Shown here in pieces: positions 1 through 64,000 of a stretch of DNA of 64,000 nucleotides. The notes beneath the pieces were generated by a model. That model was not told the DNA's origin. It searched no databases and saw only the letters and a program-made list of their open reading frames with translations. Source of the DNA: Candidatus Moraniibacteriota bacterium. Lineage in GTDB: Bacteria > Patescibacteriota > Minisyncoccia > Moranbacterales > UBA1568. Position numbers and translations under genes: made by a program. The stretch lies in contig CAVZUR010000005.1 in assembly GCA_963778555.1 (NCBI GenBank), positions 97,756 through 161,755 of the forward strand, in the 5' to 3' direction. How positions within the stretch are numbered: position 1 is the stretch's first letter; every line of letters starts with the position of its first letter.

Positions 1-1650
1 GTCACCAATGGTGCAGGGAGTATTACCATCGCTTCGACTCTGGGTGTGGCTGTCGACAGCGCTGAAATCACCGACAATGACCTGGACTTCATCGATTTCC
101 AGAATACGATGGATCTCGATGCCAACCTCACCCTGAATCAGACCACATTTACTTGGGACCCAGTCCTTCACCGGCACCACAACCAATGGCTACACCTACA
201 CCGCCGCCTCCCTCACCACGGGCTACGCTATGGACCTGAACGTCAACGGTGCCGTCCTCACCTCGGTGGCGCCATCAACATCGACGGCCGACTGGCGCGG
301 CAACTACCGGCTCCTTCAAGATTACGACCACGGGGCGGTGATGGCGGGGAGCTTCAAATCTCTGCCACCGCCACGATGCCTCTATATCAATCTCGGATGC
401 CGCGGCAATGACGACCGACTGGTGATCACCCCGCCGCCCTCGCACGGCTACCAGGACTGGTCAACGGCGACGCCACCTCACCCGGGTGCGCCATCGACAT
501 GACGGAACGACCGGAGTACTGCACTGCCGGATCCTCAAGATACGACGACTGGCGCCGCGAACCGGCACTGATCTCGGGACTGCCTCCGATATGCTCGCCC
601 CTCCAGAACGTCGCCTCTACCGTAGCTAGGCACGATGACGACGACGGGCGACTTGCTCACCCTTACTGCAAACTCGGCCACTAGTGCGACGGGACTTCTC
701 ACAATTGATGGCGGTAATGCGATGACAAGTGGTGGGGCCCTCAACATCACCGGCACTACCTATAATCATGGTGCTGATTTTGAAGAAGCCACTCTCGTGG
801 CTGTTGCTTATTCCGATACGACCTCTGGCGCTTTCAACACTACCACCTACGGCCTTGCGTCAACCCGACCATCAACATCACCACCGGTGCCGGCTCCAAA
901 GACAACAGTGCTATCTTCGTTCAACCATACCTCTGTACCGGTGCCACCCATTAATGTCTGTCCGGGACTCACGGATGCTCGGACATGGAACGACCAGGCC
1001 ATAAATGTTGGTTCTGGCTGGGATACGTATTCAACTCCTTTTCGCTCGATATCTCTGGTACTGGCGCCATCACCGGAGCGACGGGGATCACCTCGAGTGG
1101 CTCTATCACCTTTAGTGCCTTTACCAGTAATGGTGGTCCGCTCTACACCAACGGTTCGGGTGTCATCGCTCAAACCACTGCCGGGACAGCGACCCAAGTC
1201 CTCCATGGCGGTACTGCTCCAAGCTTCTCGGCCATTGTTGCTGCGGATATTACCGCTGACTCCCTCGACTTCACCGAATTCCAAGACACCCTCGATCTCG
1301 ATGCGGCCCTCACCCTGAACCAGACCACCAATACCTGGACCCAGTCCTTCACCGGCACCACCACCACCGGCTTCGCCTACACCGCCACTTCCCTCACCAC
1401 TGGCTCCGCCCTCAATGTCACTACCACCAATACCGCCACCGCCAACACCGCCCTCTCACCGGTTCAGTTCAATCTGACCAATGCTCAATCCACCCTCGCG
1501 AATACAGCTGGCATCAATGGAGTGCAAGTCAACTTCACCAACAACCCATCCATTGCGGGAAACACCGAAAATGCGGTTCGGATTCAGAACCAGGTCACGC
1601 GAACGTCACAGACAATGCGGTCGCTCTCTCCTCCTCCTCGACAACGCCGA
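1..1650 (+). pseudogene. Frameshift-riddled 5' continuation of the giant surface-fibre gene (gene start lies outside the window)
   Basis: ORFs in three + frames (46-411, 230-502, 635-1318, 985-1818) each carry pieces of motifs that are in frame further downstream: DSLDFxxFQDTLDLDAxLxLNQTTxTWxQSFTGTTT at ~61, ~1255 and ~3001, and YAMDLNVNGA at ~220 and ~3150. Aligning 61-700 to 3001-3420 by eye shows 1-3 nt indels, e.g. tgggacccagtcc vs tgggatcagtcc. Confidence 0.6.
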
Positions 1651-4600
1651 TACTACCGCCACTGGCACCACCATCGTCACCGATGCCATCGCCATCACGA
1701 ACTCAGGCGGATCCAACTTCACCAACTTCCTCAATACCCCGACCCTCGACATCAGTGCGGCGGGGGCCATCACCGGAGCGACGGGGATCACAAGCTCGGG
1801 GAACATCACGTTCTCTAGCCTCACCGCTGGCTCTGTCCTTTTTGCGGGGACGTCGGGTATTCTCCAGCAAGACAATGCCAACTTCTTCTGGGATGATACG
1901 AACAATAGATTGGGGATCGGCGACACCACGCCCGATGGGCGGTTCGACTTCGACCTAGCCTCCACCTCGACGACGGCCGCGAATGAATACGGCGGTAACT
2001 ATACGTTCACGGATACTGGCGTCGTCACAACCGGTACGGACAATACTATCGGAGAGTCGGTCACAGTCACTCGGACCGGCGCGACCGGCGGGACGATCAG
2101 CACGTATGGAAGCCTCATCACGGCCACCGCCGATACGGCGGGCGCGGGCACGTCTGCCATTATCGGCCAGTATGTGACGGCCTCTGGCGCCGACACCACG
2201 TATGGGTTTTACGCCAATGTGACAGGTACGACCAGCGCGACTTCCTATGGCTATCTGTCGAACGTGACTGATGCCACGACAGGTGCCAATACCAATTATG
2301 CCGAGGCGCTTCAGATAACAGACACTGGTGTCGTGACGGCAGGTACGGATATCACGGTGGGCGACTATATCACCGTCACTCGAACCGGCGCGACCGGCGG
2401 GACGATCAATACCTACGGGGACGAAATCATCATAACGACGGACAATGCTGGTGCGGGCACGAGTACTGCCACTGGTGAGCTTATCGATACCGGTACGGCT
2501 GGAACGACGAATGCCGATACGACCTACGGCCTCTATGTCGCTACTGAAGCCAATGCCGGAACGACAGCGTTTGGCATCTATGTCGATGCGGGTATCCAGG
2601 CTGGAACCGAATACGCAGGCATCTTTATGAATGGCAATGTCGGTGTCGGGGATGCGACACCTCTCTCACTCTTCACTGTCGGCAATGGTGACCTCTTCCA
2701 GGTCAATTCGAGCGGTGCGATCGCCGCTGCCGCTGGTGTCACCTCTTCCGGTACCATCACCTTCTCTGGTCTTTCCACGGCCGGTATCGTCACCAACACT
2801 GCTGGTGGCGTCCTGGGGACGACCACGGCCGTCGCCGCGACCCTCGGCGGCACGGGCTTCTCCTCCTATGCGGTGGGTGATCTCCTCTACGCCAATACCA
2901 CGACAAGTCTCGCCAAACTCGCTGATGTGGCGGCGGGCAGCTGTCTCATCTCGGGGGGTGTCGGTGTAGCACCGACATGGGGAGTGTGTGGCGCGATCTC
3001 GGCTGACTCACTGGATTTTGTCGACTTCCAAGACACCCTCGACCTCGATGCCAATCTCGTCCTCAATCAAACCACCTTTACTTGGGATCAGTCCTTCACG
3101 GGGACGACGACCAATGGTTTCACGTATACGGCGGCGTCTCTGACCTCGGGCTACGCTATGGACCTGAACGTCAACGGTGCCGCCGTCCTCACCTCGGGCG
3201 GGGCTCTGAATATCGACGGCCCGACCGGTGCCGCGGCTCAGGCGGCGGGCTCACTTTTCAAGATCACGACCACGGGAGCAGTGACCGGGACGGACGGGAG
3301 CGGCAATTCATCGCAGATCTCGAGTGCGACGGTGACCGGTACTGTGTCGTCTATCTCGGATGCCGCGGTCATGACGACGACCGGTGACCTCCTCACCCTG
3401 ACCGCCAACGCAGCGACGACCACGACCGGCCTCCAGACGATCAATGCCACTGGTCTCACCACGGGCTATGCCATGGACCTGAACGTCAACGGTGCGGCGG
3501 TGCTCACTAGCGGTGGAGCCATCAATATCGACGGTCCGACGGGCGCGGCGGCTCAGGCCTCTGGTGCGCTCCTCAACATCACGACCACGGGAGCGGTCAC
3601 CGGTACGGCCGGTATCGGCAACTCACTCCAGGTGACGAGCGCTACCGTGACAGGCACGGTCGCCTCTATCACCGATGCGGCCACGATGACCACGACCGGC
3701 AATCTCCTCACTCTCACGGGCAATGCGGCGACGACGGCAACGGGCCTCCTCACGGTGAATGCCAACGGCCTCACGACGGGGAGTGCAGTGAACATCGCAT
3801 CGACCGCGACGGGACTCACGACCGGTGGCGCACTGCAGACCATCACACATTCGGGCTCGAATGCGGCCAACATCGGTTCGCTTCTCTCGCTCCAAAACAC
3901 CGGGACAGCCAGTGGCAACATCAGCCTCCTCATCCAGCACAATGCGACGGGAACAGGTAATCTGGCGTTCCGAGTCAACGATATCGCCGGCGATACGACA
4001 CCCGTGGTCATCGATGGCACGGGCCAGTTCGGTATCGGGACAGCTGCGCCGACGACATTGTTCGAGCTGTACGGCACCGGGTCGGCGGACGCGATCGCGA
4101 CGTTGACCGCGCCGGATGCAACCTTTGATCCGATCCTGAAGTATCGCACTGGCGCCACTCCGGCCGTCCAGTTCTCGCTCGGCATCGACAACACTGACTC
4201 GGACAAGTTCAAGATCTTCTCGGGTGATGGCGTCGGCTCGGGCGATGAATTCGTCATCGATAGTAACGGTGTCACGACAATCGCCAACCTGAACCTGGGT
4301 GCGACGACCTTCGACTCGGACGCCGGCGCGATCGTCTGGACGGATATGCCGGTGACGGCGACGACCGCCGCTGCGACCGTGATGAGCTATAGCGCGCAGA
4401 TTGATGCGACGAATCTCATGACGATGTATTCCGAGAGCAACGGTACGGGCGGCATTCAGAATACGCGTGTCGGTATCCTGACGACTGCCCCGCTTGATGT
4501 GCTGCATGTAGCTGGTGATGTGCGCGTCGGTACGGGCACCACGGGCTGTGTAAAAGACGCAGACGCGACGGTATTGACGGGAACCTGCTCTTCGGACGAA

Positions 4601-5629
4601 CGATTGAAGAAGAATATCATCCCGTTTGATAGTGTCCTGGATAATCTCGCCTCATTGACGCCCGTTACCTACAACTGGAGAAGTGATGAATTTCCGGATA
4701 AGCATTTCGGAGAAGCTGTGCAGCGCGGTCTGATTGCTCAGGATGTACAACGGGTATTTCCAGAGCTTGTGAAACAGGATGACGATGGCTATCTGCAGAT
4801 TGATTTTTCGAGCATTCAGTTCTATCTCTTGCAAGGTATCAAGGAAGAATACGCGTTGATTCAAGACCAATCAAACAGTATCGCCGCATTGTCTCTGGAG
4901 ACGACAGCTAGTATCACGACCTTGTCTGAACTCGAAGCAGCCGTTGAGGGACAGTTGATACTCGCGAGCGCGAACTTCACGACGCTGGCGGAAAAAGATG
5001 CCTTGATTGATACCAAACTGACAGAACATGATACGTACTTCGCCCGCGACCTGGCGCGGCTCGACGCAATTGATGCGCTGACGGCTCAGATGGCGCTCGA
5101 TCAGAACGCAGCCGCGGCCAACCTGGTGACGCTTCAGACTGAAATGACGGTTTTGACCGAGCAAGTCGGCACGCTCATGGAATTCTTCAACACGCTGGAC
5201 CTCGGCAATATGGTCGCGAAAGACGAGCTCGGCAATGTCGACCTGCTCGGCGGCACGCTCCGGGCCACTGCGCTCGCCACTGGCGGTATCACTATCGAAG
5301 TTGCCGATGAAGAGGCTCCGACCATTGGAACAGCGATGATCCTTCCAGTCGAGACGGACGCGGACGGCGATGGCAAAGATGATGAGACTGGTTCGGACGG
5401 CAAGAGTACGAGCGTCCTGACAAAAGCAATGATCCCGATGATCAACGGCTCACGCATCTTCACGAGCTTCAAGGGCAATCCGAACGCGTTTAGCTGGATC
5501 GAAAAGATCGTCACTGATGACGGGGAGTATGTCGGATTCAAGATCCGCGTCTCGGCGCCGGTCACGGAAAAGATCAAGGTCGACTGGTGGCTGATCGAGC
5601 AGAAGGATACGTTCTCGTCGAATCCATAA
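1481..5629 (+). CDS. Giant Thr/Gly/Ala-rich repetitive surface fibre-like protein with a C-terminal tail-fibre intramolecular chaperone (Peptidase_S74-like) domain
   Basis: 1382-aa uninterrupted ORF with low-complexity T/G/A/S repeats and an internal 105-aa tandem repeat. It continues with CSSDERLKKNI...VTYNW...GLIAQDVQRVFPELV, an Ala/Leu/Glu-rich helical segment and a ~150-aa terminal domain. Genuine coding appears to join this frame only near ~1620; the listed ATG is not the real start. Confidence 0.8.
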   Translation: MLNPPSRIQLASMECKSTSPTTHPLRETPKMRFGFRTRSRERHRQCGRSLLLLDNADTTATGTTIVTDAIAITNSGGSNFTNFLNTPTLDISAAGAITGATGITSSGNITFSSLTAGSVLFAGTSGILQQDNANFFWDDTNNRLGIGDTTPDGRFDFDLASTSTTAANEYGGNYTFTDTGVVTTGTDNTIGESVTVTRTGATGGTISTYGSLITATADTAGAGTSAIIGQYVTASGADTTYGFYANVTGTTSATSYGYLSNVTDATTGANTNYAEALQITDTGVVTAGTDITVGDYITVTRTGATGGTINTYGDEIIITTDNAGAGTSTATGELIDTGTAGTTNADTTYGLYVATEANAGTTAFGIYVDAGIQAGTEYAGIFMNGNVGVGDATPLSLFTVGNGDLFQVNSSGAIAAAAGVTSSGTITFSGLSTAGIVTNTAGGVLGTTTAVAATLGGTGFSSYAVGDLLYANTTTSLAKLADVAAGSCLISGGVGVAPTWGVCGAISADSLDFVDFQDTLDLDANLVLNQTTFTWDQSFTGTTTNGFTYTAASLTSGYAMDLNVNGAAVLTSGGALNIDGPTGAAAQAAGSLFKITTTGAVTGTDGSGNSSQISSATVTGTVSSISDAAVMTTTGDLLTLTANAATTTTGLQTINATGLTTGYAMDLNVNGAAVLTSGGAINIDGPTGAAAQASGALLNITTTGAVTGTAGIGNSLQVTSATVTGTVASITDAATMTTTGNLLTLTGNAATTATGLLTVNANGLTTGSAVNIASTATGLTTGGALQTITHSGSNAANIGSLLSLQNTGTASGNISLLIQHNATGTGNLAFRVNDIAGDTTPVVIDGTGQFGIGTAAPTTLFELYGTGSADAIATLTAPDATFDPILKYRTGATPAVQFSLGIDNTDSDKFKIFSGDGVGSGDEFVIDSNGVTTIANLNLGATTFDSDAGAIVWTDMPVTATTAAATVMSYSAQIDATNLMTMYSESNGTGGIQNTRVGILTTAPLDVLHVAGDVRVGTGTTGCVKDADATVLTGTCSSDERLKKNIIPFDSVLDNLASLTPVTYNWRSDEFPDKHFGEAVQRGLIAQDVQRVFPELVKQDDDGYLQIDFSSIQFYLLQGIKEEYALIQDQSNSIAALSLETTASITTLSELEAAVEGQLILASANFTTLAEKDALIDTKLTEHDTYFARDLARLDAIDALTAQMALDQNAAAANLVTLQTEMTVLTEQVGTLMEFFNTLDLGNMVAKDELGNVDLLGGTLRATALATGGITIEVADEEAPTIGTAMILPVETDADGDGKDDETGSDGKSTSVLTKAMIPMINGSRIFTSFKGNPNAFSWIEKIVTDDGEYVGFKIRVSAPVTEKIKVDWWLIEQKDTFSSNP
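3143..3772 (+). repeat. Two in-frame 315-nt (105-aa) tandem repeats inside the giant protein
   Basis: T(S/T)GYAMDLNVNGAAVLTSGGA(L/I)NIDGPTGAAAQA...SATVTGTV.SI.DAA.MTTTG.LLTLT.NAATT.TGL occurs twice, starting at 3143 and 3458. A degraded, frameshifted third copy lies at ~205-700. Confidence 0.85.
4586..4870 (+). other. Peptidase_S74-like intramolecular chaperone / autoproteolysis domain (domain-level feature)
   Basis: The S-D-E-R-L-K-K-N motif, with Ser at the expected self-cleavage position, is followed by PVTYNW and GLIAQDVQ. These are signature elements of the phage tailspike/endosialidase C-terminal chaperone domain (recalled as Pfam PF13884). Confidence 0.7.
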
Positions 5630-5666
5630 CCACTCTGCGTATGTATCAAGCACTGTCGCCATGAAT

Positions 5667-5701
5667 AAAAAAAAGCCGGATGAGCAGTGGAGCGATCCGG
5701 C
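5667..5701 (-). terminator. Rho-independent terminator, read on the minus strand
   Basis: 7-bp stem gccggat/atccggc (5675-5681 / 5695-5701) with a 13-nt loop, followed on the minus strand by T8 (A8 at 5667-5674 on the plus strand). It lies ~315 nt downstream of the PaaX-like gene. Confidence 0.5.
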
Positions 5702-5967
5702 AGAGCCACGAGGCTGGCAGAAGGAATAGTCATGTCCTGGGAAGGGGCGGAAGCGCGGACACTTCTCCTCTCCCAGGACAGGATCATACCACCTGTCTAA
5801 AACTCAGGAAAAAAACTTTAACCAGTTTCCTGAGGCAGTGACATTCCGCGAAAGGCGCTTTTTCGAGAAGCGCTTTTTGCGTTACTTCTTATCTTAGAGG
5901 AGTTTGTCTCATTCTGGCAAATGAAATCATGCTATTTTCTAACCCGACTACCAACCTTACGACTAAA

Positions 5968-6003
5968 TGTAACATAATTCCACGGCCGTGGAATTATGGT
6001 ACA
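5968..6003. promoter_or_regulatory. 36-nt near-perfect palindrome, copy 1 (tgtaacataattccacggccgtggaattatggtaca)
   Basis: Self-complementary apart from one position. Located 13 nt downstream of the stop of the 6016-6576 gene, with a nearly identical copy at 6640-6675. Confidence 0.6.
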
Positions 6004-6015
6004 GTGAGAAAAAGG

Positions 6016-6576
6016 CTATTTCTGTTTAAAAAAATGACGCTTCAGGTGTTCTACATCATTGAGAGTGATCACTGTGGCCACTCGGACGTATGGTTCGGCG
6101 CCGTATAAGTGGACTAATTTCAAGATAGCCGACTCATACGGGTATGGGGAAACAAAGACGCTTTGTTGAAGTTTATAAAACTCCAATGTCTGGAGATGTT
6201 CACGCAGGACGTCTCGAAATGCTCGATTGGCTTCCGGAATATCGAAGAGAACCAGGCGCCACTTCTTATCCCACGCTTTCGGCTTTCTCAAATGGATAGA
6301 ATCACCGAAAAGGCTGAGTACTTGAGCTTCACGTTGACCCTCTTTGGTCAGCACTAAGCGGTACGAACCATCCGAAAGCTTCAATTCCCTAAAGAGTTTT
6401 TGGTGCGACAGCCGACGAAGAGAACGATTGAAACTTCGCTGGTCGATCTCCTTCCATCCGGCATGGGCGAGTCTGAGCGCTCTGAAATACTGAGCGGGGG
6501 ATTGAACTGCGCCGAGCGCCACCCCAGTCAAGAGCACAAGAAGAATTTTCTGCTGTACTGGACCGAATTTATACAT
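6016..6576 (-). CDS. PaaX-family-like putative transcriptional regulator
   Basis: 186 aa. The N-terminal region is winged-helix-like. The central motif KKWRLVLFDIPEANRAFRDVLREHLQTLEFYKLQQSVFVSPYP matches the W-x-L-V-x-FDIPE...R...LR..L...GF..LQ.SVW..P signature of PaaX-type regulators. Confidence 0.6.
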   Translation of the reverse strand: MYKFGPVQQKILLVLLTGVALGAVQSPAQYFRALRLAHAGWKEIDQRSFNRSLRRLSHQKLFRELKLSDGSYRLVLTKEGQREAQVLSLFGDSIHLRKPKAWDKKWRLVLFDIPEANRAFRDVLREHLQTLEFYKLQQSVFVSPYPYESAILKLVHLYGAEPYVRVATVITLNDVEHLKRHFFKQK

Positions 6577-6639
6577 CGCTTTCCATGGAATTGAGTATCC
6601 GTACGACCCTTAATTCGCTACCTGTCTTTTGTATCGTAT

Positions 6640-6675
6640 TGTAACATAATTCTACGGCCGTGGAATTATGTTACA
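6640..6675. promoter_or_regulatory. 36-nt near-perfect palindrome, copy 2 (tgtaacataattctacggccgtggaattatgttaca); candidate operator
   Basis: Lies 64 nt upstream of the start codon of the PaaX-like gene, in its presumed promoter region. It differs from copy 1 at two positions. Confidence 0.6.
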
Positions 6676-6780
6676 TCGAACCCCCCCCACCCTTCCAGAG
6701 GGGGGGGCTATGAACTCACGCACCGATAGAGTAACAGTATCGTCAACACCCCCATCAAAGGCTTTTCAAAGCACCAGCGT

Positions 6781-7843
6781 TTACTGGCCGACTTCTTTCC
6801 AGTTGAAGTCGCACGCCCGAGTACCGGGACAGGTGACAATGGTTCCGCAGCCATCATCGATGGTGAAACTTGCCACTGGGTCATTCGAGCATTTATTGAC
6901 AGAAATCGCGGTGGAACTGGCACTCGCACAGGAATTGGTCGGGACGCAGACCACGTTGGCTATCGCGAAGGCAGAAGCGTGAAGTCCGAGGTACGGCGTG
7001 ACGCTAATAGTGCTTGACCCAGTGGATACGCCTCGAGCCGTCCGTCCTCTAGGACTGCCATCGTTATTTCCCACCCTTGCGACATTTTGATTTGAGCTGA
7101 GCCAGGCGACAGCATCGGTCACATCAGTCGTACCAGTGAGGTTGCTGCAATCAATAGTTCCGCCACCGGCACGGTAATAGGCATTGAACTGGAAGGGCGT
7201 GATGCCTATAATCGCTGAGGCGGGACAAATCTTGAAATCCGCACCACCGAGAACCGTCACGGTGGCCTGTGCCGTGGTGACGCCGCTAGAATTGGTGGCA
7301 ACGAGTGTAAATATCGTGGTACTCGTCAGCAAGGGTGTTGAAATCGAGCCGATCGGTCCCAAAAACGGTCCACCAACCCCATTATCGATGAACACGGAAG
7401 TCGCACCAGGAATATTCCAGTTGAGGGTAGTAGCGGTATTGTTGGGAATGGTAGCTGGAAACGCCCAAAAGGCTCCGGGGGCGATGACGGGGGGGACAAC
7501 AGGCGCGGCGACGCTGCAGACTCCGCCGCATTGGTATGCGCCGGGACAACATTGGCCCAAGACATTGCAACTGGAACAAGGCAGGCCGTAGAGCGGCTCG
7601 ATCATGGAGGTTCAATATCGCACAGGAGGCGGGGACGACGAGTCCGCCGGCTTCGCCCGATGGAGATGTCGCCGCAATCTGGATTTCGGAAGAATACGCT
7701 GCTATGGGGGCCGAGCGGGGAGTTTGATACGAAAAGAAAAACCCACCCGCCAGGAAGGTTACGAGAGCAATTGAAAGGAAGAGAACCTTATTTTGTTTTG
7801 ATGCAATCCGGATTATTTTCCGGATTTTTTTACGCAAAGACAT
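6781..7843 (-). pseudogene. Secreted/membrane-anchored Cys-rich protein with Ig-like (Big_2-like) repeats, split by one apparent frameshift near 7600-7615
   Basis: ORF 7382-7879 supplies the start (MSLRKKIRKI at 7843) and a TM anchor (VLFLSIALVTFLAGGFFF), then runs into an Arg-rich nonsense frame. ORF 6781-7605 carries the plausible protein (CSSCNVLGQCCPGAYQCGGVCS, then beta-rich Big_2-like segments) but has no signal peptide. Removing one C in aacctccatgatc would join the two frames. Confidence 0.55.
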
Positions 7844-7921
7844 ACCTTTTGTTTCGAGGGAATCAACACCAATCCACAACCATAGTATACATGTTTTTCC
7901 GGCTTTTCTAAACCATGGAGG

Positions 7922-8740
7922 CTATTTGTCAAGTAGCCCGAGATTATGTCGGATGACACTTCGAGTTTCCTCGAGACCGGCCGCGTAGAGGGCTGGATCA
8001 TTTCCCGGATACGCCCGGCCCCAATCAGTTGGGCTCATGTGTTCGCTTGCGAGGAGTGCGGTCTCTAGAGCCTTTCGAGCAGCTTCTTTTTCTCCAAGAT
8101 TGAGGAGCGCGGTACCATAAATGTTGTTCAGCCAGGGATTGCCGTGAGCCTGTCTGAGGCCGGCTGCTGCTGTGTCGCGAGTCTTTTCATACTCACCTAG
8201 CTTGAAGTAAATCCACGCCAAGTCGTTGTAGCCGGCCCAATTGAAGGAATCGCGTTTGATGAATTCGCTGAATCCCCAGATTGCGCTTTCATAGTCGCCT
8301 CTATATCCACTAATGAGCCCCTGCATATAGTAGGCCCGCTTGAATTCAGGATCTATACGGAGTACGGTGTCCATCTCAATCCGCGCCGATTCGAATCTTC
8401 CACTGATGAAATGGATGCGTCCGAGCTGGAAATGCGCTTCCAAAAAATCAGGATGTAATTCAATCGCTCTTGTGTAAGCAGACTCCGCTTTCTTAATGTC
8501 ATATGCTTCTCCATCCCCGAAATAGCTATCGCCGATTTTTAGAAACAGATCTGGATTGCTACGATTAACGAAAGTGGCAACCGTTTCCAACCCAAGACCG
8601 GGCCAGAAGGAATAGAGTTGCGGGATATGGAAACATGCGTAGGTACTGGAGAAAAGGGCAATAACAGTCCCAACCAACAGCACAGTGGAGGGCCTCATTT
8701 TGAGAGTCAGAGAAGTGATGGAATCCGTGATTTTATTCAT
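7922..8740 (-). CDS. Tetratricopeptide-repeat protein with an N-terminal membrane anchor
   Basis: 272 aa. TM segment VLLVGTVIALFSSTYACF, followed by repeated TPR-like units (A..Y..AI.L.P.F.EA...LG, YY.QG...G.Y..A...F, AW.YFKLGEYEKT). Confidence 0.75.
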   Translation of the reverse strand: MNKITDSITSLTLKMRPSTVLLVGTVIALFSSTYACFHIPQLYSFWPGLGLETVATFVNRSNPDLFLKIGDSYFGDGEAYDIKKAESAYTRAIELHPDFLEAHFQLGRIHFISGRFESARIEMDTVLRIDPEFKRAYYMQGLISGYRGDYESAIWGFSEFIKRDSFNWAGYNDLAWIYFKLGEYEKTRDTAAAGLRQAHGNPWLNNIYGTALLNLGEKEAARKALETALLASEHMSPTDWGRAYPGNDPALYAAGLEETRSVIRHNLGLLDK

Positions 8741-8807
8741 GCATGATTCCAGTATAATATATCATGTTGAGATAGTATTTTTGCAGAAAAAACAGTTGTC
8801 GTTGTGT

Positions 8808-10277
8808 TCATGGGAACATATGCGGCAACGGATTCAGCTTCCACTCGGTGACACCTTTGGAAGCAGCGAATTCCTCCAAACGGTCGCTGTCGAAGGTGCC
8901 CTGGCACTCGAGGAGATAGAGGGGGAAAGCCTTCGGTACATAGACTTGGGCGATGTAGAACCCGAGCTTGGCTTGGATGGGATGCTTGGGGAAATAGGCA
9001 ATCGGGTAGTAGTCAGGGCCTCTTTTTCTCAGAACGGAGAGGCAGGCTTTCAGTTGGGTAGCATCATCGGTCGCTGAGGTGAGATCCTTTTGGCAGAGTT
9101 CCGCGTAGGAAACCTGCTTGCCGGAGAGGAACCACTGGAATTGCTGGATCTTTTCGGGACCGCGCCAGTAGAGTTGCCGTCCGATTTGACCGAGAACAGA
9201 AACGAATGGTTCGGATTGAGCATCCTTTTCCAGCTGCCGCTTATCACCCTCGTAATAAAACATTTCTGAGCTTATCACTATTTCTCTTAGAGAATGCCGT
9301 ATCGCTTGTTCGAATGTTGTCGCACTGGCGCCGCTCAGAACAATCTGAGGAGTCGCGCTCTTTGAGTTTAGGGCAGCAATAACGATAGACGGAATAGAGA
9401 GCGTTGTCACATCTACGATATGTAAAGACAGGCCGCATGATTCCAACGGGCGTATGATTTCCTGCATCTCCTCGGGGAGTGTTTCTACATCAATGATCCG
9501 CGGAGGAATCTGAGTGAGCCAGTGGACCAAGAATGCATCGCGCTCGATTGTTTCGAGGAGCCCACGCAGGAGAGCGCCATTTTTTGTGAAGTACCCGGCT
9601 GATCCGCTGGTCGTGGCGTTGACGAGAGGGGCTTCAGTGGAATAATTTTTGACGCACCATGAGGTCACTTGCCGCGGGATATACGTTTGTTCTTGCGTAA
9701 TGAGATTAATTCCACTCAGCCAATCCATCGGACGGGACGGGTCATGCTGGAGTTCCCGGTAATGCTCTCTTTGGATGTCCAAGAAGCGATGGTATTTCGG
9801 CGGGTAGAGTACTGGAAACTTTTTGAGCAGTTCGTTCGATGAAGCGATTAGTATGTCGGTATCCTTATTATACAAACCAGAAATGATGCGCTCAAGCATT
9901 TCGCCGATCGCTTTGGAAATAGCAGTCGCCCTATCTTTCGCAATCCCATGGCCGCTCACGCTCCGAAGATGTCCACGCACGACTACTTCTTTTTCCAGGG
10001 AATAAAAAAAGTATCCGGGAAAATGGAGACTTCTTTCTGCCATCGCATCGACGAGCCCTTTTTTTTTCAGATAAGTGTAAAGGGTTTCAGAGGCAGAGGT
10101 GACATCATCCGTGTGAGCAATATGCAGACTGTCCGCAAGCCAGGAATATCGGACGAATTGTTTTAATAAGCAAATCCGTATCCGATCGCCGATTCCCAGC
10201 GGTATTCGCCAGGGTCCGAACTTGTCCATAATTGGTTTCTTTCGTTTGATTTCGTCTGGTCTAACCGAATGTACCAA
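8808..10277 (-). CDS. YcaO-domain protein (cyclodehydratase-type), copy 1, intact
   Basis: 489 aa. VSGHGIAKDRATAISKAIGEMLERI (YcaO ATP/Mg motif region), TTSGSAGYFT, LLETIERDAFLVHW and the Pro-rich C-terminus NPLPHMFP (PxPxP-like). An alternative start MDKFGPW at 10229 aligns with the paralog. Confidence 0.8.
   Translation of the reverse strand: MVHSVRPDEIKRKKPIMDKFGPWRIPLGIGDRIRICLLKQFVRYSWLADSLHIAHTDDVTSASETLYTYLKKKGLVDAMAERSLHFPGYFFYSLEKEVVVRGHLRSVSGHGIAKDRATAISKAIGEMLERIISGLYNKDTDILIASSNELLKKFPVLYPPKYHRFLDIQREHYRELQHDPSRPMDWLSGINLITQEQTYIPRQVTSWCVKNYSTEAPLVNATTSGSAGYFTKNGALLRGLLETIERDAFLVHWLTQIPPRIIDVETLPEEMQEIIRPLESCGLSLHIVDVTTLSIPSIVIAALNSKSATPQIVLSGASATTFEQAIRHSLREIVISSEMFYYEGDKRQLEKDAQSEPFVSVLGQIGRQLYWRGPEKIQQFQWFLSGKQVSYAELCQKDLTSATDDATQLKACLSVLRKRGPDYYPIAYFPKHPIQAKLGFYIAQVYVPKAFPLYLLECQGTFDSDRLEEFAASKGVTEWKLNPLPHMFP
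8815..9178. repeat. Identical tract A shared in inverted orientation with 13299-13661 (364 vs 363 nt)
   Basis: The reverse complement of 8815-9178 matched 13299-13661 base for base where I compared it. The only difference is one C missing from a C5 run in the second copy (C4 at 13552-13555). Confidence 0.85.
9670..9919. repeat. Identical tract B shared in inverted orientation with 12544-12793 (250 nt)
   Basis: The reverse complement of 9670-9919 equals 12544-12793 by eye. It encodes AFSKAIGEMLERIISGLYNKDTDILIASSNELLKKFPVLYPPKYHRFLDIQREHYRELQHDPSRPMDWLSGINLITQEQTYIPR in both paralogs. Confidence 0.85.
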
Positions 10278-10359
10278 TATACAGAGTGATGTGGATAGTT
10301 TTACATGGAGATGTCATACAAGTACACCTACGTTTCTCCTGGTGTATTTTATCATGCAT

Positions 10360-10394
10360 AAAAAAACAGGAGCCATGTGACAACACGACTCCTG
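10360..10394 (-). terminator. Rho-independent terminator (minus strand) after the 10426-11241 gene
   Basis: Minus-strand stem caggag/ctcctg (10367-10372 / 10389-10394) followed by T7 (A7 at 10360-10366 on the plus strand). A second small hairpin, ccctca-gcgtt-tgaggg, lies just upstream. Confidence 0.6.
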
Positions 10395-10425
10395 GAATTT
10401 GCACCCTCAGCGTTTGAGGGCAGTC

Positions 10426-11241
10426 TCAATTACTTGCAGCGGCAGATTCCTTTTGGAAGACCGTGCTGTTTTGCCCATCACTCCCGCCATAACCGGCCCA
10501 CAGCTCATCGCCATGATTGGTGAAATAACATGTTCCACCCGCTCCCCCGCAGGGGAAAGCGAATTTCCCGTCCTTGATCTCTGCGGACTGGATCTTGCCG
10601 CTTGGTTTTTGCTGTGTGCCGTATATGAATTTGACCACACACTTCGCGTCGATTTCGCCGATCCAGAGCCACCGCTTGCCATAGCCCCAGTTTCCTGTCC
10701 AGCCACCGATGAAGGCGGCACAGGCTACTGGCACGTCGGCAGCCACCGGCTTGACCGAAAAGCCAGCTTCACGCTGAGGTTGCAAAGCCGCCAATTCTGT
10801 TTCGGCAAGTTTTCGGATGCTGACCGCCCGGGACTGTCCATTTGCGTCCGTGATAGTCCCGTTAAACGTGCCGTCTGGGTTTTGGGATGCTACGACCTTG
10901 CCCCCCAATCGGGTAATAAGCGATAACGTACGACCTTGAGCGGTCTCAATCATCTCTGCGCTAATCGGGAGCGGTTGCAGTCTCGGAAGACCGAGAGCAG
11001 CGTTGAGCGCGACTTTTCCAGTGTCGCCTTGTTTCGTTCCGCCAGAAAGCTGCAACGTCAGTGTTCGGTCGCTGCCGACGACCGTAATGAGCCATGAAGA
11101 GTTCAGATCGAATGGCAGCTGACTTGTCAGTGCCGCCAGAGTGATACTGTCGCTAGAGGCCTTCATCTGGGCGAAGCCAATGCTTGGCAGGCTGGAAAAA
11201 ACAGAGAAAAAAACCGAAAAGAGAATCGAAAGTGCCCGCAT
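10426..11241 (-). CDS. Secreted protein of unknown function
   Basis: 271 aa with a signal-peptide-like N-terminus, MRALSILFSVFFSVFSSLPSIGFAQ. No motif recognised. It sits between the two YcaO genes and is divergent from the SagB-like gene. Confidence 0.7.
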   Translation of the reverse strand: MRALSILFSVFFSVFSSLPSIGFAQMKASSDSITLAALTSQLPFDLNSSWLITVVGSDRTLTLQLSGGTKQGDTGKVALNAALGLPRLQPLPISAEMIETAQGRTLSLITRLGGKVVASQNPDGTFNGTITDANGQSRAVSIRKLAETELAALQPQREAGFSVKPVAADVPVACAAFIGGWTGNWGYGKRWLWIGEIDAKCVVKFIYGTQQKPSGKIQSAEIKDGKFAFPCGGAGGTCYFTNHGDELWAGYGGSDGQNSTVFQKESAAASN

Positions 11242-11397
11242 GATAAACTACTCCTTGGTTGATTGGTAAGGGACAGCACCGCCACTATACCATATTTGCT
11301 ATATAAGTCAAATAGTAGTATTCCGTTTACGCATTGCTTTAAGTGCCGCTTTTTTTCTGCATTCTTCATTTACGACATATAATGGAAAGACCTCCGT

Positions 11398-12141
11398 ATG
11401 CATACATTTCTCTACAATTTTTTTCATCACGAGACCAATGATCGGACGGAAAAGGGCCTGGTGAGTATTCCGGCAGACAAGGGGCGCTGGCCGGAGTCAT
11501 GGAAAACGATAACGTGCAAACGGTATTCTCTGTTTCCGGAGGTTGAGCTTCCTGAAACGAGCGGGTCTTTGTTTGAGCAGCTCTTGCGAGAACGCAGATC
11601 GAGCGAAGGGCATATCGTGGGGAATATCCTCACTCTGCCCGTACTTGCCTATATCCTGCAGTGTGGGTATGGCCTGCAGGGCGGGAGCGAAGGAGATCAG
11701 AGGAAAGCGAACCGAACCGTTCCTTCCGGCGGGGGACGATATCCGCTCGAAGTGTATGTTTTTCTCTTCAAGCCGATTGGCACTTGCGTTTCGGGAATCT
11801 ATCATTACAGTGTGAAGCATCATTCCTTGGAACCAGTTGCGCTCATGCCATTCACGCTTGAAGATATTGGTTCTTTCGCACCGGAGCAGGCGTGGCTCCA
11901 GGATACGAACGGGATGATTTGCATCACGAGTGTGTTTCAGAGAACGGTTGAAAAATACGGCAGCCGCGGGTATCGCTACATCTTGCTGGAGGCTGGGCAT
12001 GCTGCTCAGAATATGCTGCTCGCCGGAACCGAAAAGGGCGTGAACATCATCCCGATTGGCGGCGTAGAGGCTGATAAAATAGAAAAAAAACTTGGCCTGA
12101 GCGGGGAAGAAGAAGGGGTCGTGTATACGCTCTTTTTATAA
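11398..12141 (+). CDS. SagB-type (nitroreductase-fold, FMN) dehydrogenase
   Basis: 247 aa. RTVPSGGGRYPLEVYVF, GIYHYSVKHHSLEPV, QRTVEKYGSRGYRYILLEAGHAAQNMLLAG and IPIGGVEADKIEKKLGLSGEEEGVVYTLFL match the SagB/ThcOx dehydrogenase signature (R..PS.G..YP.E.Y; KYG.R.YRY.L.EAGH..QN). Confidence 0.8.
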   Translation: MHTFLYNFFHHETNDRTEKGLVSIPADKGRWPESWKTITCKRYSLFPEVELPETSGSLFEQLLRERRSSEGHIVGNILTLPVLAYILQCGYGLQGGSEGDQRKANRTVPSGGGRYPLEVYVFLFKPIGTCVSGIYHYSVKHHSLEPVALMPFTLEDIGSFAPEQAWLQDTNGMICITSVFQRTVEKYGSRGYRYILLEAGHAAQNMLLAGTEKGVNIIPIGGVEADKIEKKLGLSGEEEGVVYTLFL

Positions 12142-12152
12142 TAAACCCTAGT

Positions 12153-13668
12153 ATGCGGAGCGACTCCTCTTCAAAATTTTTCCATTGCTCGGGATACCTC
12201 TCCCTTAGGGAGTATGTGGAGGATATCGAGTCGATGAGGCAGCATGGCCCGTGGCGGCTCCCGCTCGGCATCGGCGACCGGGTGCAGATTTTCTTTTTCT
12301 CCCTGATTCTGAAATACTCCTGGTTTTCTGATGCGTTGAGCATACGGTATCCCTATACGTGGAGCCCAGCGTATTCGGTGCTCATCGCCTATCTGAAAAG
12401 GTGTGGCGTAGTCGATGTGGTCCGGGAGCAGAATGCGAATCGCAGCGGATATTCCTTCTTCTCCCTTCAAAGGGGCATTTCCATAAATGAAAATATTCGG
12501 ACCATCGGCGGTCTGGGAGTCGACCAAGAGGTCTCGACGGCGTTTTCCAAAGCGATCGGCGAAATGCTTGAGCGCATCATTTCTGGTTTGTATAATAAGG
12601 ATACCGACATACTAATCGCTTCATCGAACGAACTGCTCAAAAAGTTTCCAGTACTCTACCCGCCGAAATACCATCGCTTCTTGGACATCCAAAGAGAGCA
12701 TTACCGGGAACTCCAGCATGACCCGTCCCGTCCGATGGATTGGCTGAGTGGAATTAATCTCATTACGCAAGAACAAACGTATATCCCGCGGCATATTGTT
12801 TCGTGGTTTGGGTTTGCCGAAGCGCGCGTGTTCAAAGACATTCTCCTGCATCCGACATCCAATGGCTGTGCCGGGTACTTTACGAAGACGGGTGCTGTTT
12901 TGCGAGGGCTGATCGAAGCAGTGCAACGGGACGCTTTTCTCGTCCATTGGCTCACGCAGATCGCCCCTGATCGCATCATCGAGGACACTCTGTCGCTAGA
13001 AATTCAGAAACAAGTCGGGGAATTCAAGGCGCGTGGAATCACCCTGCATATTCTCGATGTCACAGCTCTTTCTATCCCGTCCGTATCCATTGTGGCAATC
13101 AATGCTGAATCGGAAACTCCGCAGATTATTTTGAGCGGCGCAGAGCGGCGACATTTGAGCGGGCGGTGCAGGACGCACTCCGTGAAATGGTGCTGATGTC
13201 AGCGACTATGTTCTACCAAGGAGAAGCTAATAATAGAAAGAAAGAGCCTATGTTAGCAGAGCCGCAGCCATTCGTTTCTGATCTCAATGAGAAAACCAGG
13301 CAACTCTACTGGCGCGGTCCCGAAAAGATCCAGCAATTCCAGTGGTTCCTCTCCGGCAAGCAGGTTTCCTACGCGGAACTCTGCCAAAAGGATCTCACCT
13401 CAGCGACCGATGATGCTACCCAACTGAAAGCCTGCCTCTCCGTTCTGAGAAAAAGAGGCCCTGACTACTACCCGATTGCCTATTTCCCCAAGCATCCCAT
13501 CCAAGCCAAGCTCGGGTTCTACATCGCCCAAGTCTATGTACCGAAGGCTTTCCCCTCTATCTCCTCGAGTGCCAGGGCACCTTCGACAGCGACCGTTTGG
13601 AGGAATTCGCTGCTTCCAAAGGTGTCACCGAGTGGAAGCTGAATCCGTTGCCGCATATGTTTTCTTGA
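12153..13668 (+). pseudogene. YcaO-domain protein, copy 2, interrupted by two 1-nt deletions (about 13141-13147 and 13552-13555)
   Basis: ORFs 12153-13196 and 13166-13642, plus a third frame to the stop at 13666-13668, together reconstruct a full YcaO colinear with copy 1. IILSGA|AATFERAVQDALREMVLMSATMFY requires a +1 shift. KAFP|LYLLECQGTFDSDRLEEFAASKGVTEWKLNPLPHMFS requires another, at a C4 run that is C5 in copy 1. Confidence 0.75.
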
Positions 13669-13777
13669 TGAGCGATACAGGTTGTGGAAAGAGGAGACAT
13701 CGTGTATCGTTTATAGTGTACGCGGTACCGGAGAGTCACGAGACAAATATAAATCATTTCAGGCCGTGTTAGCGAGT

Positions 13778-14470
13778 ATGTTTCAGAAAGTCAGGCGAGT
13801 TGCGAGCAGAAAACTCCTGTTTCTTGTTGGCGTATCTTTGGCCGGTATCCTTGGCATCCTGGGCAGTTATACGCGGACGAACTATTCGAAAAGCGGTTCG
13901 CTGGTTGTCCCAAAGGCGCAGGCGGATACCCCTCCCACTTGTGCTTCGTGCGGTTGCGCCTATACTGAGGACCAATGCGTTACATACTGGTCCTGTTTTC
14001 CGGCCGACACGCCTATCAGCACACCAGCCGGTAAGCGAGTCATACAGGAGCTGGCGGTCGGAGACAGCGTGCTTGGTTTCGACATTGAAACCGGCCGGAC
14101 CGGAGAATACCCGGTGACCAGAACCTTCAAACACGGCCGAAACGATGCGAATACCGTGTATTCTCCGCTGATTCAGATTACGCATGCAAAAGGATCGTTC
14201 CTCGCGACGGATAATCATTGGATCTATCGGCGCAATGGCCGGGTCGGGGAATACGCCAATTTTGACCGTGTCGGAACGCTTCAAGTCGGTGACATGCTGA
14301 CGACAGAAAGCGGCGAAGAGGTGGCGGTGACAGCGATCGAACCGGGGCCCGAGTATGATTTTGTGTACAATCTCGAGGTGGCGGAGGCCCATACGTATTT
14401 CGCTAGCGGTATCCGGGTACACAATAGCGGCAGTGGACCTGGTGGCTGTTGTGGCTCTTCAGGAAAATAA
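13778..14470 (+). CDS. Small membrane-anchored Cys/Ser/Gly-rich peptide interrupted by a complete Hint/mini-intein domain
   Basis: 230 aa from the ATG at 13778 (the ORF track starts at a TTG at 13682). Residues 1-72: basic N-terminus, TM LLFLVGVSLAGILGILG, then TPPTCASCGCAYTEDQCVTYWS. Residues 73-216: Hint domain. Residues 217-230: SGSGPGGCCGSSGK. Confidence 0.8.
   Translation: MFQKVRRVASRKLLFLVGVSLAGILGILGSYTRTNYSKSGSLVVPKAQADTPPTCASCGCAYTEDQCVTYWSCFPADTPISTPAGKRVIQELAVGDSVLGFDIETGRTGEYPVTRTFKHGRNDANTVYSPLIQITHAKGSFLATDNHWIYRRNGRVGEYANFDRVGTLQVGDMLTTESGEEVAVTAIEPGPEYDFVYNLEVAEAHTYFASGIRVHNSGSGPGGCCGSSGK
13994..14425 (+). other. Mini-intein / Hint domain (144 aa) with all canonical class-1 splicing residues
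   Basis: Cys1 (CFPADTPISTPAG), block B TxxH (LATDNHWIY), C-terminal blocks EYDFVYNLEVAEAHTYFASGIRVHN, and a +1 Ser. No homing-endonuclease insert is present. Confidence 0.8.
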
Positions 14471-14534
14471 AGCTGCTTTTTCGGATGGGAGTAATTTGCA
14501 GCCAAAATACTTTTAATCACCACGAGTTGTTATT

Positions 14535-15761
14535 ATGGAAACTGAAGCCGATATCCGAACTCCCGCTGGAGACTCGAGGGAGAAAAATAAAAAGATTCGG
14601 TTGACCGGAAAAGTCGTTCTTGTTGTCATGCTAATAGTCGCCCTTGCATATGGGGCGTTGTATTTGTTCGAGAAGAATACCTGGTATAAATTGAGATCCG
14701 ATCGGACAATTTATACACCGGCCAATGATAACGCGTATACCGAAAGTCTCCTAAATAATAATCCGAAGCTATTGCAGGATTCGTTTGTGGCCGATGTCGA
14801 AAGCGGAGTGAATGATAAGTTTACCAAGTCAGATGCCTATTTCCTGACCCACCGGTACTTTGATAACGGCGGAAATGTCTACGAAATCTATGATTATGTA
14901 AACAGCCATCCGAGTCTGGAATTTCTCAAGGAAGCCGAAGAAATTTACCCGGCTATTTTTGATCAGCTACGGACCAAAACGCTTTCCCCGGTGCCATATT
15001 CCAGGCAATCTCTGTATGCAGTTCTGGCATATCTGGAAGTACTTGATAAGCACGGGTATGCGGATATCGCCGCTCTGGGCACGCTCGCTAATCAATATGC
15101 GAAGACGGCCTATTTCATAAAAAAGAGATCAGAAAACGATCCTGCTGGTGGCTTGGATCCGGCTCCAATGATACGGCAAGCGACGGAAAAAGCGATTGTG
15201 TTCGAATTGAAAACCAGAGATGTGATGCTGGGAATGTCTAAGGGTAATCAGTCTCTCGTGAAAAGTATAGCGAGTCGACCGAAATCGCTTGATTCGAGAT
15301 CGCCTCTGCGGAAGAATTTTTCGAAGGAAATAACAGCCCAATCATTGATTACCGGACTTAATCAGTATGCCGCCTGTCTTCGATATTTGGAGGTCACGGG
15401 AATTGCCATCTCGATCATCGATTCACCCGTGCAAGCGAATGATGTTTTTTCCTTCAGCATGTTATTTGCAGAAACCTATGTTCCAGAAATGGAGGTATTT
15501 ACGTCGCTCCTCAATGCCTCGACGCTCGCTTTGGTGAGTCCGGAGAGTGCTGATGCTATCAAGACTGCTCTCCAACCGATTCTGGAGTACGATCTTACTC
15601 AAGAATTGGGGATAATTCGCCTTCTCTTTGAGGCGAAGGACGACAAATTCGGCGGCTGGGATATATATGGAAAAAGGAATGCCATAATGCTGGCCAATAT
15701 CGTTCCTGAGTTCAAGGCATGGCTTATTGCGGGAGGGTGGGAAGAACCTGATTTTCAGTAG
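14535..15761 (+). CDS. Membrane-anchored protein of unknown function
   Basis: 408 aa. N-terminal TM VVLVVMLIVALAYGALYLF followed by a mostly helical soluble region. No motif recognised. Same strand as, and immediately after, the Hint gene. Confidence 0.7.
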   Translation: METEADIRTPAGDSREKNKKIRLTGKVVLVVMLIVALAYGALYLFEKNTWYKLRSDRTIYTPANDNAYTESLLNNNPKLLQDSFVADVESGVNDKFTKSDAYFLTHRYFDNGGNVYEIYDYVNSHPSLEFLKEAEEIYPAIFDQLRTKTLSPVPYSRQSLYAVLAYLEVLDKHGYADIAALGTLANQYAKTAYFIKKRSENDPAGGLDPAPMIRQATEKAIVFELKTRDVMLGMSKGNQSLVKSIASRPKSLDSRSPLRKNFSKEITAQSLITGLNQYAACLRYLEVTGIAISIIDSPVQANDVFSFSMLFAETYVPEMEVFTSLLNASTLALVSPESADAIKTALQPILEYDLTQELGIIRLLFEAKDDKFGGWDIYGKRNAIMLANIVPEFKAWLIAGGWEEPDFQ

Positions 15762-15875
15762 ACATTCACTGAGATTGATTGTTGATTCTCAGTCGTTCGG
15801 CGGAGTGGTTTCGTTGTGTTTTTAATGCAGAAAAGTGTAGAATGGGAACACTCTTAATCGATATTTTTCTTTTCT

Positions 15876-16571
15876 ATGAAGACGGTTTTGATTATCGGAG
15901 GGTCTTCGGGGATTGGAAGCGCCTGCGTACGTACTTTCGAACAATCAGGGTGGAATGTTTTTTCCACCTTCTATTCAAATAAAAAAACAACCAGCAAAGG
16001 ATCTTCCGTCACCTGGAGCTTCCTAGACATAAAGAATATTCCAGCTGGTTTTTTTGATACCCTGCCAAAAATCGATGCGGTGCTAATTTGTGCTGCCAAA
16101 AATGTAAGCCAGGACCTGAATAATTTACAGAAGAGTGACACAGAGGAAATTGTAAACACGAATCTCATCGGACAGATTGAGTTCATCAAACTCCTCAAGG
16201 ATAAAAAGGGTGCGGAGCTGTCCTCGATAGTACTTTTCGGCTCGACCGTGCCAATGACAGGTTTTAAAAGAAGAATCGCTTACGGTATAACGAAAGCCGC
16301 GATAGAGGGCCTTACGAAAACGCTGGCAATGGAATTTTCCCCCAATACCCGCGTGAATTGCATTGTACCGGGATATATCAAGACAGGTTTGTATTTCAAA
16401 AATAGCGCTATCAGTGATACGGATAGAGCAAGGAAAATCCTTTTAGGGCGGTTGGGCGACCCGGAAGAGGTTGCAAAACTTGCCTTTTTCCTATCTTCGG
16501 AAAACGCTTCCTATATAAACGGAGAATCGATTGGGATTAATGGCGGTTTTAACTATGAGTATGAAGTCTAG
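15876..16571 (+). CDS. Short-chain dehydrogenase/reductase (candidate ribulose-5-P reductase half of a split CDP-ribitol synthase)
   Basis: 231 aa. LIIGGSSGIGSA (TGxxxGxG-type NAD(P) site) and YGITKAAIEGLTKTLA (YxxxK). It overlaps the downstream cytidylyltransferase gene by 17 nt. Confidence 0.75.
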   Translation: MKTVLIIGGSSGIGSACVRTFEQSGWNVFSTFYSNKKTTSKGSSVTWSFLDIKNIPAGFFDTLPKIDAVLICAAKNVSQDLNNLQKSDTEEIVNTNLIGQIEFIKLLKDKKGAELSSIVLFGSTVPMTGFKRRIAYGITKAAIEGLTKTLAMEFSPNTRVNCIVPGYIKTGLYFKNSAISDTDRARKILLGRLGDPEEVAKLAFFLSSENASYINGESIGINGGFNYEYEV

Positions 16572-17247
16572 CAATGGTAAGTTTGCGTGTATAATTCTTG
16601 CTGCAGGCAAGTCCGAAAGGTTTAATGCGAATAAACTCTTTGCGACCCTTACCAAAGGACCCCTTCTTTTTATGGTTGTCGATTCCATTTTATCTTTTAA
16701 GTTGCTTGGTAAGTTAGTGATTGTCGCAGCGAAGGGGGATTTTGATCGAATTCAGAAAAGATATGGACGGAATCAAGAAGTGAACGTCGTTGTCGGTGGA
16801 ATAAACCGAACGGAAAGCACGCTACGGGGCCTGCATGTTGTCGCACAGGGGGGATACGAATATGTCTATGTTCACGACGGATCTCGCCGACTCTTTACGA
16901 GAAATGATTTTATCCGGCTCAAGAGAGAGTTGCTGTCAAAGAATCTGGATGGAGTTGTCCAATATGTCAAGATATACGATTCGCTCATGAGTTTCGATGG
17001 GAGTATTGAAAACAACAATAGTTATCTCGACAAAACGAGGGTAGTGCAATTAAAGACACCCCACGTTTACAAAGTGGGTTCAATCTTAAAATGTCTGACT
17101 CAGTATAAACCTCAAGTCAGGAGAGAATTGGAGAACGTTGAAATCATGTCTTTGTACGGGAAAGAAATAGGATTTATCGATGGTTCTATCGCCAATATAA
17201 AAATTACTTACAAAAGTGATTTACGGGTCATTAAAAAGCTGTTGTGA
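16555..17247 (+). CDS. IspD/TarI-family sugar-phosphate cytidylyltransferase
   Basis: About 230 aa from the ATG at 16555. CIILAAGKSERF (ILAAGxGxR P-loop-like motif), VHDGSRRL. Its stop overlaps the GTG start of the next gene (gtga at 17244-17247). Confidence 0.7.
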   Translation: MSMKSSNGKFACIILAAGKSERFNANKLFATLTKGPLLFMVVDSILSFKLLGKLVIVAAKGDFDRIQKRYGRNQEVNVVVGGINRTESTLRGLHVVAQGGYEYVYVHDGSRRLFTRNDFIRLKRELLSKNLDGVVQYVKIYDSLMSFDGSIENNNSYLDKTRVVQLKTPHVYKVGSILKCLTQYKPQVRRELENVEIMSLYGKEIGFIDGSIANIKITYKSDLRVIKKLL

Positions 17248-19388
17248 AAAAGATATCTTTCGTCGTCTATTATCCGTATCAGTGGTTTATCTATCGGAAT
17301 ATCTATAGACAGATACCGGCTGACAAGCGGGAAGTCATCGTTGATCTGAGCGATAATCCGGGACTTCAGGATGAGGAAGTAAGGATGAGCATCGCTTCTT
17401 TGCTTCAACGAGAGAGCGTTCCGTTTCGGGTCCTCGAGAAAGTGATTTGTTTCAATCGGAAACTGCTTCAGGATTTTTTCACTGATGTCGAGGTCATCGT
17501 ATCTTGCTGGGAAAACGGTTGCGTGTCGAACAATGCCCTGCGACATATTAAAAAAGTAAACGTGACTTACGGAATAGCCAAAGAATTGACGATGCTCCGG
17601 CCAACGCGTTCGATCTACGATGTCATATTGGCGTATGGCGCGCGTGATCAGCGGTATTTCGAATTGCTCACGAAATCCATAGCCATCGGTAATCCGCGAC
17701 TGGACAATTATTACCGTGGCATAGCTGATGATTCCATTCGGGAAAAACTGTCAAGATATTTCAAAGATAAAAAAAAGAAAACCATACTGTATGTTCCGAC
17801 TCACGGAGATCTCGGGTCATTTCATGAAATGTTACCTACGTTCGCACGGATATCGAGACAATATAATATCATTTTTAAGCCACACTATTATACTTTGAGG
17901 GAGGAGAAAGAGATTATAGAAAAGTACCGGCAGATAGAGTCGCTTTTGGTCATCGATGACACGTGGGACACGATTGAAGTTATGTCCGTAAGCGATATCA
18001 TCGTGAGCGATAACTCGAGCGCTATTTTCGATGCGATGCAGATCGATAAGCCGTTAATCGTATGTGATTTTCTGGATAATCAATTTATAGATACTATTCA
18101 TAAAAAAATCCGTCTTGCAAAAAAAGGAACGGGAATACTTACGGCGCTGACGTATTCAGACAGTTTGGAACAGGAGATAAAAAGAGGAGGTCTAGCAATG
18201 ACCATAAAAAAACCGAATGATATTGATGACCTTCTGGAAAACATAGATGACACAGACGGCCGGTATCGGGACTTTCGGAAAGAAATCGTTGCTGCGAATT
18301 TCAAATATGTTGATGGTCATTCGTCTGAAAGAGCTGTCGAGATCATTCTGCGAATATACGGCACGAAGAGGACGCATGTGCCGGGTATCCTGCACCATGC
18401 ATACCTCGCGTATAATAACCGAGCGTATCAATGGAGTATCGAATCTGAACACAAGGAAACTGTCCTTACGACTGTCCCGAGTACGACCATTGTCTGGATT
18501 TTCTGCGAGTTGCGTCAGAAGAATGATGAGATTATATGCACCATCTACTCAGCATTGAACGAAAAGGAGGTCACCACAGTCTGTGTTTCGGGGAGTGTCG
18601 GAAAAGATGTGCGTGACACTCTTTCACGGAGTGAATTCTCTGACAGGATTATATTTTTTGAAAATCATGCAGACGGGATAAATCTTGTTTATTCGCGGCT
18701 CGGCATCTGCGATAACCTTCTTGTGGTGAAGGCGAATACTATTATCAAAGACTTGAATACGATATGTAACTTCAAAGTATCCTGTAAACGAGACATGATC
18801 TTTTTTTCTGAAAATATTGTTCCTTTTCCAGAAAATTGGGTAAGCCGACTCTTTTATCAGTTGAAATATGAGATGCTTGGCTTTCGGAGTCTGGCAATGA
18901 ATACGCTGCTCTCTATCCCGTATGAGTTGATCTGTGCTTCCGAAAAGTGCGCCGTTCTCATCGATAGTAAGGCCCTGCTTGCTGTTTCACCACGGCCGGT
19001 TGTAGACACTTTTATCTTCGAGTGGGTTCTTTCGTCTTTTATTAACATTGATTCATTGAAAAGTCAGGGTCGCGATTTTTATGGTACGCTCTGCGATGAT
19101 TATATCCTTATGCCGAATTTCTTCATGAATGGTAGCCGGTCGGCCAATGCGGATATTATTAACAAACTTGTGGCAAAAGGACTGATATTGAATGCTTTAG
19201 GTATCCCCATAAAGCGGTGGCCGGATAAAAAAATCGGTAAACTGCTGTGGAAAATCGCGACTGGCGACTTCAGGCGCTATCAACTCTTGAAATTGATACT
19301 GTTGAAGGTGCTCACTGTGAAAAAGCAAGTATTTCTCAGCAAAGCCCGTTCTTTTTTGGAGAAGGTTTACGCAGATGACGCCCCATAG
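17244..19388 (+). CDS. CDP-alcohol (glycerol/ribitol) phosphotransferase, TagB/TagF/TarL family, with a ~330-aa C-terminal extension
   Basis: 714 aa. ILYVPTHGD, FKPHYYT and VSDIIVSDNSSAIFDAMQIDKPLIVCDFLD match the Glyphos_transf pattern (YaPT.R / KpHp / DYSS..fD....KP). The C-terminal half is unassigned; it may be a degenerate GT-A-like region, but I could not confirm this. Confidence 0.7.
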   Translation: MKKISFVVYYPYQWFIYRNIYRQIPADKREVIVDLSDNPGLQDEEVRMSIASLLQRESVPFRVLEKVICFNRKLLQDFFTDVEVIVSCWENGCVSNNALRHIKKVNVTYGIAKELTMLRPTRSIYDVILAYGARDQRYFELLTKSIAIGNPRLDNYYRGIADDSIREKLSRYFKDKKKKTILYVPTHGDLGSFHEMLPTFARISRQYNIIFKPHYYTLREEKEIIEKYRQIESLLVIDDTWDTIEVMSVSDIIVSDNSSAIFDAMQIDKPLIVCDFLDNQFIDTIHKKIRLAKKGTGILTALTYSDSLEQEIKRGGLAMTIKKPNDIDDLLENIDDTDGRYRDFRKEIVAANFKYVDGHSSERAVEIILRIYGTKRTHVPGILHHAYLAYNNRAYQWSIESEHKETVLTTVPSTTIVWIFCELRQKNDEIICTIYSALNEKEVTTVCVSGSVGKDVRDTLSRSEFSDRIIFFENHADGINLVYSRLGICDNLLVVKANTIIKDLNTICNFKVSCKRDMIFFSENIVPFPENWVSRLFYQLKYEMLGFRSLAMNTLLSIPYELICASEKCAVLIDSKALLAVSPRPVVDTFIFEWVLSSFINIDSLKSQGRDFYGTLCDDYILMPNFFMNGSRSANADIINKLVAKGLILNALGIPIKRWPDKKIGKLLWKIATGDFRRYQLLKLILLKVLTVKKQVFLSKARSFLEKVYADDAP

Positions 19389-19454
19389 TTGTTGAAAGGA
19401 TGACCTAAGGCAGGACAACCAGACTTGAGAATTATGTGCTAGAATGGTCGTAAT

Positions 19455-20888
19455 TTGGCTGAAATGCCATCTCAGAATACATCAATTCCCTCAGATACGA
19501 TAACCGCACGCATCCCTATGGAGATGAAAGGAGTGATAAAGGATAATCAAAATCCTCGGGCCTCGATAGGCATTCTTTGCTCCTTCCTTCCGTTTTTTTT
19601 CGTCTTCGAAAAGGTCTATAAGAATTTGGAAAATGTTGAATTTATTCTTGATTTTACGACTCTCCCCATTGGAATTCCCTATCCAGAGTGGTATAAGGAA
19701 CGAATGCGAAAGTATTTTACAAATCAAAATGTTTATTTTCGCGATCTTGAAGCAAGCAATTTTACCCCGGCAGAGTTTTTTTCGAAATACCACACATTGG
19801 TAAGTGGATCTTTTGATGGTCTGATGGCGCATAAGTGCAATCAAACCAAAAAAAAAGTGCGAGTGATGTATGGCCTCGCCAAAGACCTCAATAGTTTTTC
19901 TCTCACAAATACGCATTTCGACCTGGTAGCATGTCCCTCGGAGTATGTCGCTAAGAGAATGCAAGATCTATGCGGTGTTCGTGTCGCGGTGACCGGTGAT
20001 CCCAAATATGATCGCTACATTCTTGATGCCTCGCCAACACCGCCAAGTATAGAGGAAATTCTAAAAGCGAGTCAGGGCAAGAAGATCGTCTTATTTGCTC
20101 CGACATGGGGGAATCTTTCATCTGAGAAAAGAATCCTCCCCGTTCTTGTGGAGCTATCTCAAAAATATACTGTTTTCTACAAGCCGCATCACATGACAAT
20201 GATATCCCAGTCAGAGGTCATTAAAGACTTCGACAGGATTTCGGATATTCACATAATCTGGGACGATGTGAGTTTCATGGATATGTTGAAGAAAGTCGAT
20301 GTGGTAATCACGGACAATAGCAGCGCTATATTTGACACCATCATTGTTAAAAAACCTCTAGTCCTTATTGATATCACGGTTGAGGGAAAATTTCCTTATG
20401 CAAAATCCCCATTCTATTCTTTTCGGGGGGGGAAATTCGGTGGTGTTTCTACATCACTTGAGAGTCTCGAGCAGGTAGTGAAGGTAGAGGGCCGGGAAAT
20501 TGCTCCAGTAGTACGGCTTTCAAAAAAATTGATTGAGGATACGTTGCCACCACTTGCGACTGCTATCGAAGCGGCAATTGAATCAGCCGGGGGGTTAATT
20601 TATTTGGAACGGCAAAAGCAGGTATTGAATGATTATTCGGGAGTGATTGACGGAAAAGCGGGGGAGCGCATTGCAAGTGAAATCCAATATATGGTCGATA
20701 ATTACGTAGAAGATTCCAAAAGCGCGCTTGAACCATATGTGTATGACTTTCAGCATAAAGTACGCGAGGAGGATCGGGACGTATTTGATTGGGAAAACCA
20801 GGATAGGTTGGATGAACAAAAGATATTGAACATACGGCGGTTACCAATGGTTGAAAAGGTTAAAAAAATCATAGAATTATTCTATTAG
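19455..20888 (+). CDS. CDP-alcohol phosphotransferase, TagB/TagF/TarL family (second copy)
   Basis: 477 aa. KKIVLFAPTWGN, VFYKPHHMT and VDVVITDNSSAIFDTIIVKKPLVLIDI. An ATG at 19464 is an alternative start. Confidence 0.7.
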   Translation: MAEMPSQNTSIPSDTITARIPMEMKGVIKDNQNPRASIGILCSFLPFFFVFEKVYKNLENVEFILDFTTLPIGIPYPEWYKERMRKYFTNQNVYFRDLEASNFTPAEFFSKYHTLVSGSFDGLMAHKCNQTKKKVRVMYGLAKDLNSFSLTNTHFDLVACPSEYVAKRMQDLCGVRVAVTGDPKYDRYILDASPTPPSIEEILKASQGKKIVLFAPTWGNLSSEKRILPVLVELSQKYTVFYKPHHMTMISQSEVIKDFDRISDIHIIWDDVSFMDMLKKVDVVITDNSSAIFDTIIVKKPLVLIDITVEGKFPYAKSPFYSFRGGKFGGVSTSLESLEQVVKVEGREIAPVVRLSKKLIEDTLPPLATAIEAAIESAGGLIYLERQKQVLNDYSGVIDGKAGERIASEIQYMVDNYVEDSKSALEPYVYDFQHKVREEDRDVFDWENQDRLDEQKILNIRRLPMVEKVKKIIELFY

Positions 20889-22860
20889 CATATGTCGAAG
20901 GGCCTGTCTGTTTCTGTCGTTATCCCTACTCTGAACGGCCTTCTTAAATCAGATATTGTTTTGTACAGTCTGGAAAGACAATCCTATCTCGTGAATATCG
21001 TCGAGGTGATCATCGTTGATGACGCATCGAACGATCCTGAAAAAAAAGTACGGTATGAACTGATACAGGATCGGTTCTCTCGTTTGAATGTCGTGGTGTT
21101 GTTTCATGAAAGGAATACCGGCCCCGCTGGTGCTCGCAATACCGGGGTAAAAAAAGCGAAGGGGGATGTGATTTTTTTTACCGACGATGATTGCGAATTG
21201 CCGTCGAACTGCATCGAAGAACATCTCAAGATATATGCTGCCCACCCCTCCGTCAGTAGTGTCGGCGGATGGTACAAACCGTATGATAACGATATTCGGG
21301 ACAGTCTCTATCAAACATACATGATGATTCATGTTCTGAATTATTCTTCCCTGTTCCATCAGTCGATCTCTTGTTCTCCCGAAGGTTTCGCATTTCCCGC
21401 GGTGAATACCGCCAATCTCTCAGTCCGACGGCACGTATTCAGTCAGGTTCAATTTGATGAAGATTTTACAACCCCCAGTTATGAGGACAGATTTTTCTCC
21501 GAAAGCATCCGGAGGGCTGGATATACCATGTACTACTTCCCCCTCTTCATTTTTCACCGAAAAAAATTGAATCTGAGAGGATTTATTCGACTTGCTATGA
21601 ATAAAGGGATGGGCCGGTATGTTTACTATGGGAAGCACGGAGTACTAGATTCTCAAGCGTTCGATGCCGTTCTGAGAAAGCGCGATTTGATCAGGCGATT
21701 ATCCTTGACTAACTCGCAGATCCGGAAAAGAAAATGGAGACTTTTTGTGTTAGTTTACGCATGGTATTTCCTGGAAAGTTCCCACATTATGAAAGGATAT
21801 TACGAGCGTGCATATGTCAGAAGAATGGGATATTATCCAGGTTCTCTGTAGGTATTGCGATGAGAGCAGCGGAGATAAAAAAATCATAGAATTATTCTAT
21901 TAGCATATGTCGAAGGGCCTGTCTGTTTCTGTCGTTATCCCTACTCTGAACGGCCTTCTTAAATCAGATATTGTTTTGTACAGTCTGGAAAGACAATCCT
22001 ATCTCGTGAATATCGTCGAGGTGATCATCGTTGATGACGCATCGAACGATCCTGAAAAAAAAGTACGGTATGAACTGATACAGGATCGGTTCTCTCGTTT
22101 GAATGTCGTGGTGTTGTTTCATGAAAGGAATACCGGCCCCGCTGGTGCTCGCAATACCGGGGTAAAAAAAGCGAAGGGGGATGTGATTTTTTTTACCGAC
22201 GATGATTGCGAATTGCCGTCGAACTGCATCGAAGAACATCTCAAGATATATGCTGCCCACCCCTCCGTCAGTAGTGTCGGCGGATGGTACAAACCGTATG
22301 ATAACGATATTCGGGACAGTCTCTATCAAACATACATGATGATTCATGATAGGAGCGCTTACGGAAATCTTCTTTACTACCCGTCCGCCTCTCGTCTCCC
22401 CGAGGAGTCTAAGTTCCCGGCGATAAATACCGCCAATCTCTCAGTCCGACGGCACGTATTCAGTCAGGTTCAATTTGATGAAGGCTTCATAGCACCGGGG
22501 TATGAAGATCTATTTTTCTCCGAAAGCATCCGGAGGGCTGGATATACCATGTACTACTTCCCCCTCTTCATTTTTCACCGAAAAAAATTGAATCTGAGAG
22601 GATTTATTCGACTTGCTATGAATAGAGGGATGGGCCGGTATGTTTACTATGGGAAGCACGGAGTACTAGATTCTCAAGCGTTCGATGCCGTTCTGAGAAA
22701 GCGCGATTTGATCAGGCGATTATCCTTGACTAACTCGCAGATCCGGAAAAGAAAATGGAGACTTTTTGTGTTAGTTTACGCATGGTATTTCCTGGGTAGC
22801 TCCAGCGTTATGAAAGGATATTACGAGCGTGCATATGTCAGAAGAATGGGATATTATCCA
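20861..22860 (+). repeat. Tandem duplication with a 1015-nt period (unit 1 at 20861-21839, unit 2 at 21876-22860)
   Basis: The duplicated unit begins with the last 30 nt of the upstream TagF-like gene (taaaaaaatcatagaattattctattagcatatg at 20861 and 21876). It is identical to 21333/22348 and diverges completely over 21334-21404 vs 22349-22425. A second patchy difference lies at ~21458-21495. Confidence 0.9.
20892..21851 (+). CDS. Family-2 glycosyltransferase (tandem copy 1)
   Basis: 319 aa. VSVVIPTLNG, IIVDDASND, GPAGARNTG and FFTDDDCEL (DxD) are the GT-A/GT2 hallmarks. Confidence 0.8.
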   Translation: MSKGLSVSVVIPTLNGLLKSDIVLYSLERQSYLVNIVEVIIVDDASNDPEKKVRYELIQDRFSRLNVVVLFHERNTGPAGARNTGVKKAKGDVIFFTDDDCELPSNCIEEHLKIYAAHPSVSSVGGWYKPYDNDIRDSLYQTYMMIHVLNYSSLFHQSISCSPEGFAFPAVNTANLSVRRHVFSQVQFDEDFTTPSYEDRFFSESIRRAGYTMYYFPLFIFHRKKLNLRGFIRLAMNKGMGRYVYYGKHGVLDSQAFDAVLRKRDLIRRLSLTNSQIRKRKWRLFVLVYAWYFLESSHIMKGYYERAYVRRMGYYPGSL

Positions 22861-22875
22861 AAATTTATTTCGTAA
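21907..22875 (+). CDS. Family-2 glycosyltransferase (tandem copy 2)
   Basis: 322 aa. The first 147 aa are identical to copy 1, followed by a replaced segment, then near-identity again. Confidence 0.8.
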   Translation: MSKGLSVSVVIPTLNGLLKSDIVLYSLERQSYLVNIVEVIIVDDASNDPEKKVRYELIQDRFSRLNVVVLFHERNTGPAGARNTGVKKAKGDVIFFTDDDCELPSNCIEEHLKIYAAHPSVSSVGGWYKPYDNDIRDSLYQTYMMIHDRSAYGNLLYYPSASRLPEESKFPAINTANLSVRRHVFSQVQFDEGFIAPGYEDLFFSESIRRAGYTMYYFPLFIFHRKKLNLRGFIRLAMNRGMGRYVYYGKHGVLDSQAFDAVLRKRDLIRRLSLTNSQIRKRKWRLFVLVYAWYFLGSSSVMKGYYERAYVRRMGYYPKFIS

Positions 22876-23065
22876 CAGTAGACTGACAGAAATTACCAGG
22901 AAACAAAGAAATGTACCCTGGGTGCGTCTTTCCCGTCTTAATGATTTGATGTGATATCTTGCCACGGCGCATCATATCTGATAGCTTGGAAACGTCCAAT
23001 TTGAACCATTGGAGACGTTCTTTGAACAATGCCTATTCTCAACCAACGTGCTGGAGGATAACATC

Positions 23066-24034
23066 ATGCACTCGTCTGTCTTTTGCACCTTCTTGGCTTT
23101 CTGCTTGGCGGTTACCCTGGTGTCGCAAGCTCTCGCTCAATCGAATCCGCCTATTCAGGTAGTGGTCCCTGCTCCGGCTGGGGGTCAACCGGACGTATTG
23201 GGACGACAAATAGTTCAGAGAATCAACGAGAAAACTAGCGAGACGTTTTTGGTTCTGAACAAACCGGGGGCAACTGGCATCATTGGAAACAGTTTCGTTG
23301 CGAAATCGCTGCCAGATGGACGCACTCTGCTCATCACACCCAAGAGCTATGTCGTCACTACGCCACATGTACATCTCAAGATGCCTTATGACTCCCTCGA
23401 CGATCTCGTGCCGGTTATCCAGACTGGGACCTATGTGTTTGTACTCGTGAGTCATCCGGGTATTCCGGCAAAAACGGTCAAGGAGTTGATTGCGTTCGCA
23501 AAATCAAAACCTGATGCACTTACCTTCGGTTCGCCGGGGGTGGGGAATTCGCTTCACATTTCTGGCGAGTTGTTCCAGCAGATGGCAAAGGTCAAGATGC
23601 TGCATGTGCCATTTGTCGGGGCTCCCGCCGCCCTCAACGCTCTCGTGGGCGGGCATATTGATCTGGCGTTTTCTAGCGTCTTGGCGGCGAAGCCATTAGC
23701 AGAAGCGGGGAAGATCCGGATTATTGCGGTCACGGGTCTGACGCGTGATTCATTGCTTCCGAATGTTCCGACCATTGATGAATCAGGATTGACGGGCTAT
23801 GAAATGGTCGACTGGAACGGTGTGTTTGTGCCAAAGGGGACGCCATCGAGCATGGTCGATTATTACAACGAGATGATCCACTCCATTCTCGTCACCCAGG
23901 AGATGAGGGACTTGTGGGGAAGTCAAGGAATACGGTTTACCCCAAACACGCCGGCACAGTTCAAAACCATCGTCAAAAATGACTATGACTATGTGGGTCA
24001 ACTGATACGAATAATCGGAATCAAGCCCGAGTAA
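23066..24034 (+). CDS. Bug/TctC-family periplasmic solute-binding protein (orphan)
   Basis: 322 aa from the ATG at 23066 (GGAGGA 8 nt upstream). Signal peptide CTFLAFCLAVTLVSQALAQ, then VVVPAPAGGQPDVLGRQI, VLNKPGATGIIG and PDGRTLLI, characteristic of tripartite tricarboxylate transporter receptor (Bug) proteins. No TctA/TctB genes are nearby. Confidence 0.7.
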   Translation: MHSSVFCTFLAFCLAVTLVSQALAQSNPPIQVVVPAPAGGQPDVLGRQIVQRINEKTSETFLVLNKPGATGIIGNSFVAKSLPDGRTLLITPKSYVVTTPHVHLKMPYDSLDDLVPVIQTGTYVFVLVSHPGIPAKTVKELIAFAKSKPDALTFGSPGVGNSLHISGELFQQMAKVKMLHVPFVGAPAALNALVGGHIDLAFSSVLAAKPLAEAGKIRIIAVTGLTRDSLLPNVPTIDESGLTGYEMVDWNGVFVPKGTPSSMVDYYNEMIHSILVTQEMRDLWGSQGIRFTPNTPAQFKTIVKNDYDYVGQLIRIIGIKPE

Positions 24035-24057
24035 ATTGCCAGTTGGGAAGCGGTAGC

Positions 24058-24095
24058 GGGTCACTGCAGAAGATGCGGTGACCCATTTTATTTTA
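24058..24095 (+). terminator. Rho-independent terminator after the Bug-family gene
   Basis: Stem gggtcac/gtgaccc (24058-24064 / 24078-24084) followed by attttatttta. Confidence 0.5.
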
Positions 24096-24116
24096 AGGCG
24101 GGAGTATTATATTCCG

Positions 24117-25430
24117 CTAATCTTCGATGAGTGACTCAAAAACAACATGCTTTCCATTCCTGATGCTATCTAGTGTTGGCACCTGGCGGACTTCAATTGA
24201 AAATTCTGGGAAGGTCTGAAAATGATATTTTACCCGGTCAAGAATTTCTTTGTCATGGAAGGGGCGGTAACTTGGACCAGGGATAAACTTCAGCAGAATT
24301 TTATTTACTGACTCCTGAATGATTTGTTGTTTAGCTACAATATTTGCAAATTTAAGATTGATACTATGTATAAGGGCAATGGCGGGGAATTTGCTTCCAT
24401 CAGGGAGCTTAATATTCTGTATTTCTCGTCCTTCGAAAAAGAGTCGGCGCGTGTCTAGGCCGCATGTACATATCTCAGTTGTCCATTTGCCGATATCTCC
24501 GATATCAAATCTGATGAGGGGCATGATTCGATTATTCAGAGTGGTGATGATAATTCTTCCTGTGACATTATTTTTGACGGGACGACCTTCGTCGTCGACT
24601 ATTTCTACATAGCAGCCCGCTGGATCGATATGAAAGCCACCACGTTCCGGGCACTCCAGTCCCAAGATTCCGACCTCAGCACAGACATACTTATTATAAA
24701 TCGCACACTGAAAAACCCTCTCTAAATGTCCTCTATCCACTGTGGTCAAATACTCTGACCCACTGAGTAGGAACTTTGGTTTGAATCGTAATTTCCCAGA
24801 CTCTATTTTTTCCGCCAGAGAAAGTAAGCGGTACAGAGTTCCACCTATTGAAGAGACGCGATCTAATAATTTTTGTAGCGTTGCGATGTCCGCATCTGCG
24901 GGAAAATATGTCACAAGATCTTCGAGATGAGGTTTTCCAGTGGCATAACCATACCGTCTGAAATCCCTGACGCCGCAAAAATTCACGTAAAATTCTTCAG
25001 CGGCCATCATTTTTTGAAAGTAGACTTTTTTAGCAAAGAATTTTTTCGGGATGCCTGTGGAGCCTGATGTCACAAAAGCTCTCAGTTTATACCTCCCGGC
25101 ATTTCGTGTGACCAATTCAGGTCCGTGTTTTAACAAAATTTCGCGCGTCAAGATGGGAAAACGCTCGAATTTATTTATGTCAAAGGTATCCTTTCGGGTG
25201 AGATGTTTTTCAACGCGTTTCCAATATGGAATGTCATGGCGTGCAGAACGAAGAAGGTGTTGTAATCTGTAGCGTTGGTATTCAGATATGTCCTCGGGAG
25301 TGAGCCGATGGAGCATAAAGAACGCCTTCATATACAAAGGATGAATGAAGAACTCAGAAGCCAGTATCCTAAAGATGACGCCCTTTTGAATTTGACGAAG
25401 TAGTTTGACCTTATTCAGGATTTTTTCCAT
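24117..25430 (-). CDS. Adenylate-forming enzyme, phenylacetate-CoA ligase / CapK (F390-synthetase-like) family
   Basis: 437 aa. VTSGSTGIPKKF (AMP-binding core motif T-S-G-S/T-T-G-x-P-K). Size and layout are typical of PaaK/CapK-type ligases found in capsule loci. Confidence 0.65.
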   Translation of the reverse strand: MEKILNKVKLLRQIQKGVIFRILASEFFIHPLYMKAFFMLHRLTPEDISEYQRYRLQHLLRSARHDIPYWKRVEKHLTRKDTFDINKFERFPILTREILLKHGPELVTRNAGRYKLRAFVTSGSTGIPKKFFAKKVYFQKMMAAEEFYVNFCGVRDFRRYGYATGKPHLEDLVTYFPADADIATLQKLLDRVSSIGGTLYRLLSLAEKIESGKLRFKPKFLLSGSEYLTTVDRGHLERVFQCAIYNKYVCAEVGILGLECPERGGFHIDPAGCYVEIVDDEGRPVKNNVTGRIIITTLNNRIMPLIRFDIGDIGKWTTEICTCGLDTRRLFFEGREIQNIKLPDGSKFPAIALIHSINLKFANIVAKQQIIQESVNKILLKFIPGPSYRPFHDKEILDRVKYHFQTFPEFSIEVRQVPTLDSIRNGKHVVFESLIED

Positions 25431-25472
25431 TCGATATTTTTCAAAAAAAACCAGATTCTATAGCACCGACCG

Positions 25473-26210
25473 TTATTTAGGTGTGTCTGGTTTTTGGTCG
25501 TATCCACGAGATATAGAACTGCCGCCGTCTACCGAATAGGCGGCTCCGGTGACATAAGAGCATTTATCCGAGGCCAAAAAAAATACTACATTGGCCACTT
25601 CTTCGGGCGTACCGAGTCGCTTCATCGGTAATCTGCCTACCGGAAAATTTTTTCGCAAAAAAGGAGTATCTGTCGGACCCGGACAAACGCAGTTTATCCT
25701 GACACCGTCAGCTGCATAGCGTGCCGCCATAGACTTGGTGAACATGACAACAGCTGCCTTTGACGCGCAGTACACTGGGAATTTTAAGTCTGGAACGAGT
25801 CCGAGTTGCGAAGCGATATTGATGATTGATCCCTTAGTTTTTTTGAGATGGGACAGCGTATGCTTCGTCACAAGGAAAGTGCCCGTCATGTTGATGTCAA
25901 AGATATCACGGTATTCTTCGAGAGAAAAATCAGGGATGTCGATTTGACCTTTATAGTTTACGCCAGCGCTGTTGATAACAATATCTATTTTCCCAAATTT
26001 TCTGTGCGTCGCGTCAACCATTTTTTTTACTGAGCCCTCATCTCGTATATCAGTCTCTATAAAAGTAATGATATTACTTTCTGGTTGTTCTCTGTTACGT
26101 TTGGACGCGATAACGACATTGGCTCCTGCATTCGTGAAAAGCTGAGTAATCGCCTCACCGATACCAGTGCCTCCGCCCACTATGATGACTGTTTTTTCAA
26201 ACATGTCCAT
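25473..26210 (-). CDS. Short-chain dehydrogenase/reductase (FabG-like)
   Basis: 245 aa. IIVGGGTGIGEA, NSAG and YCASKAAVVMFTKSMA (YxxxK). Confidence 0.8.
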   Translation of the reverse strand: MDMFEKTVIIVGGGTGIGEAITQLFTNAGANVVIASKRNREQPESNIITFIETDIRDEGSVKKMVDATHRKFGKIDIVINSAGVNYKGQIDIPDFSLEEYRDIFDINMTGTFLVTKHTLSHLKKTKGSIINIASQLGLVPDLKFPVYCASKAAVVMFTKSMAARYAADGVRINCVCPGPTDTPFLRKNFPVGRLPMKRLGTPEEVANVVFFLASDKCSYVTGAAYSVDGGSSISRGYDQKPDTPK

Positions 26211-26400
26211 AGTCCGTGTGCAAAATCTTTTAGCTTAATAAAGCCATTCTTGATTCAGTATATATCAATTCGATTTTGAAAATCAATCGTTCGGGTAAAC
26301 ACCTAGATTAAGTGCTCCGTATCTCCAGCATCGTGTGCAAATCCCGAGTATAGAATCATGGGAGGTTCATCTGCGCATGTATATCTTTGGGTGTAAGTTC

Positions 26401-26414
26401 GGGGGGGGGGGGGG
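26401..26414. repeat. G14 homopolymer in a divergent intergenic/promoter region
   Basis: ttc-GGGGGGGGGGGGGG-tagcc, 91 nt upstream of the ATG at 26505 and ~190 nt upstream of the minus-strand SDR start at 26210. Confidence 0.9.
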
Positions 26415-26504
26415 TAGCCTCGCATGATTTGAATCCTACTTGGTGTGGTCAACCGCCAATCATAGCCCATTTCAGTCTGATTTGGTAGGGTGAGGATAGT
26501 TAAT

Positions 26505-27869
26505 ATGGATCGTCGACTAGCCATTTTCATCGCTATCCTCGTCCTCACGAGCGCTCTCGTGGGCAGTTTTTTGTGGCATGGGGTAAAAGAGAGATCAATG
26601 GTTGTCGTGTCGAATGAAATGCCCCAGTCTGATTACCAGATAGTTTATACTGCCGAAGGCTACCAACCTGATCAGCTTGACATCCCGATCGGTTCACGCG
26701 TCGAGTTCAAAAATACCACTGAGATTCCGATGTGGACGGCTTCGGATCCACATCCAGTACACTCAGACTTCGCTTCTTTTGATGCCCAGAAGGCCTATTA
26801 TTTAGGCGAGACATTCGTTTTTCAATTCAAGGATGCTGGAACGTTCGGTTTCCACAATCATGAGAAGTCGATTCACCGTGGAATCATTCACGTGATAGAT
26901 CCCGATCACCCTTTGCAGACAATTGATAAAACGAAAGAGAGTCAGCGGTCGATGCGTGACAAGTACTTAGCCATGCTCGATCCGAATGATCCGAATTCAA
27001 TTTTTATTCTTTTAGATACCATTAAGTCCGATAGTATTCTTTCTCAGGATTATTGTCACGATATGGCACACGATCTTGGGCATCGGGCGTATGAAATGTT
27101 TGGATTTTCTGGCGCAATGACATTCAGCAACCCAGAGCATCTCCGCCATGCACCAGTAGATGATGTGTGCGGGGGTGGTTATATGCACGGGATCTTAGAG
27201 GAGATCTTTCTTCGTCGGCCAGCGTTGAAAAAGGATCCAGGCACGGTTTGTTCATCAGTACCTGATGATAGTAAACATCGCTGCTTCCATGGCGTGGGAC
27301 ACGGACTTATGTTTGTGAACAAGAGAGACTATCCCGCCTCCCTGTTGGGATGTCGACAGCTTGAACAGATCAAAAATAAAAAGCAATGTTTTGAAGGTGC
27401 TAGCATGGAACTTTTCTGGGGGAATACCGAACACACTGGAGCAGACTCACTTGGTTGGACGAAAGAGTCGATACTCCTTCCCTGTATGAACGCGAAAATG
27501 GACGAGAAGCCGTTTTGCTTTCTCTATGCGCATCTCGGATATCTGCGGACAAATCCGAAAGATTTCAATGGAGTGGTAAAGCTCTGTACACAAAACGGAC
27601 TCGAAAATAGAGATATAGACTTCTGTCTTAAGGGGGTTGGTGTCACAATGATTAAGCATTTTACTGAGCAGCATTTAGAGCAAACCGAGAAACTCGTTGA
27701 AGAACTAGACGCTGAAAAAAAATACTCCTACTATAGTGGCGTGATTGCTCATGCGAATCTCATGAAAGTGAGTGGGGTCAGGCTGAGTACTTTTTGCGAT
27801 GCCCTCAGGCACGATGCAGTGCTTTGTAGAAATGCTCTACGCGATGCCCCGAGTGTTCAAGATAATTAA
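26505..27869 (+). CDS. Membrane-anchored protein with a tentative cupredoxin-like N-terminal domain and a Cys/His-rich C-terminal domain
   Basis: TM AIFIAILVLTSALVGSFLW. IPIGSRVEFKNTTEIPMWTASDPHPVHS...GETFVFQFKDAGTFGFHNHEKSIHRGIIHVI resembles cupredoxin-fold domains but lacks a Cys ligand. The remainder is unassigned. Confidence 0.55.
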   Translation: MDRRLAIFIAILVLTSALVGSFLWHGVKERSMVVVSNEMPQSDYQIVYTAEGYQPDQLDIPIGSRVEFKNTTEIPMWTASDPHPVHSDFASFDAQKAYYLGETFVFQFKDAGTFGFHNHEKSIHRGIIHVIDPDHPLQTIDKTKESQRSMRDKYLAMLDPNDPNSIFILLDTIKSDSILSQDYCHDMAHDLGHRAYEMFGFSGAMTFSNPEHLRHAPVDDVCGGGYMHGILEEIFLRRPALKKDPGTVCSSVPDDSKHRCFHGVGHGLMFVNKRDYPASLLGCRQLEQIKNKKQCFEGASMELFWGNTEHTGADSLGWTKESILLPCMNAKMDEKPFCFLYAHLGYLRTNPKDFNGVVKLCTQNGLENRDIDFCLKGVGVTMIKHFTEQHLEQTEKLVEELDAEKKYSYYSGVIAHANLMKVSGVRLSTFCDALRHDAVLCRNALRDAPSVQDN

Positions 27870-27882
27870 TATTTGATATTTT

Positions 27883-29163
27883 ATGCTAAATTTTGAACTA
27901 TCAATGAAGCAACGCAAAGTGTTGGTGCTTTTTGCCACCTCGATTACTATTGCTTTTGGAGTATATTATTACTTTAATTTCAATTATTGTCGGACGCATG
28001 TTCCGGCGCGGAGCGAATTTGGTAAATTGCCAGTCTTGGATCCAGAAAAAGTAGATGGGAGTTATACGTTGCTTTCCCCCTTTACAGCTGGTAACAACCT
28101 TACGGATGAGGGAAACGTATATCTCGTCGATCTCTTCGGATTTCCGGTACATATCTGGAATACGAAATATCAGACCCTGTATGCTCAATTGCAAAAGAAC
28201 GGAAGCATCATTGTTTCGATGATTACTCCGTCTGATCTCAATAGCGCTCCGGGCGGAGGGAAAACGGGCTTGATACAGGAGCTGAATTGGAATGGCGAAG
28301 TACTCTGGGAGTACAGGAATGATTTTATCCACCATGATTTCGAGATTCTTCCTAACGGAAATGTCGCCTTATTGGTATGGGAAAGGGCGCCCGGCTCCTT
28401 TGCTGAGAAAGTACAAGGTGGTCGTCTAGAAGAAGGGAAAAACTTGGATGAGGTCTGGGTTGACGGCATCATCGAGGTCGATAGGGATGGCCAGGTGGTG
28501 TGGGGCTGGCATGCCTATGATCATCTACGTCCCGAGGCCTATGTGCTTAGTCCATACACCCCGAGAAGCGAGTGGACGCACGCAAATTCTGTGCGCTATT
28601 TTGAACGTAACGCATTGAATGGTCAGGCTGGATACCTACTGAGTCTGCGGCATTTGAATGAAGTTATCATGATTAGCCGGGAATCAGGAGATGTTTTTTG
28701 GGAAAGTCCGAAAGGTGCCTTTACGTATCAGCATGACGCGACGATTTTGCCCAATGGAAACATACTGGGATTTGACAATGGACTGTTCCGTTCCCAGGAC
28801 CGGCCTCTGTTGTGGAGTCGCGTCATTGAGATTGACCCGCTTTCGAATAAAATCATCTGGGAATTTAACGGTGGGAAAACTGGTCCGGAGAAAGCTCGGT
28901 TTGCCGCAAGTATCATGAGCGGCGCGCAGAGATTATCGAATGGCAATACACTCATAGTTGATGGGCCAAAAGGGCATCTCATTGAGGTGCGTCCAGATGG
29001 CCGTCGGGTATGGGATTTCATAAACCCTCACACGTCGATCAATACGGGATCCTTTGAAAATAACAGTATTTTCAAAGCCCGGCGTTACTTGCCTGAAGAG
29101 ATAGAGTGGCCGGAAAACATTTCAGCTCCGTTACCACAAGGCGCTCTTTTTTGCAGAGTATAG
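27883..29163 (+). CDS. Arylsulfotransferase (ASST)-family beta-propeller protein, membrane-anchored
   Basis: 426 aa. TM VLVLFATSITIAFGVYYYF, then recurrent propeller-type motifs HHDFEILPNGNVALL, WTHANSV, QHDATILPNGNILGFDNG and LSNGNTLIVDG, typical of the ASST family. Assignment is from memory of the family signature. Confidence 0.55.
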   Translation: MLNFELSMKQRKVLVLFATSITIAFGVYYYFNFNYCRTHVPARSEFGKLPVLDPEKVDGSYTLLSPFTAGNNLTDEGNVYLVDLFGFPVHIWNTKYQTLYAQLQKNGSIIVSMITPSDLNSAPGGGKTGLIQELNWNGEVLWEYRNDFIHHDFEILPNGNVALLVWERAPGSFAEKVQGGRLEEGKNLDEVWVDGIIEVDRDGQVVWGWHAYDHLRPEAYVLSPYTPRSEWTHANSVRYFERNALNGQAGYLLSLRHLNEVIMISRESGDVFWESPKGAFTYQHDATILPNGNILGFDNGLFRSQDRPLLWSRVIEIDPLSNKIIWEFNGGKTGPEKARFAASIMSGAQRLSNGNTLIVDGPKGHLIEVRPDGRRVWDFINPHTSINTGSFENNSIFKARRYLPEEIEWPENISAPLPQGALFCRV

Positions 29164-29285
29164 TCGGAATTCCATAAGTATAGTGTCAATATTTCCATTG
29201 TAATCTCATGGAGGATAATCTTCCGTCATTGCACCTGTGTGGTATCTTACTGGTAGAGTAAAGCACTTGATTCGTTAGTGTGCCT

Positions 29286-30245
29286 ATGGGAAATACAGGA
29301 AAAAAGAAGATTCTGGTAACGGGTGGAGCAGGATTTCTGGGATCGCATCTCTGCCGGAGACTTCTCAGTGAGGGGCATGAAGTCCTGTGCGTGGACAACT
29401 TCTTCACGGGGAATAAGGACAATGTCTTGGATCTGCTCTCCCATCCGCGCTTTGAGCTCTTGCGGCATGACGTGACATTTCCTTTGTATGTGGAAGTGGA
29501 CCAGATTTATAATCTCGCCTGCCCCGCTTCGCCGATCCATTATCAGTTTGATCCGGTCCAGACGACAAAAACCTCGGTTCACGGTGCGATCAATATGCTG
29601 GGCCTCGCCAAACGGACCAAGGCGCGTATCCTCCAGGCCTCCACATCAGAAGTCTATGGCGACCCTGAGGTACATCCGCAGACCGAAAGCTATTGGGGGC
29701 ATGTGAATCCGATTGGCTTTCGCTCCTGCTATGACGAGGGCAAGCGCTGTGCTGAAACGCTCTTTTTCGATTACTATCGCCAGCATCAGCTCGACATTCG
29801 GGTTGTCCGTATTTTCAATACCTATGGACCAGGCATGCTCCCGAATGACGGCCGGGTTGTCTCGAACTTTATCGTCCAAGCCCTCCAGAACAAAGACATC
29901 ACCATCCATGGCGACGGGTCGCAGACGCGCAGCTTCCAGTATGTCGACGACTTGATCGAGGGCATGATTCGGATGATGAATCAGGATGGCTTTGTCGGTC
30001 CAGTGAATATAGGGAATCCGGGCGAGTTCACGATCAAGCAGCTTGCTCAAATGGTGCTCCGATTCATCCCGGAAAGCACCAGCCAGATCACTTACAAACT
30101 ATTGCCGGCCGATGACCCGCTCCAGCGCCAGCCGGACATTTCGCTCGCCAAGGAAAAACTGGGAGGCTGGGAACCACAGGTGAGACTTGAAGTAGGACTG
30201 AAGAGCACAATCGATTACTTTCGGCAGAAACTGCCTCTTTTGTAA
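29286..30245 (+). CDS. uxs: UDP-glucuronate decarboxylase (UDP-xylose synthase)
   Basis: [59 protein letters not shown] and [15 protein letters not shown] are highly characteristic of the UXS/ArnA-decarboxylase SDR subfamily. Confidence 0.85.
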
Positions 30246-30280
30246 TCTCGCCGGCTCATTTTATACACATTTTGGCTTTC

Positions 30281-30309
30281 TTGCGTCCCGATTTGGCCTA
30301 GCGTATAAT
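30281..30309 (+). promoter_or_regulatory. Sigma70-like promoter (TTGCGT, 17 nt spacer, TATAAT)
   Basis: -35 at 30281-30286 and a consensus -10 at 30304-30309, 35 nt upstream of the ATG at 30344. Confidence 0.5.
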
Positions 30310-30343
30310 AGTGGCATTACCGAATAACATAATTTATTGCGCT

Positions 30344-32911
30344 ATGGAGTCGTCCGAAAAGCCATCGTTTGCACGTTTTGGGAGTCAGGCTAATTTTGCA
30401 TCGAGTGACCGGGTGAATGGGGGAGTGGTCCGAACCGAGACGCCGCTTCGAACCGGTACCGGGACAGCCGCACCGTCCCGCGTGCAGACCGCCAAGGTAT
30501 TTGATCTCATCATCACCAGCGTGCTCGTCGTGCTCTTCGCAGGTATCCCAGTCTTTTTTACGGGACTCACATTTCAAGGTATTGCATTTGAAAAACAGAT
30601 CTTCTTCTACTGCTGTCTTCTGATCGGGTTCGTCGCGTGGGTCTCGAAGGGGGTCATGACGGGTGAGATGCGTATCCGCCGGACGCCACTGGATATCCCC
30701 ATCGTTCTCTTTTGGCTGTTCTCGATCGCAGCGACGGTTTTCTCAGTTGACCGATGGCACAGTTTCTGGGGATTCTTCGGCGACCCATCGCGCGGTTTCA
30801 TCAGTCTGACGGCTTTGGTCCTGGCCTACTTCTTCATCATGAGCCATTTCACCGAACGGCGGAGGAATCTCATGCTCGGATCATTCCTCGTGTCGGGAGT
30901 ACTTGTTATCCTGTGGAGTTTCTTGGTAGTGATGAAACTTCGCTTTCTCCCCGCGAGCTGGGAATCGATGGCACCCTTGTCCTTGGTCGGTTCGATGTCG
31001 ACGCTGAGCCTCTTCTTGGCCCTCCTCATCCCGCTCATGGTGACTGCCTTGTTCCTCTTGTTTCGTGAAGGATCAGGGGCCTCATTGATGTTGCGTCGGA
31101 GCGGGGCAGCTGTCCTCGGTGTCGCTTTGCTGCTCGATTTATTCTTGCTCCTCGCGCTCTATCCGTTCGTGTCGTGGCCGGTCGTTCTGGGTGGATTGGG
31201 ATTTTTCCTCATCTACATCCTCGCGCAGATTGTCCGTCCAGCCAGCGAATTGACCTGGATGCCGATGGTGATTTTCGTCGTCGTCCTCGCCTTTCTCATG
31301 ATCGGCCAAAACCAGCTCGTCCGGGCGACGCTGCCAATCGAGGTGACCCCGAACATGAAATTGTCCTGGCAGATTGCCAAGGAAGCACTGAGCGCCAATT
31401 TCCTCTCTGGCACTGGCTTGGGGACATACGGCTATGATTTCTCACTCTTCCGTCCGCAGGAGTTCAATGGCAATGCGCTTTACACGCTGCGCTTCTATCA
31501 GGGGACGGGTCTCGTCTTTGAAGCGCTGTCGACCGTTGGCATTGTCGGAACTATTCTGATGCTCGTTATCTGGTTCTCCTTCTTGTCGGTCGGACTCTAT
31601 CTCCTCACCATGGATAAGGCCAAGAACAAAGTCGCTTCGCTCGGCTTGTGGTCGGTCGCGGTTATGCTGTTCATCTCCGGCTTCGTGTCGCCCATCAATT
31701 CCACGATTCTCATTCTGAGCGTCCTGCTCTCGGCACTTGCACTCGCGACCCTCTTGCAGGAAAGCGGATCCGAAGAGCGGCATTGGGAACTTTCGTTCCG
31801 GGCGACACCAAAGTTCGCACTGGCCCTAGCGTTCGTATTCATGGTGGTCTCCGCAGGCGTGGCATTCCTCTTCGTCTTCATGGGTAAGGTGTTTCTGGCC
31901 GATATTTCGGCGGGCCGGGCGTCAAGGCTTCCGGCATCAGTCGAGGAGACCGTTCCCAAGTACTTGAAAGCCATTCAGCTCTATCCGCAGGAGGGTCGGT
32001 ATTTCACCCGTGTTGCCCAAGAATACATGGCGATCGCCAATGCCGAGGGTGGCAAGAGCGCTGAAGAAAGAGATGTGAACAAGATCGCCTTCGCGGTCCG
32101 TGAAGGCGTGGCCGCTGGTGTCCGCGCCCGTGACCTGATGCCGAACGATGTGCTCGCGACGGAGGCCCTCGGATTGGTCTATGAGAACGCGAGTATTTAC
32201 GCGACAGACGCGTTGCCCAAGGCGGAAGAGATGTATGCGCGTGCCCTGGAACTCGAGCCGCAGAATCCGCTGTTCTCCATCAAGCTCGGTCAGATCAGCC
32301 GGCTCAACGCGGATGGGAAGCAGGATCCAACTGAGAAGGCAGCACTCTTTGCAGCGGCCAAAGCCTCTTTCGAGAAGGCCATTGAGCAGAAAGCTGATCT
32401 CGCGGTCGCGCATTACAATCTCGCAGTCGTCAATTCCCGATTGAAGGACTATGACGCGGCCATCCGCTCCACCTCTCAAGCGATCCGTCTCGCGCCGTCG
32501 AACCTCTCCTTCCGCTATAATCTCGGGCTGCTCTATCAGGAGCGCAATGGCGAGGGTGATCGCAACCAAGCCGAAGCACTGTTCAAGAACGTGCTTGAAG
32601 CTAATGACCGGCTCATCGATGTTCGGCTCTCGCTCGGTCTTCTGTACGAGTCCGAAAGCAAGCGCGACCTGGCGATGGAGCAGTACGAAAAGATCCTCGT
32701 TCTCATCCCAGAGGATGAAAAAGTTTCGGCCAATGTGAAGCAGACCAGGACTCAGATTACACAGATCATCGAGAATCTTCGCTCTGGCAAAGGTAATATC
32801 CCGGCGGGGAGCAGCCTCGCTGAACCGGGTCCGACCACGCCAACGACCGTCGCACCGTCCGTTCCGACGACGAGTCAAAGCGAGTCACTCCTGAATGGGC
32901 CGACGCGGTAG
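30344..32911 (+). CDS. Polytopic membrane protein (O-antigen-ligase/Wzy-like) fused to C-terminal TPR repeats
   Basis: About 855 aa. More than 10 hydrophobic helices span roughly the first 530 aa. The C-terminus carries TPR-like units (AEEMYARALELEPQNPLF, AVAHYNLAVVNSRLKDYDAAI, RYNLGLLYQERNG) and a Pro/Thr-rich tail. The Wzy-like call rests on architecture only. Confidence 0.6.
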   Translation: MESSEKPSFARFGSQANFASSDRVNGGVVRTETPLRTGTGTAAPSRVQTAKVFDLIITSVLVVLFAGIPVFFTGLTFQGIAFEKQIFFYCCLLIGFVAWVSKGVMTGEMRIRRTPLDIPIVLFWLFSIAATVFSVDRWHSFWGFFGDPSRGFISLTALVLAYFFIMSHFTERRRNLMLGSFLVSGVLVILWSFLVVMKLRFLPASWESMAPLSLVGSMSTLSLFLALLIPLMVTALFLLFREGSGASLMLRRSGAAVLGVALLLDLFLLLALYPFVSWPVVLGGLGFFLIYILAQIVRPASELTWMPMVIFVVVLAFLMIGQNQLVRATLPIEVTPNMKLSWQIAKEALSANFLSGTGLGTYGYDFSLFRPQEFNGNALYTLRFYQGTGLVFEALSTVGIVGTILMLVIWFSFLSVGLYLLTMDKAKNKVASLGLWSVAVMLFISGFVSPINSTILILSVLLSALALATLLQESGSEERHWELSFRATPKFALALAFVFMVVSAGVAFLFVFMGKVFLADISAGRASRLPASVEETVPKYLKAIQLYPQEGRYFTRVAQEYMAIANAEGGKSAEERDVNKIAFAVREGVAAGVRARDLMPNDVLATEALGLVYENASIYATDALPKAEEMYARALELEPQNPLFSIKLGQISRLNADGKQDPTEKAALFAAAKASFEKAIEQKADLAVAHYNLAVVNSRLKDYDAAIRSTSQAIRLAPSNLSFRYNLGLLYQERNGEGDRNQAEALFKNVLEANDRLIDVRLSLGLLYESESKRDLAMEQYEKILVLIPEDEKVSANVKQTRTQITQIIENLRSGKGNIPAGSSLAEPGPTTPTTVAPSVPTTSQSESLLNGPTR

Positions 32912-33007
32912 AGTCAGGGAAATTACCGGTTGCAGTCTCTCGTCTGTTCGCTGCGAAGTGCAAAAATTTCCAGTTGTAGCAGCAGGTCAGCTCCGAAAAC
33001 AAATACC

Positions 33008-33352
33008 ATGCGCAATATGCATCGCTTCGGTTCAGCCGTTCTGAAACGTCTTACCTTTGTCTTTGTTGTGGTGGTGATGCTCGTACCATTCGCAGCCTTC
33101 GCGGGTGTGATAGATGAAGCACAGCCGCTCACTGTCGGTCTGACGAATATCCTTGACTTTTTATTGTCGATTGTGGGCGTGGTTGGTATAATTGGGCTAG
33201 TGATTGCGGGTATCCTGTATTTCTCCGCTGCCGGCGACATGCGACAACTCGCTCTCGCCAAAAAAGCAACGCTCGGATCAATCACTGGCATTATCATCGC
33301 ACTCGGCGGATATGCCCTCATTCGGACCATTGGCGTGCTCTTCGCTACTTGA
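33008..33352 (+). CDS. TrbC/VirB2-like (T4SS-pilin-like) small membrane protein, paralog P1
   Basis: 114 aa. Signal/TM1 region, then the two-helix hairpin LLSIVGVVGIIGLVIAGILYFSAAGDMRQLALAKKATLGSITGIIIALGGYALI. The (Y/F)(L/F)(T/S)AAGD-x5-9-(A/G)K motif is shared by all seven paralogs. Confidence 0.75.
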   Translation: MRNMHRFGSAVLKRLTFVFVVVVMLVPFAAFAGVIDEAQPLTVGLTNILDFLLSIVGVVGIIGLVIAGILYFSAAGDMRQLALAKKATLGSITGIIIALGGYALIRTIGVLFAT

Positions 33353-33416
33353 AACACACATAAACATTCGCCTCAGCTACTGAATGTGGCTGAGCACTGA
33401 AAGGAGGTGAGAGGTT

Positions 33417-33788
33417 ATGCAAAAATTCAAAAAAGTTGCCTTCGGTGCTCTGAACGGGCTGCTCTTGCTCGCGCCGGCTGTGGCTCATGGTCAGTCTTGG
33501 GATGCTTCTATCGGCGCCGCACAGGCCAATTCGGGTCTGCCGACGGGATCGATATCGGGTATCATCATAGCGACCCTGACCTGGCTCCTGGGAATTCTCG
33601 GCTTTCTCGCGATGATTGGGTTTATCATCTCGGGTATTCTCTATCTCACCGCCGCTGGCAATGAGACGCAGATCGAAAAGGCCAAGAACGCTATGACATA
33701 CTCCATCATTGGTGTCATCGTAGCGCTCATGGGCTTTGTGATCATTCAAGCGGTTGATCTGTGGTTGGGGACGTCAACGACTTTCTAG
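33417..33788 (+). CDS. TrbC/VirB2-like small membrane protein, paralog P2
   Basis: 123 aa. Strong SD (aaaggaggtgagaggttATG), signal peptide ...LLLAPAVAHGQ, and WLLGILGFLAMIGFIISGILYLTAAGNETQIEKAKNAMTYSIIGVIVALMGFVII. Confidence 0.8.
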   Translation: MQKFKKVAFGALNGLLLLAPAVAHGQSWDASIGAAQANSGLPTGSISGIIIATLTWLLGILGFLAMIGFIISGILYLTAAGNETQIEKAKNAMTYSIIGVIVALMGFVIIQAVDLWLGTSTTF

Positions 33789-33815
33789 TTCGTCCTTTCC
33801 GATCGAAAAGGGAAC

Positions 33816-33845
33816 ACGACTCGCATCAGCGGGTCGTTTTCTTCG
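33816..33845 (+). terminator. Rho-independent terminator after P2
   Basis: 9-bp stem acgactcgc/gcgggtcgt with loop atca, followed by tttcttc. Confidence 0.65.
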
Positions 33846-34056
33846 GACAGAAACTGATTAGTCTCATGTCTTGAGTGTCTCAGACTGGGTAATGAAAAAG
33901 AATGTTGACAGTTGTGTTCAGATGTTTTAGACAGGCTTTTTAAGAAGGGATATACTAGAAGCATGTAAAAGTGCGTTGATTGTCTGGTAACGAAATATCT
34001 ATTCACATTCGCCTCAGTCACGTCGGTGACTGAGCACTGAAAGGAGGTGAGAGGTT

Positions 34057-34428
34057 ATGCAAAAATTCAAAAAAGTTGCCTTCGGTGCTCTGAACGGGCT
34101 GCTCTTGCTCGCGCCGGCTGTGGCTCATGGCCAAGCGTGGGACGCTTCTATCGGCGCCGCGCAGGCCAACTCGGGTCTTCCGACGGGATCGATATCGGGT
34201 ATCATTATATCGACCCTAACGTGGCTCCTGGGAATTCTCGGCTTTCTCGCGATGATTGCATTCATCATCGCGGGTATTCTCTATCTCACCGCGGCTGGTG
34301 ACGAGTCCCAGATCGAAAAGGCCAAGACGGCCATGACATACTCCATCATTGGTGTCATCGTGGCGCTCATGGGCTTTATCATCATTCAAGCGGTTGATCT
34401 GTGGTTGGGGACGTCAACGACTTTCTAG
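34057..34428 (+). CDS. TrbC/VirB2-like small membrane protein, paralog P3
   Basis: 123 aa, about 93% identical to P2, with the same SD and leader. Confidence 0.8.
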   Translation: MQKFKKVAFGALNGLLLLAPAVAHGQAWDASIGAAQANSGLPTGSISGIIISTLTWLLGILGFLAMIAFIIAGILYLTAAGDESQIEKAKTAMTYSIIGVIVALMGFIIIQAVDLWLGTSTTF

Positions 34429-34456
34429 TTCGTCCTTTCCGATTCGATTAGGGAAC

Positions 34457-34486
34457 ACGACTCGCATCAGCGGGTCGTTTTCTTTT
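34457..34486 (+). terminator. Rho-independent terminator after P3
   Basis: Same 9-bp stem-loop as after P2, followed by tttcttttg. Confidence 0.65.
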
Positions 34487-34587
34487 GGGATGGGGCCAGT
34501 TTGCCCTTCGAGCACGAACGAGATTGACGGTGAAAAAAACCATTGACAGGATCGCTAACATGCTTTGGACAGGCGCAGTAGGAGGGG

Positions 34588-34625
34588 GTATACCACTACA
34601 CCAATATATTGGTGTAGTGGTATAC
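34588..34625. promoter_or_regulatory. Perfect 38-nt palindrome (gtataccactacaccaata|tattggtgtagtggtatac) upstream of P4
   Basis: The two 19-nt arms are exact reverse complements with no spacer. The element overlaps a possible -10 (tatacc/tatact) and ends 47 nt before the P4 start at 34673. Confidence 0.7.
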
Positions 34626-34672
34626 TGAAACCATACAAAACTGGGTAAATTGTCTAACTCGCTGCGTGGAGT

Positions 34673-35053
34673 ATGTTTATAGAGAAAAATACAGGAACCG
34701 TGTTTATGACAGCCACGTTCGTGGCGCTAGTTGTGTTCGCTGCTTTCGGATTGACCTCGGAAGTCTGGGCTCAGTGGAATATGGCCGACCCGAACCTTGC
34801 CGACTCGGGCCTTTCGGATTCGACGGCCTATGACATCCTCGTGACGCTCATGAATTGGCTTCTCGCCATATTGGGCTTCATCGCCATTATCGCCTTTGTG
34901 ATCTCCGGCATGCAGTACTTGACGGCGGCGGGAGACGAGGGGTTGGCGGAGCGGGCCAAGAGCAATTTGAAATACTCCATCATCGGCATCATCGTCGCGC
35001 TCTCGGGCTATATTATCATCGTGACGATCAGTGACGTGTTCCTGTCGGCCTAA
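34673..35053 (+). CDS. TrbC/VirB2-like small membrane protein, paralog P4
   Basis: 126 aa. WLLAILGFIAIIAFVISGMQYLTAAGDEGLAERAKSNLKYSIIGIIVALSGYIII. Confidence 0.75.
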   Translation: MFIEKNTGTVFMTATFVALVVFAAFGLTSEVWAQWNMADPNLADSGLSDSTAYDILVTLMNWLLAILGFIAIIAFVISGMQYLTAAGDEGLAERAKSNLKYSIIGIIVALSGYIIIVTISDVFLSA

Positions 35054-35111
35054 ACCTAACAGTGGGAGGCCAGTATCAAAGGCAGGATCAGTTATGAGCG
35101 GCCGGAACAGT

Positions 35112-35528
35112 ATGCACACAAAAACGAACACCCCCCAGCGAATACAGGTTTTTCCGAAGATTTTTTATTTCGGGGTTTTTCTTTTGTTTGGGGTATTGTT
35201 TCTCGGACCAACAGAGCTCTTTGCACAAACGTGTCCGGCTGGATTTAGTGCGGAGAATGGCACGTGTTGGCCTACCAATACAGGTCTCTCAGAGGCGTCG
35301 CTCTATGATATTATCGTGGCGGTCATGAACTGGATTCTCGCGATTGTCGGTTTCATCGCTATCATTGCCTTCACCATCTCAGGTGTCCAATATATGACCG
35401 CGGCCGGGGATGATTCGCAGATTGAAACCGCCAAGCGCAACATGAAGTATTCCGTCGTCGGTGTTATCGTCGCGCTTTCGGGCTATATCGTCATCGCGAC
35501 AATCGATAATTTGTTCCTGTCAGCCTAA
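35112..35528 (+). CDS. TrbC/VirB2-like small membrane protein, paralog P5, with a short Cys pair after the signal peptide
   Basis: 138 aa. Start chosen by homology of MHTKTNTPQRIQVFPKIFYFGVFLLFGVLFL to the P6 N-terminus. AQTCPAGFSAENGTCWPT, then WILAIVGFIAIIAFTISGVQYMTAAGDDSQIETAKRNMKYSVVGVIVALSGYIVI. Confidence 0.7.
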   Translation: MHTKTNTPQRIQVFPKIFYFGVFLLFGVLFLGPTELFAQTCPAGFSAENGTCWPTNTGLSEASLYDIIVAVMNWILAIVGFIAIIAFTISGVQYMTAAGDDSQIETAKRNMKYSVVGVIVALSGYIVIATIDNLFLSA

Positions 35529-35590
35529 GTGGCTCAGGTGTCAGTGCACCCAGAGAAAGTCTCAAAAAAACAGCCAGTCACTCGGATAGC

Positions 35591-36400
35591 ATGAACACAA
35601 AAAGAAACCGGCGACCCCATACTGAAATCTTCCCAAAAATGATTGTTTTTGGTGTTGTTCTGTTGTTCGGAGCATTGTTTCTCACGCCTTCTCCGGCGTC
35701 GGCCCAGAGCTGCGTCGGGACCTGTGTGCCGAACTCTATCGGCTGCCAGGGTACGCTGATTCCGGGTCCCGGTACTTGCCCAGATCCGGCGAATGAAGAA
35801 TGTTGTTGGGGCGGTGCGATCCCTGATCCAGTACCGACTGGGGGTGGTCCAGCAGCTTCAGCTGGTGGCGGACCGGTCTCTATGACGTCTACAGACGTCT
35901 CCAATCCGCTCAGCTTCACCACAGTGGATACGCTTTTGACGAACGTTCTCGGTTTCGTCCAGAGCTTCATGGTCATCCTCTCCCTCATCTTCATCGTCAT
36001 CGGCGCAATCATGTATATCACCTCGGGTGGGGACTCGGGCCGTATCGAGACGGCCAAGAAGGCCATCGCCGCGGCTCTCATCGGCCTGGCCATCGGTATT
36101 GCGGCCCCGGCCTTCCTGAAAGAGATCGCCCAGATCCTCGGCTGGACCGATGTCCCGAGCAATGTGAGCGGTGCCAAGTCCCTCCTCGAAATCGCCGGCG
36201 GCGTTCTGAACTTCCTCCTCTCTGTCGTCGGCATCATCGCCCTCATCATGCTCGTCGTCGGTGCCCTCATGTATCTGACCGCGGCCGGGGATGAAGATCG
36301 GATCGATACCGGCAAGAAGATCGTGAAGTACTCCATTATCGGCATTACGATTGCTTTGGCCGCCATGGTCTTGGTGCGGCAAGTCGCGGGGTTTTTCTAA
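35591..36400 (+). CDS. Pilin-like protein P6: one Cys-rich module plus two tandem TrbC/VirB2-like hairpin domains
   Basis: 269 aa. Signal peptide, SCVGTCVPNSIGCQGTLIPGPGTCPDPANEECCWGG, Gly/Pro linker, then hairpin 1 (ILSLIFIVIGAIMYITSGGDSGRIETAKKAIAAALIGLAIGIAAP) and hairpin 2 (LLSVVGIIALIMLVVGALMYLTAAGDEDRIDTGKKIVKYSIIGITIALAAMVL). Confidence 0.75.
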   Translation: MNTKRNRRPHTEIFPKMIVFGVVLLFGALFLTPSPASAQSCVGTCVPNSIGCQGTLIPGPGTCPDPANEECCWGGAIPDPVPTGGGPAASAGGGPVSMTSTDVSNPLSFTTVDTLLTNVLGFVQSFMVILSLIFIVIGAIMYITSGGDSGRIETAKKAIAAALIGLAIGIAAPAFLKEIAQILGWTDVPSNVSGAKSLLEIAGGVLNFLLSVVGIIALIMLVVGALMYLTAAGDEDRIDTGKKIVKYSIIGITIALAAMVLVRQVAGFF

Positions 36401-36414
36401 ACTGATACGAGGCT

Positions 36415-38241
36415 ATGCCATTTCGAAATCTTTTGGTCATCATCTTCCTCTCCGCTGTCTTCGGACTGTTCATTCCGGGCTTGACCCAGGCGCAGACCTG
36501 CCAGGAAAATGGCGGTGCCTGCCGTCCGGGCTGGGTATCGGGTTGCGCTAACCCAGAGACGCCTGTGTCTGGAACTTGTCCGGCTGCCCCTTCAAATGCT
36601 CCTCCGGGTGGTGTGCTCATCTGTTGCCGCGCGAGCCAGTCAGGAGTGATGAATGCACGGATAGCGGAGGAGTCTGTCGAAGCGCTTACTATTCGACGGA
36701 GTTTCCGAACGCTGAATGGCCCGCTCAACCTGCCTGTGGATATAGCACTGCAGAAGTCACATCATCGGCACGCTGCAGCAACTTTTTTGCGCTCTGTTGC
36801 GTCCCGCCGCCGAATCTCGGCGCCAGCTGCAATGGTGGATCCGGCACTTGTCTGTCGGCTGGGAGCTGTGCGAGTCCGGTCGCGTCGGCTGACTGCGTTG
36901 GGGGGGCTGTGTGCTGTCCACCGCTCTCGCCGAATGTTGGAACTTCGTGCGGTGGTACCGCCACGTGCCAGTTGACCTGTAGCGGCACACCGTCATCCTC
37001 GCCAACATGCGTCGGTGGAACCATGTGTTGTACACCGACTCCGCCCCCTCCTCCCCCCCGCCGCCGCCGGTGGACAATGTTGGAACTGCCTGTGGTGGGA
37101 CGGCCACCTGCCAATTTGCTTCGAGTTGCGCTGGGACGCAAGCTCCCTCCGCCATTTGCACGGGATCGACCGTGTGCTGCACGCCGACTCCCCACCGCCA
37201 GGCGCGAATGTCGGGACCGCCGTGCGTGGGGGATACTGACCGGCGGTGCGGGTGTCTGCGAATTTACGTCGCTCTGCAGCAATACGGAAACCTCGGGGAC
37301 CTGCACAGGGGGGACGGAATGCTGTATCTTTTCTGCTCCGCCTCCGCCGCCGCCTGTCTCGACCTGCGCTTCAGTCGGTGGTACCTGCGCGCGGGCCGTC
37401 GATGGCTGTCCGGATGGCGAGGTGCCTGGCGGCACGTGCAGCGCCAATCAGCTCTGCTGTGCAGCGGCTTCCTGTGCTGCCATCGGCGGTACGTGTACCC
37501 GGATCGATGCGGGTTGTAGTGCTGGTGAGCGGACGGGGATCTGCAGCGCGGGCCAGATGTGCTGCGCGCCGACGAGTACGGCTGTCTGTGAACCGCTCGG
37601 TACCTGTGTGCCTGCCGGGGGCTGCCTCACTGGGGAAGTGCCAGGCGGCATCCTGTGCCGATCCCGGCCGGATGTGTTGCGCTGTGTCCGCACCGGCTGG
37701 TGGTGGGCCGCTCAATGTTCCCGGGAGCGCGCTCAATCTCCCCAATCCACTCCTCTTCAATGACTTCAATGGGCTTTTCATCGCAGCTTTGAGTTCGCTC
37801 CAGAATCTCCTCGTCATCCTCTCCCTCATCTTCATCGTCATCGGCGCAATCATGTATATCACCTCGGGTGGGGACTCGGGCCGTATCGAGACGGCCAAGA
37901 AGGCCATCGCCGCAGCTTTGATCGGCCTGGCCATCGGTATCGCGGCTCCGGCCTTCCTGAAAGAGATCGCTCAGATCCTCGGCTGGAGCGATGTCCCGAG
38001 CAATGTGAGCGGTGCCAAGTCCCTCCTCGAGATCGCCGGCGGCGTTCTGAACTTCCTCCTCTCTGTCGTCGGCATCATCGCCCTCATCATGCTCGTCGTC
38101 GGTGCCCTCATGTATCTGACCGCGGCCGGGGATGAAGATCGGATCGATACCGGCAAGAAGATCGTGAAGTACTCTATTATCGGCATTACGATTGCTTTGG
38201 CCGCCATGGTCTTGGTGCGGCAGGTTGCGGGGTTTTTCTAG
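36415..38241 (+). pseudogene. Pilin-like protein P7: signal peptide, about nine Cys-rich modules with poly-Pro linkers, then two hairpin domains; broken by at least 5-6 frame changes
   Basis: A conceptual protein can be followed through ORFs 36415-36975 (f1), 36576-37763 (f3), 37007-37519 (f2), 37015-37239 (f1), back to f3, then 37246-38241 (f1). Frame switches fall near 36630-36645, the C7 run at 37053-37059, ~37190, ~37222, ~37236 and ~37645. Modules follow C-x3-4-G-x-C...C...C-x2-6-CC. Confidence 0.6.
37813..38241 (+). repeat. 429-nt direct repeat of 35972-36400 (the double-hairpin 3' ends of P6 and P7)
   Basis: Constant offset of 1841 nt. Only scattered substitutions were seen by eye, e.g. 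ggaccgatg vs ggagcgatg and caagtcgcg vs caggttgcg. Confidence 0.85.
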
Positions 38242-38271
38242 CGCAAGTGCATATTTGAGAAATTGAGAAAA

Positions 38272-38569
38272 CCACCACACCAATCATTCTTCACCGTGTA
38301 TGTTTTATGTTTATGTGTTGAAGAGTCAGAAAGATGGTAAAGGATACATCGGTTCCACGAATGATCTCAAAAGAAGACTTTCCGAACATCAAGGAGGACA
38401 AGTGACTTCGACAAAGTCTCGCCGTCCTTTCAAACTAGTCTATTACGAGGCTTATTCAGCCGAGACTGATGCCAGGAAACGGGAGGAAAATCTCAAGTTA
38501 AAGAGTCGCGCCTATGCCCAACTACTGAAAAGGATTTCAGAAAGTCTCAAAGTATGATTGGTGTGGTGG
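38272..38569 (+). mobile_element. 298-bp cassette: GIY-YIG ORF bracketed by perfect 16-bp inverted repeats
   Basis: ccaccacaccaatcat at 38272-38287 and its exact reverse complement atgattggtgtggtgg at 38554-38569. The right repeat contains the ORF stop codon. Confidence 0.55.
38300..38557 (+). CDS. Stand-alone GIY-YIG nuclease-domain protein
   Basis: 85 aa. FYVYVLKSQKDGKGYIGSTNDLKRRLSEHQ...KLVYYEAYSAETDARKREENLK matches the GIY-x10-YIG, Arg and Glu catalytic-core pattern. Confidence 0.8.
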   Translation: MFYVYVLKSQKDGKGYIGSTNDLKRRLSEHQGGQVTSTKSRRPFKLVYYEAYSAETDARKREENLKLKSRAYAQLLKRISESLKV

Positions 38570-38573
38570 AAAA

Positions 38574-38610
38574 GAAAAAACGGGCTTCACATTGCTGTGT
38601 TGCCCGTTTT
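38574..38610. terminator. Bidirectional rho-independent terminator between convergent genes
   Basis: A6 run, stem acgggc/gcccgt (38580-38585 / 38602-38607), then T4. Confidence 0.55.
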
Positions 38611-38640
38611 GATCGCGTTCCGCGCGCTGGCGAAAGTGAC

Positions 38641-40107
38641 CTAAGTGCACTGCTCGATCATGACCTGGAGACTGCCGGGTCCTTGGCGGTGGAGATCCGG
38701 CGCCGCGTAGATGTTTCGGCCCAGGGTGATGGTCAACGGCTGCGACGTCTCGATGCGGCCCTGTTCGCCGATGAAGAGGGGCTTGTATCCCCACTCCTTG
38801 GCGAGGACGAAGAAGCGTCCATAGGGCTGCGTCTCCCGGGCGATTACCTCGCTCGGGAGCGGGGCTCCCGGTACTGGTTGCGGTCTCCAGTATCCGCCGC
38901 CATAGCCGGTAAAGGCTTGCCCTTTGTTGTAGCAGGTATTGATCCTGCCCAGGGCATCCATGTCGCAGGAGTAGTCCAGTGACATGTCGGTTTTTTTCAG
39001 GAAGTGCTGCTGCACTGTCCCACTCACCTGGAATTTGTATTTCCCAGGCGGCAATGGCGCATCGAGTGTCAACCGGCCATTGGTCGACTCACTTGGCACA
39101 TAGTCCACTTCCAGATAGGGGGAGCAGACCGAGGCCATGGCGACGGGTGTCGCCGGAGCCGGTGCAGTTGCCTGCCCCATGCTCGTTGACGCCGTACTCG
39201 GTGCCGTCGTGACCGTGGTCGCGTCAGCACCGATCTTGGCGCATTCTTCGAACTCGGCCGCGGTCGGGATGACCGGGGCGATCTTCTTGGCTGGGTCGCC
39301 CTTAGCTTTTGCCTCGAGCTTCGCGTAGCAAGCATTGCGCTCGCCTTGCTTGGCGGTTTCGGCTGCCATTTCGGCTTGGACTCGGGCGGCTGCGGTGGCC
39401 GCTTCGGCACGCCGCTTGGCATCCGTCGACCGATCATCGATCGACTTCAGGCCCAGCTTGTGCTGAGTCCAGGCGACCAGATCCTTCTGATATTCGCGAA
39501 TACCAGGAGTCCAGCTGCCCAGGGTCCAGACGATCACAGCGATCAGGATAGTCGCCGAAAAGTTCAGGACGAACTTGCCGCTCCGATTGGTGTACATGCA
39601 CCAGACGGTGAGGAACACCGATGCCGCGAGCATGACGATGGCACCGACGGGATTGCTCCCGATGGGCCAGAGCGCCAGGACGAAGAAGGGGAGTGAACCA
39701 TAGAGCGCCACCATTGCGGCGAATCGGCCGAGCGCGTAGATCCACGTTTCTGCCCACTTCTTGCCGTCCGTTACGCTCAGTCCAACTTCGCCCCCCGGTT
39801 GCGCAGCGACGAAAGCCACACCCGCTGGTCCGAAGATGTTCAGCGGCGTCAGAATGAACGCCACGGCGGTGAGCAGGAACGCCATTGCGGCGATCCAGTT
39901 GAGGTGGCGGAGAGAGTCGGGGAACCAGACGTTCACCACGGCGCCCACGATGAGGGCGGCGAAGTACGCGAGGACGAAGAGTCGGGTGACCCTGAACCAG
40001 CCACGGTGGAAAGAGAACCACCGACCAGTCCAGTCCGCATTCACGAGAGGACCGAAGTACTCCAAGGGTGAAACATTGGGAACAGGGGGAACAGGTTGCG
40101 TTGCCAT
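38641..40107 (-). CDS. Polytopic membrane protein of unknown function with a charged Ala/Lys/Glu linker and a C-terminal soluble domain
   Basis: 488 aa. AAGGAG sits 8 nt upstream and overlaps the stop of the upstream gene. About 6 TM helices in the first 230 aa, then AKRRAEAATAAARVQAEMAAETAKQ, then a beta-rich domain. No family recognised. Confidence 0.7.
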   Translation of the reverse strand: MATQPVPPVPNVSPLEYFGPLVNADWTGRWFSFHRGWFRVTRLFVLAYFAALIVGAVVNVWFPDSLRHLNWIAAMAFLLTAVAFILTPLNIFGPAGVAFVAAQPGGEVGLSVTDGKKWAETWIYALGRFAAMVALYGSLPFFVLALWPIGSNPVGAIVMLAASVFLTVWCMYTNRSGKFVLNFSATILIAVIVWTLGSWTPGIREYQKDLVAWTQHKLGLKSIDDRSTDAKRRAEAATAAARVQAEMAAETAKQGERNACYAKLEAKAKGDPAKKIAPVIPTAAEFEECAKIGADATTVTTAPSTASTSMGQATAPAPATPVAMASVCSPYLEVDYVPSESTNGRLTLDAPLPPGKYKFQVSGTVQQHFLKKTDMSLDYSCDMDALGRINTCYNKGQAFTGYGGGYWRPQPVPGAPLPSEVIARETQPYGRFFVLAKEWGYKPLFIGEQGRIETSQPLTITLGRNIYAAPDLHRQGPGSLQVMIEQCT

Positions 40108-40120
40108 TTCTGACTACTCC

Positions 40121-41155
40121 TTAGTTGAACTTGGCGGCGACACCGAGGATGATGACGCCGACCACGATTGTGATGACGAAAATCCTCGTTAACCGCTTGT
40201 CTTTCTCTTCGGCGGTCATCCGGCCGGCTTCGCGCGCCTCATGACGTTTGATGGCCGGGTCTTGATGCTGCTTCACGAGTGCGAGGAGAAAGGCTTGGAA
40301 CGCATTGCGGCGTCCTTGCTTTTCTGTCTCAGGTGCGGCGTCGATCGCTGCCAGGAGCTCTTGAGCCGGACGGCCCGCGAGTATTCTGGCGACGTTTTCC
40401 TTACCGATGGCGACTTCCGCCAGTCCGATATGGATTCCCGTTTCGTGATCGTTGCACCACCCTACCACCTTGGTCCCGAATGCACTGGCCTTGTCCGCGG
40501 CCGCTTTAGCAGCCACCGCAGCCTTGTCCTCGAGGTTGTCGAGGATATGGAGGCTTTGCAGGGTCTCGGCGACGGCCTTGATCCGCTTCGCTTCCGCGCC
40601 CTTGCCGCTCGTGACGAGCCAGGTGAGGGCGCTGATGACTTGTGCGCCCTTCTGATTCAGCTTTTCGTCCCACTCCGAGACGATCGGCGTTTCGCGCGTC
40701 CTCTGGCCAGTCGGATCTTTGGGATCCTTGTGCTGGGTGAAGCCGGTCGTCTTTTTGCGCTTGATCGTCGTCACTTCGACGGCGACTGTTTGCATGAGGC
40801 GTTTGATGGCCCCAGGCGGCAGCGCAGCGACGACTTTGGGAAAGATGTGCGCTTCAGTAGCTGCGACCTTGTACTCGAGAGCACAAGTGCCATCGGCCAT
40901 ATAGAGTGTCGAGAGCCACGCGAGAAGCGCGTAGAGCTCGCCTTCCTGTTCCCGGTTCTCACTGATGACCTGGGGGCCGGGCGGAGAAGACGGAATCTTT
41001 GCCGATTCGGCTTTTACGTTTTTGCTTCCAGCAATCCATCGGTAGAGCTTCATGGCGTACTCGGCCATATCGCCCCCAGAGAGGAGGCCGCTCTCCATAA
41101 TCGCTTTGACATACTTCGTGGGCATGATTGAGTCCCTTTCTGATCTTTCGATCAA
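40121..41155 (-). CDS. Tail-anchored protein of unknown function
   Basis: 344 aa (alternative start MPTKY at 41125). Largely helical, with a C-terminal TM IFVITIVVGVIILGVAA. Apparently co-transcribed with 38641-40107. Confidence 0.65.
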   Translation of the reverse strand: MIERSERDSIMPTKYVKAIMESGLLSGGDMAEYAMKLYRWIAGSKNVKAESAKIPSSPPGPQVISENREQEGELYALLAWLSTLYMADGTCALEYKVAATEAHIFPKVVAALPPGAIKRLMQTVAVEVTTIKRKKTTGFTQHKDPKDPTGQRTRETPIVSEWDEKLNQKGAQVISALTWLVTSGKGAEAKRIKAVAETLQSLHILDNLEDKAAVAAKAAADKASAFGTKVVGWCNDHETGIHIGLAEVAIGKENVARILAGRPAQELLAAIDAAPETEKQGRRNAFQAFLLALVKQHQDPAIKRHEAREAGRMTAEEKDKRLTRIFVITIVVGVIILGVAAKFN

Positions 41156-41479
41156 GTAGTGTTGATTGTAAAAGTACCCGCGGGTGACGTACTGTCTCCC
41201 GGTTGTGCGCGGGTACCGACCCGAATTTCACAACAGTCTATTTTAGCATAAAATCATGAAAAAGTCAATCCTGAAGTGGGATCGATTCATCCCTTGAATA
41301 CGCCCTAAAATAGGTGGCTTTTGGACCCAGTTCGTCCTGACCATTCCCGCATTGACAAGACGGAGCAAGCTCGGTACACTGGTCTTGTACGGTTCTGGGC
41401 AGTGGAAGTTCGCGGAAGCGGGCTTTTTTTGTCGGAAATCGGCATCCATGAGAAATAATTGGTTTAAACCAGAGACAGT

Positions 41480-42769
41480 ATGCCAAAGCGTAAAGTCGAA
41501 GAAGCGAGCGAGCCTGAGAGTCTTTCCGGTCGCCTCGGGGAGTTCGGGAGCGCCGTGATGCAGATCGCCGAGGAGAAGAATCTGCCGCGCGAAAAAGTGT
41601 TCGAAATCGTCGAAGCCGCACTGGCCGCCGCCTACAAGAAGGACTATGGCAAGAAAGGACAAGTTATCAAGGCACGGTTCGACGAAGTGACGAAGTCGGC
41701 GGACTTCTTCCTCGTGAAGGAAGTCGTCGATGAAACGCTGCGGGACTTTACCGTGGTGGAAGAGAATGAGGATGGCGCTCCGGAGAAAGAGTCTACCCGT
41801 TTTGCACCAGTCGCCGCTTTGGCCGAAACCGACGAGGAACGACTCCCGCGGTTCAATTCCGAGCGTGATCTGACGCTCGACGAGGCAAAACTCATCAAGA
41901 AAGACGCGGCAGTCGGGGAGAGCATCGAGATCGCCTTGGAAAGCCATGAGGATTTCGGCCGGGTTGCCGCCCAGACCGCCAAACAAGTGATCATCCAGCG
42001 CATCCGCGAGGCGGAGCGCGAGACGATGTTTACGGAGTACAAAGAGAAAGAAGGCCAGGCCGTAAACGGTATCGTTCAGCGGATCGAGGGCCGCAATGTC
42101 TTCGTTGACTTGGGCAAGTCCACCGGCATCCTCTTTCCGTCGGAACAGATCCCGGGTGAGAACTACCGCATCGGCCAGCACGTGAAGGTGTTCCTCACAC
42201 GCGTCGAGTCCGATCCAAAAGGTCCGGGACTTATCCTCTCACGCACCCATCCGGAGATGGTGCGCCACTTGTTTACGCTCGAAGTGCCGGAAATTTTCAC
42301 CGGTACCGTCCAGATCAAGGCAATTGCCCGTGAGGCTGGTTCTCGGACCAAGATCGCGGTGACGGCGAGCGAGGAAGGCGTCGATCCCATCGGTTCCTGC
42401 GTTGGTCAGAAAGGGACGCGCGTCCAGACTGTTATCGATGAGTTGGGCGGGGAGAAAGTCGATATCATCGAATGGAACGAGGATGTGCAGAAATTTATTA
42501 GCGCTGCTTTATCGCCGGCGAAAGTGTTGGCGGTCGAGCTCAGGCCTGATGATCAGCAAGCGATCGTGACGGTCCCGAATGATCAGCTGTCGCTCGCGAT
42601 CGGGAAGCGCGGCCAGAACGTCCGTCTCGCAGCCAAGCTCACGGGATGGCGTATCGATGTCAAGAGCCCGGAGGAGGAAGCTGTCGTCGAAGCCGTCGAA
42701 CCAGTATCTGAAGCGACGCCTGAATCGACTGAAGTCGTGCCGGTAACGGCGACCGAGGAAAAAGAGTAG
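41480..42769 (+). CDS. nusA: Transcription termination/antitermination factor NusA
   Basis: 429 aa. S1 domain (VNGIVQRIEGRNVFVDLGKSTGILFPSEQIPGENYRIGQHVKV) and two KH domains (DPIGSCVGQKGTRVQTVIDELGGEKVDII; LSLAIGKRGQNVRLAAKLTGWRIDV). Confidence 0.95.
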   Translation: MPKRKVEEASEPESLSGRLGEFGSAVMQIAEEKNLPREKVFEIVEAALAAAYKKDYGKKGQVIKARFDEVTKSADFFLVKEVVDETLRDFTVVEENEDGAPEKESTRFAPVAALAETDEERLPRFNSERDLTLDEAKLIKKDAAVGESIEIALESHEDFGRVAAQTAKQVIIQRIREAERETMFTEYKEKEGQAVNGIVQRIEGRNVFVDLGKSTGILFPSEQIPGENYRIGQHVKVFLTRVESDPKGPGLILSRTHPEMVRHLFTLEVPEIFTGTVQIKAIAREAGSRTKIAVTASEEGVDPIGSCVGQKGTRVQTVIDELGGEKVDIIEWNEDVQKFISAALSPAKVLAVELRPDDQQAIVTVPNDQLSLAIGKRGQNVRLAAKLTGWRIDVKSPEEEAVVEAVEPVSEATPESTEVVPVTATEEKE

Positions 42770-42806
42770 CCGTCTTCTATCGCTCTAATCGCTAAAACCT
42801 ATTCCT

Positions 42807-43349
42807 ATGAACTTGTGGCATGATGTAACGCTCGGTGACCAGGCTCCAGAAGAGATCAATGTCATTATTGAGATCCCCAAGGGTTCGCTGAACAAGTATG
42901 AGATCGATAAAGAGACCGGTCTCATCAAGCTCGACCGCGCGAACTATTCTGCGGCCGCGTACCCGGTGGATTACGGCTTTTCCCCGCAGACGCTCTGGGA
43001 TGACGGTGATGCACTCGATGTCATCGTGCTTTCGACGTTCCCGCTCGCTCCTGGCATCCTCGTGAACGCCCGGCCCGTCGCCCTCATGGAGATGATCGAT
43101 GGTGGAGACTCGGACTTCAAAGTGATCGCCGTGCCGGTGGATGATAAGCGCTGGGATGATGTGAGAGATCTGAAAGACATCAATAAGCACAATTTGAAAG
43201 AATATCAGCATTTTTTCGAGACGTACAAGGTGCTGAAGGGCAAAAAGAACGAAGTCATTGTTCTTGGTTTCAAGGGCCGGAAGGATGCACTGGCAGCCGT
43301 AAAACGTTCCGTAAAGCTCTATGCGAAGGAGTTCGGAAAGAAAGCGTAA
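42807..43349 (+). CDS. ppa: Inorganic pyrophosphatase (family I)
   Basis: 180 aa. VIIEIPKGSLNKYEIDKETG, YPVDYGFSPQTLWDDGDALDVIVL. Confidence 0.9.
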   Translation: MNLWHDVTLGDQAPEEINVIIEIPKGSLNKYEIDKETGLIKLDRANYSAAAYPVDYGFSPQTLWDDGDALDVIVLSTFPLAPGILVNARPVALMEMIDGGDSDFKVIAVPVDDKRWDDVRDLKDINKHNLKEYQHFFETYKVLKGKKNEVIVLGFKGRKDALAAVKRSVKLYAKEFGKKA

Positions 43350-43377
43350 TCAAGATCGAATCGAAAGCCCAACGCAT

Positions 43378-44676
43378 ATGGACGTTCAAGTGAAGAAATT
43401 GCCCGCTTCAAAACGCGAGATTACCGTGACGTTGCCATGGGAGGAATGGCAGAGTCATCGGGAGCACGCCGTTGCGCATATGGCAGAGAATATAAATCTA
43501 GCAGGCTTTCGCCAAGGCAAAGTGCCGGAGGCCGTGCTGGAGCAGCGTTTCGGCCATGAAGCTATCTTGATCGAGACCGCAGAGCATGCGGTCCATCACA
43601 CATATCCGAAGGCGCTCGTGGACGCCAAAGCGGAGGCGATCGGTCGTCCAGAGATCAAATTTGACGCGGTGAAGGAGGGGGAGCCCCTCGTTTATACCGT
43701 CGTGACCGATGTACTTCCGGAGATCGTCCTTCGGGAATGGAAGAAAACCGTGGCGAAGCTGAATGCGGCTGAACAGGCGAAAAGCGTCACGATATCGGAT
43801 GAGGAAATTGATAAGGAAATCGCTGGTGTTGCCAAGATGCGGGCCGCTTTTGTTCCGGTGGAACGGCCCGCGATCAGTGGGGACACCGTCAAAGTAGACT
43901 TTACGGTGATGGTGGATGGCGTCATCATTGAAGGCGGAAAGAGCACGGACCATGCACTGGTGCTCGGCTCAGGCGCCTTCATCCCCGGATTTGAGGAGCA
44001 GATCATCGGTATGGAAAAAGCCGGGGAGAAATCCTTTGAACTGTCCTTTCCGGCCGAATACCATGCCAAGCATCTCGCCGGGAAGCTCGCGACTTTTGCA
44101 GTGAAACTCAAGTCAGTCGAAGAGCAAAACATTCCCATGATCGACGATGCCTTCGCGCAGTCTTTGGGCAAGTTCGAAAGTCTGGTGGCACTCAAAGAAA
44201 ATGTCCGAAAGGGGATGCGGGAGGAGAAAGTGAGGGCAGCCAAAGAAGGGCGGCGGGCAGCGATTCTCGATACCTTGATCGCCGCCGCCGATATGGAATT
44301 TCCGGCGGTGCTCGTCGCGGAAGAAGCCAAGCGCATGCTCTCGCAGTTTCGTTCTCAGGTGGAGTCAATGGGATTCGAATGGGAGAAATACCTCATAGAG
44401 ACCAAAAAAACCGAAGCCGAGTTCGTCACGGAGTGGGAGCCACAGGCGAAGAAGCGCGTCGCCGCTGAGCTGATCTTGCAGAAACTCGCGGCGGACGAAT
44501 CTCTCGAGGCCGATACGGAAGCGGTGGAGGCGGAGATGAACAAAGTGTTCCAATATTATAAGAACGTAAAAGGAGCGGAGAAGAACGTCGATATGGGGAA
44601 GCTCTATACCTCAGTGAGGGGGCAGCTCGTGAACGAGAAGGTGCTCGTTTGGCTTGAAGGACTTTCCGGCGAGTGA
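43378..44676 (+). CDS. tig: Trigger factor
   Basis: About 432 aa from the ATG at 43378. N-terminal ribosome-binding region with GFRQGKVP, a central FKBP-like part (GDTVKVDF...[12 protein letters not shown]) and a helical C-terminal arm. Sits in the classic tig-clpP arrangement. Confidence 0.9.
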
Positions 44677-44702
44677 TAGACGAGCTGGACTTCATAATAA
44701 CC

Positions 44703-45302
44703 ATGCCTATGTCATCGATACAGAACAACTATCTCGTGCCGATGGTAATCGAGAAGACCGCCATGGGTGAGCGGGCCTATGATATCTATTCCCGGCTCCT
44801 AAAAGACCGGATTATCTTCATCGGTTCGCCGATCGACGATGGGGTAGCGAATACAGTCATCGCGCAACTGCTTTTTCTCCAGTCCCAAAGCACGAAGGAA
44901 GACATCAAAATCTATATCAACTCGCCGGGCGGGTCGGTAACGTCGGCGATGGCGATCTATGACACCATGCAGCACGTGAAGCCGGATGTCGAAACGATCT
45001 GCATCGGCCTAGCCGCTTCTGCCGCGTCTGTGCTGTTGGCAGCAGGCGCCAAGGGCAAGCGTTTTGCACTCCCAAATGCCGAAGTGATGATTCACCAGGT
45101 GCTGGGCGGCGTGGAGGGACAGGCGACCGATATCGATATCCATGCGCGGCATATCCTGAAAGTGCGCGATCGTCTGAATCGGATCCTCGTCAAGCATACC
45201 GGTCAGAAGCTGGCAAAAATTGAGCAGGATACTGACCGCGACTACTTTATGACCGCGGAGGAGGCCAGGACCTATGGCATTGTGGATAAGATACTCGCGT
45301 AG
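44703..45302 (+). CDS. clpP: ATP-dependent Clp protease proteolytic subunit
   Basis: [37 protein letters not shown] (catalytic Ser) and MIHQVLGG (catalytic His). Confidence 0.95.
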
Positions 45303-45331
45303 TCAGGCGAGAACCCATGGCATCACGAACG

Positions 45332-45358
45332 AAAAACTGCCCTCCGAGGGCAGTTTTT
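45332..45358. terminator. Bidirectional rho-independent terminator between clpP and the DoxX-like gene
   Basis: aaaaa-ctgccct-ccg-agggcag-ttttt. Confidence 0.7.
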
Positions 45359-45397
45359 CATAATGTTCAAGCGCTGGGGAAAGAGGTGCCGCTTCTG

Positions 45398-45817
45398 CTA
45401 GTCGAGGCTTTCCTCAAGCGAAGTTTCACGGCAGACCAAACGGGCCATTAAAAGAAGCCCGCCGATAATTGCTAGGTTCTTCAGAATGGCGGTGTATTGC
45501 GCCTGATCTTTCATCGCATCACCCGTAAAGGTGGTATGCGCGAGTATAGTCGCGACGACCGTGAACGCTATGAGCATGTCTACGGCCAGGGCTGTTTTCC
45601 AGTTGAAGAGGAGCATCAGCCCGCCGCCGAACTCGAAGAGAATTGCAAGGACCGTGAGCACAGGTGCTACTGATTCATTCGTGAGTGATCCGATATAACC
45701 AACGGTTGCATCGAACCCGGTGAGTTTGCTGAAACCGGCCATTACGAACACTAATGCCAGGAACACGCGGGCGGCAGTCGGGGTCCAGGGCGCGGTCGCA
45801 CAGGTCTTGGAGAACAT
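45398..45817 (-). CDS. DoxX-family membrane protein
   Basis: 139 aa, four hydrophobic helices. RVFLALVFVMAGFSKL is a DoxX-type N-terminal motif. Confidence 0.65.
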   Translation of the reverse strand: MFSKTCATAPWTPTAARVFLALVFVMAGFSKLTGFDATVGYIGSLTNESVAPVLTVLAILFEFGGGLMLLFNWKTALAVDMLIAFTVVATILAHTTFTGDAMKDQAQYTAILKNLAIIGGLLLMARLVCRETSLEESLD

Positions 45818-46061
45818 AGCCTATTCCTTAGGGATTATGCTTCTCATTATAGCGCTTTTCGCTGGATGCCAGTGTGCACGGCTGTCAACCCCGCGAGAAA
45901 GCTGTAGACTGGACAGCGGCGGAACGAAATGCGAAGATCCTCGGAAAAGAGCTATTCTCAAGGGGTCTAGCTATGAAAGTTGTCCTGAGCGGGGGTGTTC
46001 CGAGAACAAGGGACCGCCTCCGTTTATGAGCGGACGGAAACTTCGGCGAGCCCGATATGCC

Positions 46062-46136
46062 TGGTGCCCCGAGAGAGAATCGAACTCCCATCCAGACCTT
46101 AGAAGAGTCCTGCTTTATCCATTAAGCTATCGGGGC
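46062..46136 (-). tRNA. tRNA-Arg (anticodon TCT), CCA encoded
   Basis: Manual cloverleaf: acceptor gccccga/tcggggc, D stem gctt/aagc, anticodon stem ggact/ggtct with loop cTTCTAa, T arm gggag-ttcgatt-ctctc, discriminator A plus CCA. Confidence 0.9.
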
Positions 46137-46227
46137 GTATTCTTGTGGAAAAGAATCCTGAGAAAATTCTTGCTCCATCCATTGAGCCGGAGGGATATGA
46201 CACGAAAGAGTATCAAATATCCACAGG

Positions 46228-46299
46228 GGTGACTAGAGGGAATCGGACCCTCGTTCACGGTACCACAAACCGTTGTCTTACCATTAGACGATAGCCACC
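46228..46299 (-). tRNA. tRNA-His (anticodon GTG) with encoded G-1
   Basis: Acceptor gtggcta/tagtcac with an extra 5' G opposite discriminator C. D stem gtct/agac, anticodon stem acggt/accgt with loop ttGTGgt, T arm gaggg-tccgatt-ccctc. Confidence 0.85.
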
Positions 46300-46341
46300 A
46301 CTCTAGATACTTGATGGTCGTGAAACTTGGAAATTGGGAGG

Positions 46342-46414
46342 TGGGTGCGGGGGGAATCGAACCCTCGACCGTTGGCTTAAGAGGCCACTGCTCTACCAAC
46401 TGAGCTACGCACCC
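46342..46414 (-). tRNA. tRNA-Lys (anticodon CTT)
   Basis: Acceptor gggtgcg/cgcaccc, D arm gctc-agttggta-gagc, anticodon loop ctCTTaa, T arm gaggg-ttcgatt-ccccc. Confidence 0.85.
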
Positions 46415-46497
46415 AAATAAAAAACACTGTCAAACAGTGGCTCTAGCTTAGCGAAAAACCAAGCAAGCGTCAATGAAACCCCACCAGCTACAAAGGC

Positions 46498-47781
46498 CTA
46501 CGGATGGATCTTCCGATATTCCCGCCACTGCTTTTCAGACCAACCCTTCGGCTTTGAGGTGTAAATTGGGTCGTCTCCAGGATGCGGGAAGAGGCTGGGG
46601 GACTTGTAATTGCTCCAAAAGGTGTCGTTGATGAACGTCTTGCCAGAACTATTGGCGACGGAATGGGTAAACACGGTCCGCATGCTTCCATCCGGGTTAC
46701 TTTCGAGGATATGTGGTCCATCGATTGAGACGGTCCGCCCGTCCCTTGTCCCATACATGGAGAAGGTGAGGAGTGTCCCTGTGATTTCAGGTATGAGCAG
46801 GATGGCACCGGGCGTATTATTCACGAATTGGAGATCAGGCTTGGGGATATAGACGGTCGCATCCATGCCGTACGGTTTATAGTATTGGACTGGATAGGCG
46901 TGGTTGCGCCGCTCGGTAATTTTCAGACCTGACTGGAGTGCGGCGCGGAAGACGGTCGTTGAGACTTGGCAGATACCTCCGCCGAATTCTGGCTCAGTCT
47001 TGTTATTCTTGATGACAAGCTCGGGCAGGTAGCCGTGCTCGCCATCGACTTCGCCGAGATAGTCGACGAAAGAGAATGTCGCGCCCGGCTCAATGACGAC
47101 ACCATTGAAATCCTGAATCGCGCGCTGGATATTGTAGACTCGATTCTTCGGCGATCCTCGAAAATTCGTGGTGGCGGTCCCAATCAGCTCGGTAATCCCG
47201 AACTGGGAAAGCGTCTGGGACGAGAGGGCAGCTGGGACGGTGGTGCTCGAGAGTGCGACTGTCAGGCGGCCACCCGTTGTCTCCCTGAGAGCGCTTTCCA
47301 GAAGCACAGCACTTTTTTCGGTGTCGACTGTAAAACCATCCGTGGCCGGGGTCGCCACGATAATCTTCGCATCCTGAGCTGTCAATCGGGCGTTCACTGG
47401 GTCGCGGTCAGCCTTTTCAGCTAAAGCAATAATACTTTGCTTGAGCGCCGCGGGAACTAGTTCGAGCGTGCGCGAAAGAACGATATGGCTCTGCGTCGCG
47501 CGCGACAAGAAGCTGGTGCAGAACAATGGGAGTGGATCGCAAGCACGCTGCGTGTCCTCAAATTCAGGAAGTGCGTCTGGCAGGAAAACAAAACGTTTAT
47601 TTTCTCGATACCAGGAATCAATATCCTCTACGCTCATGATCTGAAGAAAGGACCCTGCTGAAAGCGTGACATCACTCGGTGGGACGAGAGCCTGGGTAGT
47701 ATTCGGCAACATGAAAACAACGGCGCCAAAAAAAGCCGCACATAAAGGGGCGAAACGCAATCGAACAAATCGGTACAGCAT
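46498..47781 (-). CDS. VanW-family protein
   Basis: 427 aa with an N-terminal TM. GATFSFVDYLGEV...GYLPELVI...GGGICQVSTTVFRAALQSGLKITERRNHAYPVQYY matches the VanW domain signature. Confidence 0.8.
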   Translation of the reverse strand: MLYRFVRLRFAPLCAAFFGAVVFMLPNTTQALVPPSDVTLSAGSFLQIMSVEDIDSWYRENKRFVFLPDALPEFEDTQRACDPLPLFCTSFLSRATQSHIVLSRTLELVPAALKQSIIALAEKADRDPVNARLTAQDAKIIVATPATDGFTVDTEKSAVLLESALRETTGGRLTVALSSTTVPAALSSQTLSQFGITELIGTATTNFRGSPKNRVYNIQRAIQDFNGVVIEPGATFSFVDYLGEVDGEHGYLPELVIKNNKTEPEFGGGICQVSTTVFRAALQSGLKITERRNHAYPVQYYKPYGMDATVYIPKPDLQFVNNTPGAILLIPEITGTLLTFSMYGTRDGRTVSIDGPHILESNPDGSMRTVFTHSVANSSGKTFINDTFWSNYKSPSLFPHPGDDPIYTSKPKGWSEKQWREYRKIHP

Positions 47782-47787
47782 GCGAAC

Positions 47788-48345
47788 TTAAAAACCTCTC
47801 ACCTGGATCTTTTTGGTTTTGGTGGTATCGGCTTTGGGGAGTCGGATAGTCAGAATGCCATTCTTCAGTGCGGCGTCGGCTTTTTCGGGAATAACATCGA
47901 CCGGAAGAAGAACGGAGCGGGAAAAAGAGCCCCAATAACATTCCTGGTAGTAGTAGTTTCCATTCTCGACAATCTCCTCGTTTTTTCGCTCACCCTTGAC
48001 GGTCACCATGTCATTGTTGATGGAAACGTCAAGATCTTCTGGTTTTACGCCAGCGATGGTAGATTTGATGACGATATCGTTTTCGGTCTGGTAGACATCA
48101 ATCGTGAGCTGTCCCTCAGCGTTATCGTCAGCCATGCTACCTTGCCCGCCAGACGCGTAAGAAGGGGTGCTCCATGTCGGTTCGCTTACGGTTTCTCGAG
48201 CATAGCTTGGCTCGGTATTCATCTGAAGGGGAGTCTCCTCCTCCTGGGCATAAACGCTCACGCTCTCCTCTTGATATGTGGGGGATTGATCGAGCTCTCG
48301 GGCGCCGGTTAGCCGCTCAAAGAAGGAACGTTTCTGTTTCATCAT
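47788..48345 (-). CDS. Hsp20/alpha-crystallin small heat-shock protein
   Basis: 185 aa. LTIDVYQTENDIVIKSTIAGVKPEDLDVSINNDMVTVKGERK...FSRSVLLPVDVIPEKADAALKNGILTIRLPK. Confidence 0.9.
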   Translation of the reverse strand: MMKQKRSFFERLTGARELDQSPTYQEESVSVYAQEEETPLQMNTEPSYARETVSEPTWSTPSYASGGQGSMADDNAEGQLTIDVYQTENDIVIKSTIAGVKPEDLDVSINNDMVTVKGERKNEEIVENGNYYYQECYWGSFSRSVLLPVDVIPEKADAALKNGILTIRLPKADTTKTKKIQVRGF

Positions 48346-48377
48346 AGTGCAGGTTAGTTGATGCTGATAGTACTCTC

Positions 48378-48407
48378 AGTATAGAGGAATTTCAGGGATT
48401 GAGGCAA
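48378..48407 (-). promoter_or_regulatory. Candidate promoter of the Hsp20 gene, overlapped by an imperfect 16-nt palindrome
   Basis: Minus strand reads TTGCCT, 18 nt spacer, TATACT. Just downstream and overlapping lies ctgaGagtactAtcag (48364-48379), a palindrome with 2 mismatches. Confidence 0.35.
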
Positions 48408-48415
48408 GCGCACAC

Positions 48416-48853
48416 TCAGAGCGAGACATTATAGAGCGTGTGCAGAAGTATCGCACCGAGAAGGGCGACCAATGGGCTGAAACGGAAGCTTTCACGGAGG
48501 CAAAAACCACTGTAGAGAATGAGGGTGCTCGCTATGTGGAGGACGGCTATGGTTCCAAGGGTCAGAATTCCTGGGAGAGCGGTTGCAGAAGCGAAAAGCA
48601 GCGCCATTTCAGCCGAAACAAAACCAGCCCCGAAAAAGAGGGCATGGGGAGTGGAGACCCCTTTCGGTGAGCGTTTTCTCAACTGGACAAAAAAGGAGAA
48701 TTTCGCACCTTCCTCAATTGCCGCGGCGCAAATAAGGACGACCAATGAAGGGGAATCAGTTAGCGAAACGTTGAAGATCAGGGAGATAAAAACCTGTGCG
48801 AGAAGCGCGGCTGACGCGGCGAGGAATCCAAAAATGATCGCGATGCCGGTCAT
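48416..48853 (-). CDS. Small polytopic membrane protein with PrsW/CPBP-type protease motifs
   Basis: 145 aa. AAIEEGAKF (EExxK), GFVSAEMA and LLHTLYN (HxxxN). Its start overlaps the valS stop. Confidence 0.5.
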   Translation of the reverse strand: MTGIAIIFGFLAASAALLAQVFISLIFNVSLTDSPSLVVLICAAAIEEGAKFSFFVQLRKRSPKGVSTPHALFFGAGFVSAEMALLFASATALPGILTLGTIAVLHIASTLILYSGFCLRESFRFSPLVALLGAILLHTLYNVSL

Positions 48854-51525
48854 CAGGAAGCAATTTCTTGGATGGATTGGACGATGACGCCCAGTTTCAT
48901 TTCTGCTCCGTCTAGCGTGTGCCGCTGAGCCTCGATGATGTTCGCCGGTGCCTTTTCAGTGAAACGAGCATCCGCGAGACGCGTTTTTAATCCGGTGATG
49001 TATTTCGTAAGTTCGACCATTTCTTTTTCGAGCCGTGCTTTCTCAGCCACGACATCGATTGTCTCGCCGAGATGGACGAAGGCGTGCAGCGTTCCAGCAG
49101 TGATGTTGGCACTGGCTGTTGGACGGGCTGAAGAGGCGTCCGTGATGAGAACTTCGGAAATCCGTCCGAGCCGTTCGATGATGGGCGAGAAAGATGAGAG
49201 CGCTGACTCATCGCCGACGAGCGTGAGTGACAGTGCCTCTTTCGGATCGATATGATAGATAGCGCGGATGTTACGGATTTTCTGAATCAACGCCATAACA
49301 TCCCTGAACGTATTGTTGTGCTTCCCAATTCGTTCATCGGGTTCATCTTTTTTCTCCCATGGCTTAGCCATGAGCAATCCATTTTCGTTCGGATAGAGCG
49401 AAGTGAAAATGGATTCAGTCACAAAAGGCATGAAAGGATGCCAAAGCTTGAGGAGTTCGTTGTAAATCGTGATGAGTACAGCGTCGTGCTTTTCAATCTT
49501 GTGGATTTCAATATACCAATCGGCAAACTCGTTCCAGGTAAAGTCACGCAATGTTTCGGCCGCAATAGAAAGGTTATAATTTTCAAGGTGCTGACTCACC
49601 GCTCGTTGTGTTTTTTGGAGCTGGCCAATTATCCAGCTATCAGCATCGGAAATGTCGTCTTGTTTTGGCCATTGGTCACGCCGGTCCCAAATGATAATAT
49701 CAGGCTGAATGGAAGTAGCAATATAGCGTCCCATGTTCCAGAGTTTGTTCACGAAATTGCGTGAAGCGGTGATTTTCTCGCGGCCGATTTTGACATCGTT
49801 GCCAGGGGTCGATCCGACGATGAGGGCGAGGCGGAGCGCATCGGCGCCGAACTCATCGGCGATGTCGAGCGGATCGATGGTGTTGCCGAGGGATTTCGAC
49901 ATCTTGCGACCCTGCTCGTCGCGGACGAGGCCGTGGAGGTAGACGGTTTTGAAAGGGATCTCGTCTAGGAGGAATCCTGACATGAGTATCATGCGTGCCA
50001 CCCAGGGGAAGAGGATATCATAGCCGGTCTCGAGGAGCGTCGTTGGATGGTAGGCCCTGAAATCAGGGGCAGTTTCGTCTGGCCAACCGAGGGTCGAGAA
50101 GGTCCACAGACCGGAGGAGAACCACGTGTCGAGTGAGTCGGGATCCTGCTGCCAACCTTCGCCGCTGGGCGCGTCGATCCCGCAGTAGGTTTCATTGCCA
50201 CGGTACCAGACAGGAATCTGGTGGCCGAACCAGATCTGGCGGCTGATGCACCAGTCGCGGAGATTGTCGATCCAATGGAAATAGGTCTTCTCAAATCGCT
50301 CAGGGAGGATAGTCACTCGCTTTGATTGTACGGCATCTTGCATGAGGGACTTGAGGGTTACCTTTTTCCCCCTGCGTTCAAATTCATGGGTGACGCTAAC
50401 GAACCACTGGCGCATGACTTGCGGTTCGACCGTGGCACCGGTGCGTTCGGCAGTCGCGATTTGGTGGGTATACGGCTCGTCGATCTTTATCACGAGACCC
50501 TTTCCTTTCAGCTTGGCTATGATCTTCTCCCGAGCTTCGACGATAGATAGTCCGGCGAATTCTCCAGCGACGGGCAGGAGTGCTCCGTGAAGATCGATAA
50601 TCGGCTCCATATCGAGACCGTGGCGTTCAGCCAGTTCGAAGTCGACGGCACTGTGCCAGGGTGTGATGGTCATGACACCAGTACCGAATTCCATATCGAT
50701 CGCCGCGTCTTTCACGATGGTTGCCTCGATCGAGCCATTGATCCATTCGACGGTGAGCTTTTGACCGTCCGTATACTCAGCATAGCGTGCGTCATCGGGA
50801 TGCATGACGACATACTTGTCACCAAATTTCGTTTCAGGGCGGGCGGTCGCGATCTCGAACGGACCGTATTTCAGGTAGTAGAGTTTGGCGGATTCTTCAC
50901 GATAGACGATCTCATCATCAGAAATGGTGGTCTGTCCGATTGGGTCCCAGTTCACAATACGGTTGCCACGGTAGATGATGCCAGCATCGTACATGCGCTT
51001 GAATGCCGTCCGGACAGCGAAACTTCGCTTGTCATCGAGGGTGTAGGCTTCGCGCGACCAGTCGACGGAGGAGCCCATCCGTTTCACTTGGTTTGCGATG
51101 GTATCATGGCTGTCTTGGGCGAATTGGGTGACACGCTTCAAGAATTCTTCTCGGCCGAGATCCGCCCGGCTTTTTCCTTCCGTTTCCTGGAGGATTTTCC
51201 GCATTTTGCTTTCGGTGGCGATGGCGGCGTGGTCAGTACCCGGGAGCCAGAGTGTGCGGTACCCAGACATGCGTTTGTAGCGGACAATTGTGTCCTCGAT
51301 CGCGAGCATCGCCGCATGGCCGATATGGAGCGTCCCAGTGACATTCGGTGGTGGAAGGACGATTGAAAATGGTTCGGCGTCAGGCTTCGTTAGGCCTTTG
51401 GCAATACTTGTGTCGGGATTCGAAAAATCAGCCTCGACCCAGCGGGCAAGAATATCGGATTCCCATTGTTTCGGGTCGTAGGCTTTGGGGAATTCAGTTG
51501 CGACTGGCTCATTAGACATATTCAA
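48853..51525 (-). CDS. valS: Valine--tRNA ligase
   Basis: 890 aa. PPPNVTGTLHIGHA (HIGH), KMSKSLGN (KMSKS), an editing-domain region and a C-terminal coiled coil. Confidence 0.95.
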   Translation of the reverse strand: MNMSNEPVATEFPKAYDPKQWESDILARWVEADFSNPDTSIAKGLTKPDAEPFSIVLPPPNVTGTLHIGHAAMLAIEDTIVRYKRMSGYRTLWLPGTDHAAIATESKMRKILQETEGKSRADLGREEFLKRVTQFAQDSHDTIANQVKRMGSSVDWSREAYTLDDKRSFAVRTAFKRMYDAGIIYRGNRIVNWDPIGQTTISDDEIVYREESAKLYYLKYGPFEIATARPETKFGDKYVVMHPDDARYAEYTDGQKLTVEWINGSIEATIVKDAAIDMEFGTGVMTITPWHSAVDFELAERHGLDMEPIIDLHGALLPVAGEFAGLSIVEAREKIIAKLKGKGLVIKIDEPYTHQIATAERTGATVEPQVMRQWFVSVTHEFERRGKKVTLKSLMQDAVQSKRVTILPERFEKTYFHWIDNLRDWCISRQIWFGHQIPVWYRGNETYCGIDAPSGEGWQQDPDSLDTWFSSGLWTFSTLGWPDETAPDFRAYHPTTLLETGYDILFPWVARMILMSGFLLDEIPFKTVYLHGLVRDEQGRKMSKSLGNTIDPLDIADEFGADALRLALIVGSTPGNDVKIGREKITASRNFVNKLWNMGRYIATSIQPDIIIWDRRDQWPKQDDISDADSWIIGQLQKTQRAVSQHLENYNLSIAAETLRDFTWNEFADWYIEIHKIEKHDAVLITIYNELLKLWHPFMPFVTESIFTSLYPNENGLLMAKPWEKKDEPDERIGKHNNTFRDVMALIQKIRNIRAIYHIDPKEALSLTLVGDESALSSFSPIIERLGRISEVLITDASSARPTASANITAGTLHAFVHLGETIDVVAEKARLEKEMVELTKYITGLKTRLADARFTEKAPANIIEAQRHTLDGAEMKLGVIVQSIQEIAS

Positions 51526-51564
51526 AAAATACCACAGAAAAGGCTTGGATTCAAGGAAAACAGG

Positions 51565-52308
51565 CTATTTCCGCCGCCCTTTGCACAATTTCTGGTAGTT
51601 CATGAGGGGAGCGAAGAGGTCTTCTTCGAGCGAGGGCTTGAAAAAAGCGAGTTCGTCCGCTGTCGGAGAATCGGGATTGAACGCAACGAATGGAATCTCC
51701 GTGATGGTGGCAAGGGGCGTCTGTTCTGCACCCTCGCCCATTGAGAGAACCGCGGCCGTGGCAAGCGCATCAACGATATTCGTATGGGTCGTAAACCGAT
51801 GTCCAAAAATATCCGGCGTGTCCTGATACGCTTTCATCCCAATAAAACCGCTCCAACCGATCGCGACTCCAGTGACACCGCGTCGGAGCGGGGCTGAGTG
51901 GCTATCGGAAATGATGACGCCGATATTTTTCAAACTGAAACGCTGCACCAGATATGACCGGACAACTTGCGCCGTCGAATAGCTGTCGGTTGGAAGGAGG
52001 GCATACACTCCGTCCGTGTTCGATCCGTCAATGCCAGCCCGGGCAATGAAGGCGTTGTCTCGGATGGCGAGCGGAACACCAAAGAGACTCTCTCGCTTCG
52101 GGAGGTAGTAATCGGCTTCAGCCGCTACAGCATCTTCTCTAAGCCCTGCTTCCTTCGAGATGAAGCGACCTTCGGACAGCGCGACAATCTTCGAAGTGAT
52201 AATGAGTATCGATCGTTCCACTATCGACGGGAGTGAGCGGTCGAGAAAAGCGAGGAGTGGTTCTTTGCCTGGCCGGACTCGGTCAGTTTTGATGGCATTG
52301 ACTAACAT
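51565..52308 (-). CDS. F420-0:gamma-glutamyl ligase (CofE)-like family protein
   Basis: 247 aa. ILIITSKIVALSEGRF, GIDGSN and IISDSH resemble the F420_ligase-fold family. The function in this organism is unclear. Confidence 0.5.
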   Translation of the reverse strand: MLVNAIKTDRVRPGKEPLLAFLDRSLPSIVERSILIITSKIVALSEGRFISKEAGLREDAVAAEADYYLPKRESLFGVPLAIRDNAFIARAGIDGSNTDGVYALLPTDSYSTAQVVRSYLVQRFSLKNIGVIISDSHSAPLRRGVTGVAIGWSGFIGMKAYQDTPDIFGHRFTTHTNIVDALATAAVLSMGEGAEQTPLATITEIPFVAFNPDSPTADELAFFKPSLEEDLFAPLMNYQKLCKGRRK

Positions 52309-53369
52309 GTGAGTGGGAAGTGGGCGGCTGGCTCAAGCGAGAGTGCGTTCGTCCTGAGATTGGCTCGTTCGGTTTCGCTCATCTGGGAGTATCGTAGCAT
52401 CCCAGCCGCGCCGATCATGGCGGCATTGTCGAGCGAGAATTGGAATGGCGGCATGAGGAATTGGCACTCCGAATAGCCAGCGACCATCGTCCCCATCCGT
52501 TCGCGGAGCCGGCTATTGGCCGAGACACCACCCGCGATGACGAGCGATTTGGGTTGATATTCCTGAAGTGCACGCTCTGTTTTTCCGACGAGCGTGTCGA
52601 CGACGGCTTCCTGGAATTCATGGGCAACCATTGCGATAAAGTTGGGATCAGCAAGCCTCTCAGCTGGTTCTTTCTTGAGTGAGTACAGGACGGATGTCTT
52701 GAGGCCAGAAAAAGAGAAATGGTAATTGTCGGCATTGAGCATGGGGCGGGGGAATCTTTTCGCCGATGCTCTTTCGGCTGAGGTTCGGTACACATCGGCG
52801 CGTTTTCCAATCTCCGGGCCGCCAGGATAGGGGAGGCTGAGCATTTTCGCAACTTTGTCAAAGGCCTCGCCGGCTGCGTCATCTTCCGTCTCGCCGAGGA
52901 GTTGGTACTGGAAGTGGTCCAGCATGAGGATGAGCTGAGTATGGCCGCCAGAAACGATCAGCGCGAGGAGTGGGAAGCGGAGTTCGGCACCGGGGGCAAG
53001 CAGATTCGCGTAGATGTGCCCTTCCAGATGGTTCACGCCGAGGAGCGGCTTCTGCCAGGCGAGAGCCAGCGTTTTGGCAGCTGACACGCCGACGAGGAGT
53101 GCTGGGATGAGGCCCGGTCCTTGGGTTACCGCCAGGCAATCGATATCATCTGGTATAAGTGATGCTTCTCGAAGCGCGGACTCGACGACGGGAAGGATAT
53201 TCTTCACATGCTCCCTCGCGGCCAAGTTGGGGATGACGCCACCCCACTTCGCATGGAGTTCAGCCTGGGATGAGACAATATTCGACAAGACGGAAAGAGA
53301 AACGCCATCGTAGCCAATGACGGCCGCGGCAGTTTCATCACAGGAAGTTTCGATGGCGAGGAGTTTCAT
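52302..53369 (-). CDS. tsaD: tRNA N6-adenosine threonylcarbamoyltransferase TsaD
   Basis: 355 aa from MKLLAIETSCDETAAAV (start at 53369). HLEGHIYAN, GGHTQL and VIAGGVSAN. The ORF-track start at 53552 is an upstream extension. Confidence 0.9.
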   Translation of the reverse strand: MKLLAIETSCDETAAAVIGYDGVSLSVLSNIVSSQAELHAKWGGVIPNLAAREHVKNILPVVESALREASLIPDDIDCLAVTQGPGLIPALLVGVSAAKTLALAWQKPLLGVNHLEGHIYANLLAPGAELRFPLLALIVSGGHTQLILMLDHFQYQLLGETEDDAAGEAFDKVAKMLSLPYPGGPEIGKRADVYRTSAERASAKRFPRPMLNADNYHFSFSGLKTSVLYSLKKEPAERLADPNFIAMVAHEFQEAVVDTLVGKTERALQEYQPKSLVIAGGVSANSRLRERMGTMVAGYSECQFLMPPFQFSLDNAAMIGAAGMLRYSQMSETERANLRTNALSLEPAAHFPLTC

Positions 53370-53431
53370 AGTGGGTCCCTTTGAGGGCCACCCTACTCTA
53401 GCTGTCAGCGCTTGGATAGACAAGCAGAGAA

Positions 53432-54019
53432 TCAGAGATTCGAAGCCGGAAGCAGGGTCGCAAGAGCGCCGATGCCAATGAGCATTAAAAGAAGTTTTAA
53501 GAGAATAGATAGCCGATGCGCATACATGTAGTGGAGTTCCTCTCGGATCCAATTGTCATTGCCTCTTTGGGCGACCAAATCCCGCATTTCCTCTGGTGAC
53601 CAAGACATAACGAGGTGATCGAAATCATAATGAATCGCACCTTCTTGGTTGGAAAAGAATTTGTACCAGCGTTCCGAGAATGGCCAGAAGAGCCGAATGC
53701 CATAGCCCATGCCTGAGAGATCGTGGACGAAGTGACTGAAGGCCCCGAGAGCGAAGAGCAGCATCCATTCCGGACCGAAAAGCGTGCCGATAAATAGCGC
53801 GACGGGGATGTAGGGGAGAGGATTGTGAAACAAGGTCCGATGGGCGCCGATAACTTTGCCGCCGACCGTCCCGCGTTGCATGTATTCGATCCAGAAATCG
53901 GTGTCGGGAAGTAAGGCAAAGAGGACTCCGGCGAGGAGCCACAGCGGCGTGAGAGGTTGTTCGAAGAAGAGCCCAATCAGGAGGGCCCAGAGGAGACCGA
54001 GTTTGATATCGAGAAACAT
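53432..54019 (-). CDS. Membrane-bound metal-dependent hydrolase (YdjM/DUF457-like)
   Basis: 195 aa, hydrophobic. LLPDTDFW and HRTLFHNPL are motifs typical of the family. Confidence 0.5.
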   Translation of the reverse strand: MFLDIKLGLLWALLIGLFFEQPLTPLWLLAGVLFALLPDTDFWIEYMQRGTVGGKVIGAHRTLFHNPLPYIPVALFIGTLFGPEWMLLFALGAFSHFVHDLSGMGYGIRLFWPFSERWYKFFSNQEGAIHYDFDHLVMSWSPEEMRDLVAQRGNDNWIREELHYMYAHRLSILLKLLLMLIGIGALATLLPASNL

Positions 54020-54078
54020 AGCGCGACCAGTGTAGCAGGGAAAAAGAAAACTCTCCAGTCAGGAGAGATTCCAGTTCT

Positions 54079-54095
54079 TGGTAGCCCCAAGGGGA
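54079..54095. repeat. 17-nt duplicate of the 3' end of tRNA-Glu (tggtagccccaagggga); att-like
   Basis: Identical to 54280-54296 (the tRNA 3' acceptor/T-stem including CCA), in the same orientation, 184 nt beyond the tRNA 3' end. Confidence 0.8.
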
Positions 54096-54279
54096 ATTTA
54101 TCGCCTCACTTTCTGCTGAAAGCTCGTTGTCCTGGGCAGCGCTGAATGCTGCGTTCGCTCGCATTCATCGACACTCGCCATGCCTTCACGGCAGGGCTCG
54201 CACCTGCCCGTTCGATTCCCCTTGGAGAGCAAAATAATAAAAACCCTCTCACTAAAAAGCGAAAGGATTTTTATTATGC

Positions 54280-54354
54280 TGGTAGCCCCAAGGGGAGTCG
54301 AACCCCTCTTACCAGGATGAAAACCTGGCGTCCTAACCGATAGACGATGGGGCC
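54280..54354 (-). tRNA. tRNA-Glu (anticodon TTC), CCA encoded
   Basis: Acceptor ggcccca/tggggct, D stem gtct/ggac, anticodon stem ccagg/cctgg with loop ttTTCat, T arm agggg-ttcgact-cccct, then A plus CCA. Confidence 0.9.
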
Positions 54355-54622
54355 TTGTAATGAGTGCTTAGGGGATAGGGGCGAGGTTTAGTCGAGACAG
54401 CCAAAACCTAAGTCCTAGTGCCTAAGTGAGAGACGAAAAAAGCCTTGAGCAGGCACCGCTACTGTATCATACGGGATGAATTTAGCAAACAAATTCAGCG
54501 TGAAATGAACCCATACAAAGAATAAAAGTGGCATAATTGACAGAATGGGAAAATTGTGCTATTCTGTGGAGGTGTCAATTTTTTTTGTTCCTGCCCACAA
54601 CTGAAACTTCGAAGGAGAAAAC

Positions 54623-54865
54623 ATGACTGGATATCTCATAGTCCTGCACGCCCTGGCCGTACTTGGCCTCATCCTCGGCGCCCATGCCCTATGGAAACAT
54701 CTGCCGGGAGGGTGCCAGCGCTGGAGGGCGAAACGTCGTACCCTCCTCGAGCAACGGAAAGTGCAACGATCCGTTGCAGAAAATGAGCAGAAGCGCATGT
54801 TGGAGCCGGACTACGGCTACGAATCCGCTGCCATCTGGCCGCTTCCGAACAAGACCAAGACCTGA
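54623..54865 (+). CDS. Small membrane protein of unknown function
   Basis: 80 aa. Good SD (gaaggagaaaacATG), N-terminal TM GYLIVLHALAVLGLILGAHAL, a basic segment, and a terminator-like hairpin downstream. Confidence 0.45.
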   Translation: MTGYLIVLHALAVLGLILGAHALWKHLPGGCQRWRAKRRTLLEQRKVQRSVAENEQKRMLEPDYGYESAAIWPLPNKTKT

Positions 54866-54885
54866 GCGATCAGTTCCGAAAAAAG

Positions 54886-54926
54886 AGTCCCTATCACGCA
54901 AACGCGCGGTAGGGACTTTCAATTTT
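54886..54926. terminator. Hairpin terminator between convergent genes
   Basis: Stem agtcccta/tagggact (54886-54893 / 54910-54917), preceded by A6 and followed by ttcaatttt. Confidence 0.5.
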
Positions 54927-54931
54927 CCAGT

Positions 54932-56174
<1,243 letters not shown>

Positions 56175-56232
56175 AATGGACGATTGCCCAGATTGATTAT
56201 TGCTGCTATCATACCACGCTTGTCAGAGTGAA

Positions 56233-57972
56233 ATGTCGTATACTAACAGCATGCGAGAGCGAGTCGATCCAGACGTTTTTTCTTTTCCTAATCCGAAGAC
56301 GACCGTTTTTCCCGGACGGTTGGTTCAGCGCGTGTTGGAAATGGTTCCTGGCACACTGACGTGGGGGACGCTCATTGGCATGGTGCTACTTTCGTTCCTA
56401 GAACCGTTGTATGCGGCTGTTTTCATCATCGTATTTGATACCTACTGGATTTACCGCGCGATCTATATCTCGCTCTTCTCGCTCCAGGCCCAGTGGAACA
56501 TTGCCGAGGGCAAGCGGATTGATTGGAAAGAACGTTACGAAGAGTCGGCTCATCCGGCTGAGTACATCGAAAAGCTGAGAGCGCGGATTATCGCACTCAA
56601 GACCGAAGCCAAAGCCTCCCGCGGTTTCGGCGAATGGAGGAAGCGTCGCGGTTTGCGGCAAGCCATCCGCCGCGCCAAACGCATTATTCACGAAACTGAG
56701 CGGCTTGTTCCAATGGAAAACGTTATCATGGATTGGCGTGACATCATTCATGTCGTACTGCTGCCGACCGCGGGCGAACCAGTTGAAGTGATCGAGCCAG
56801 CCATCGAGTCGCTCGTGAAGTCACGTTTCCCGCTCGATCAGATGATCGTCCTCCTCGCGACGGAAGAGCGAGAAGACCCAGCGACACGCTTACCGAAAGT
56901 TGAGGCGCTCCGAGAGAAATTCGGACATCACTTCAGGGATTTTCTCGTCACGACGCATATCGTGGAGACGGGCGAGATGAAATGCAAGGCATCCAACGCG
57001 ACCTTTGCGGCGAAAGAGCTCGTCAGTTATCTCGATGAGAATGGGATCGACTATAAACGCGTCGTCTTCTCCAATTTTGATTGCGACTCGGTCATCCATC
57101 CCGAGTATTTTCCGGCACTGACATACTACTATACGACGAGTCCAAATCGTCTCCGGCGGGCATATCAGCCGTTGCCCATGTACCATAACAATCTCTGGGA
57201 TACGAACGCGCTCGTCCGCGTGGTCGTGACGGGTTCGTCATTCTGGCACCTATACCAGTCGACGCGGCGCGAGATGGTGACGTTTTCCTCACATTCGGAA
57301 CCATTCGACACGCTGGTGAAGGTCGGTTTCTGGCCGAAAAACATGATCAGCGAGGACTCGATCATCTATTGGAAATGCCTCTCGTATTTCCATGGGGACT
57401 ACGAAGTGCAACCGATTCATCTGCCTGTTTCACTCGATGCCGTACTCGCTCCGACCTACTGGCGGACCATTGTCAATCAGTATAAGCAAAAAAGACGCTG
57501 GGCCTACGGCATCGAGAATTTTCCCGTGACGATGCGCGCGATCTGGCCGGACGCTGGCATCCGCCTTCGTACCAAACTCCGCATCATGTTCGAAATGCTC
57601 GAGGGGCACTACTCATGGGCAACGACGTCATTTCTCCTGACGTTTCTCGGCTGGCTGCCGCTCTTTCTCGGCGGCGAGGTGTTCAAGGAAAGTGTCCTCG
57701 CGCACAACCTGCCGTTCTTCACCCGCACGCTCATGACGCTGGGTATGGCGGGACTTCTGGTCACTATTCCGATGTCGCTGCTTACGTTGCCGCCGCGGCC
57801 CAAGCGCTATCACTGGTCGCGGACGCTGCTCATGTTCTTCCAGTGGTTCCTGGTGCCCATCGTCGCTTTTCTCTCAGCGATTCCGGCAATCGACTCGCAG
57901 ACACGCCTCCTCACGAAGCGCTATTTCGGCGAATTCTGGGTGACCGAGAAGATGCGGAAGATTGACGAGTGA
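56233..57972 (+). CDS. Membrane-embedded processive family-2 glycosyltransferase (cellulose/chitin-synthase-like)
   Basis: About 579 aa. N- and C-terminal TM helices flank a GT-A domain with VVLLPTAGEP, FDCDS (DxD), ISEDS and QYKQKRRWAYG (QxxRW). Confidence 0.75.
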   Translation: MSYTNSMRERVDPDVFSFPNPKTTVFPGRLVQRVLEMVPGTLTWGTLIGMVLLSFLEPLYAAVFIIVFDTYWIYRAIYISLFSLQAQWNIAEGKRIDWKERYEESAHPAEYIEKLRARIIALKTEAKASRGFGEWRKRRGLRQAIRRAKRIIHETERLVPMENVIMDWRDIIHVVLLPTAGEPVEVIEPAIESLVKSRFPLDQMIVLLATEEREDPATRLPKVEALREKFGHHFRDFLVTTHIVETGEMKCKASNATFAAKELVSYLDENGIDYKRVVFSNFDCDSVIHPEYFPALTYYYTTSPNRLRRAYQPLPMYHNNLWDTNALVRVVVTGSSFWHLYQSTRREMVTFSSHSEPFDTLVKVGFWPKNMISEDSIIYWKCLSYFHGDYEVQPIHLPVSLDAVLAPTYWRTIVNQYKQKRRWAYGIENFPVTMRAIWPDAGIRLRTKLRIMFEMLEGHYSWATTSFLLTFLGWLPLFLGGEVFKESVLAHNLPFFTRTLMTLGMAGLLVTIPMSLLTLPPRPKRYHWSRTLLMFFQWFLVPIVAFLSAIPAIDSQTRLLTKRYFGEFWVTEKMRKIDE

Positions 57973-58028
57973 GTTCAATTCGGAACCATGCCGTTCAATG
58001 ACGAAACAGTTTTAGTAATGGCGTATTT

Positions 58029-59768
58029 ATGAAGAAGAAGCTCGGATACATCTGGCAGCCGATTTGGCAGTATCATCGTGGCATCGCTTTCCTCGCGTTC
58101 GCCTGTTTCACGCTGGAAGCCATCCTCCAATACTCGCAGCCATATCTCATCGCTCGTCTGTTCCATCGCTCTCTGCTTGGAGAGTTTTCCTGGAGTACGC
58201 TCGGGAATGAGAGTTTACTCCTGCTTCTCGTCATTGTTTTAGGGGTCAGTTTGCATACGCTTGCCATCCGCTTCGATATCGATTTCCTGGCGCGTTTCGC
58301 CAAAACACTCATGTTCACGGTGTACCAGAAACTCCTTTATTTCGATATCACGCTCCATGAGAACGAATCGTCCGGGAAGTATCTGGGGAAGACGCGACGG
58401 GCAGTGGACAAGATCACGACGGGCGTGGACCAACTCCTCTATCAGTTCCTACCAGCAACAGTAGAAATCATCTTCGTACATGGAGTTTTCTTGTGGTACT
58501 CGCTCGAGGGTGGCTTATGGTTTTCGCTTAGCCTCGTACTGCTCCTCTCCTTCGCGTTCTTTGTCTGCGTGTATCTGAGCCGTATCTTCACGACGGCTTT
58601 CGAACAAGAAACGAAGATCAGCACATACTTTGTCGAAAGCCTGAGTCTGGTCCGTACCATCCGGTTCTTCTCGAAAGAAGACCACTACCGTGAACGCGGT
58701 GATCAGGAATTTAGCGCCATGGCGGCTATTTGGCAGGAAAAGCTGCCGCGCCTGACGCTTTTGCTCGGCTTGAAAGATATGCTGCTCTGGCTCCAGGGTT
58801 TCGTTTTCGCTGTACTGATTATCTGGCAACATCGGATCGGGGCGTTTCCGGATGAAGCTGGACTCTTCCTCCTCATCCTGGTGCCGCTGTATGTCCGTTC
58901 GCTCGCAAGTTTTTCTCGCCTCGTTGACCGGATGGCAGAGTTCTATGCAGCCTTGTCGCAATATGCCTCGGTACTCGACCAAAAGGAGCAAGTCGTCGAT
59001 CAAACGGTCACGCGGCCATTGCCGGAATCTATTCGAGGAGAGGTTTCTTTCGACCAGGTGACTTTTTCCTATGCGGGGACCGAGAGTAACCAGTATGAGA
59101 ATTTTTCTGTAGCCTTCCTACCGCGGCAAGTGACGGCGTTAGTCGGGGCGTCAGGTTCGGGAAAATCCACACTGGTGAAGCTTTTGTTCCGACTCTACGA
59201 TGTGAATAGCGGCTCCGTGAGACTTGACGGCATCGATATCCGCGAGTTTGCTCAGCGCGAATACCGTAAACTGCTCGCCATCGTTCCCCAGGATGTAGAG
59301 CTTTTCAATGCAAGCATCCGGGACAATATTTTGATGGGGGATTCTTTTACAGATGAGGCAGTCTGGAAGGCACTGCGCTTGGCAGTGCTCGATGATCGTG
59401 TGCACCAAATGCCAGAGGCATTGGATACTGAAGTGGGAGAACGCGGAGTGAAACTTTCGGGCGGCGAAAAACAGCGTCTCGGCATCGCTCGAGCGCTGAT
59501 CCGGAAGCCGAAAATCCTTGTCCTCGATGAGGCCACCTCAAGTCTGGATACGCTTTCGGAACGCCAGGTCAAAGAGGCTATCTACAATCTGGAACATCTT
59601 AATATCACCGTAATTGTCATCGCGCATCGACTTTCGACGATTCGGGATGCAGATGAGATCCTTGTCTTTGAAAACGGAACCATCGTGGAACGAGGGACAC
59701 ATCGGGTGCTCATCGATCAAAAAGGAAAGTACTTCGCGCTCCAAGGAGAGCAGATCATCGACTTGTAG
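58029..59768 (+). CDS. ABC exporter, fused permease/ATPase (MsbA/type-I exporter-like)
   Basis: 579 aa. Six TM helices, GASGSGKSTLVKLL (Walker A), LSGGEKQRLGIARAL (signature), ILVLDEATSSLD (Walker B). Confidence 0.9.
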   Translation: MKKKLGYIWQPIWQYHRGIAFLAFACFTLEAILQYSQPYLIARLFHRSLLGEFSWSTLGNESLLLLLVIVLGVSLHTLAIRFDIDFLARFAKTLMFTVYQKLLYFDITLHENESSGKYLGKTRRAVDKITTGVDQLLYQFLPATVEIIFVHGVFLWYSLEGGLWFSLSLVLLLSFAFFVCVYLSRIFTTAFEQETKISTYFVESLSLVRTIRFFSKEDHYRERGDQEFSAMAAIWQEKLPRLTLLLGLKDMLLWLQGFVFAVLIIWQHRIGAFPDEAGLFLLILVPLYVRSLASFSRLVDRMAEFYAALSQYASVLDQKEQVVDQTVTRPLPESIRGEVSFDQVTFSYAGTESNQYENFSVAFLPRQVTALVGASGSGKSTLVKLLFRLYDVNSGSVRLDGIDIREFAQREYRKLLAIVPQDVELFNASIRDNILMGDSFTDEAVWKALRLAVLDDRVHQMPEALDTEVGERGVKLSGGEKQRLGIARALIRKPKILVLDEATSSLDTLSERQVKEAIYNLEHLNITVIVIAHRLSTIRDADEILVFENGTIVERGTHRVLIDQKGKYFALQGEQIIDL

Positions 59769-59771
59769 CTT

Positions 59772-61860
59772 TTATTCCAAGTGGATGCGTTCTTCGAACG
59801 TCTGCAGCGCTTGGCGGAGAAGGGGATGGTTCGTGAGCGTTGGATCAGATTGTAAGACAGTGGCGGCTTTCTCGCGTGCAATCTGGATGAGTTTCACATT
59901 GGAGAGGTGCTCCATGGCGATATCCGGCAGACCTGACTGACGGGTGCCGAGAAAGGCGCCCGGACCGCGAAGTTTCAGGTCGATCTCGGCCAATTCGAAG
60001 CCGCTCGTGGTTTTCTCCAGCGCCTGAAGACGTGTACTTTCTGGACTTTTTCCGTCGCTTGGGAAAAGAAAGCAGTAACTCTGATCTACTCCGCGCCCGA
60101 CGCGTCCACGGAATTGATGGAGCTGGGAAAGGCCGAAGCGTTCCGCGCCCTCGATGAGCATGACTGTTGCGTTGGGAATGTCGATGCCAACTTCGACAAC
60201 CGCGGTCGCGACAAGGATGTCGAGTTTCCCAGTTTTGAAAGCCTGCATAACTGCTTCTTTTTCTCTCGTTTTCATCCGTCCATGGAGGAGGCCAATGGAG
60301 CGTTCGGGAAAGACTATTGCCGAGAGGCGCTCATATTCCGCTGTCGCTGCCTTCACATCCTCCAGAGTCTTGCTGACTTCAACGAGCGGAAGGATGACGA
60401 ACGCCTGGTGTCCTTTCCGTACTTCTTGCTCGATGAAGGCGTAGACTTTTCCTCTGGCTGCTTCACTGGCTGCGACGCGGGTGATAATTGCCTTCCGGAA
60501 TTTCGGCATCTCGTCGAGGAGCGACAGATCAAGATTGCCGAAGAGTGTAAGAGCGAGCGTCCGGGGTATCGGCGTGGCCGTCATAGTGAGGAAGTGCGGA
60601 ATAGTCGAATCCGACCCGTCCTCGCTGTCGAATGCTTTCTCTTGGAGTTTGGCACGCTGGGCGACGCCAAAGCGGTGCTGTTCGTCGACGACGATGAGCG
60701 CAAGCGATTGGAAACGGACGGCGTCTTCGAGGATGGCATGCGTGCCGATGATGATATCCGGTATCCCGGCCCCGATTGCCTGGAGAAGCGCCGGCCGGCG
60801 AATCGGTTTTCCGGACAGCGTCGAGAGGCTACCCGTGAGGAGGGCGACATTTTTCCCGAGCGGCGCAAAGAGCCGTTCGAATGTGGCGGCGTGCTGTGTC
60901 GCCAACACTTCTGTCGGTGCGAGCAAAGCCGACTGATAGCCCGTGAGTGCCGTTGCGTACATGGCGGTTGCGGCGACAACGGTTTTGCCGCTTCCGACAT
61001 CGCCGTTCAAGAGCCGGTTCATGGGATGCGTCCCGCGGATGTCGGTGAGGATTTCATCGGTCGCTTTCTGTTGGGCAGTCGTGAGCTCAAAGCCAAGCGC
61101 CCCGAAGAAGTGGTTGCGGTCACTCTCACTGAGAGTAAGCGGATGAGATTGTCCGTTCGTGGCCTTTTGGCGTACCTCGAGACTTTTGAGCTGGAGAAAA
61201 AACATCTCCTCGAACGCAAAACGCTTCTCGGCGAGCAACACTTGTTTCTCGGTCTTGGGGAAATGGAGATAGGCGAGCGCGGTTCGGAGATCGGGGAGAT
61301 GGAGATCGCCGATGATTTCGGCATCAAACGGGTCGGGGATGGCTTTCAATTTTTCAAAAAGCGTCGCAATCTGCCAGCGGAGGAATTTCGAAGTGAGTCC
61401 AGTCGTTTCGGGATAGACGGGGACGAGACGGCCGGTATGCGTCGCGCTGCGTTCGGCGCGCTCGAAAGCGCGGGATCTGCATGACGAGCCCGTCCCGGTC
61501 ACGCGAGACTTTGCCTGAAAGTCGGACGGATTGTCCCTCGCGCAATACAGTCTGAACGAAACGCTGATTGAACCAAATGACGCGCAGCGTCCCAGTCGAA
61601 TCTTCGATGTGCGCCTCAGTCAGGAGCATTTTTCGTTTCCATGTCCGGGTGGCCGAGAGTTTCGTCACCGTCCCCTCGACGGTCACTCGAGCTTCGGGCG
61701 TGAGCGCTGCGATGGGCGTGATGACGGAATAGTCTTCGTAGCGATGCGGAAAGTGATAGAACAAGTCACGAACGGTCTCTACGCCGAGGCGCTTTAGCGC
61801 ATACCAGTGAGTCTTTTTGACGGCGGGGAGGGTATCGAGGCGGGTAGTGAAATCGAGCAT
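59772..61860 (-). pseudogene. recG: ATP-dependent DNA helicase RecG with one frameshift near 61470-61475
   Basis: ORF 61354-61860 encodes the wedge/OB N-terminus. ORF 59772-61502 encodes the helicase core (GDVGSGKT, VVDEQHRFGV, MTATPIPRTLAL, HGRM). The frames meet at cagatcccgcgcttt, where removing one C from the CCC run restores ...LVMQIRAFERAE... Confidence 0.8.
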
Positions 61861-61993
61861 ATTCAGGAGCGTCAGTGGCTCTAGTATAGCGTATGAAAAA
61901 AAGAGACCCCGGAACGCATTGGCGGTCCAGGGTCATGAAGTCTCGGTTGTACAGCCGAGCGGGCAAGAGCGTAAAGAGTGATAGGACTCGGAC

Positions 61994-62347
61994 CTAGGTT
62001 CTGGTCCAGGGGCCGGTGAGCGAAGCAGGCGGCCCGTCAGTCGGCGAGATCGGGAGTTCAGCCAGTCCTTCGGGGGCGAGGTGAATCGCCTTCAGAAGAG
62101 CGAGGAGCTCAGATCGCACCAGCTGATCGTCGCTGCAGTCGCACACAAACCGTAACCGGTAAGGGTCTTCCTGGGCGTTGAAGCGGATGCCGAACTTGAT
62201 TTGTGGTTTTTGCTGCTTATAGTGCAGACCTTGGATGCGGTCATGCGCTCTGAGAATGCCGGCTTCGAATGCCGTGGTGAAGATGACCTCATACCCTTGG
62301 TTATCGGGTAGAGGGGCGATGGATTCAATTTGTCGAACAGTTGTCAT
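61994..62347 (-). CDS. Hypothetical protein
   Basis: 117 aa from MTTVRQIES (start at 62347, gagagg upstream). No recognisable motif. Confidence 0.5.
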   Translation of the reverse strand: MTTVRQIESIAPLPDNQGYEVIFTTAFEAGILRAHDRIQGLHYKQQKPQIKFGIRFNAQEDPYRLRFVCDCSDDQLVRSELLALLKAIHLAPEGLAELPISPTDGPPASLTGPWTRT

Positions 62348-62504
62348 GGGTTGCCCTCTCAAGATACGTGGAAGTGTTCTTCTTTCCTCTTGCCTTATTG
62401 TTAAGTAACCCATCCAGCGTACTGAAGAGTTCACACTTTGTCAATAAAAAACCCACCGCAGACACGAGCCGTGTCAGGGTGGGAGTGAATGGGAAGTCAA
62501 TGGG

Positions 62505-62882
62505 TCATTGGACCCAATGGGAGCCGGCGACGACGAAGGATTCCCCATTGTCTTCGGGGGAGCCAGTCTGTCCCGTCCCAAAAATGGGAAGATCATCGCT
62601 CGGTTCGAAACCGAAGTGCCGGACAACGGCCTTGAAGTCGGTCTGACCGAAGAGGCCTTGTTTGGGGGCGGGCTGGAGCAGGACGATGTCGTCCCGATCT
62701 TGGGGGAATTCAGGTTCGTACACCTGATTGCTGGCGACGATGAATTCGGCCACTCCGCCCATCATGATGCCCTGCTGTCGTCGCGACAGCGGTCCCTTGA
62801 AGTGGATACGGAGCGCCAAGTTTTCTTCGCCCCGACGGTATACGAGCGCCGCTTGGCGCACTGGAGGGAGCAGAGAAGTCAT
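62505..62882 (-). CDS. Hypothetical protein
   Basis: 125 aa from MTSLLPP (start at 62882, aaaggagatccca upstream). No recognisable motif. Confidence 0.55.
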   Translation of the reverse strand: MTSLLPPVRQAALVYRRGEENLALRIHFKGPLSRRQQGIMMGGVAEFIVASNQVYEPEFPQDRDDIVLLQPAPKQGLFGQTDFKAVVRHFGFEPSDDLPIFGTGQTGSPEDNGESFVVAGSHWVQ

Positions 62883-63033
62883 TGGGATCTCCTTTCGCAT
62901 TAAAAGGGGTTTGAGGGAGGTAAAACATCTTCTTTTTTTAACGAGCGACATCACTATAGCCAAAAAAATCCACTCCGTCAAGAGGGATTCTCAAGCTGTG
63001 TACATGGCGGTTGTCTCTAGAGTAGCAAATGTG

Positions 63034-63105
63034 TGCGCTCGGCAGGAATCGAACCTGCATTTCCGCCTTCGGAGGGCGATGTCTTATCCATTATACGACG
63101 AGCGC
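63034..63105 (-). tRNA. tRNA-Arg (anticodon CCG)
   Basis: Acceptor gcgctcg/cgagcgc, anticodon stem tcgcc/ggcgg with loop ctCCGaa, T arm gcagg-ttcgatt-cctgc, discriminator A. Confidence 0.85.
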
Positions 63106-63284
63106 TGACGGGATAGAGAGGATCTTCTCCTTATCCCATAGTATTTGTTAAAAGTTGCAACGCGTCCATTATGCAACAATGTTGAAATATGACAGTTATG
63201 AGCCTAGTGCAATTCTGTCTTCTAAACAAATAAAAAATCCAAAACAAAAACTACACCCTACTTCTCGTAATCACAAAGCGAAGT

Positions 63285-63473
63285 TTAGACTGAGGCTGTT
63301 TCGTCAACGAGGAACTTGCGAACTTCCTCCCGCAGCTCCGGAGTGTCCTGATGCCCATGGGAGCCTATAGCGTGCTGGACGGCGGCCTCGAGGACATGCT
63401 CCTCGCTTCCTGACATGTAGACATCGCAGTTCTTCTCACTTGGAAATTTTCGACAATCAGCTACTTTCCGCAT
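63285..63473 (-). CDS. DUF1059-like small protein
   Basis: 62 aa. MRKVADCRKFPSEKNCDVYMSGSEEHVLEAAVQHAIGSHGH fits the C-x7-9-C...EEvl...H....HG pattern recalled for DUF1059. Confidence 0.55.
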   Translation of the reverse strand: MRKVADCRKFPSEKNCDVYMSGSEEHVLEAAVQHAIGSHGHQDTPELREEVRKFLVDETASV

Positions 63474-63658
63474 AGTTATAATGCCGGCCTTTTATAAGTG
63501 GATTATATCGACCTATGACTAAATTATACACCTGTTTTAAAAGAAAGACGCAGGGCATGTCCTTCGAAAGGCTCCAGCATGTCTTGTGCGCGATCGACAA
63601 GCACTTTCTAATAGAGGGGGACCTTTTCTTTGCCACCCTGTTGTGACTGTACCAAATG

Positions 63659-63731
63659 TGCGCTCGGCAGGAATCGAACCTGCGACCCTCTGGACCGCAA
63701 CCAGATGCTCTATCCACTGAGCTACGAGCGC
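63659..63731 (-). tRNA. tRNA-Arg (anticodon GCG)
   Basis: Acceptor gcgctcg/cgagcgc, D arm gctc-agtggata-gagc, anticodon stem tctgg/ccaga with loop ttGCGgt, T arm gcagg-ttcgatt-cctgc. The acceptor and T arm are identical to those of tRNA-Arg(CCG). Confidence 0.85.
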
Positions 63732-63839
63732 GTTTGAGAATTGATGCTTGCAATTCCTAACCTACAGCATTGGCCTGGATATTCCAAATGAAAAACCCTC
63801 GAATGAGAGTCTTCTCCTGTGTATTGGTATTGAAGCGAA

Positions 63840-64000
63840 CTAAATATGTAGCATTTTCTCCAACGTGTCAATCACGGTCGGATGGTGCTTTTCCTCAGGA
63901 ACGTAGGCCAGCAGCACGTCGCGCAGCCTTGCTTCGGGGAGGTCGCCGAGCGGAATGTGAATGAAGGGCGAAAGAATGCCGTTCGAATGGAGACTGAGGA
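63840..64000 (-). CDS. 3' end of an unidentified gene that continues beyond the window
   Basis: The minus-strand frame is open from the window edge to a TAG at 63840-63842 (...PLGDLPEARLRDVLLAYVPEEKHHPTVIDTLEKMLHI*). It is absent from the ORF track because no start codon lies inside the window. Confidence 0.35.
   Translation of the reverse strand, partial: LSLHSNGILSPFIHIPLGDLPEARLRDVLLAYVPEEKHHPTVIDTLEKMLHI

Follow-up and report, generated by a model that had tools for sequence, protein, structure and literature searches.

Tandem arrays of VirB2-like pilin genes are an established feature of Patescibacteria (Wang et al., 2023, Cell, PMC10633639; Quinonero-Coronel et al., 2025, Microb Genom, PMC12102498), and 441 arrays of 2-11 genes, lying in tandem or split by one non-pilin gene, have been counted in 383 assemblies (PMC12102498). 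The published arrays belong to the PF18895/PF04956 family, are highly divergent (mean identity 25%, maximum 54%) and are most abundant in Microgenomatia and Saccharimonadia, in monoderm hosts with an MPF-FATA-like type IV secretion system (T4SS) that mostly lacks a relaxase. VirB4 was reported for 2417 of 3035 Patescibacteria assemblies, and a pilin gene lies near virB4 in just 1135 of the 1948 assemblies that have both, so a separation of the two is common. In S. epibionticum, published data identify the pilin array as essential, and no filament of PF18895 pilins has been reported for any Patescibacterium in the published work on these pilins. As such arrays were described between 2023 and 2025, the core of our finding is already known; new here are only the fused double pilins with Cys-rich, putatively surface-exposed modules, the largest of which is frameshifted in this sequence.

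Two further systems are closely related in architecture. The Gram-negative VirB2/TrbC/TraA pilins (PF04956) also consist of a signal peptide and two hydrophobic helices with a short charged loop, and the classical representatives are not known to contain fused double domains or N-terminal modules. The array pilins differ from them in their monoderm host, for which partners such as VirB5, VirB7, VirB9 and VirB10 are not expected, and a profile search retrieved no solved VirB2/TraA pilin. A small two-helix protein of a monoderm MPF-FATA-type T4SS is also found on the Mycoplasma ICE (NCBIfam NF045849, Mbov_0395 family pilin-like conjugal transfer protein), where the mobile element has just one such gene, whereas the genes analyzed here form a chromosomal array.

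The window, the whole stretch of 64 kb that was analyzed, originates from Candidatus Moranbacteria (Patescibacteria; class Paceibacteria), an ultrasmall bacterium of the candidate phyla radiation (CPR), and the homologs and related loci are likewise named Candidatus Moranbacteria or Moraniibacteriota. Between 33008 and 38241 it contains a chromosomal array of seven paralogous VirB2/TrbC-type pilin genes of the PF18895 family, all on the plus strand, of which P1 to P6 are intact and the seventh, P7, passes Pfam with its 3' end only. In detail, the scores against PF18895 (T4SS_pilin, gathering cut-off 26.6 bits) are 27.1 for P1, 37.9 for P2, 38.1 for P3, 43.0 for P4, 44.4 for P5, 56.9 for P6 and 57.7 bits for the 3' open reading frame of P7. 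In the Pfam scan P1 alone also exceeds the gathering cut-off of PF04956 (TrbC/VirB2; 32.6 versus 27.9 bits, profile positions 10-98 of 98) and P2-P7 remain below it. NF045849 is matched with E values of 1e-7 to 1e-10 by P2 (2.4e-9), P4, P5 and P6, with scores below the family cut-off except for P5, which lies with 40.0 bits exactly on it. The alignment revealed a common architecture in which a signal peptide precedes two hydrophobic helices, joined into a hairpin by a short polar loop, and every hairpin of P1-P7 carries the loop motif Y(L/M/F/I)(T/S)(A/S)(A/G)G(D/N)..(Q/R/L)(I/L/A)..(A/G)K. A previous interpretation based on the letters and open reading frames alone, here called the sequence-only reading, had proposed seven same-strand paralogs of this type with a shared loop motif and a pilin family abundant in CPR genomes, which is confirmed by these results. 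The paralogs are 32-38% identical to P1. P2 and P3 are near-identical to each other, as are the double-pilin parts of P6 and P7, unlike the members of published arrays. The array furthermore differs from those in its Moranbacteria host, in its fixed nusA-linked site and in its end, which is formed by tandem double pilins. GCA_000990585.1 carries such an array as well, and the table of the published survey lists no VirB2 for this assembly.

The first five genes encode single-domain pilins, and the lengths of P1-P4 (114, 123, 123 and 126 aa) agree with those given before. P1 (33008..33352) is a VirB2-like pilin with signal peptide and helical hairpin, whose ortholog in five relatives (g1) shows 56-74% amino acid identity. 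Of all genes in the array, P2 (33417..33788) shows the best Shine-Dalgarno sequence, AAAGGAGGTGA, and it also has its own terminator-like hairpin (33816-33837), and P3 (34057..34428) is a near-identical copy with a hairpin of the same kind at 34457-34478. Only 8 of 123 amino acids differ, and nucleotide identity is 92-93% over 481 nt including the flanks, as the copied unit (33364-33843 versus 34005-34484) extends from the ribosome-binding site to beyond the terminator-like hairpin. The sequence-only reading was right about the high identity, but gene conversion of old paralogs accounts for it better than a recent duplication. The orthologs of both genes (g2/g3) form a pair in all five close relatives, with 88-100% nucleotide identity inside each genome and about 70% amino acid identity across genomes, and this high identity within and lower identity between genomes indicates an old duplicate homogenized by gene conversion. 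Two near-identical copies that have been kept, the best ribosome-binding site and own terminators make P2/P3 the probable candidate for the major subunit, and the gene features of P1, P4 and P5 point to probable roles as minor subunits. P4 (34673..35053; ortholog g4, about 50% identity) is preceded by a perfect palindrome of 38 nt, GGTATACCACTACACCAATATATTGGTGTAGTGGTATACC (34588..34625), which is located 48 nt upstream of the gene, is itself preceded by a TTGACA (34544) and is possibly an operator or a hairpin. P5 (35112..35528, ATG at 35112; ortholog g5) contains the expected Cys pair in the form of C-x10-C after the signal peptide.

The last two genes encode double pilins, which may represent covalent pilin dimers. 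P6 (35591..36400, 269 aa), which matches PF18895 in two stretches, is organized as signal peptide, six-Cys module (residues 41-72), Gly/Pro linker and two VirB2-like hairpins, as had been read from the sequence. The AF2 model (pLDDT 77 overall) places helices at 110-144, 149-183, 198-230 and 235-268, which form two hairpin pairs, and shows a three-stranded module with a pLDDT of about 90. Of 537 homologs of P6, the top 120 were checked by a motif count and are without exception double pilins. P7 (36415..38241) is the disrupted gene of a giant double pilin, and its reconstruction yields 605 aa with nine six-Cys modules and two hairpins. The roughly nine modules postulated before are therefore readable, but not as a single open reading frame, since at least four and up to six frame corrections are needed, near 36640, 37059 (C7 run), 37193, 37222, 37232 (G5 run) and 37650. 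The same frame switches were obtained by tblastn with intact orthologs as queries, and the public gene call is a 189-aa 3' fragment (P0002). Intact orthologs of 634-691 aa are present in four close relatives (L003, L010, L012 and L019) and P0127 even comprises 723 aa; the frameshifts in the present sequence are due to recent pseudogenization or to an assembly error confined to this locus. The 3' ends of P6 and P7 are 96% identical over 447 nt, with one residue differing over the last ~140 of the double-pilin parts, and the same pair in relatives shows 72-82%. The identity is again better read as a recent gene conversion between old paralogs than as the recent duplication proposed before.

The six-Cys modules resemble beta-defensins (PF13841/PF00711), as they end in CC, carry a G-x-C before the second Cys and show Cys spacings near C-x6-C-x4-C-x9-C-x6-CC. 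The beta-defensin fold is a three-stranded sheet with C1-C5, C2-C4 and C3-C6 disulfides, and three beta strands are also predicted for the P6 module. Both Pfam models are matched by 5 of 40 double-pilin homologs at E<=0.01, and the homolog P0108 exceeds the gathering score of PF13841 (26.4 versus 22.2 bits). The modules of the window itself gave no beta-defensin Pfam match (reconstructed P7 module region at E<=10, P6 at E<=0.1), and a model of the module alone reached a pLDDT of 61 and found no Foldseek match. The likeness may have arisen by convergence on a short Cys frame. Relatives differ in how many modules they carry and of which type, with up to six in intact P7 orthologs compared to nine in the reconstruction. 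A putative display of the N-terminal modules on the cell surface is plausible, and in the literature on Patescibacteria pilin arrays we found no description of tandem double pilins or of N-terminal six-Cys modules.

All seven genes have one-to-one orthologs in conserved order in five relatives. Furthermore, we found 43 arrays of 5-7 genes that end in a double pilin, and the array grammar of several single pilins followed by a double pilin is retained across the order. As each paralog has its own ortholog at its own position and the grammar is kept, the array looks like a fixed division of labour and not like a random repertoire. The published interpretation of Patescibacteria arrays suggests an adaptation to different host strains, and the array could accordingly serve variation like the VirB2 paralogs of Anaplasma or Bartonella, so that at any time just one subunit, or a small number of exchangeable ones, would be in use to suit different hosts or to evade recognition. 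The divergence of the paralogs from P1, the variable Cys modules and the gene conversion inside the array would fit this idea; however, conversion homogenizes P2/P3 instead of diversifying them, and together with the ordered orthologs this makes a repertoire unlikely.

The genomic neighbourhood is also conserved. Such an array is located a short distance upstream of nusA in at least 35 species, and nusA-ppa-tig-clpP follows downstream in 35 loci. On the other side it adjoins a gene for a polytopic membrane protein of 866 aa whose C-terminal part carries TPR repeats (30311..32911, plus strand), which has the same position in 11 relatives with 65-82% identity. The designation of this protein as O-antigen-ligase-like could not be reproduced, as Pfam and NCBIfam give TPR repeats only. 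The interval up to nusA holds two genes in convergent orientation (488 aa and 344 aa; 38641..41155, minus strand), whose position is retained in close relatives.

The sequence-only reading had noted that T4SS machinery is missing within 64 kb, which was verified by a Pfam scan of 45 open reading frames and by BLAST with VirB4, PrgI and neighbouring genes of a relative, both of which found no such gene in the window. It had inferred that the paralogs may make up or decorate a surface filament independently of a T4SS, alone or with the two neighbouring membrane proteins as candidate partners, and the location of the array beside nusA and away from virB4 together with the maintained position of both neighbours seems to be in line with this. 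However, the neighbours are convergently transcribed, evolve fast (24-57% identity, with 10 loci for the 488-aa and 6 for the 344-aa gene), have no Pfam, NCBIfam, PDB or structure match and show no tie to the pilins apart from their position. Moreover, 15 related loci, each from a different genome, have the order single pilin, double pilin, VirB4 with the double pilin about 1.4 kb upstream of virB4, and in L053, the one locus annotated in detail, PrgI lies in between and the double pilin is 50-56% identical to P6/P7. Published tables list VirB4 for 9 of 10 genomes in which we found this pilin family, including all four with a nusA-linked array, and the one listed without it, GW2011_GWC2_37_8, is an incomplete assembly. 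Considering also how common the separation of pilins and virB4 is, a function without T4SS is not supported and quite improbable.

As the window contains no T4SS gene, we infer the presence of the system in this organism from its relatives, and we assume that the array encodes pilins which are extruded by a T4SS and have fixed, distinct roles, with P7 broken in this sequence; for this explanation as a whole we estimate a probability of about 0.7. The signal peptide would export each product, with cleavage probably at a conserved A|Q site, and each pilin would insert into the membrane as a hairpin of two helices, its conserved charged loop facing the cytoplasm. A Patescibacteria-type T4SS (VirB4, TrsD, PrgI/VirB3, VirB6), presumably encoded elsewhere in the genome, would then extract the pilins and polymerize a surface filament for host-cell contact, on the surface or tip of which the N-termini of P6/P7 could expose their disulfide-rich six-Cys modules as putative binding modules.

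Some of our results would also be compatible with proteins that never leave the membrane and belong, for example, to a channel or a scaffold of the envelope, so that the name pilin is merely an annotation taken over from Gram-negative VirB2. Published work describes the Patescibacteria as monoderm and the T4SSs of Gram-positive bacteria as generally devoid of pili, and it contains no image of a pilus of this kind. The fold is generic, as fold searches could not distinguish the hairpins from any other helical hairpin, and there are weak matches to other two-TM families (DUF6112, DUF1634, Saf_2TM). Against this stand the TrbC/VirB2 profile, which P1 matches above threshold and which is also hit by 7 of 40 double-pilin homologs (E<=0.01), and the large N-terminal modules, which fit an exposed structure best. 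In solved VirB2/TraA pili the conserved loop is the lipid-contacting part, which also argues against a pure membrane function. Therefore, we regard it as very unlikely.

An extension of the T4SS-extruded array seems rather doubtful, but would go considerably further: a single-membrane cell would assemble its T4SS pilus as a heteropolymer of five to seven specialized subunits, always the same set, in which dedicated double pilins act as built-in dimers whose chains of beta-defensin-like modules bind or even breach the host envelope. If true, a conjugative-type pilus would here be armed in a new way, and a defensin-like fold would have a bacterial home.

The pilin array on the plus strand at 33008-38241 consists of six intact small genes (P1-P6) followed by one larger, disrupted gene (P7). 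P1-P6 as well as the 3' open reading frame of P7 exceed the gathering score of the Pfam family PF18895 (T4SS_pilin), and P1 also matches PF04956 (TrbC/VirB2) over nearly the whole profile, so that the searches with these two profiles, which had been recommended after a sequence-only reading, confirm its assignment of all seven coding regions to VirB2/TrbC-like pilins. Alignment of the proteins revealed a signal peptide and two hydrophobic helices, with the loop Y-L-T-A-A-G-D-x-x-I-x-x-A-K conserved in each hairpin; a comparison of this pilin alignment with PDB sequences gave a chance match only. The additional elements reported for two of the proteins were recovered in the sequence and in a structural model: P5 has an extra Cys pair, and P6 combines two hairpins with one N-terminal six-Cys module. 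The AlphaFold2 model of P6, calculated with 40 homologs as input, has a mean pLDDT of 77 and contains four long helices, which correspond to the two hairpins, and a confident three-stranded module at residues 41-75 (pLDDT about 90). Furthermore, a perfect palindrome of 38 nt is located between P3 and P4 (34588-34625), 48 nt before the start of P4 and downstream of a TTGACA sequence at 34544, and may be an operator dividing the array into two transcription units.

Two repeats within the array had been interpreted as recent duplications. Both repeats are real, with a DNA identity of 92% for P2/P3 (33364-33843 versus 34005-34484) and 96% for the 3' ends of P6 and P7 (35954-36399 versus 37794-38240), but they are better described as conversions of older paralogs. 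A new duplication of P2/P3 is ruled out, as the pair occurs in all five close relatives (loci L003, L010, L012, L013 and L019). The two copies within one genome are 88-100% identical in DNA, with 100% in three genomes, whereas protein identity across genomes drops to about 70%, and because of this high identity within and low identity between genomes the pair fits an old duplicate that would be kept alike by gene conversion. In the case of P6 and P7, the 3' ends of the orthologous genes in relatives are only 72-82% identical and P6-type residues are found in the 3' end of P7, a pattern that fits a putative recent P6-to-P7 conversion in the lineage of the window. In addition, the Shine-Dalgarno sequence common to P2 and P3 is the best one in the array, and each of the two genes is followed by a terminator-like hairpin. 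Based on these features and their near identity by conversion, we propose that P2/P3 could be the major subunit.

P7 had been read as a single gene with about nine Cys modules. Three-frame translation confirmed nine six-Cys modules, but they are scattered across all three frames and do not form one gene. A continuous protein of 605 aa requires frame changes near 36640, 37059, 37193, 37222, 37232 and 37650 (at minimum four), with 37059 inside a C7 run and 37232 inside a G5 run, and the same switches were reproduced by tblastn with intact orthologs. Elsewhere in the window one frameshift was noticed, in a family 1 glycosidase (GH1) gene at 55068-56174 (minus strand): a single-base shift near 55208, just before the catalytic PIYITENG motif, after which the C-terminal 88 aa read on in another frame to about 54934. 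The gene may have become a pseudogene very recently, or the shift is an indel of the assembly, which may therefore hold some indel errors. As six changes fall within 1.2 kb, only this one further frameshift was noticed in the window and every other gene syntenic with L003 is intact, we rejected the idea that random sequencing errors alone had caused the frameshifts in P7; the same facts suggest that either P7 is a pseudogene or the consensus is locally wrong in this repetitive, GC-rich region. The public annotation of the contig contains only a 189-aa 3' fragment of P7 and a 172-aa fragment of P6 starting from an internal Met, and the intact 691-aa P7 ortholog of L003 (10637-12712 of that locus) has been broken into two public calls, a minus-strand gene of 189 aa and a fragment of 175 aa. 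Public gene callers thus split or truncate these genes and the pilin family is under-counted, all the more because pilins are absent from at least one published survey table for a genome that does have such an array.

To place the array in an evolutionary context, one genome per species was scanned for a relative of P6, which yielded 80 loci, nearly all from Moranbacteria, and the open reading frames called in these loci were searched with an HMM of the hairpin from the window. The P6 homologs originate from metagenome-assembled genomes (MAGs) of Candidatus Moranbacteria (Moraniibacteriota). Many third-party (TPA) MAG records of this Moranbacteria-type locus (L005, L008, L010, L012-L015, L017 and others) are titled ‘uncultured Bdellovibrionales’, which looks like a taxonomy label error. 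Arrays usually comprise five (24 arrays), six (8) or seven genes (11), and several single-domain pilins are followed by a terminal double pilin, a protein with two VirB2-like hairpins; one to six six-Cys modules are present in 46 of the 97 double pilins. The five close relatives have seven-gene arrays with one-to-one orthologs of P1-P7 in the same order, and the P7 ortholog is intact in four of them (L003, L010, L012 and L019; 634-691 aa, with five or six modules and two further beta-rich domains), while that of L013 has 404 aa and one module. Downstream of the array, nusA-ppa-tig-clpP was found in 35 loci, and an 866-aa TPR membrane protein is encoded upstream in the 11 closest loci. Such arrays could also be read as a repertoire for variation, but the pilins of this one large order are distinct members that keep a conserved arrangement, which argues for a multi-subunit structure over simple antigenic variation. 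In the four intact P7 orthologs, a beta-rich domain of roughly 90 aa with four Cys (FTVPxGCxIPxGAsxCtIxVSWSi...) occurs twice at residues about 130-330, between the six-Cys modules. As this domain is missing from P7 of the window, the N-terminal extension appears to be a shuffled mosaic.

The sequence-only reading had noted that no type IV secretion system (T4SS) machinery is in view and proposed a filament independent of a classical T4SS. The first point is correct: among 45 open reading frames compared with Pfam (nearly every plausible one of at least 150 aa) and 10 compared with NCBIfam, no VirB4, VirD4, VirB3, VirB6, VirB8 or VirB11 was found in the 64-kb window. An independent filament is unsupported, as the double-pilin family has VirB4 as a neighbour in 15 of these 80 loci, encoded about 1.4 kb downstream of a single-pilin and a double-pilin gene. 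In one of them (L053), the VirB4 gene at 7539-9440 matches PF19044 (1e-28) as well as AAA_10 and CagE_TrbE_VirB and is separated from the pilins by a PrgI/VirB3 gene, with ksgA close by; the double pilin of this locus shares 50-56% identity with P6/P7. VirB4 is also listed for nine of the ten genomes in which this pilin family was found, including all four with nusA-linked arrays (Table S1 of PMC12102498), which further counters independence. For GCA_000990585.1 (L026), Table S3 of the same study gives VirB4-TrsD-VirB3 at genes 334-336 and a T4CP; its six-gene pilin array adjoins nusA, yet the table has no VirB2 row, indicating that such arrays are under-counted in that survey. The relatives' loci and the published tables are most simply explained by a nusA-linked array that would supply subunits to a T4SS encoded elsewhere in the genome.

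Two membrane proteins of 488 and 344 aa encoded between the array and nusA (38641-41155, minus strand) had been suggested as partners, but nothing supports this: the genes are convergent with the array, keep their position in close relatives only, diverge fast (24-57% identity) and match neither a protein family nor a solved structure in PDB sequences. The 488-aa protein was also considered as a VirB6-like partner and rejected, as it has no family match and no similarity to the T4SS-locus genes of L053. Directly after P7, an 85-aa GIY-YIG nuclease is encoded (38300-38557); similar genes are placed elsewhere in six loci of relatives, which suggests that it is mobile or often relocated. Farther away, YcaO-domain genes at 8808-10277 (minus strand) and 12153-13196 (plus strand) lie on either side of a nitroreductase-family gene (11398-12141); this group resembles a cluster for RiPP modification of the thiazole/oxazole type and is followed by a pretoxin-HINT protein (13682-14470). 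Residues 1038-1098 of a 1382-aa protein (1481-5629) form a Peptidase_S74 domain (endosialidase chaperone), which is typically found in phage tail spikes or fibres and in some surface fibres. A run of 14 G (26401-26414), located about 75 nt before an unannotated open reading frame of 459 aa (26490-27869), may be phase-variable or mark a weak point in the assembly.

The six-Cys module has the consensus x-x-C-x3-G-x-C-x5-C-x2-G-x6-T-C-x5-C-C and resembles beta-defensins in its Cys spacing and the G-x-C motif. The homolog P0108 passes the Pfam model Defensin_beta_2 (26.4 bits, cut-off 22.2) and hits to both beta-defensin models were obtained for five of 40 homologs (E<=0.01), while the modules of the window itself have no Pfam match and the reconstructed Cys region alone found no homolog at E<=0.001. 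A module profile searched against 1.84 billion representatives retrieved only 12 proteins at E<=0.001. Two of these are double pilins, including an intact P7-like protein of 723 aa; the others are secreted multi-module proteins that lack pilin domains, and some of them look eukaryotic. A module-only AlphaFold2 model reached a pLDDT of 61 and gave no match in Foldseek. Therefore, we regard a defensin-like fold as a lead and not as a result.

Pilin arrays have already been described in this phylum. In the Saccharibacterium S. epibionticum, the T4SS cluster contains a series of predicted pilin genes that are essential (Wang et al., 2023, PMC10633639). A search of 3035 Patescibacteria assemblies with PF04956 and PF18895 found VirB4 in 2417, VirB2-like pilins in 1948 that also have VirB4, located near virB4 in only 1135 of them, and 441 arrays of 2-11 pilin genes (Quinonero-Coronel et al., 2025, PMC12102498); a 2025 review gives the same account. 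Because these papers describe them, a VirB2-like array distant from virB4 is an already known kind, and the locus in the window is a real, well-conserved example. In the literature searched we found no description of the tandem double pilins, of their chains of six-Cys modules, of the fixed array order and nusA-adjacent site across Moranbacteria, or of concerted evolution of P2/P3. In the one species tested, the T4SS of Patescibacteria is essential; most of these systems have no relaxase, and their possession of pilins is uncommon for monoderm systems. The locus leaves the basic published picture unchanged, and the double pilins with Cys-rich modules are candidates for the parts that touch the host.

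Follow-up and report, generated by a model that had tools for sequence, protein, structure and literature searches.

Classical VirB2 pilins are about 100-130 aa long with one hairpin, and arrays of VirB2-like pilins are thought to be central to the contact between CPR episymbionts and their hosts. Contingency loci with poly-G/C tracts include the pilC and pgl genes of Neisseria, the lic genes of Haemophilus and surface genes of Campylobacter.

Tandem arrays of 2-11 VirB2-like pilin genes are known in CPR genomes (bioRxiv 10.1101/2025.01.22.634366), a range that, as given in the passages of that preprint on pilins, includes the seven paralogs of the locus presented here. According to the same passages a pilin is located near virB4 in about 58% (1,135 of 1,948) of the CPR assemblies that carry both genes; they make no mention of a pilin with two tandem hairpins and a stalk built of nine six-Cys modules.

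P7 (positions 36415-38241, forward strand, as are its parts and the array described below) closes a series of seven VirB2-like pilin genes in the window, i.e. the whole 64-kb stretch of DNA that was analysed, which comes from a Moranbacteria-type genome of the Patescibacteria (CPR). It encodes a conceptual 607-aa modular pilin, which is legible only through six frame changes. We infer that these are probably residual indels of the assembly or its consensus in a gene that is functional. P7 resembles the VirB2/TrbC pilins of T4SS in its PF18895 hairpins and its Sec signal peptide, but differs from classical VirB2 in having two tandem hairpins and an N-terminal stalk of about 400 aa with nine six-Cys modules.

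Organization of the pilin array and of P7

Five VirB2-like pilin paralogs, recognized with Pfam, occupy positions 32930-35528 (starts at 32930, 33417, 34057, 34673 and 35031); the first of these also matches PF04956 (TrbC). They are followed by P6 (35591-36400), a paralog of 269 aa whose frame is intact and which joins a single six-Cys module to a double pilin domain like that of P7. The start codon of P7 lies 14 nt past the stop of P6, with a GAGG motif resembling a Shine-Dalgarno sequence just 5' of the signal peptide. A scan for promoters and terminators around P7 gave nothing above shuffled expectation.

Once repaired, P7 consists of a signal peptide, nine modules of the pattern C..C..C..C..CC and two PF18895 (VirB2/TrbC-like) pilin hairpins. 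This agrees with the earlier note, which had recognized a single sensible protein with signal peptide, about nine modules and a double hairpin. A signal-like N-terminus and two hydrophobic hairpin regions are visible by eye in the translation. The signal peptide (MPFRNLLVIIFLSAVFGLFIPGLTQA, 36415-36492) was read from the sequence, and the N-termini of the relatives align with it. Module 1 (36493-36627, frame 1) is kept at the N-terminus of all relatives, and module 2 (36628-36800) is likewise conserved. Modules 3 and 4 (36801-37031, frame 0; six Cys each) enclose a G7 run at 36900-36906 that is read through. Translation places module 5 and its poly-Pro linker at 37032-37180, followed by module 6 (37181-37325), modules 7 and 8 (37326-37565, frame 0, with module 7 at 37359-37460) and module 9 (37566-37680). 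The Pro-rich linkers had been described as encoded by poly-C tracts; poly-Pro linkers are indeed present, but only one lies on a long C run, the other (37336-37355) being encoded by mixed CCG and CCT codons.

The two tandem hairpins extend over 37790-38220, the second at 38017-38220 and the first, delimited by eye, at about 37790-37985. The C-terminus of P7 matches Pfam PF18895 (T4SS_pilin) in two stretches with 57.7 bits (cut-off 26.6, E=1.3e-15). Its last 429 nt (37813-38241) are a copy of P6, 97.7% identical to 35972-36400. A match below threshold to NF045849, a pilin-like family of mycoplasma ICEs, fits the monoderm-type T4SS ancestry that has been proposed for CPR, and a comparison of the C-terminal domain with PDB sequences yielded nothing above noise (best match ribosomal protein S9, E about 1.5). 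Among about 45 long window ORFs scanned with Pfam, none has a T4SS core domain (VirB4, VirB6, VirB3 or another); as pilin and virB4 are paired in only the above fraction of the CPR assemblies with both genes, according to the part of the preprint that deals with pilins, this does not count P7 out of the T4SS pilins.

Judged from these parts, P7 would be exported via Sec and would consist of the signal peptide, a disulfide-rich stalk of nine modules with short Pro-rich linkers, and two tandem hairpins contributing four membrane helices. The hairpins may hold P7 in the membrane or incorporate it into a pilus of the T4SS type, and the disulfide-stapled modules would be exposed on the outside, forming a stalk for adhesion to, or contact with, a host cell. 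CPR bacteria have enzymes of the MdbA/VKOR type, which could form these disulfides. It is plausible that the stalk is a determinant of host specificity.

Intact versions of the gene, which the earlier note had proposed to look for in related genomes, exist. The intact relatives are 626-723 aa long and include P0001 to P0004, of which P0001 and P0003 span the whole P7 query. A 683-aa intact relative is encoded at 6486-8537 of L001, from a related genome with the same gene order. Related contigs contain 34 pilin ORFs with modules, all of them uninterrupted and none with its modules split across frames. Their longest C/G run measures 3-5 in 28 of 34 (4-5 in 27 of 34) and never exceeds 7; poly-Pro linkers are rare among them and no C/G tract is conserved. 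The module composition of the stalk varies among the relatives, at times with Ig-like domains instead. In the collections searched the nearest relative reaches at most about 70% local identity, and an exact-sequence look-up of P6, the GIY-YIG ORF and one small pilin of the window returned no record. An exhaustive search of 1.84 billion representatives with a 35-position module profile recovered only P0002 and P0003, a result that reflects a lack of power and is not evidence of rarity.

The frame changes and their sequence context

In three-frame translation P7 follows the path 1, 0, 2, 1, 2, 0, 1 (start modulo 3), whereas the literal frame from the ATG terminates at a stop at 36973-36975. This confirms that P7 can be read only with frame changes, as the earlier note reported, and the changes are refined here to six sites between about 36630 and 37660. 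The first (36627-36650, frame 1 to 0) is best accounted for by two extra bases in CCGCGCG, the CG at 36631-36632, at a site without homopolymer, because the spacing from the CC to the next Cys is exactly 8 residues in five relatives. The second (37053-37059, frame 0 to 2) lies in a C7 run that is one base short. Three changes fall into module 6: one base is missing from cccc at 37190-37193, one is extra at about 37222, and another is extra between 37226 and 37244, either in a G5 run or at 37241. The sixth, one extra base at 37650-37660 (frame 0 to 1), is located in module 9. A repair of module 6 by a single one-base deletion in the G5 run was rejected, as it leaves five Cys; two one-base insertions are preferred because removing both restores the Cys after NVGTA and matches the loop length of P0001. 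Module 6 repaired in this way (CVGDTDGGAGVC) has the same length as the CVGDNIGTSGTC modules of P0001.

The breaks had been described as clustered at C/G homopolymers, which is not well borne out: of the six intervals to which the breaks can be confined, only three include a C/G run of at least 4, where about one is expected by chance (P(>=3)=0.055). Seven of the ten C/G runs of at least 4 in the P7 region are read through without a break, including the G7 run at 36900-36906 and a G6 run at 37308-37313. Intact ORFs covering 48 kb likewise read through 70 A/T runs of at least 6 and 43 G/C runs of at least 5. The breaks of P7 are not a general homopolymer effect, and their link to homopolymers is weak.

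Other frameshifts of the window were located via overlapping ORFs on the same strand together with Pfam, a codon-usage frame tracer being too insensitive (it missed P7). RecG is broken by a single-base indel, with its wedge and helicase parts in separate ORFs. A giant surface protein with an S74 domain carries four 1-nt indels within 180 nt, as judged against its own paralogous repeats, and near 7610 a frame break divides a secreted Big_2-like protein. Of the four genes with indels, three encode secreted or surface proteins; ValRS, NusA, trigger factor, ClpP and TsaD are intact. At eight of the 12 indel sites the local G+C ranks among the top 10% in the 64-kb window, and the Cys-rich part of P7 is the window's only 1-kb stretch with a G+C content of at least 0.64. 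The remainder of the S74 gene (4 kb) is undamaged despite being just as G+C-rich and repetitive, so that G+C alone cannot explain the patches.

Programmed ribosomal frameshifting or transcriptional slippage was rejected, since six such events would be required, of both signs and mostly away from slippery sequence, and the relatives show none of them. An association with GATC, a methylation motif, was considered as well: three indel sites touch a GATC and the other nine are 20-188 nt away, which, with 327 GATC in the window, was judged to be at chance level without a formal test.

Origin of the broken frame

The damage to P7 consists of indels only, with no in-frame stop and all 54 Cys kept. 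Simulated neutral decay produced this pattern with P=0.011 at 5 substitutions per indel and P<0.001 at 10 per indel. In the C-terminus shared by P6 and P7, nine of the ten differing codons are synonymous and one is non-synonymous, and purifying selection is visible in this part. None of the marks of relaxed selection (in-frame stops, conserved residues lost, a dN/dS close to 1) was seen in P7.

Of the three options listed in the earlier note, indel errors of the assembly are favored by the indel-only damage, the selection on the C-terminus, the intact relatives and the similar indels in RecG and two surface-protein genes. The indels of P7 would be single-base consensus errors, one of them possibly of two bases, in the most G+C-rich kilobase of the window. 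Against this reading stands the clean remainder of the window, because of which the error model must be patchy; failed polishing or low coverage in genes that are G+C-rich or strain-variable surface genes, for example, has to be added as an assumption. The excess of surface proteins among the affected genes also stands against it, as this is equally predicted by selection to lose surface antigens or receptors.

A true but very recent pseudogene is a possible though rather unlikely origin. P7 would have picked up several small indels quickly after inactivation, perhaps together with other surface genes, under selection to shed a surface structure such as a phage receptor or a host-recognition determinant. 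The frame is unambiguously broken, the stop in the ATG frame included, most of the indel-bearing genes are of the secreted or surface class, and P6 keeps a near-identical pilin domain that could substitute for that of P7. Six indels without a stop, with intact Cys and an almost wholly synonymous C-terminus, nevertheless do not fit neutral decay at normal ratios of indels to substitutions, and three of the breaks lie outside repeats, in sequence that seldom acquires indels naturally. The indel density in the S74 gene is that of an unpolished consensus rather than of a young pseudogene, and the housekeeping gene RecG bears the same type of lesion. The decaying pseudogene proposed earlier therefore survives as a very recent inactivation, while long decay is contradicted by the absence of stops, the complete set of Cys and the ratio of synonymous to non-synonymous changes. 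If the clustered indels in the three surface-protein genes were real, they would suggest that this lineage is losing surface structures quickly by way of indels, which is the less likely case.

Slipped-strand phase variation, the remaining suggestion of the earlier note, is very improbable. The poly-C and poly-G tracts that encode Pro and Gly stretches would act as contingency tracts switching the pilin on and off; a C7 tract coincides exactly with a frame change, C/G runs are somewhat over-represented in the break intervals, and the product is a surface protein, the usual phase-variable class. A switch, however, needs one reversible tract, whereas six breaks coexist in P7. The breaks at 36627-36650, at about 37222 and at 37650-37660 are not at slippable repeats, so that P7 as written could not return to the on state. 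A tract of 4-5 bases is too short to switch at a useful rate, and among the tracts at breaks only C7 is long enough; the G7 and G6 tracts of P7 are in frame, and the 34 intact relatives have no conserved long C/G tract. P7 is thus like the contingency genes of Neisseria, Haemophilus and Campylobacter in being a surface-protein gene with a C7 run at a frame change, and differs from them in its six simultaneous breaks, half of which are outside repeats, and in that its other runs at least as long leave the frame undisturbed. Altogether the breaks have much more the look of sequencing errors that escaped correction, or of very recent damage, than of a phase switch.

That P7 is a silent donor cassette, an unexpressed store of modules recombining with the expressed P6 via the 429-nt homology as pilS does with pilE in Neisseria, is hardly credible: the near-identity of the C-terminal 429 nt of P6 and P7 points to recent gene conversion, the corresponding C-termini of the two orthologs in L001 being plainly less alike, but P7 comes with a start codon, a Shine-Dalgarno-like motif and a signal peptide of its own, its relatives are intact genes of full length, the one-sided homology leaves cassette exchange without a second crossover site, and we know of no donor-cassette system for VirB2-type pilins.

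With consensus errors as the preferred explanation, read support is needed before P7 is classed as a phase-variable gene or as a pseudogene, and RecG and the two surface-protein genes of the same assembly deserve equal caution.

The six-Cys module in comparison with beta-defensins

The six-Cys signature of beta-defensins is C-x4-8-C-x3-5-C-x9-13-C-x4-7-CC, with the disulfide connectivity C1-C5, C2-C4, C3-C6. In P7 the spacing is C-x5-6-C-x3-6-C-x8-10-C-x5-CC in modules 3-5 and 7-9, and module 6 differs in a first gap of 10; G-x-C motifs precede Cys2 and Cys4. Compared with the beta-defensin signature, the fit is complete for modules 4 and 5; in each of modules 3 and 6-9 one or two gaps deviate by one residue (module 6 also has its long first gap), and the loops of modules 1 and 2 are longer.

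The earlier note could not name a family for the module. This has to be qualified, as the only specific matches are to beta-defensin families, although all are below the curated thresholds. Module 7, compared with all of Pfam, matched only Defensin_beta_2 (E=0.0025) and Defensin_beta (E=0.0062), and none of 10 shuffles with fixed Cys matched either family. The best scores, 18.6 and 16.9 bits, stayed below the respective Pfam gathering thresholds of 22.2 and 21 (PF00711/PF13841), and five of 31 modules matched PF00711 at E<=10. Among PDB sequences the module profile had beta-defensin 106 as its top match (E=0.0085), followed by other beta-defensins and a tick inhibitor.

AF2 models were obtained for module 7 (pLDDT 91.5) and module 4 (pLDDT 87.6). 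A Foldseek comparison, as suggested in the earlier note, gave mostly proteins of the beta-defensin fold: 13 of 15 matches for the first model and the sole match for the second. The module resembles animal beta-defensins, with matches that are weak but specific.

It may be proposed, tentatively and with more doubt than confidence, that the module truly adopts the beta-defensin (trans-defensin) fold, disulfide topology included, and that it serves as a tandem stapled block, with a maximum of nine to about a dozen copies in one protein, on host-contacting VirB2-like pilins of CPR. To our knowledge the trans-defensin fold has so far been described only from animals, and P7 and its relatives would, if the proposal is true, represent the first prokaryotic occurrence of a beta-defensin-type fold and a new class of 'decorated' T4SS pilins. 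If the likeness is real, the small domain (about 33 aa, confidently predicted) would also be tractable for structural work.

The beta-defensin (trans-defensin) fold group includes PF00711 and PF13841 as well as the tick carboxypeptidase inhibitor, the platypus DLPs and crotamine. A cationic character is absent from all nine modules of P7, in each of which K+R does not exceed D+E. Beta-defensins are cationic free peptides, whereas the modules of P7 are non-cationic domains arranged in tandem within a 607-aa membrane protein.

Reading frame and architecture of P7

P7 (36415..38241, +), the last gene of the VirB2-like pilin array, has no single open frame in the ORF list; the mechanical list gives four overlapping pieces on the plus strand (36415..36975, 36576..37763, 37007..37519 and 37246..38241). 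Three-frame translation and codon-level junction views yield one sensible protein, whose frame (start mod 3) runs 1, 0, 2, 1, 2, 0, 1. With conceptual repair the product has 607 aa and consists of an N-terminal signal peptide, nine modules with exactly six Cys apiece in the order C..C..C..C..CC, short Pro-rich linkers between them, and a C-terminal region scoring 57.7 bits (cut-off 26.6) in two stretches against Pfam PF18895 (T4SS_pilin). The repaired translation and the PF18895 score confirm, with refinements, the observation of the earlier note, whose description (signal peptide, about nine Cys-rich modules, double hairpin) was correct in substance.

The frame-change sites proposed there were refined to six, all read on the plus strand. 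The best reading of the first (36627-36650) is a surplus of two bases (CG) in CCGCGCG: in five of five relatives exactly eight residues separate the CC of module 1 from the Cys that opens module 2, and only that repair yields this spacing. The C7 run 37053-59 and the cccc at 37190-93 are each one base short. A single extra base is present at each of three sites: ~37222, where repair restores the Cys after N-V-G-T-A of the sister modules, 37226-37244 (G5 run or 37241) and 37650-37660. Repairs four and five together make the P7 loop CVGDTDGGAGVC equal in length to the CVGDNIGTSGTC modules of P0001, an intact related protein. The supposed clustering at C/G homopolymers is weak: runs of at least 4 occur in three of the six break intervals, with about one expected by random placement in the same G+C-rich stretch (P(>=3)=0.055), and of ten such runs across the P7 region seven stay in frame, a G7 and a G6 among them. 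Homopolymers are no general problem in the window; in 48 kb of its uninterrupted ORFs, 70 A/T runs of at least 6 and 43 G/C runs of at least 5 are read through.

Intact relatives

A scan with one genome per species delivered eight related loci, several from Candidatus Moranbacteria/Moraniibacteriota MAGs, and a metagenome scan 78 further ones. Locus L001 has the gene order of the window: small pilins, a P6-like double pilin and, 11 nt past it, an uninterrupted 683-aa P7-like gene, followed on the other strand by a homologue of window 38641..40107. A stand-alone GIY-YIG nuclease ORF of 85 aa (38300..38557, +) adjoins the 3' side of P7 and may be a small mobile insertion, since it is absent at the same position in L001. 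Intact P7-related proteins of 691, 723, 626 and 627 aa were found by protein search; P0001 and P0003 span the whole P7 query; for the remaining pair the best local alignment covers 57% and 35%. Modules one and two are conserved, as are the last modules and the pilin domain. Relatives differ in the middle part, with a dozen or so six-Cys modules in P0001 and Ig-like segments in P0002-P0005 and L001.

Over all loci, six-Cys modules and the pilin motif share a frame in 34 ORFs; the other module ORFs of the related loci are cut by contig ends, as is the P7 homologue of L003, or are separate adjacent genes. Module-bearing ORFs that overlap in different frames occur in the window only. The P7 gene family is real and intact elsewhere, and the earlier proposal to look for intact versions at orthologous loci was borne out. 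Module-bearing pilin genes reach the contig end in several short-read metagenome contigs (L003 12120..12455; L077, L079, L080), which points to frequent assembly breaks at genes of this class.

Nature of the frame breaks

The last 429 nt of P7 and the end of P6, the paralog just upstream (37813..38241 and 35972..36400), share 97.7% DNA identity. Nine of the ten differing codons are synonymous; since the copies diverged, that of P7 has therefore been evolving as a coding sequence. The two C-termini suggest that a gene conversion or duplication took place recently in this lineage; the P6-like/P7-like pair of L001 is much more diverged. The repaired P7 frame contains no stop and all 54 of 54 module Cys. 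Neutral decay was simulated by substitutions on the 1,212-nt Cys-rich part of P7, on the premise that substitutions are several-fold commoner than indels, as they are in bacterial mutation-accumulation experiments. With six indels, the probability of no stop and no Cys lost was 0.011 for 30 substitutions (5 per indel) and <0.001 for 60 (10 per indel). Under this assumed ratio long neutral decay is excluded, leaving indel-only damage. For the frame breaks an artefact, or otherwise a very recent event, is the likeliest origin.

Indels also occur in other genes of the window. RecG (59772..61860, -) is broken into two ORFs that overlap by 149 nt, one with the wedge domain (61354..61860, -) and one with the helicase (59772..61502, -); the junction lies within GATCCCGCGCTTTCG, near 61455-61475, and either the loss of 2 nt from a CG repeat or the gain of 1 nt could account for it. 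The other housekeeping genes checked are intact. In a giant surface-protein gene the Peptidase_S74 chaperone domain lies in ORF 1481..5629 (+), and the 5' part upstream (1..1900, +) repeatedly changes frame, with single-base indels against its own internal paralogous repeats at ~158 (+1), ~264 (-1), ~288 (-1) and ~335 (-1). A secreted Big_2-like, Cys-containing protein (6781..7879, -) is apparently split near 7600-7625 (~7610): its signal-anchor ORF 7382..7879 enters an Arg-rich out-of-frame tail, the remainder lies in ORF 6781..7605, and an internal C7 run (G7 on the plus strand, 7489-95) is read through. Ranked by local G+C, eight of 12 indel sites belong to the highest tenth; P7's Cys-rich part, with 64.7% G+C vs 51.9% for the window, is the only kilobase of at least 64%.

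Because these dense lesions are patchy and indel-only and affect housekeeping and surface genes at repetitive and non-repetitive sites alike, the P7 breaks are probably residual consensus errors, with an extra assumption for the patchiness. Long-read sequence left unpolished by short reads in G+C-rich or strain-variable regions would be a possible source. The indel-only damage, the same lesions in RecG and surface genes, and the intact relatives thus favour the assembly-indel option of the earlier note. The main rival, a true but very recent inactivation, is all that survives of the decaying pseudogene also considered there; it fits the surface-protein excess among indel-bearing genes and is judged rather unlikely. 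Slipped-strand phase variation is unsupported and highly improbable: six breaks coexist, three have no reversion by slippage, just one P7 tract is long enough, and among the 34 intact relatives poly-Pro linkers are rare and no long C/G tract is conserved (maximum run 3-5 in 28 of 34, never >7).

The longest tract of the window, an intergenic G14 (26401..26414) between the divergent genes 25473..26210 (-) and 26490..27869 (+), would fit the role of a slippage-prone promoter or spacer tract better than any P7 tract. An inverted pair, C8 then G8 with an 11-nt gap (6681..6707), forms a strong hairpin between convergent or adjacent genes and is probably a terminator. Two YcaO-domain proteins within 4 kb (8808..10277, -; 12153..13196, +) may mark a RiPP (azoline/thioamide-type) cluster, an unusual find, if so, in a small CPR genome.

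The six-Cys module and the pilin array

From P7, P6 and relatives 45 modules were gathered, 31 of which were aligned. Their common pattern, C-x3-10-C-x3-9-C-x8-17-C-x4-10-CC with G-x-C before the second and fourth Cys, is one we take to resemble the beta-defensin signature. The only Pfam matches of module 7 are Defensin_beta_2 (E=0.0025, 18.6 bits, cut-off 22.2) and Defensin_beta (E=0.0062), both sub-threshold; Defensin_beta is matched at E<=10 by five of the 31 modules. No defensin match was obtained with ten shuffles of module 7 with Cys fixed in place, and the signal is therefore more than Cys spacing alone. Against PDB sequences the top match of the module profile is beta-defensin 106 (E=0.0085); other top matches are a human beta-defensin, gallinacin-2, tick carboxypeptidase inhibitor and bovine beta-defensin 12. 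At the level of sequence the likeness is specific and repeatable, with every score sub-threshold. The module, for which the earlier note could name no family, still belongs to none by these scores, but can be called beta-defensin-like from the Pfam and PDB-sequence profile matches. It is not filed as a member because of the sub-threshold scores and a neutral to acidic charge, unlike the cationic beta-defensins. Trans-defensins are described from animals only, and bacterial reports concern cis-defensins only (PMC11561630); a true trans-defensin fold match would be new. The interest of P7 is moderate and lies in the module, not in the frame breaks.

The array has seven members (32930, 33417, 34057, 34673, 35031, 35591 and P7) and on its flanks lie envelope-glycan genes and a large multi-TM/TPR protein; no T4SS core genes were seen among the long ORFs scanned in the 64-kb window. 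The multi-TM/TPR protein, multi-pass with C-terminal TPR repeats (30311..32911, +), lies directly upstream of the array, a position conserved in L003 (7278..9830), and is preceded by glycerophosphotransferases, GT2 glycosyltransferases and a sugar dehydratase (17-30 kb). Taken together, these genes could be connected with glycosylation of the pilins or the envelope.

Within P7 the hairpins would serve for anchoring or polymerisation, and the disulfide-stapled modules would be displayed for host contact. MdbA/VKOR-type disulfide-forming enzymes are enriched in CPR genomes (bioRxiv 10.1101/335083), so that an oxidised stalk outside the cell is plausible. VirB2-like pilin genes (PF18895/PF04956) in tandem arrays of 2-11 are reported from 383 Patescibacteria assemblies in a preprint that discusses the arrays as possible host-adaptation or variation devices (bioRxiv 10.1101/2025.01.22.634366). 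P7 is a new architectural variant of these known CPR VirB2-like pilins; unlike ordinary VirB2, it has two hairpins and a stalk of roughly 400 aa.

Follow-up and report, generated by a model that had tools for sequence, protein, structure and literature searches.

A 298-bp GIY-YIG nuclease cassette between terminal inverted repeats, a probable member of a family of compact insertion elements in CPR/Patescibacteria

The 298-bp nuclease cassette described here is probably one copy of a family of compact insertion elements of about 285-335 bp, each carrying a single-domain GIY-YIG gene inside terminal inverted repeats (arms); the movement of these units is inferred. The family is widespread in ultra-small CPR/Patescibacteria. 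Its units are discrete insertions bounded exactly by their arms and lie beside a short direct repeat of the target, 4 nt long in most subfamilies. They occupy many different sites, with a preference for tRNA, RNase P RNA and rRNA genes, and decay into hairpins of paired arms without an open reading frame (ORF). The window is the whole 64-kb stretch of DNA that was analysed, and all coordinates refer to it.

The original prediction placed an 85-aa GIY-YIG ORF between perfect 16-bp inverted repeats, the right one overlapping the stop codon, in a 298-bp unit at the end of the pilin array. This description holds in each part, the ORF is intact and the coordinates of the repeats and the ORF are exact. 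The left repeat, CCACCACACCAATCAT at 38272-38287, is matched by its exact reverse complement at 38554-38569, and with a single mismatch the pairing reaches 20 nt at 95% complementarity (38272-38291 / 38550-38569). The TGA stop codon (38555-38557) falls within the right arm. Searching the window for the 16-mer at 0 mismatches yielded two sites, both of them the cassette ends. The cassette has an inverted-repeat score of 17; among 445 length-matched random intervals from related loci, no score of 14 or more was seen. Upstream, a gene with a T4SS_pilin domain ends at 38241. Downstream lies a terminator-like hairpin that is GC-rich and has an A-run and a T-run on its flanks, on which a simple terminator scan made no call. 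The features of the cassette and its borders are:

38272-38569, plus strand: whole element from arm to arm, 298 bp; the right edge is where homology to the cassette-free locus L081 restarts
38268-38271, no strand: left direct repeat AAAA, candidate 4-bp target-site duplication, read from the sequence
38272-38291, plus strand: left terminal inverted repeat CCACCACACCAATCATTCTT, its first 16 nt perfectly paired with the right arm
38300-38557, plus strand: ORF of the 85-aa single-domain GIY-YIG nuclease (Pfam PF01541)
38550-38569, plus strand: right terminal inverted repeat AAGTATGATTGGTGTGGTGG, with the stop codon inside
38570-38573, no strand: right direct repeat AAAA, read from the sequence and from relatives
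38577-38610, no strand: terminator-like hairpin of the host locus (inverted repeat I9), outside the element, marking the insertion site

The cassette forms an island of composition, with a GC content of 42-44% against 56-68% in its flanks and a GC3 of 0.40 in the ORF against 0.75-0.79 in neighbouring genes. We count this foreign composition in favour of a mobile element.

Similar repeats enclose other members of the family. We surveyed 89 homologues in 80 reference genomes, using 445 random intervals as controls. An inverted-repeat score of at least 12 was obtained for 65% of the homologues versus 0.2% of the control intervals, and a score of at least 14 for 61% versus 0%. In metagenomes, flanking repeats were recovered for 50 of 74 copies; in both the reference and the metagenome set about a third of homologues lack detectable arms. 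Across the family, the arm-to-arm length is 284-337 bp and the arms themselves are 12-31 nt long. Common to the arms is an outer motif rich in C (CCCCCACACC or a variant of it), and the types CCCCCACAC(C/T), CCC(C)TCAC, CCCGCACAC and (G/C)CACCACACC together make up 94 of 108 arms. The left arm of the window cassette is homologous to the (G/C)CACCACACCAAT... arms of L004, L086, L087 and L090. The arm sequence is conserved across subfamilies beyond pairing alone. The ORF takes up approximately 87% of the unit, its start and stop regions being embedded in the arms, and the right arm overlaps the stop codon or ORF end in 86 of 108 family members.

Comparison of orthologous pilin/terminator junctions provided an empty site of the kind that the original prediction had proposed to look for in relatives. 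The junction is polymorphic: besides the window, L086 carries a cassette, whose arms show a compensatory C:G to T:A change relative to the window; L082-L084 carry a remnant (CCACC ... AAAGTCTCAAAG ... GGTGAGATG); and L081 has no cassette, its homology with the window restarting directly outside the right arm. L082 was also considered as a clean empty site, but its alignment makes a decayed remnant more likely. The terminator is conserved whether the junction holds a cassette, a remnant or neither, and the hairpin sequence AAAGAAAAAACGGGC...GCCCGTT is kept in L081, L082 and L086. Cassette-free relatives have a single A-run at the insertion point. The junction without the element reads as follows:

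Empty-site sequence of the junction: GAGAAAAGAAAAAACGGGC
Excised or empty-allele junction, as predicted: GAGAAAA joined directly to GAAAAAACGGGC

Insertion was further examined through the direct repeats at the element borders, the termini being set at the start of the C-run. Directly outside the arms, 25 of 52 elements (48%) have an exact direct repeat of at least 4 nt, compared with 1.8% of mismatched left/right pairs. These repeats are 4 nt (15 elements), 5 nt (2) or 7 nt (8) long and never 3 or 6. Metagenome copies gave 46% versus 6% in the control. Repeats resembling target-site duplications, another feature that was to be checked, are thus found at about half of the elements versus 2-6% in controls. 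Taken alone, the AAAA repeat of the window is weak evidence because it is of low complexity and lies inside an A-rich tract. The orthologous cassette in L086 is likewise flanked by AAAA/AAAA, and the AAAA/AAAA of the window is consistent with the family-wide 4-nt rule.

The window holds one full copy and one ORF-less copy in 64 kb, the latter inside the pilin array. It answers the search for further arm pairs:

34588-34625, no strand: ORF-less derivative, a perfect 38-nt palindrome of GTATACCACTACACCAATAT followed by ATATTGGTGTAGTGGTATAC; each half is the cassette arm with two changes, and the flanks are TATA/TATA

No such hairpin is present in the related pilin arrays of L081 and L082, and no second copy of the ORF was found in the 64-kb window, to which the copy count for the source genome is limited. 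ORF-less arm pairs of 30-140 nt occur at related loci (L006, L026, L050, L057, L058, L061 and L074). Copy number is low, with one or two per locus. Two copies from one metagenome-assembled genome (L068 and L074) are 87% identical, differ in their flanks and are both bounded by TATG; that genome additionally has units with these arms but no ORF. L061 and L069 provide three copies at different tRNA genes. We found no near-identical copies in different contexts, as 100% matches represent only the same locus in one population. Since the closest pair within a genome is only 87% identical, recent movement is not documented. A scan of viral contigs returned a single weak match; the family is almost absent from them, and carriage by phages is unsupported.

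A 4-bp duplication beside terminal inverted repeats is typical of DDE transposases (IS families). A conventional transposase encoded elsewhere might therefore recognise the arms and make the duplication, the GIY-YIG gene being a mere passenger, and the short ORF-less, MITE-like derivatives would suit such mobilisation in trans. We regard this as quite unlikely. The approximately 1 Mb of related loci searched yielded no larger element bounded by these arms, and the ORF fills most of the unit, reaching into both arms. Moreover, the ORF is under strong purifying selection across thousands of lineages, and the low copy numbers are unlike the bursts of MITEs. The reading as an insertion element with its own nuclease, which the original prediction had offered as a minimal mobile nuclease cassette, is instead supported by the arms of the homologues, the duplication-like repeats, the polymorphic junction and the ORF-less copy, so that it withstands all the checks that the prediction had put forward, with movement remaining an inference.

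The GIY-YIG nuclease is the only ORF of the unit, and no transposase of the DDE, HUH, serine or tyrosine class was found in it. The protein matches the Pfam GIY-YIG family PF01541 with E=1.4e-17 and 64.2 bits (cut-off 22.6) and is a single domain of 85 aa without a linker or DNA-binding domain. Residues invariant across 84 homologues include Y3, Y5, Y16, G18, E50, R61 and E62, and R26 and H30 are conserved in at least 90% of them. The invariant positions presumably have the catalytic roles assigned through homology with UvrC and I-TevI. The AlphaFold2 model (pLDDT 95.5) has the order strand-strand-helix-strand-helices and contains the three-stranded sheet packed by helices that defines the GIY-YIG fold. 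The best Foldseek matches of the model are UPF0213 BH0048, At-HIGLE and Slx1; I-TevI and UvrC were also matched.

Sequence and structure both give the best matches in the UPF0213/SLX1 lineage (BH0048, EF2693, Slx1, At-HIGLE), which shares the fold and the invariant positions. An inverted repeat would offer a fitting substrate to SLX1-type enzymes, since these cleave DNA that is branched or forms stem-loops. However, proteins of this lineage are host repair factors or uncharacterised and are not known to lie between inverted repeats or to be insertions, and Slx1 has a further domain and needs Slx4. Similarity to SsnA is of the same order. The N. gonorrhoeae orthologue used for comparison (L085:1489-1770, amid 16 NTS repeats) is 37% identical to the cassette protein over 70 of 94 residues (74% cover, 47.8 bits). 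The published criterion for Ssn proteins is a BLASTP match to N. meningitidis SsnA with E<1e-10 and at least 75% query cover (PMC11893778); scaled to a proteome-size search, our match with the N. gonorrhoeae query is borderline for both the E value and the cover. The cassette protein scores 46.6 bits against UPF0213 and 47.8 against SsnA, whereas SsnA and UPF0213 reach only 26 with each other, and a profile of the cassette family scores about equally on UPF0213 BH0048 (52.6 bits) and SsnA (49.2 bits). From these scores and the predicted model, the nearest relatives of the cassette protein are inferred to be the SLX1/UPF0213 and Ssn-type single-domain nucleases.

Many members of the family are found at RNA genes. 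A tRNA gene lies at most 60 nt downstream in 25 of 89 copies, at a background density of 0.17 tRNA genes per kb, and 22 of these 25 copies are co-oriented with the tRNA. L054 sits within a 23S rRNA gene and shares its strand, and L057 lies directly 5' of RNase P RNA. From a conserved 5' motif at their right flank, L076, L167, L168 and L170 are likewise taken as putative insertions at the 5' end of RNase P RNA, and the apparent position of L058 is within this RNA. The sites are specific to subfamilies, which use tRNA 5' ends, tRNA 3' CCA ends or the RNase P RNA 5' end. Copies at RNA genes are co-oriented with the host gene and regenerate the end of that gene. It has been reported for CPR rRNA genes that all GIY-YIG ORFs in insertions are in ones unlike group I or group II introns (PMC11270868). 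L054 is one such insertion, comparable also to rRNA intervening sequences, but inverted repeats, duplications and sites at tRNA genes, RNase P RNA or between genes were not described there, and the window copy lies outside RNA genes.

Such subfamily-specific tRNA and RNase P RNA sites resemble the site specificity of homing and, together with the GIY-YIG catalytic domain, recall classical free-standing homing endonucleases, whose genes use double-strand-break repair to invade cognate empty alleles and no other sites. The likeness to I-TevI and Seg enzymes extends to their nature as selfish inserting genes, and the original prediction had drawn on homing endonucleases as background. Here it needs correction: the cassette does not encode a classical GIY-YIG homing endonuclease, because its protein has 85 aa and no DNA-binding domain. 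I-TevI and Seg enzymes exceed 200 aa, have a separate DNA-binding domain and lack terminal inverted repeats, and their homing leaves no target duplication, whereas about half of the copies have one. One subfamily also occupies unrelated sites, including the pilin/terminator junction, and the group I intron endonuclease family TIGR01453 (NCBIfam) gives 24.8 bits, far under its cut-off of 56. We therefore give this explanation almost no credence. A group I intron context was likewise rejected, as 258 of the 298 bp are ORF and leave no room for a ribozyme, and the TIGR01453 score is under the cut-off.

The arms could also act at the RNA level. They may pair in the transcript, so that a stem around the ORF controls translation or stability or gives an RNase III-type processing site, as in rRNA intervening sequences. 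A simple promoter scan revealed no sense-strand promoter in or before the cassette. Without room for a promoter of its own, and located in the pilin 3' untranslated region before the terminator, the window cassette is probably expressed by read-through of the pilin transcript. The predicted minimum-free-energy fold of the cassette RNA includes the arm-arm stem (-88.6 kcal/mol, z = -3.5). In addition to this fold, the lack of an internal promoter and the orientation shared with the upstream gene, an RNA role draws support from the co-orientation of tRNA-linked copies, from the copies within 23S rRNA and RNase P RNA, whose host RNA must still function, and from the compensatory arm change between the window and L086. 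Against it, arm mismatches show no sense-strand wobble bias of G:U over A:C (17 of G:T type versus 17 of A:C type), and the outer arm sequence itself is conserved across subfamilies, not its pairing alone. Rfam has no family over the cassette; its sole match is a sub-threshold sRNA over the terminator. The original prediction had named an mRNA stem as its alternative, and that stem is indeed predicted to form, but it leaves the target-derived direct repeats, the empty site and the ORF-less hairpins elsewhere unexplained. As an explanation of the cassette we find it very unlikely; an RNA-level function is likely an additional rather than a primary role, and the arm stem may matter for copies inside RNA genes.

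Selection on the family bears on whether the cassette is a parasite or a resident. The median dN/dS of the family is 0.24 and that of syntenic pairs 0.015-0.11, and the arms of syntenic pairs are conserved at dS 0.6-1.0. Between the window ORF and its orthologous copy in L086, pN is 0.10 and pS 0.82. Judged by these substitution patterns, purifying selection on both the protein and the arms is evident, and several copies look as if they were vertically inherited for long periods. Long vertical inheritance together with strong purifying selection would be no less expected of a gene useful to its host than of a pure parasite.

A model for such a resident gene exists in SsnA, a 94-aa GIY-YIG enzyme that cuts ssDNA beside a hairpin repeat flanking its own gene and whose hairpin repeats cluster at surface-protein genes and restrict transformation (PMC11893778). 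Its authors (Chenal et al. 2025) also note its IS-like layout (PMC11893778). Like the Ssn systems, the cassette combines a single-domain GIY-YIG protein of about 90 aa with pairable sequences on both gene flanks and has repeats near surface or pilin genes, and its 85-aa protein meets the size criterion of the Ssn family (cd10448; single domain, <150 aa). The cassette might be a domesticated nuclease with cognate hairpin sites, similar to Ssn/NTS or RAYT/REP: an old mobile element, now with a resident host function, that acts on ssDNA hairpins in transforming DNA or replication intermediates and modulates recombination near bracketed loci, here the pilin array. The strong purifying selection, the arms conserved in syntenic pairs though synonymous sites are saturated, the low copy number, the 37% identity to SsnA, and the position of the hairpin at 34588-34625 within the pilin array and of the cassette at its end all agree with domestication.

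Nevertheless, there are differences. The cassette flanks are halves of one long-range repeat over the start and stop regions and not self-contained hairpins. The Ssn-related motif, searched as HGTCWY..YYVSBRH..WNVSBRG..RNCYNB (SRM pattern), has 9 sites in a 3.2-kb Neisseria control but one in the whole 64-kb window; the window cassette has no site nearby, and among 88 relatives just 2 have one within 500 nt. Ssn repeats number hundreds per genome, whereas the cassette family has one or two copies per locus and the window only two arm-type sites in 64 kb. Ssn systems have not been reported to show duplicated targets, empty sites, derivatives without an ORF or targeting of RNA genes, and related genomes do without a cassette at the pilin/terminator locus. 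A preference for RNA-gene ends, repeats copied from the target and ORF-less relics characterise insertions rather than a host system that has become fixed. Domestication thus seems unlikely to us as the account of this cassette.

Returning to the insertion element, the layout of a small single gene between inverted copies of a palindrome-forming repeat also recalls REP/RAYT and IS200/IS605 systems. By analogy, hairpin recognition on single-stranded DNA is likely a common theme, and domestication as in REP/RAYT would be a plausible fate of the cassette. However, RAYT and TnpA belong to the HUH tyrosine enzymes and join DNA covalently without duplicating the target, whereas the cassette protein is a GIY-YIG nuclease, and REPs are numerous across a genome, unlike the cassette arms. 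With IS elements and MITEs, the family shares arms at the exact boundaries, direct repeats of the target, site polymorphism and short non-coding derivatives. It differs from IS elements in that its only gene encodes a hydrolytic nuclease and no DDE, HUH, serine or tyrosine enzyme. It also differs from MITEs, as the cassette encodes a conserved protein and high copy numbers are not seen; the only non-coding MITE-like units are the 38-nt palindrome at 34588-34625 and similar ones in relatives.

We infer, without biochemical data, that the nuclease is the mobility enzyme of its own element. By analogy with the structure-selective SLX1/UPF0213 nucleases and with hairpin-directed SsnA, its recognition target would be either the stem that the arms form in single-stranded DNA or the sequence of the arms. 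It would cut at the element boundaries and would also cleave targets similar to the end of the element in a staggered manner, while host replication and repair functions would join the ends and carry out the fill-in that makes the duplication. The route to the duplication remains unexplained, since there is no known recombinase or transposase and a hydrolytic GIY-YIG nuclease cannot rejoin DNA. The literature searched contains no description of a bacterial GIY-YIG element that has both terminal repeats and a duplicated target. It is conceivable, and we propose it only tentatively, that the family constitutes an undescribed class of autonomous prokaryotic transposable element, the smallest known at approximately 290 bp, in which a structure-selective 85-residue GIY-YIG nuclease in place of a transposase recognises the stem of its own arms, insertion is completed by host repair and leaves a 4-bp duplication, and individual subfamilies have become specialists for particular RNA-gene ends (tRNA, RNase P RNA or rRNA). 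To our knowledge, the smallest autonomous IS is IS200 with approximately 700 bp, and the cassette is less than half that size. In such an element, termini that mimic and regenerate RNA-gene ends would let it ride on those genes of reduced CPR genomes that are most highly transcribed and most strongly conserved.

If the nuclease moves its own cassette, it would represent a new enzymatic class among prokaryotic insertion elements, and the minimum size of an autonomous mobile element would fall to approximately 290 bp. For annotation, the arm motifs and 4-nt repeats reveal elements and ORF-less relics beside tRNA and RNase P genes. Each subfamily couples a tiny nuclease to a defined recognition sequence or structure of 10-20 nt, recognition being inferred, and together they form a natural library of compact nucleases specific for a sequence or a structure. 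If true, this reading would explain the GIY-YIG-bearing non-intron insertions in CPR rRNA genes. Ssn-type nucleases would gain an evolutionary context in mobile ancestors with terminal repeats, supporting the IS-like origin that the Ssn authors only suggested.

The 85-aa GIY-YIG ORF of the cassette is bounded, as the original prediction had it, by a perfect 16-nt inverted repeat whose right half overlaps the stop codon, the TGA lying inside the right arm. With one mismatch, the inverted repeat comprises 20 nt (38272-38291 / 38550-38569). On the 5′ side the cassette adjoins the final gene of an array of T4SS-pilin-domain genes and on the 3′ side a GC-rich hairpin, beyond which lies a convergent 488-aa ORF.

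38272-38287, forward strand: left perfect repeat, CCACCACACCAATCAT
38300-38557, forward strand: GIY-YIG ORF, 85 aa (Pfam GIY-YIG, E=1.4e-17)
38554-38569, forward strand: right perfect repeat, exact reverse complement of CCACCACACCAATCAT
38577-38610, no strand: GC-rich hairpin with an A-run and a T-run at its sides, 7 bases 3′ of the right arm

The copy lies outside RNA genes, in the 3′ untranslated region of the pilin gene and just before that gene's terminator. Neither a second copy of the GIY-YIG ORF nor a further exact CCACCACACCAATCAT beyond the two arms was found in the 64-kb window. The cassette is a composition island: its GC content is 42-44% compared with 56-68% in the surroundings, and GC3 is 0.40 in the ORF (38300-38557) versus 0.73-0.79 in the neighbors at 37246-38241 and 38641-40107. 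The orthologous ORF in L086, a relative carrying the cassette at the same junction, has a GC3 of 0.52. The composition has not drifted to that of the host, although synonymous sites between the window and L086 are saturated (pS 0.82). Within the pilin array, ORFs 35591-36400 and 37246-38241 are almost the same over the C-terminal ~135 aa and each contain an internal 95-nt direct repeat of 73% identity; judged from sequence, these features suggest a recent duplication or gene conversion.

Protein searches returned more than 1,000 close homologs, mostly of 84-85 aa, up to 85% identical and largely from Patescibacteria; an exhaustive search gave 8,330 clusters (50% identity) at E<=1e-3 and 1,063 at E<=1e-10. 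We fetched 80 loci with 89 homolog copies from reference genomes and searched them, by ungapped score, for an inverted repeat with one arm ahead of the start and the other around the stop, using 445 random intervals of the same length from the same loci as control. A score of at least 12 was reached by 65% of the copies versus 0.2% of the controls and a score of at least 14 by 61% versus 0%, while 50 of 74 copies in an independent metagenome set scored at least 12. The flanking repeat is a family trait and not due to chance. Arms are 12-31 nt long (median 20), and the elements span 284-337 bp, arms included. Of 108 elements, 86 have a right arm overlapping the stop codon or the end of the ORF, and 31 have a left arm that extends to the start codon. 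The outer arm sequence is kept across subfamilies, as CCCCCACAC(C/T), CCC(C)TCAC, CCCGCACAC, CCCCCCACC or (G/C)CACCACACC, and the inner part is variable yet still complementary.

With termini placed objectively at the start of the C-run, exact direct repeats of at least 4 nt were found right outside the arms in 25 of 52 elements, and a control that combined the left flank of one element with the right flank of another gave 1.8%; in the metagenome set the values were 46% and 6%. Lengths were 4 nt (15 elements), 5 nt (2) and 7 nt (8), never 3 or 6 nt. The repeat varies by locus and matches the local target, and is therefore derived from it. These data establish that the element is a distinct unit with terminal inverted repeats at its boundaries, inserted with a short target duplication. 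For the window cassette itself, AAAA at 38268-38271 and 38570-38573 fits the rule, but is of low complexity. The repeat TTGA recurs among the fetched loci (L126, L130, L146, L155, L165, L043, L070). Together with the first arm base it gives TTGAC at both ends, resembling a -35 promoter box, and it may reflect the choice of target or a promoter element directed outward or inward.

Homologs of the 488-aa neighbor occur in related Moraniibacteriota-like genomes with the gene order of the window (NusA, two conserved ORFs, then the convergent pilin array), and the state of the junction differs among them. L086 has an intact cassette at this junction with the same AAAA flanks, a protein 85% identical to that of the window, and a compensatory C:G to T:A change in the arms. 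In the relative L081 the spacer between pilin gene and neighbor is 93 nt and holds no trace of the cassette. In three others, L082-L084, it is 121 nt (7560-7682 in L082) and aligns to the window as CCACC, a gap of ~245 nt and AAAGTCTCAAAG...GGTGAGATG; the 12-mer AAAGTCTCAAAG exactly matches the last bases of the cassette ORF, and a degenerate right arm is also present. We interpret this spacer as a decayed remnant whose ORF was apparently lost through internal deletion. The terminator AAAGAAAAAACGGGC...GCCCGTT is kept in all of these relatives, and homology with the window restarts directly outside the right arm. By the neighbor protein, L081 is the nearer relative (56% vs 47%); to explain the pattern, precise loss or independent gains are therefore needed.

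Elements decay to arm-pair hairpins. ORF-less pairs of family arms, 0-110 nt apart, occur in several loci, some with 4-nt flanking repeats (TCAA in L006, TAAA in L061), and the window contains a similar structure.

34588-34625, no strand: perfect 38-nt palindrome GTATACCACTACACCAATATATTGGTGTAGTGGTATAC, between two pilin genes

Its halves correspond to the cassette arm with two changes and it is flanked by TATA/TATA; no such palindrome was present in the related pilin arrays examined. Most probably it descends from the cassette family as a relic or derivative without the ORF. One Saccharibacteria genome carries two full elements, 87% identical, with unrelated flanks and TATG around both; it also holds an ORF-less unit of 139 nt and an incomplete copy, which share these 20-nt arms. 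In a second genome, each of three different tRNA genes has its own copy. A conventional transposase acting in trans could still be what mobilizes the elements; against it, the ORF is integral to the unit and no longer element with family arms was seen in the fetched loci. Two loci show other arrangements. In L080 (1-60) a right arm is followed directly by a 7-nt spacer and then by a left arm (CAAGTGAGGGGCCGGTAGCCCCTCACTTGG), indicating putative tandem elements with one common target repeat. In L002 a copy without arms of its own has a hairpin of paired arms (GCACCACACCAACTTCTT and AAGAAGTTGGTGTGGTGC, 9 nt apart) just 5′ of it, at ~4940-5000. Elsewhere in the window, a different palindrome that is present twice could represent operator sites or another repeat-bounded cassette.

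5968-6003, no strand: palindrome TGTAACATAATTCCACGGCCGTGGAATTATGTTACA, one of two copies
6016-6576, reverse strand: 186-aa ORF between the palindromes, C-terminal half PaaX-like by eye only
6640-6675, no strand: second copy, a variant of TGTAACATAATTCCACGGCCGTGGAATTATGTTACA

Elements are found preferentially at the termini of strongly transcribed RNA genes, in sense orientation. A tRNA gene starts no more than 60 nt downstream of 25 of the 89 reference copies, mostly at 2-27 nt, with a tRNA density of only 0.17 per kb in these loci; 22 of these 25 copies and 9 of 10 tRNA-linked metagenome copies are co-oriented with the tRNA. Sites differ by subfamily. GCCCCTCAC elements lie 5′ of tRNA-Ala, tRNA-Val or tRNA-Ile, duplicating tRNA positions 4-10 and restoring the tRNA 5′ end with their terminal GGG(G); CCCCCACACC elements at tRNA 5′ ends behave in the same way with 4-nt repeats. 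The (G/C)CACCACACC subfamily, which includes the window cassette, is often found at tRNA 3′ ends, where its first bases (GCACCA and variants) form the discriminator base and CCA end. These first 6 nt (GCACCA, ACACCA, CACCCA) co-vary with the tRNA's discriminator base and CCA, and a second discriminator-CCA copy follows the right 4-nt repeat (loci L004, L087-L089, L090, L091, L108, L118). The right junction thereby forms a small palindrome, e.g., TGGTGTC-TC-GACACCA. Possible explanations are the footprint of hairpin opening, a duplication of 10 nt, or selection of the target for its identity to the element end.

Other RNA genes are also occupied. In L057 an CCCCCCACCAC element lies directly 5′ of an RNase P RNA gene (Rfam), and this locus also holds an ORF-less arm hairpin within the gene; in L076, L167, L168 and L170 the RNase P 5′ motif (GGAAAGTCC...), as read from the sequence, directly follows the right arm. 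The L058 element (4968-5272) appears to split the RNase P RNA: the conserved 5′ motif GGAAAGTCCG is left of it and the remaining gene right, although the Rfam alignment places the gene start within the right arm, where the first positions fit poorly. In L054 (~4962-5272) a family member lies within a 23S rRNA gene on the strand of the host RNA, in agreement with a report that places GIY-YIG ORFs of CPR rRNA genes in insertions belonging neither to the group I nor to the group II introns (PMC11270868).

Copies within rRNA and RNase P RNA have to be tolerated, which bears on the alternative, raised originally, that the arms form an mRNA stem around the ORF. An arm-arm stem is present in the predicted RNA fold and a promoter scan found no promoter within the unit, so an RNA-level role remains plausible as a second function. 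It leaves the duplications and the empty site unexplained, and arm mismatches show no wobble bias (17 vs 17). The reading as a mobile cassette holds, supported by family arms, direct repeats, a polymorphic site and ORF-less copies.

Residues Y3, Y5, Y16, G18, E50, R61 and E62 are invariant in 84 homologs, and R26 and H30 nearly so. The best structure matches of the AlphaFold2 model (pLDDT 95.5) are UPF0213 BH0048, the SLX1-lineage nuclease At-HIGLE and Slx1, followed by I-TevI and UvrC; the solved proteins closest in sequence belong to UPF0213. Selection on the protein is strongly purifying, with a median dN/dS of 0.24 (237 pairs) and pN 0.10 and pS 0.82 between window and L086. Where copies from separate genomes occupy one and the same tRNA site, dN/dS is 0.015-0.11 at dS 0.6-1.0, with intact arms. 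Protein and arms are therefore kept under selection, and several copies are long resident.

The closest described system is the Ssn family. Neisseria SsnA is a 94-aa single-domain GIY-YIG enzyme that cuts only single-stranded DNA beside a hairpin repeat, also accepting a stem of two separate strands; this NTS/SRM repeat flanks ssnA itself and has hundreds of scattered copies, and NTS-ssnA-NTS was likened to an insertion sequence by its authors (PMC11893778). Duplications, empty sites, a tRNA-gene link and Patescibacteria are all unreported there. We recovered the N. gonorrhoeae orthologue with 16 NTS copies around it. The window protein shares 37% identity with it over 70 residues (47.8 bits) and is equally close to BH0048 (46.6 bits); compared with each other, SsnA and BH0048 reach just 26 bits. 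Scanning with the published degenerate SRM motif gave 9 sites in the Neisseria control and no site close to the window cassette; of 88 relatives, only 2 had any nearby. Accordingly, the window family is its own clade of minimal GIY-YIG nucleases that differs from Ssn in repeat and layout. We do not assign it to Ssn, although a related principle of action is probable. A mainly resident, host-useful role, possibly Ssn-like recombination control near arm-type hairpins, here in or at the end of the pilin array, is a serious rival to mobility.

SLX1 cuts branched or hairpin DNA. From analogy, we infer that the GIY-YIG nuclease is the element's mobility enzyme. Pairing of the two arms within one strand would yield a stem that leaves the ORF as a loop, and the enzyme would recognize this stem or the arm sequence, a proposal made because SLX1 and SsnA cut hairpin- or stem-linked DNA and the arms can pair. 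It would then nick at the element boundaries and make a staggered cut at a target similar to the element's end, a likeness observed at tRNA ends, with joining and fill-in left to host functions. This proposal is weakened by the inability of a hydrolytic nuclease to ligate and by the lack of recent near-identical copies among those analyzed.

Overall, the cassette is real. It is one member of a large family of which the literature searched contains no description as such; the nearest relatives on record are Ssn nucleases with their repeats and the insertions in CPR rRNA genes that carry GIY-YIG ORFs. There is a substantial, if clearly less than even, chance that this family represents a new class of nuclease-only transposable element.
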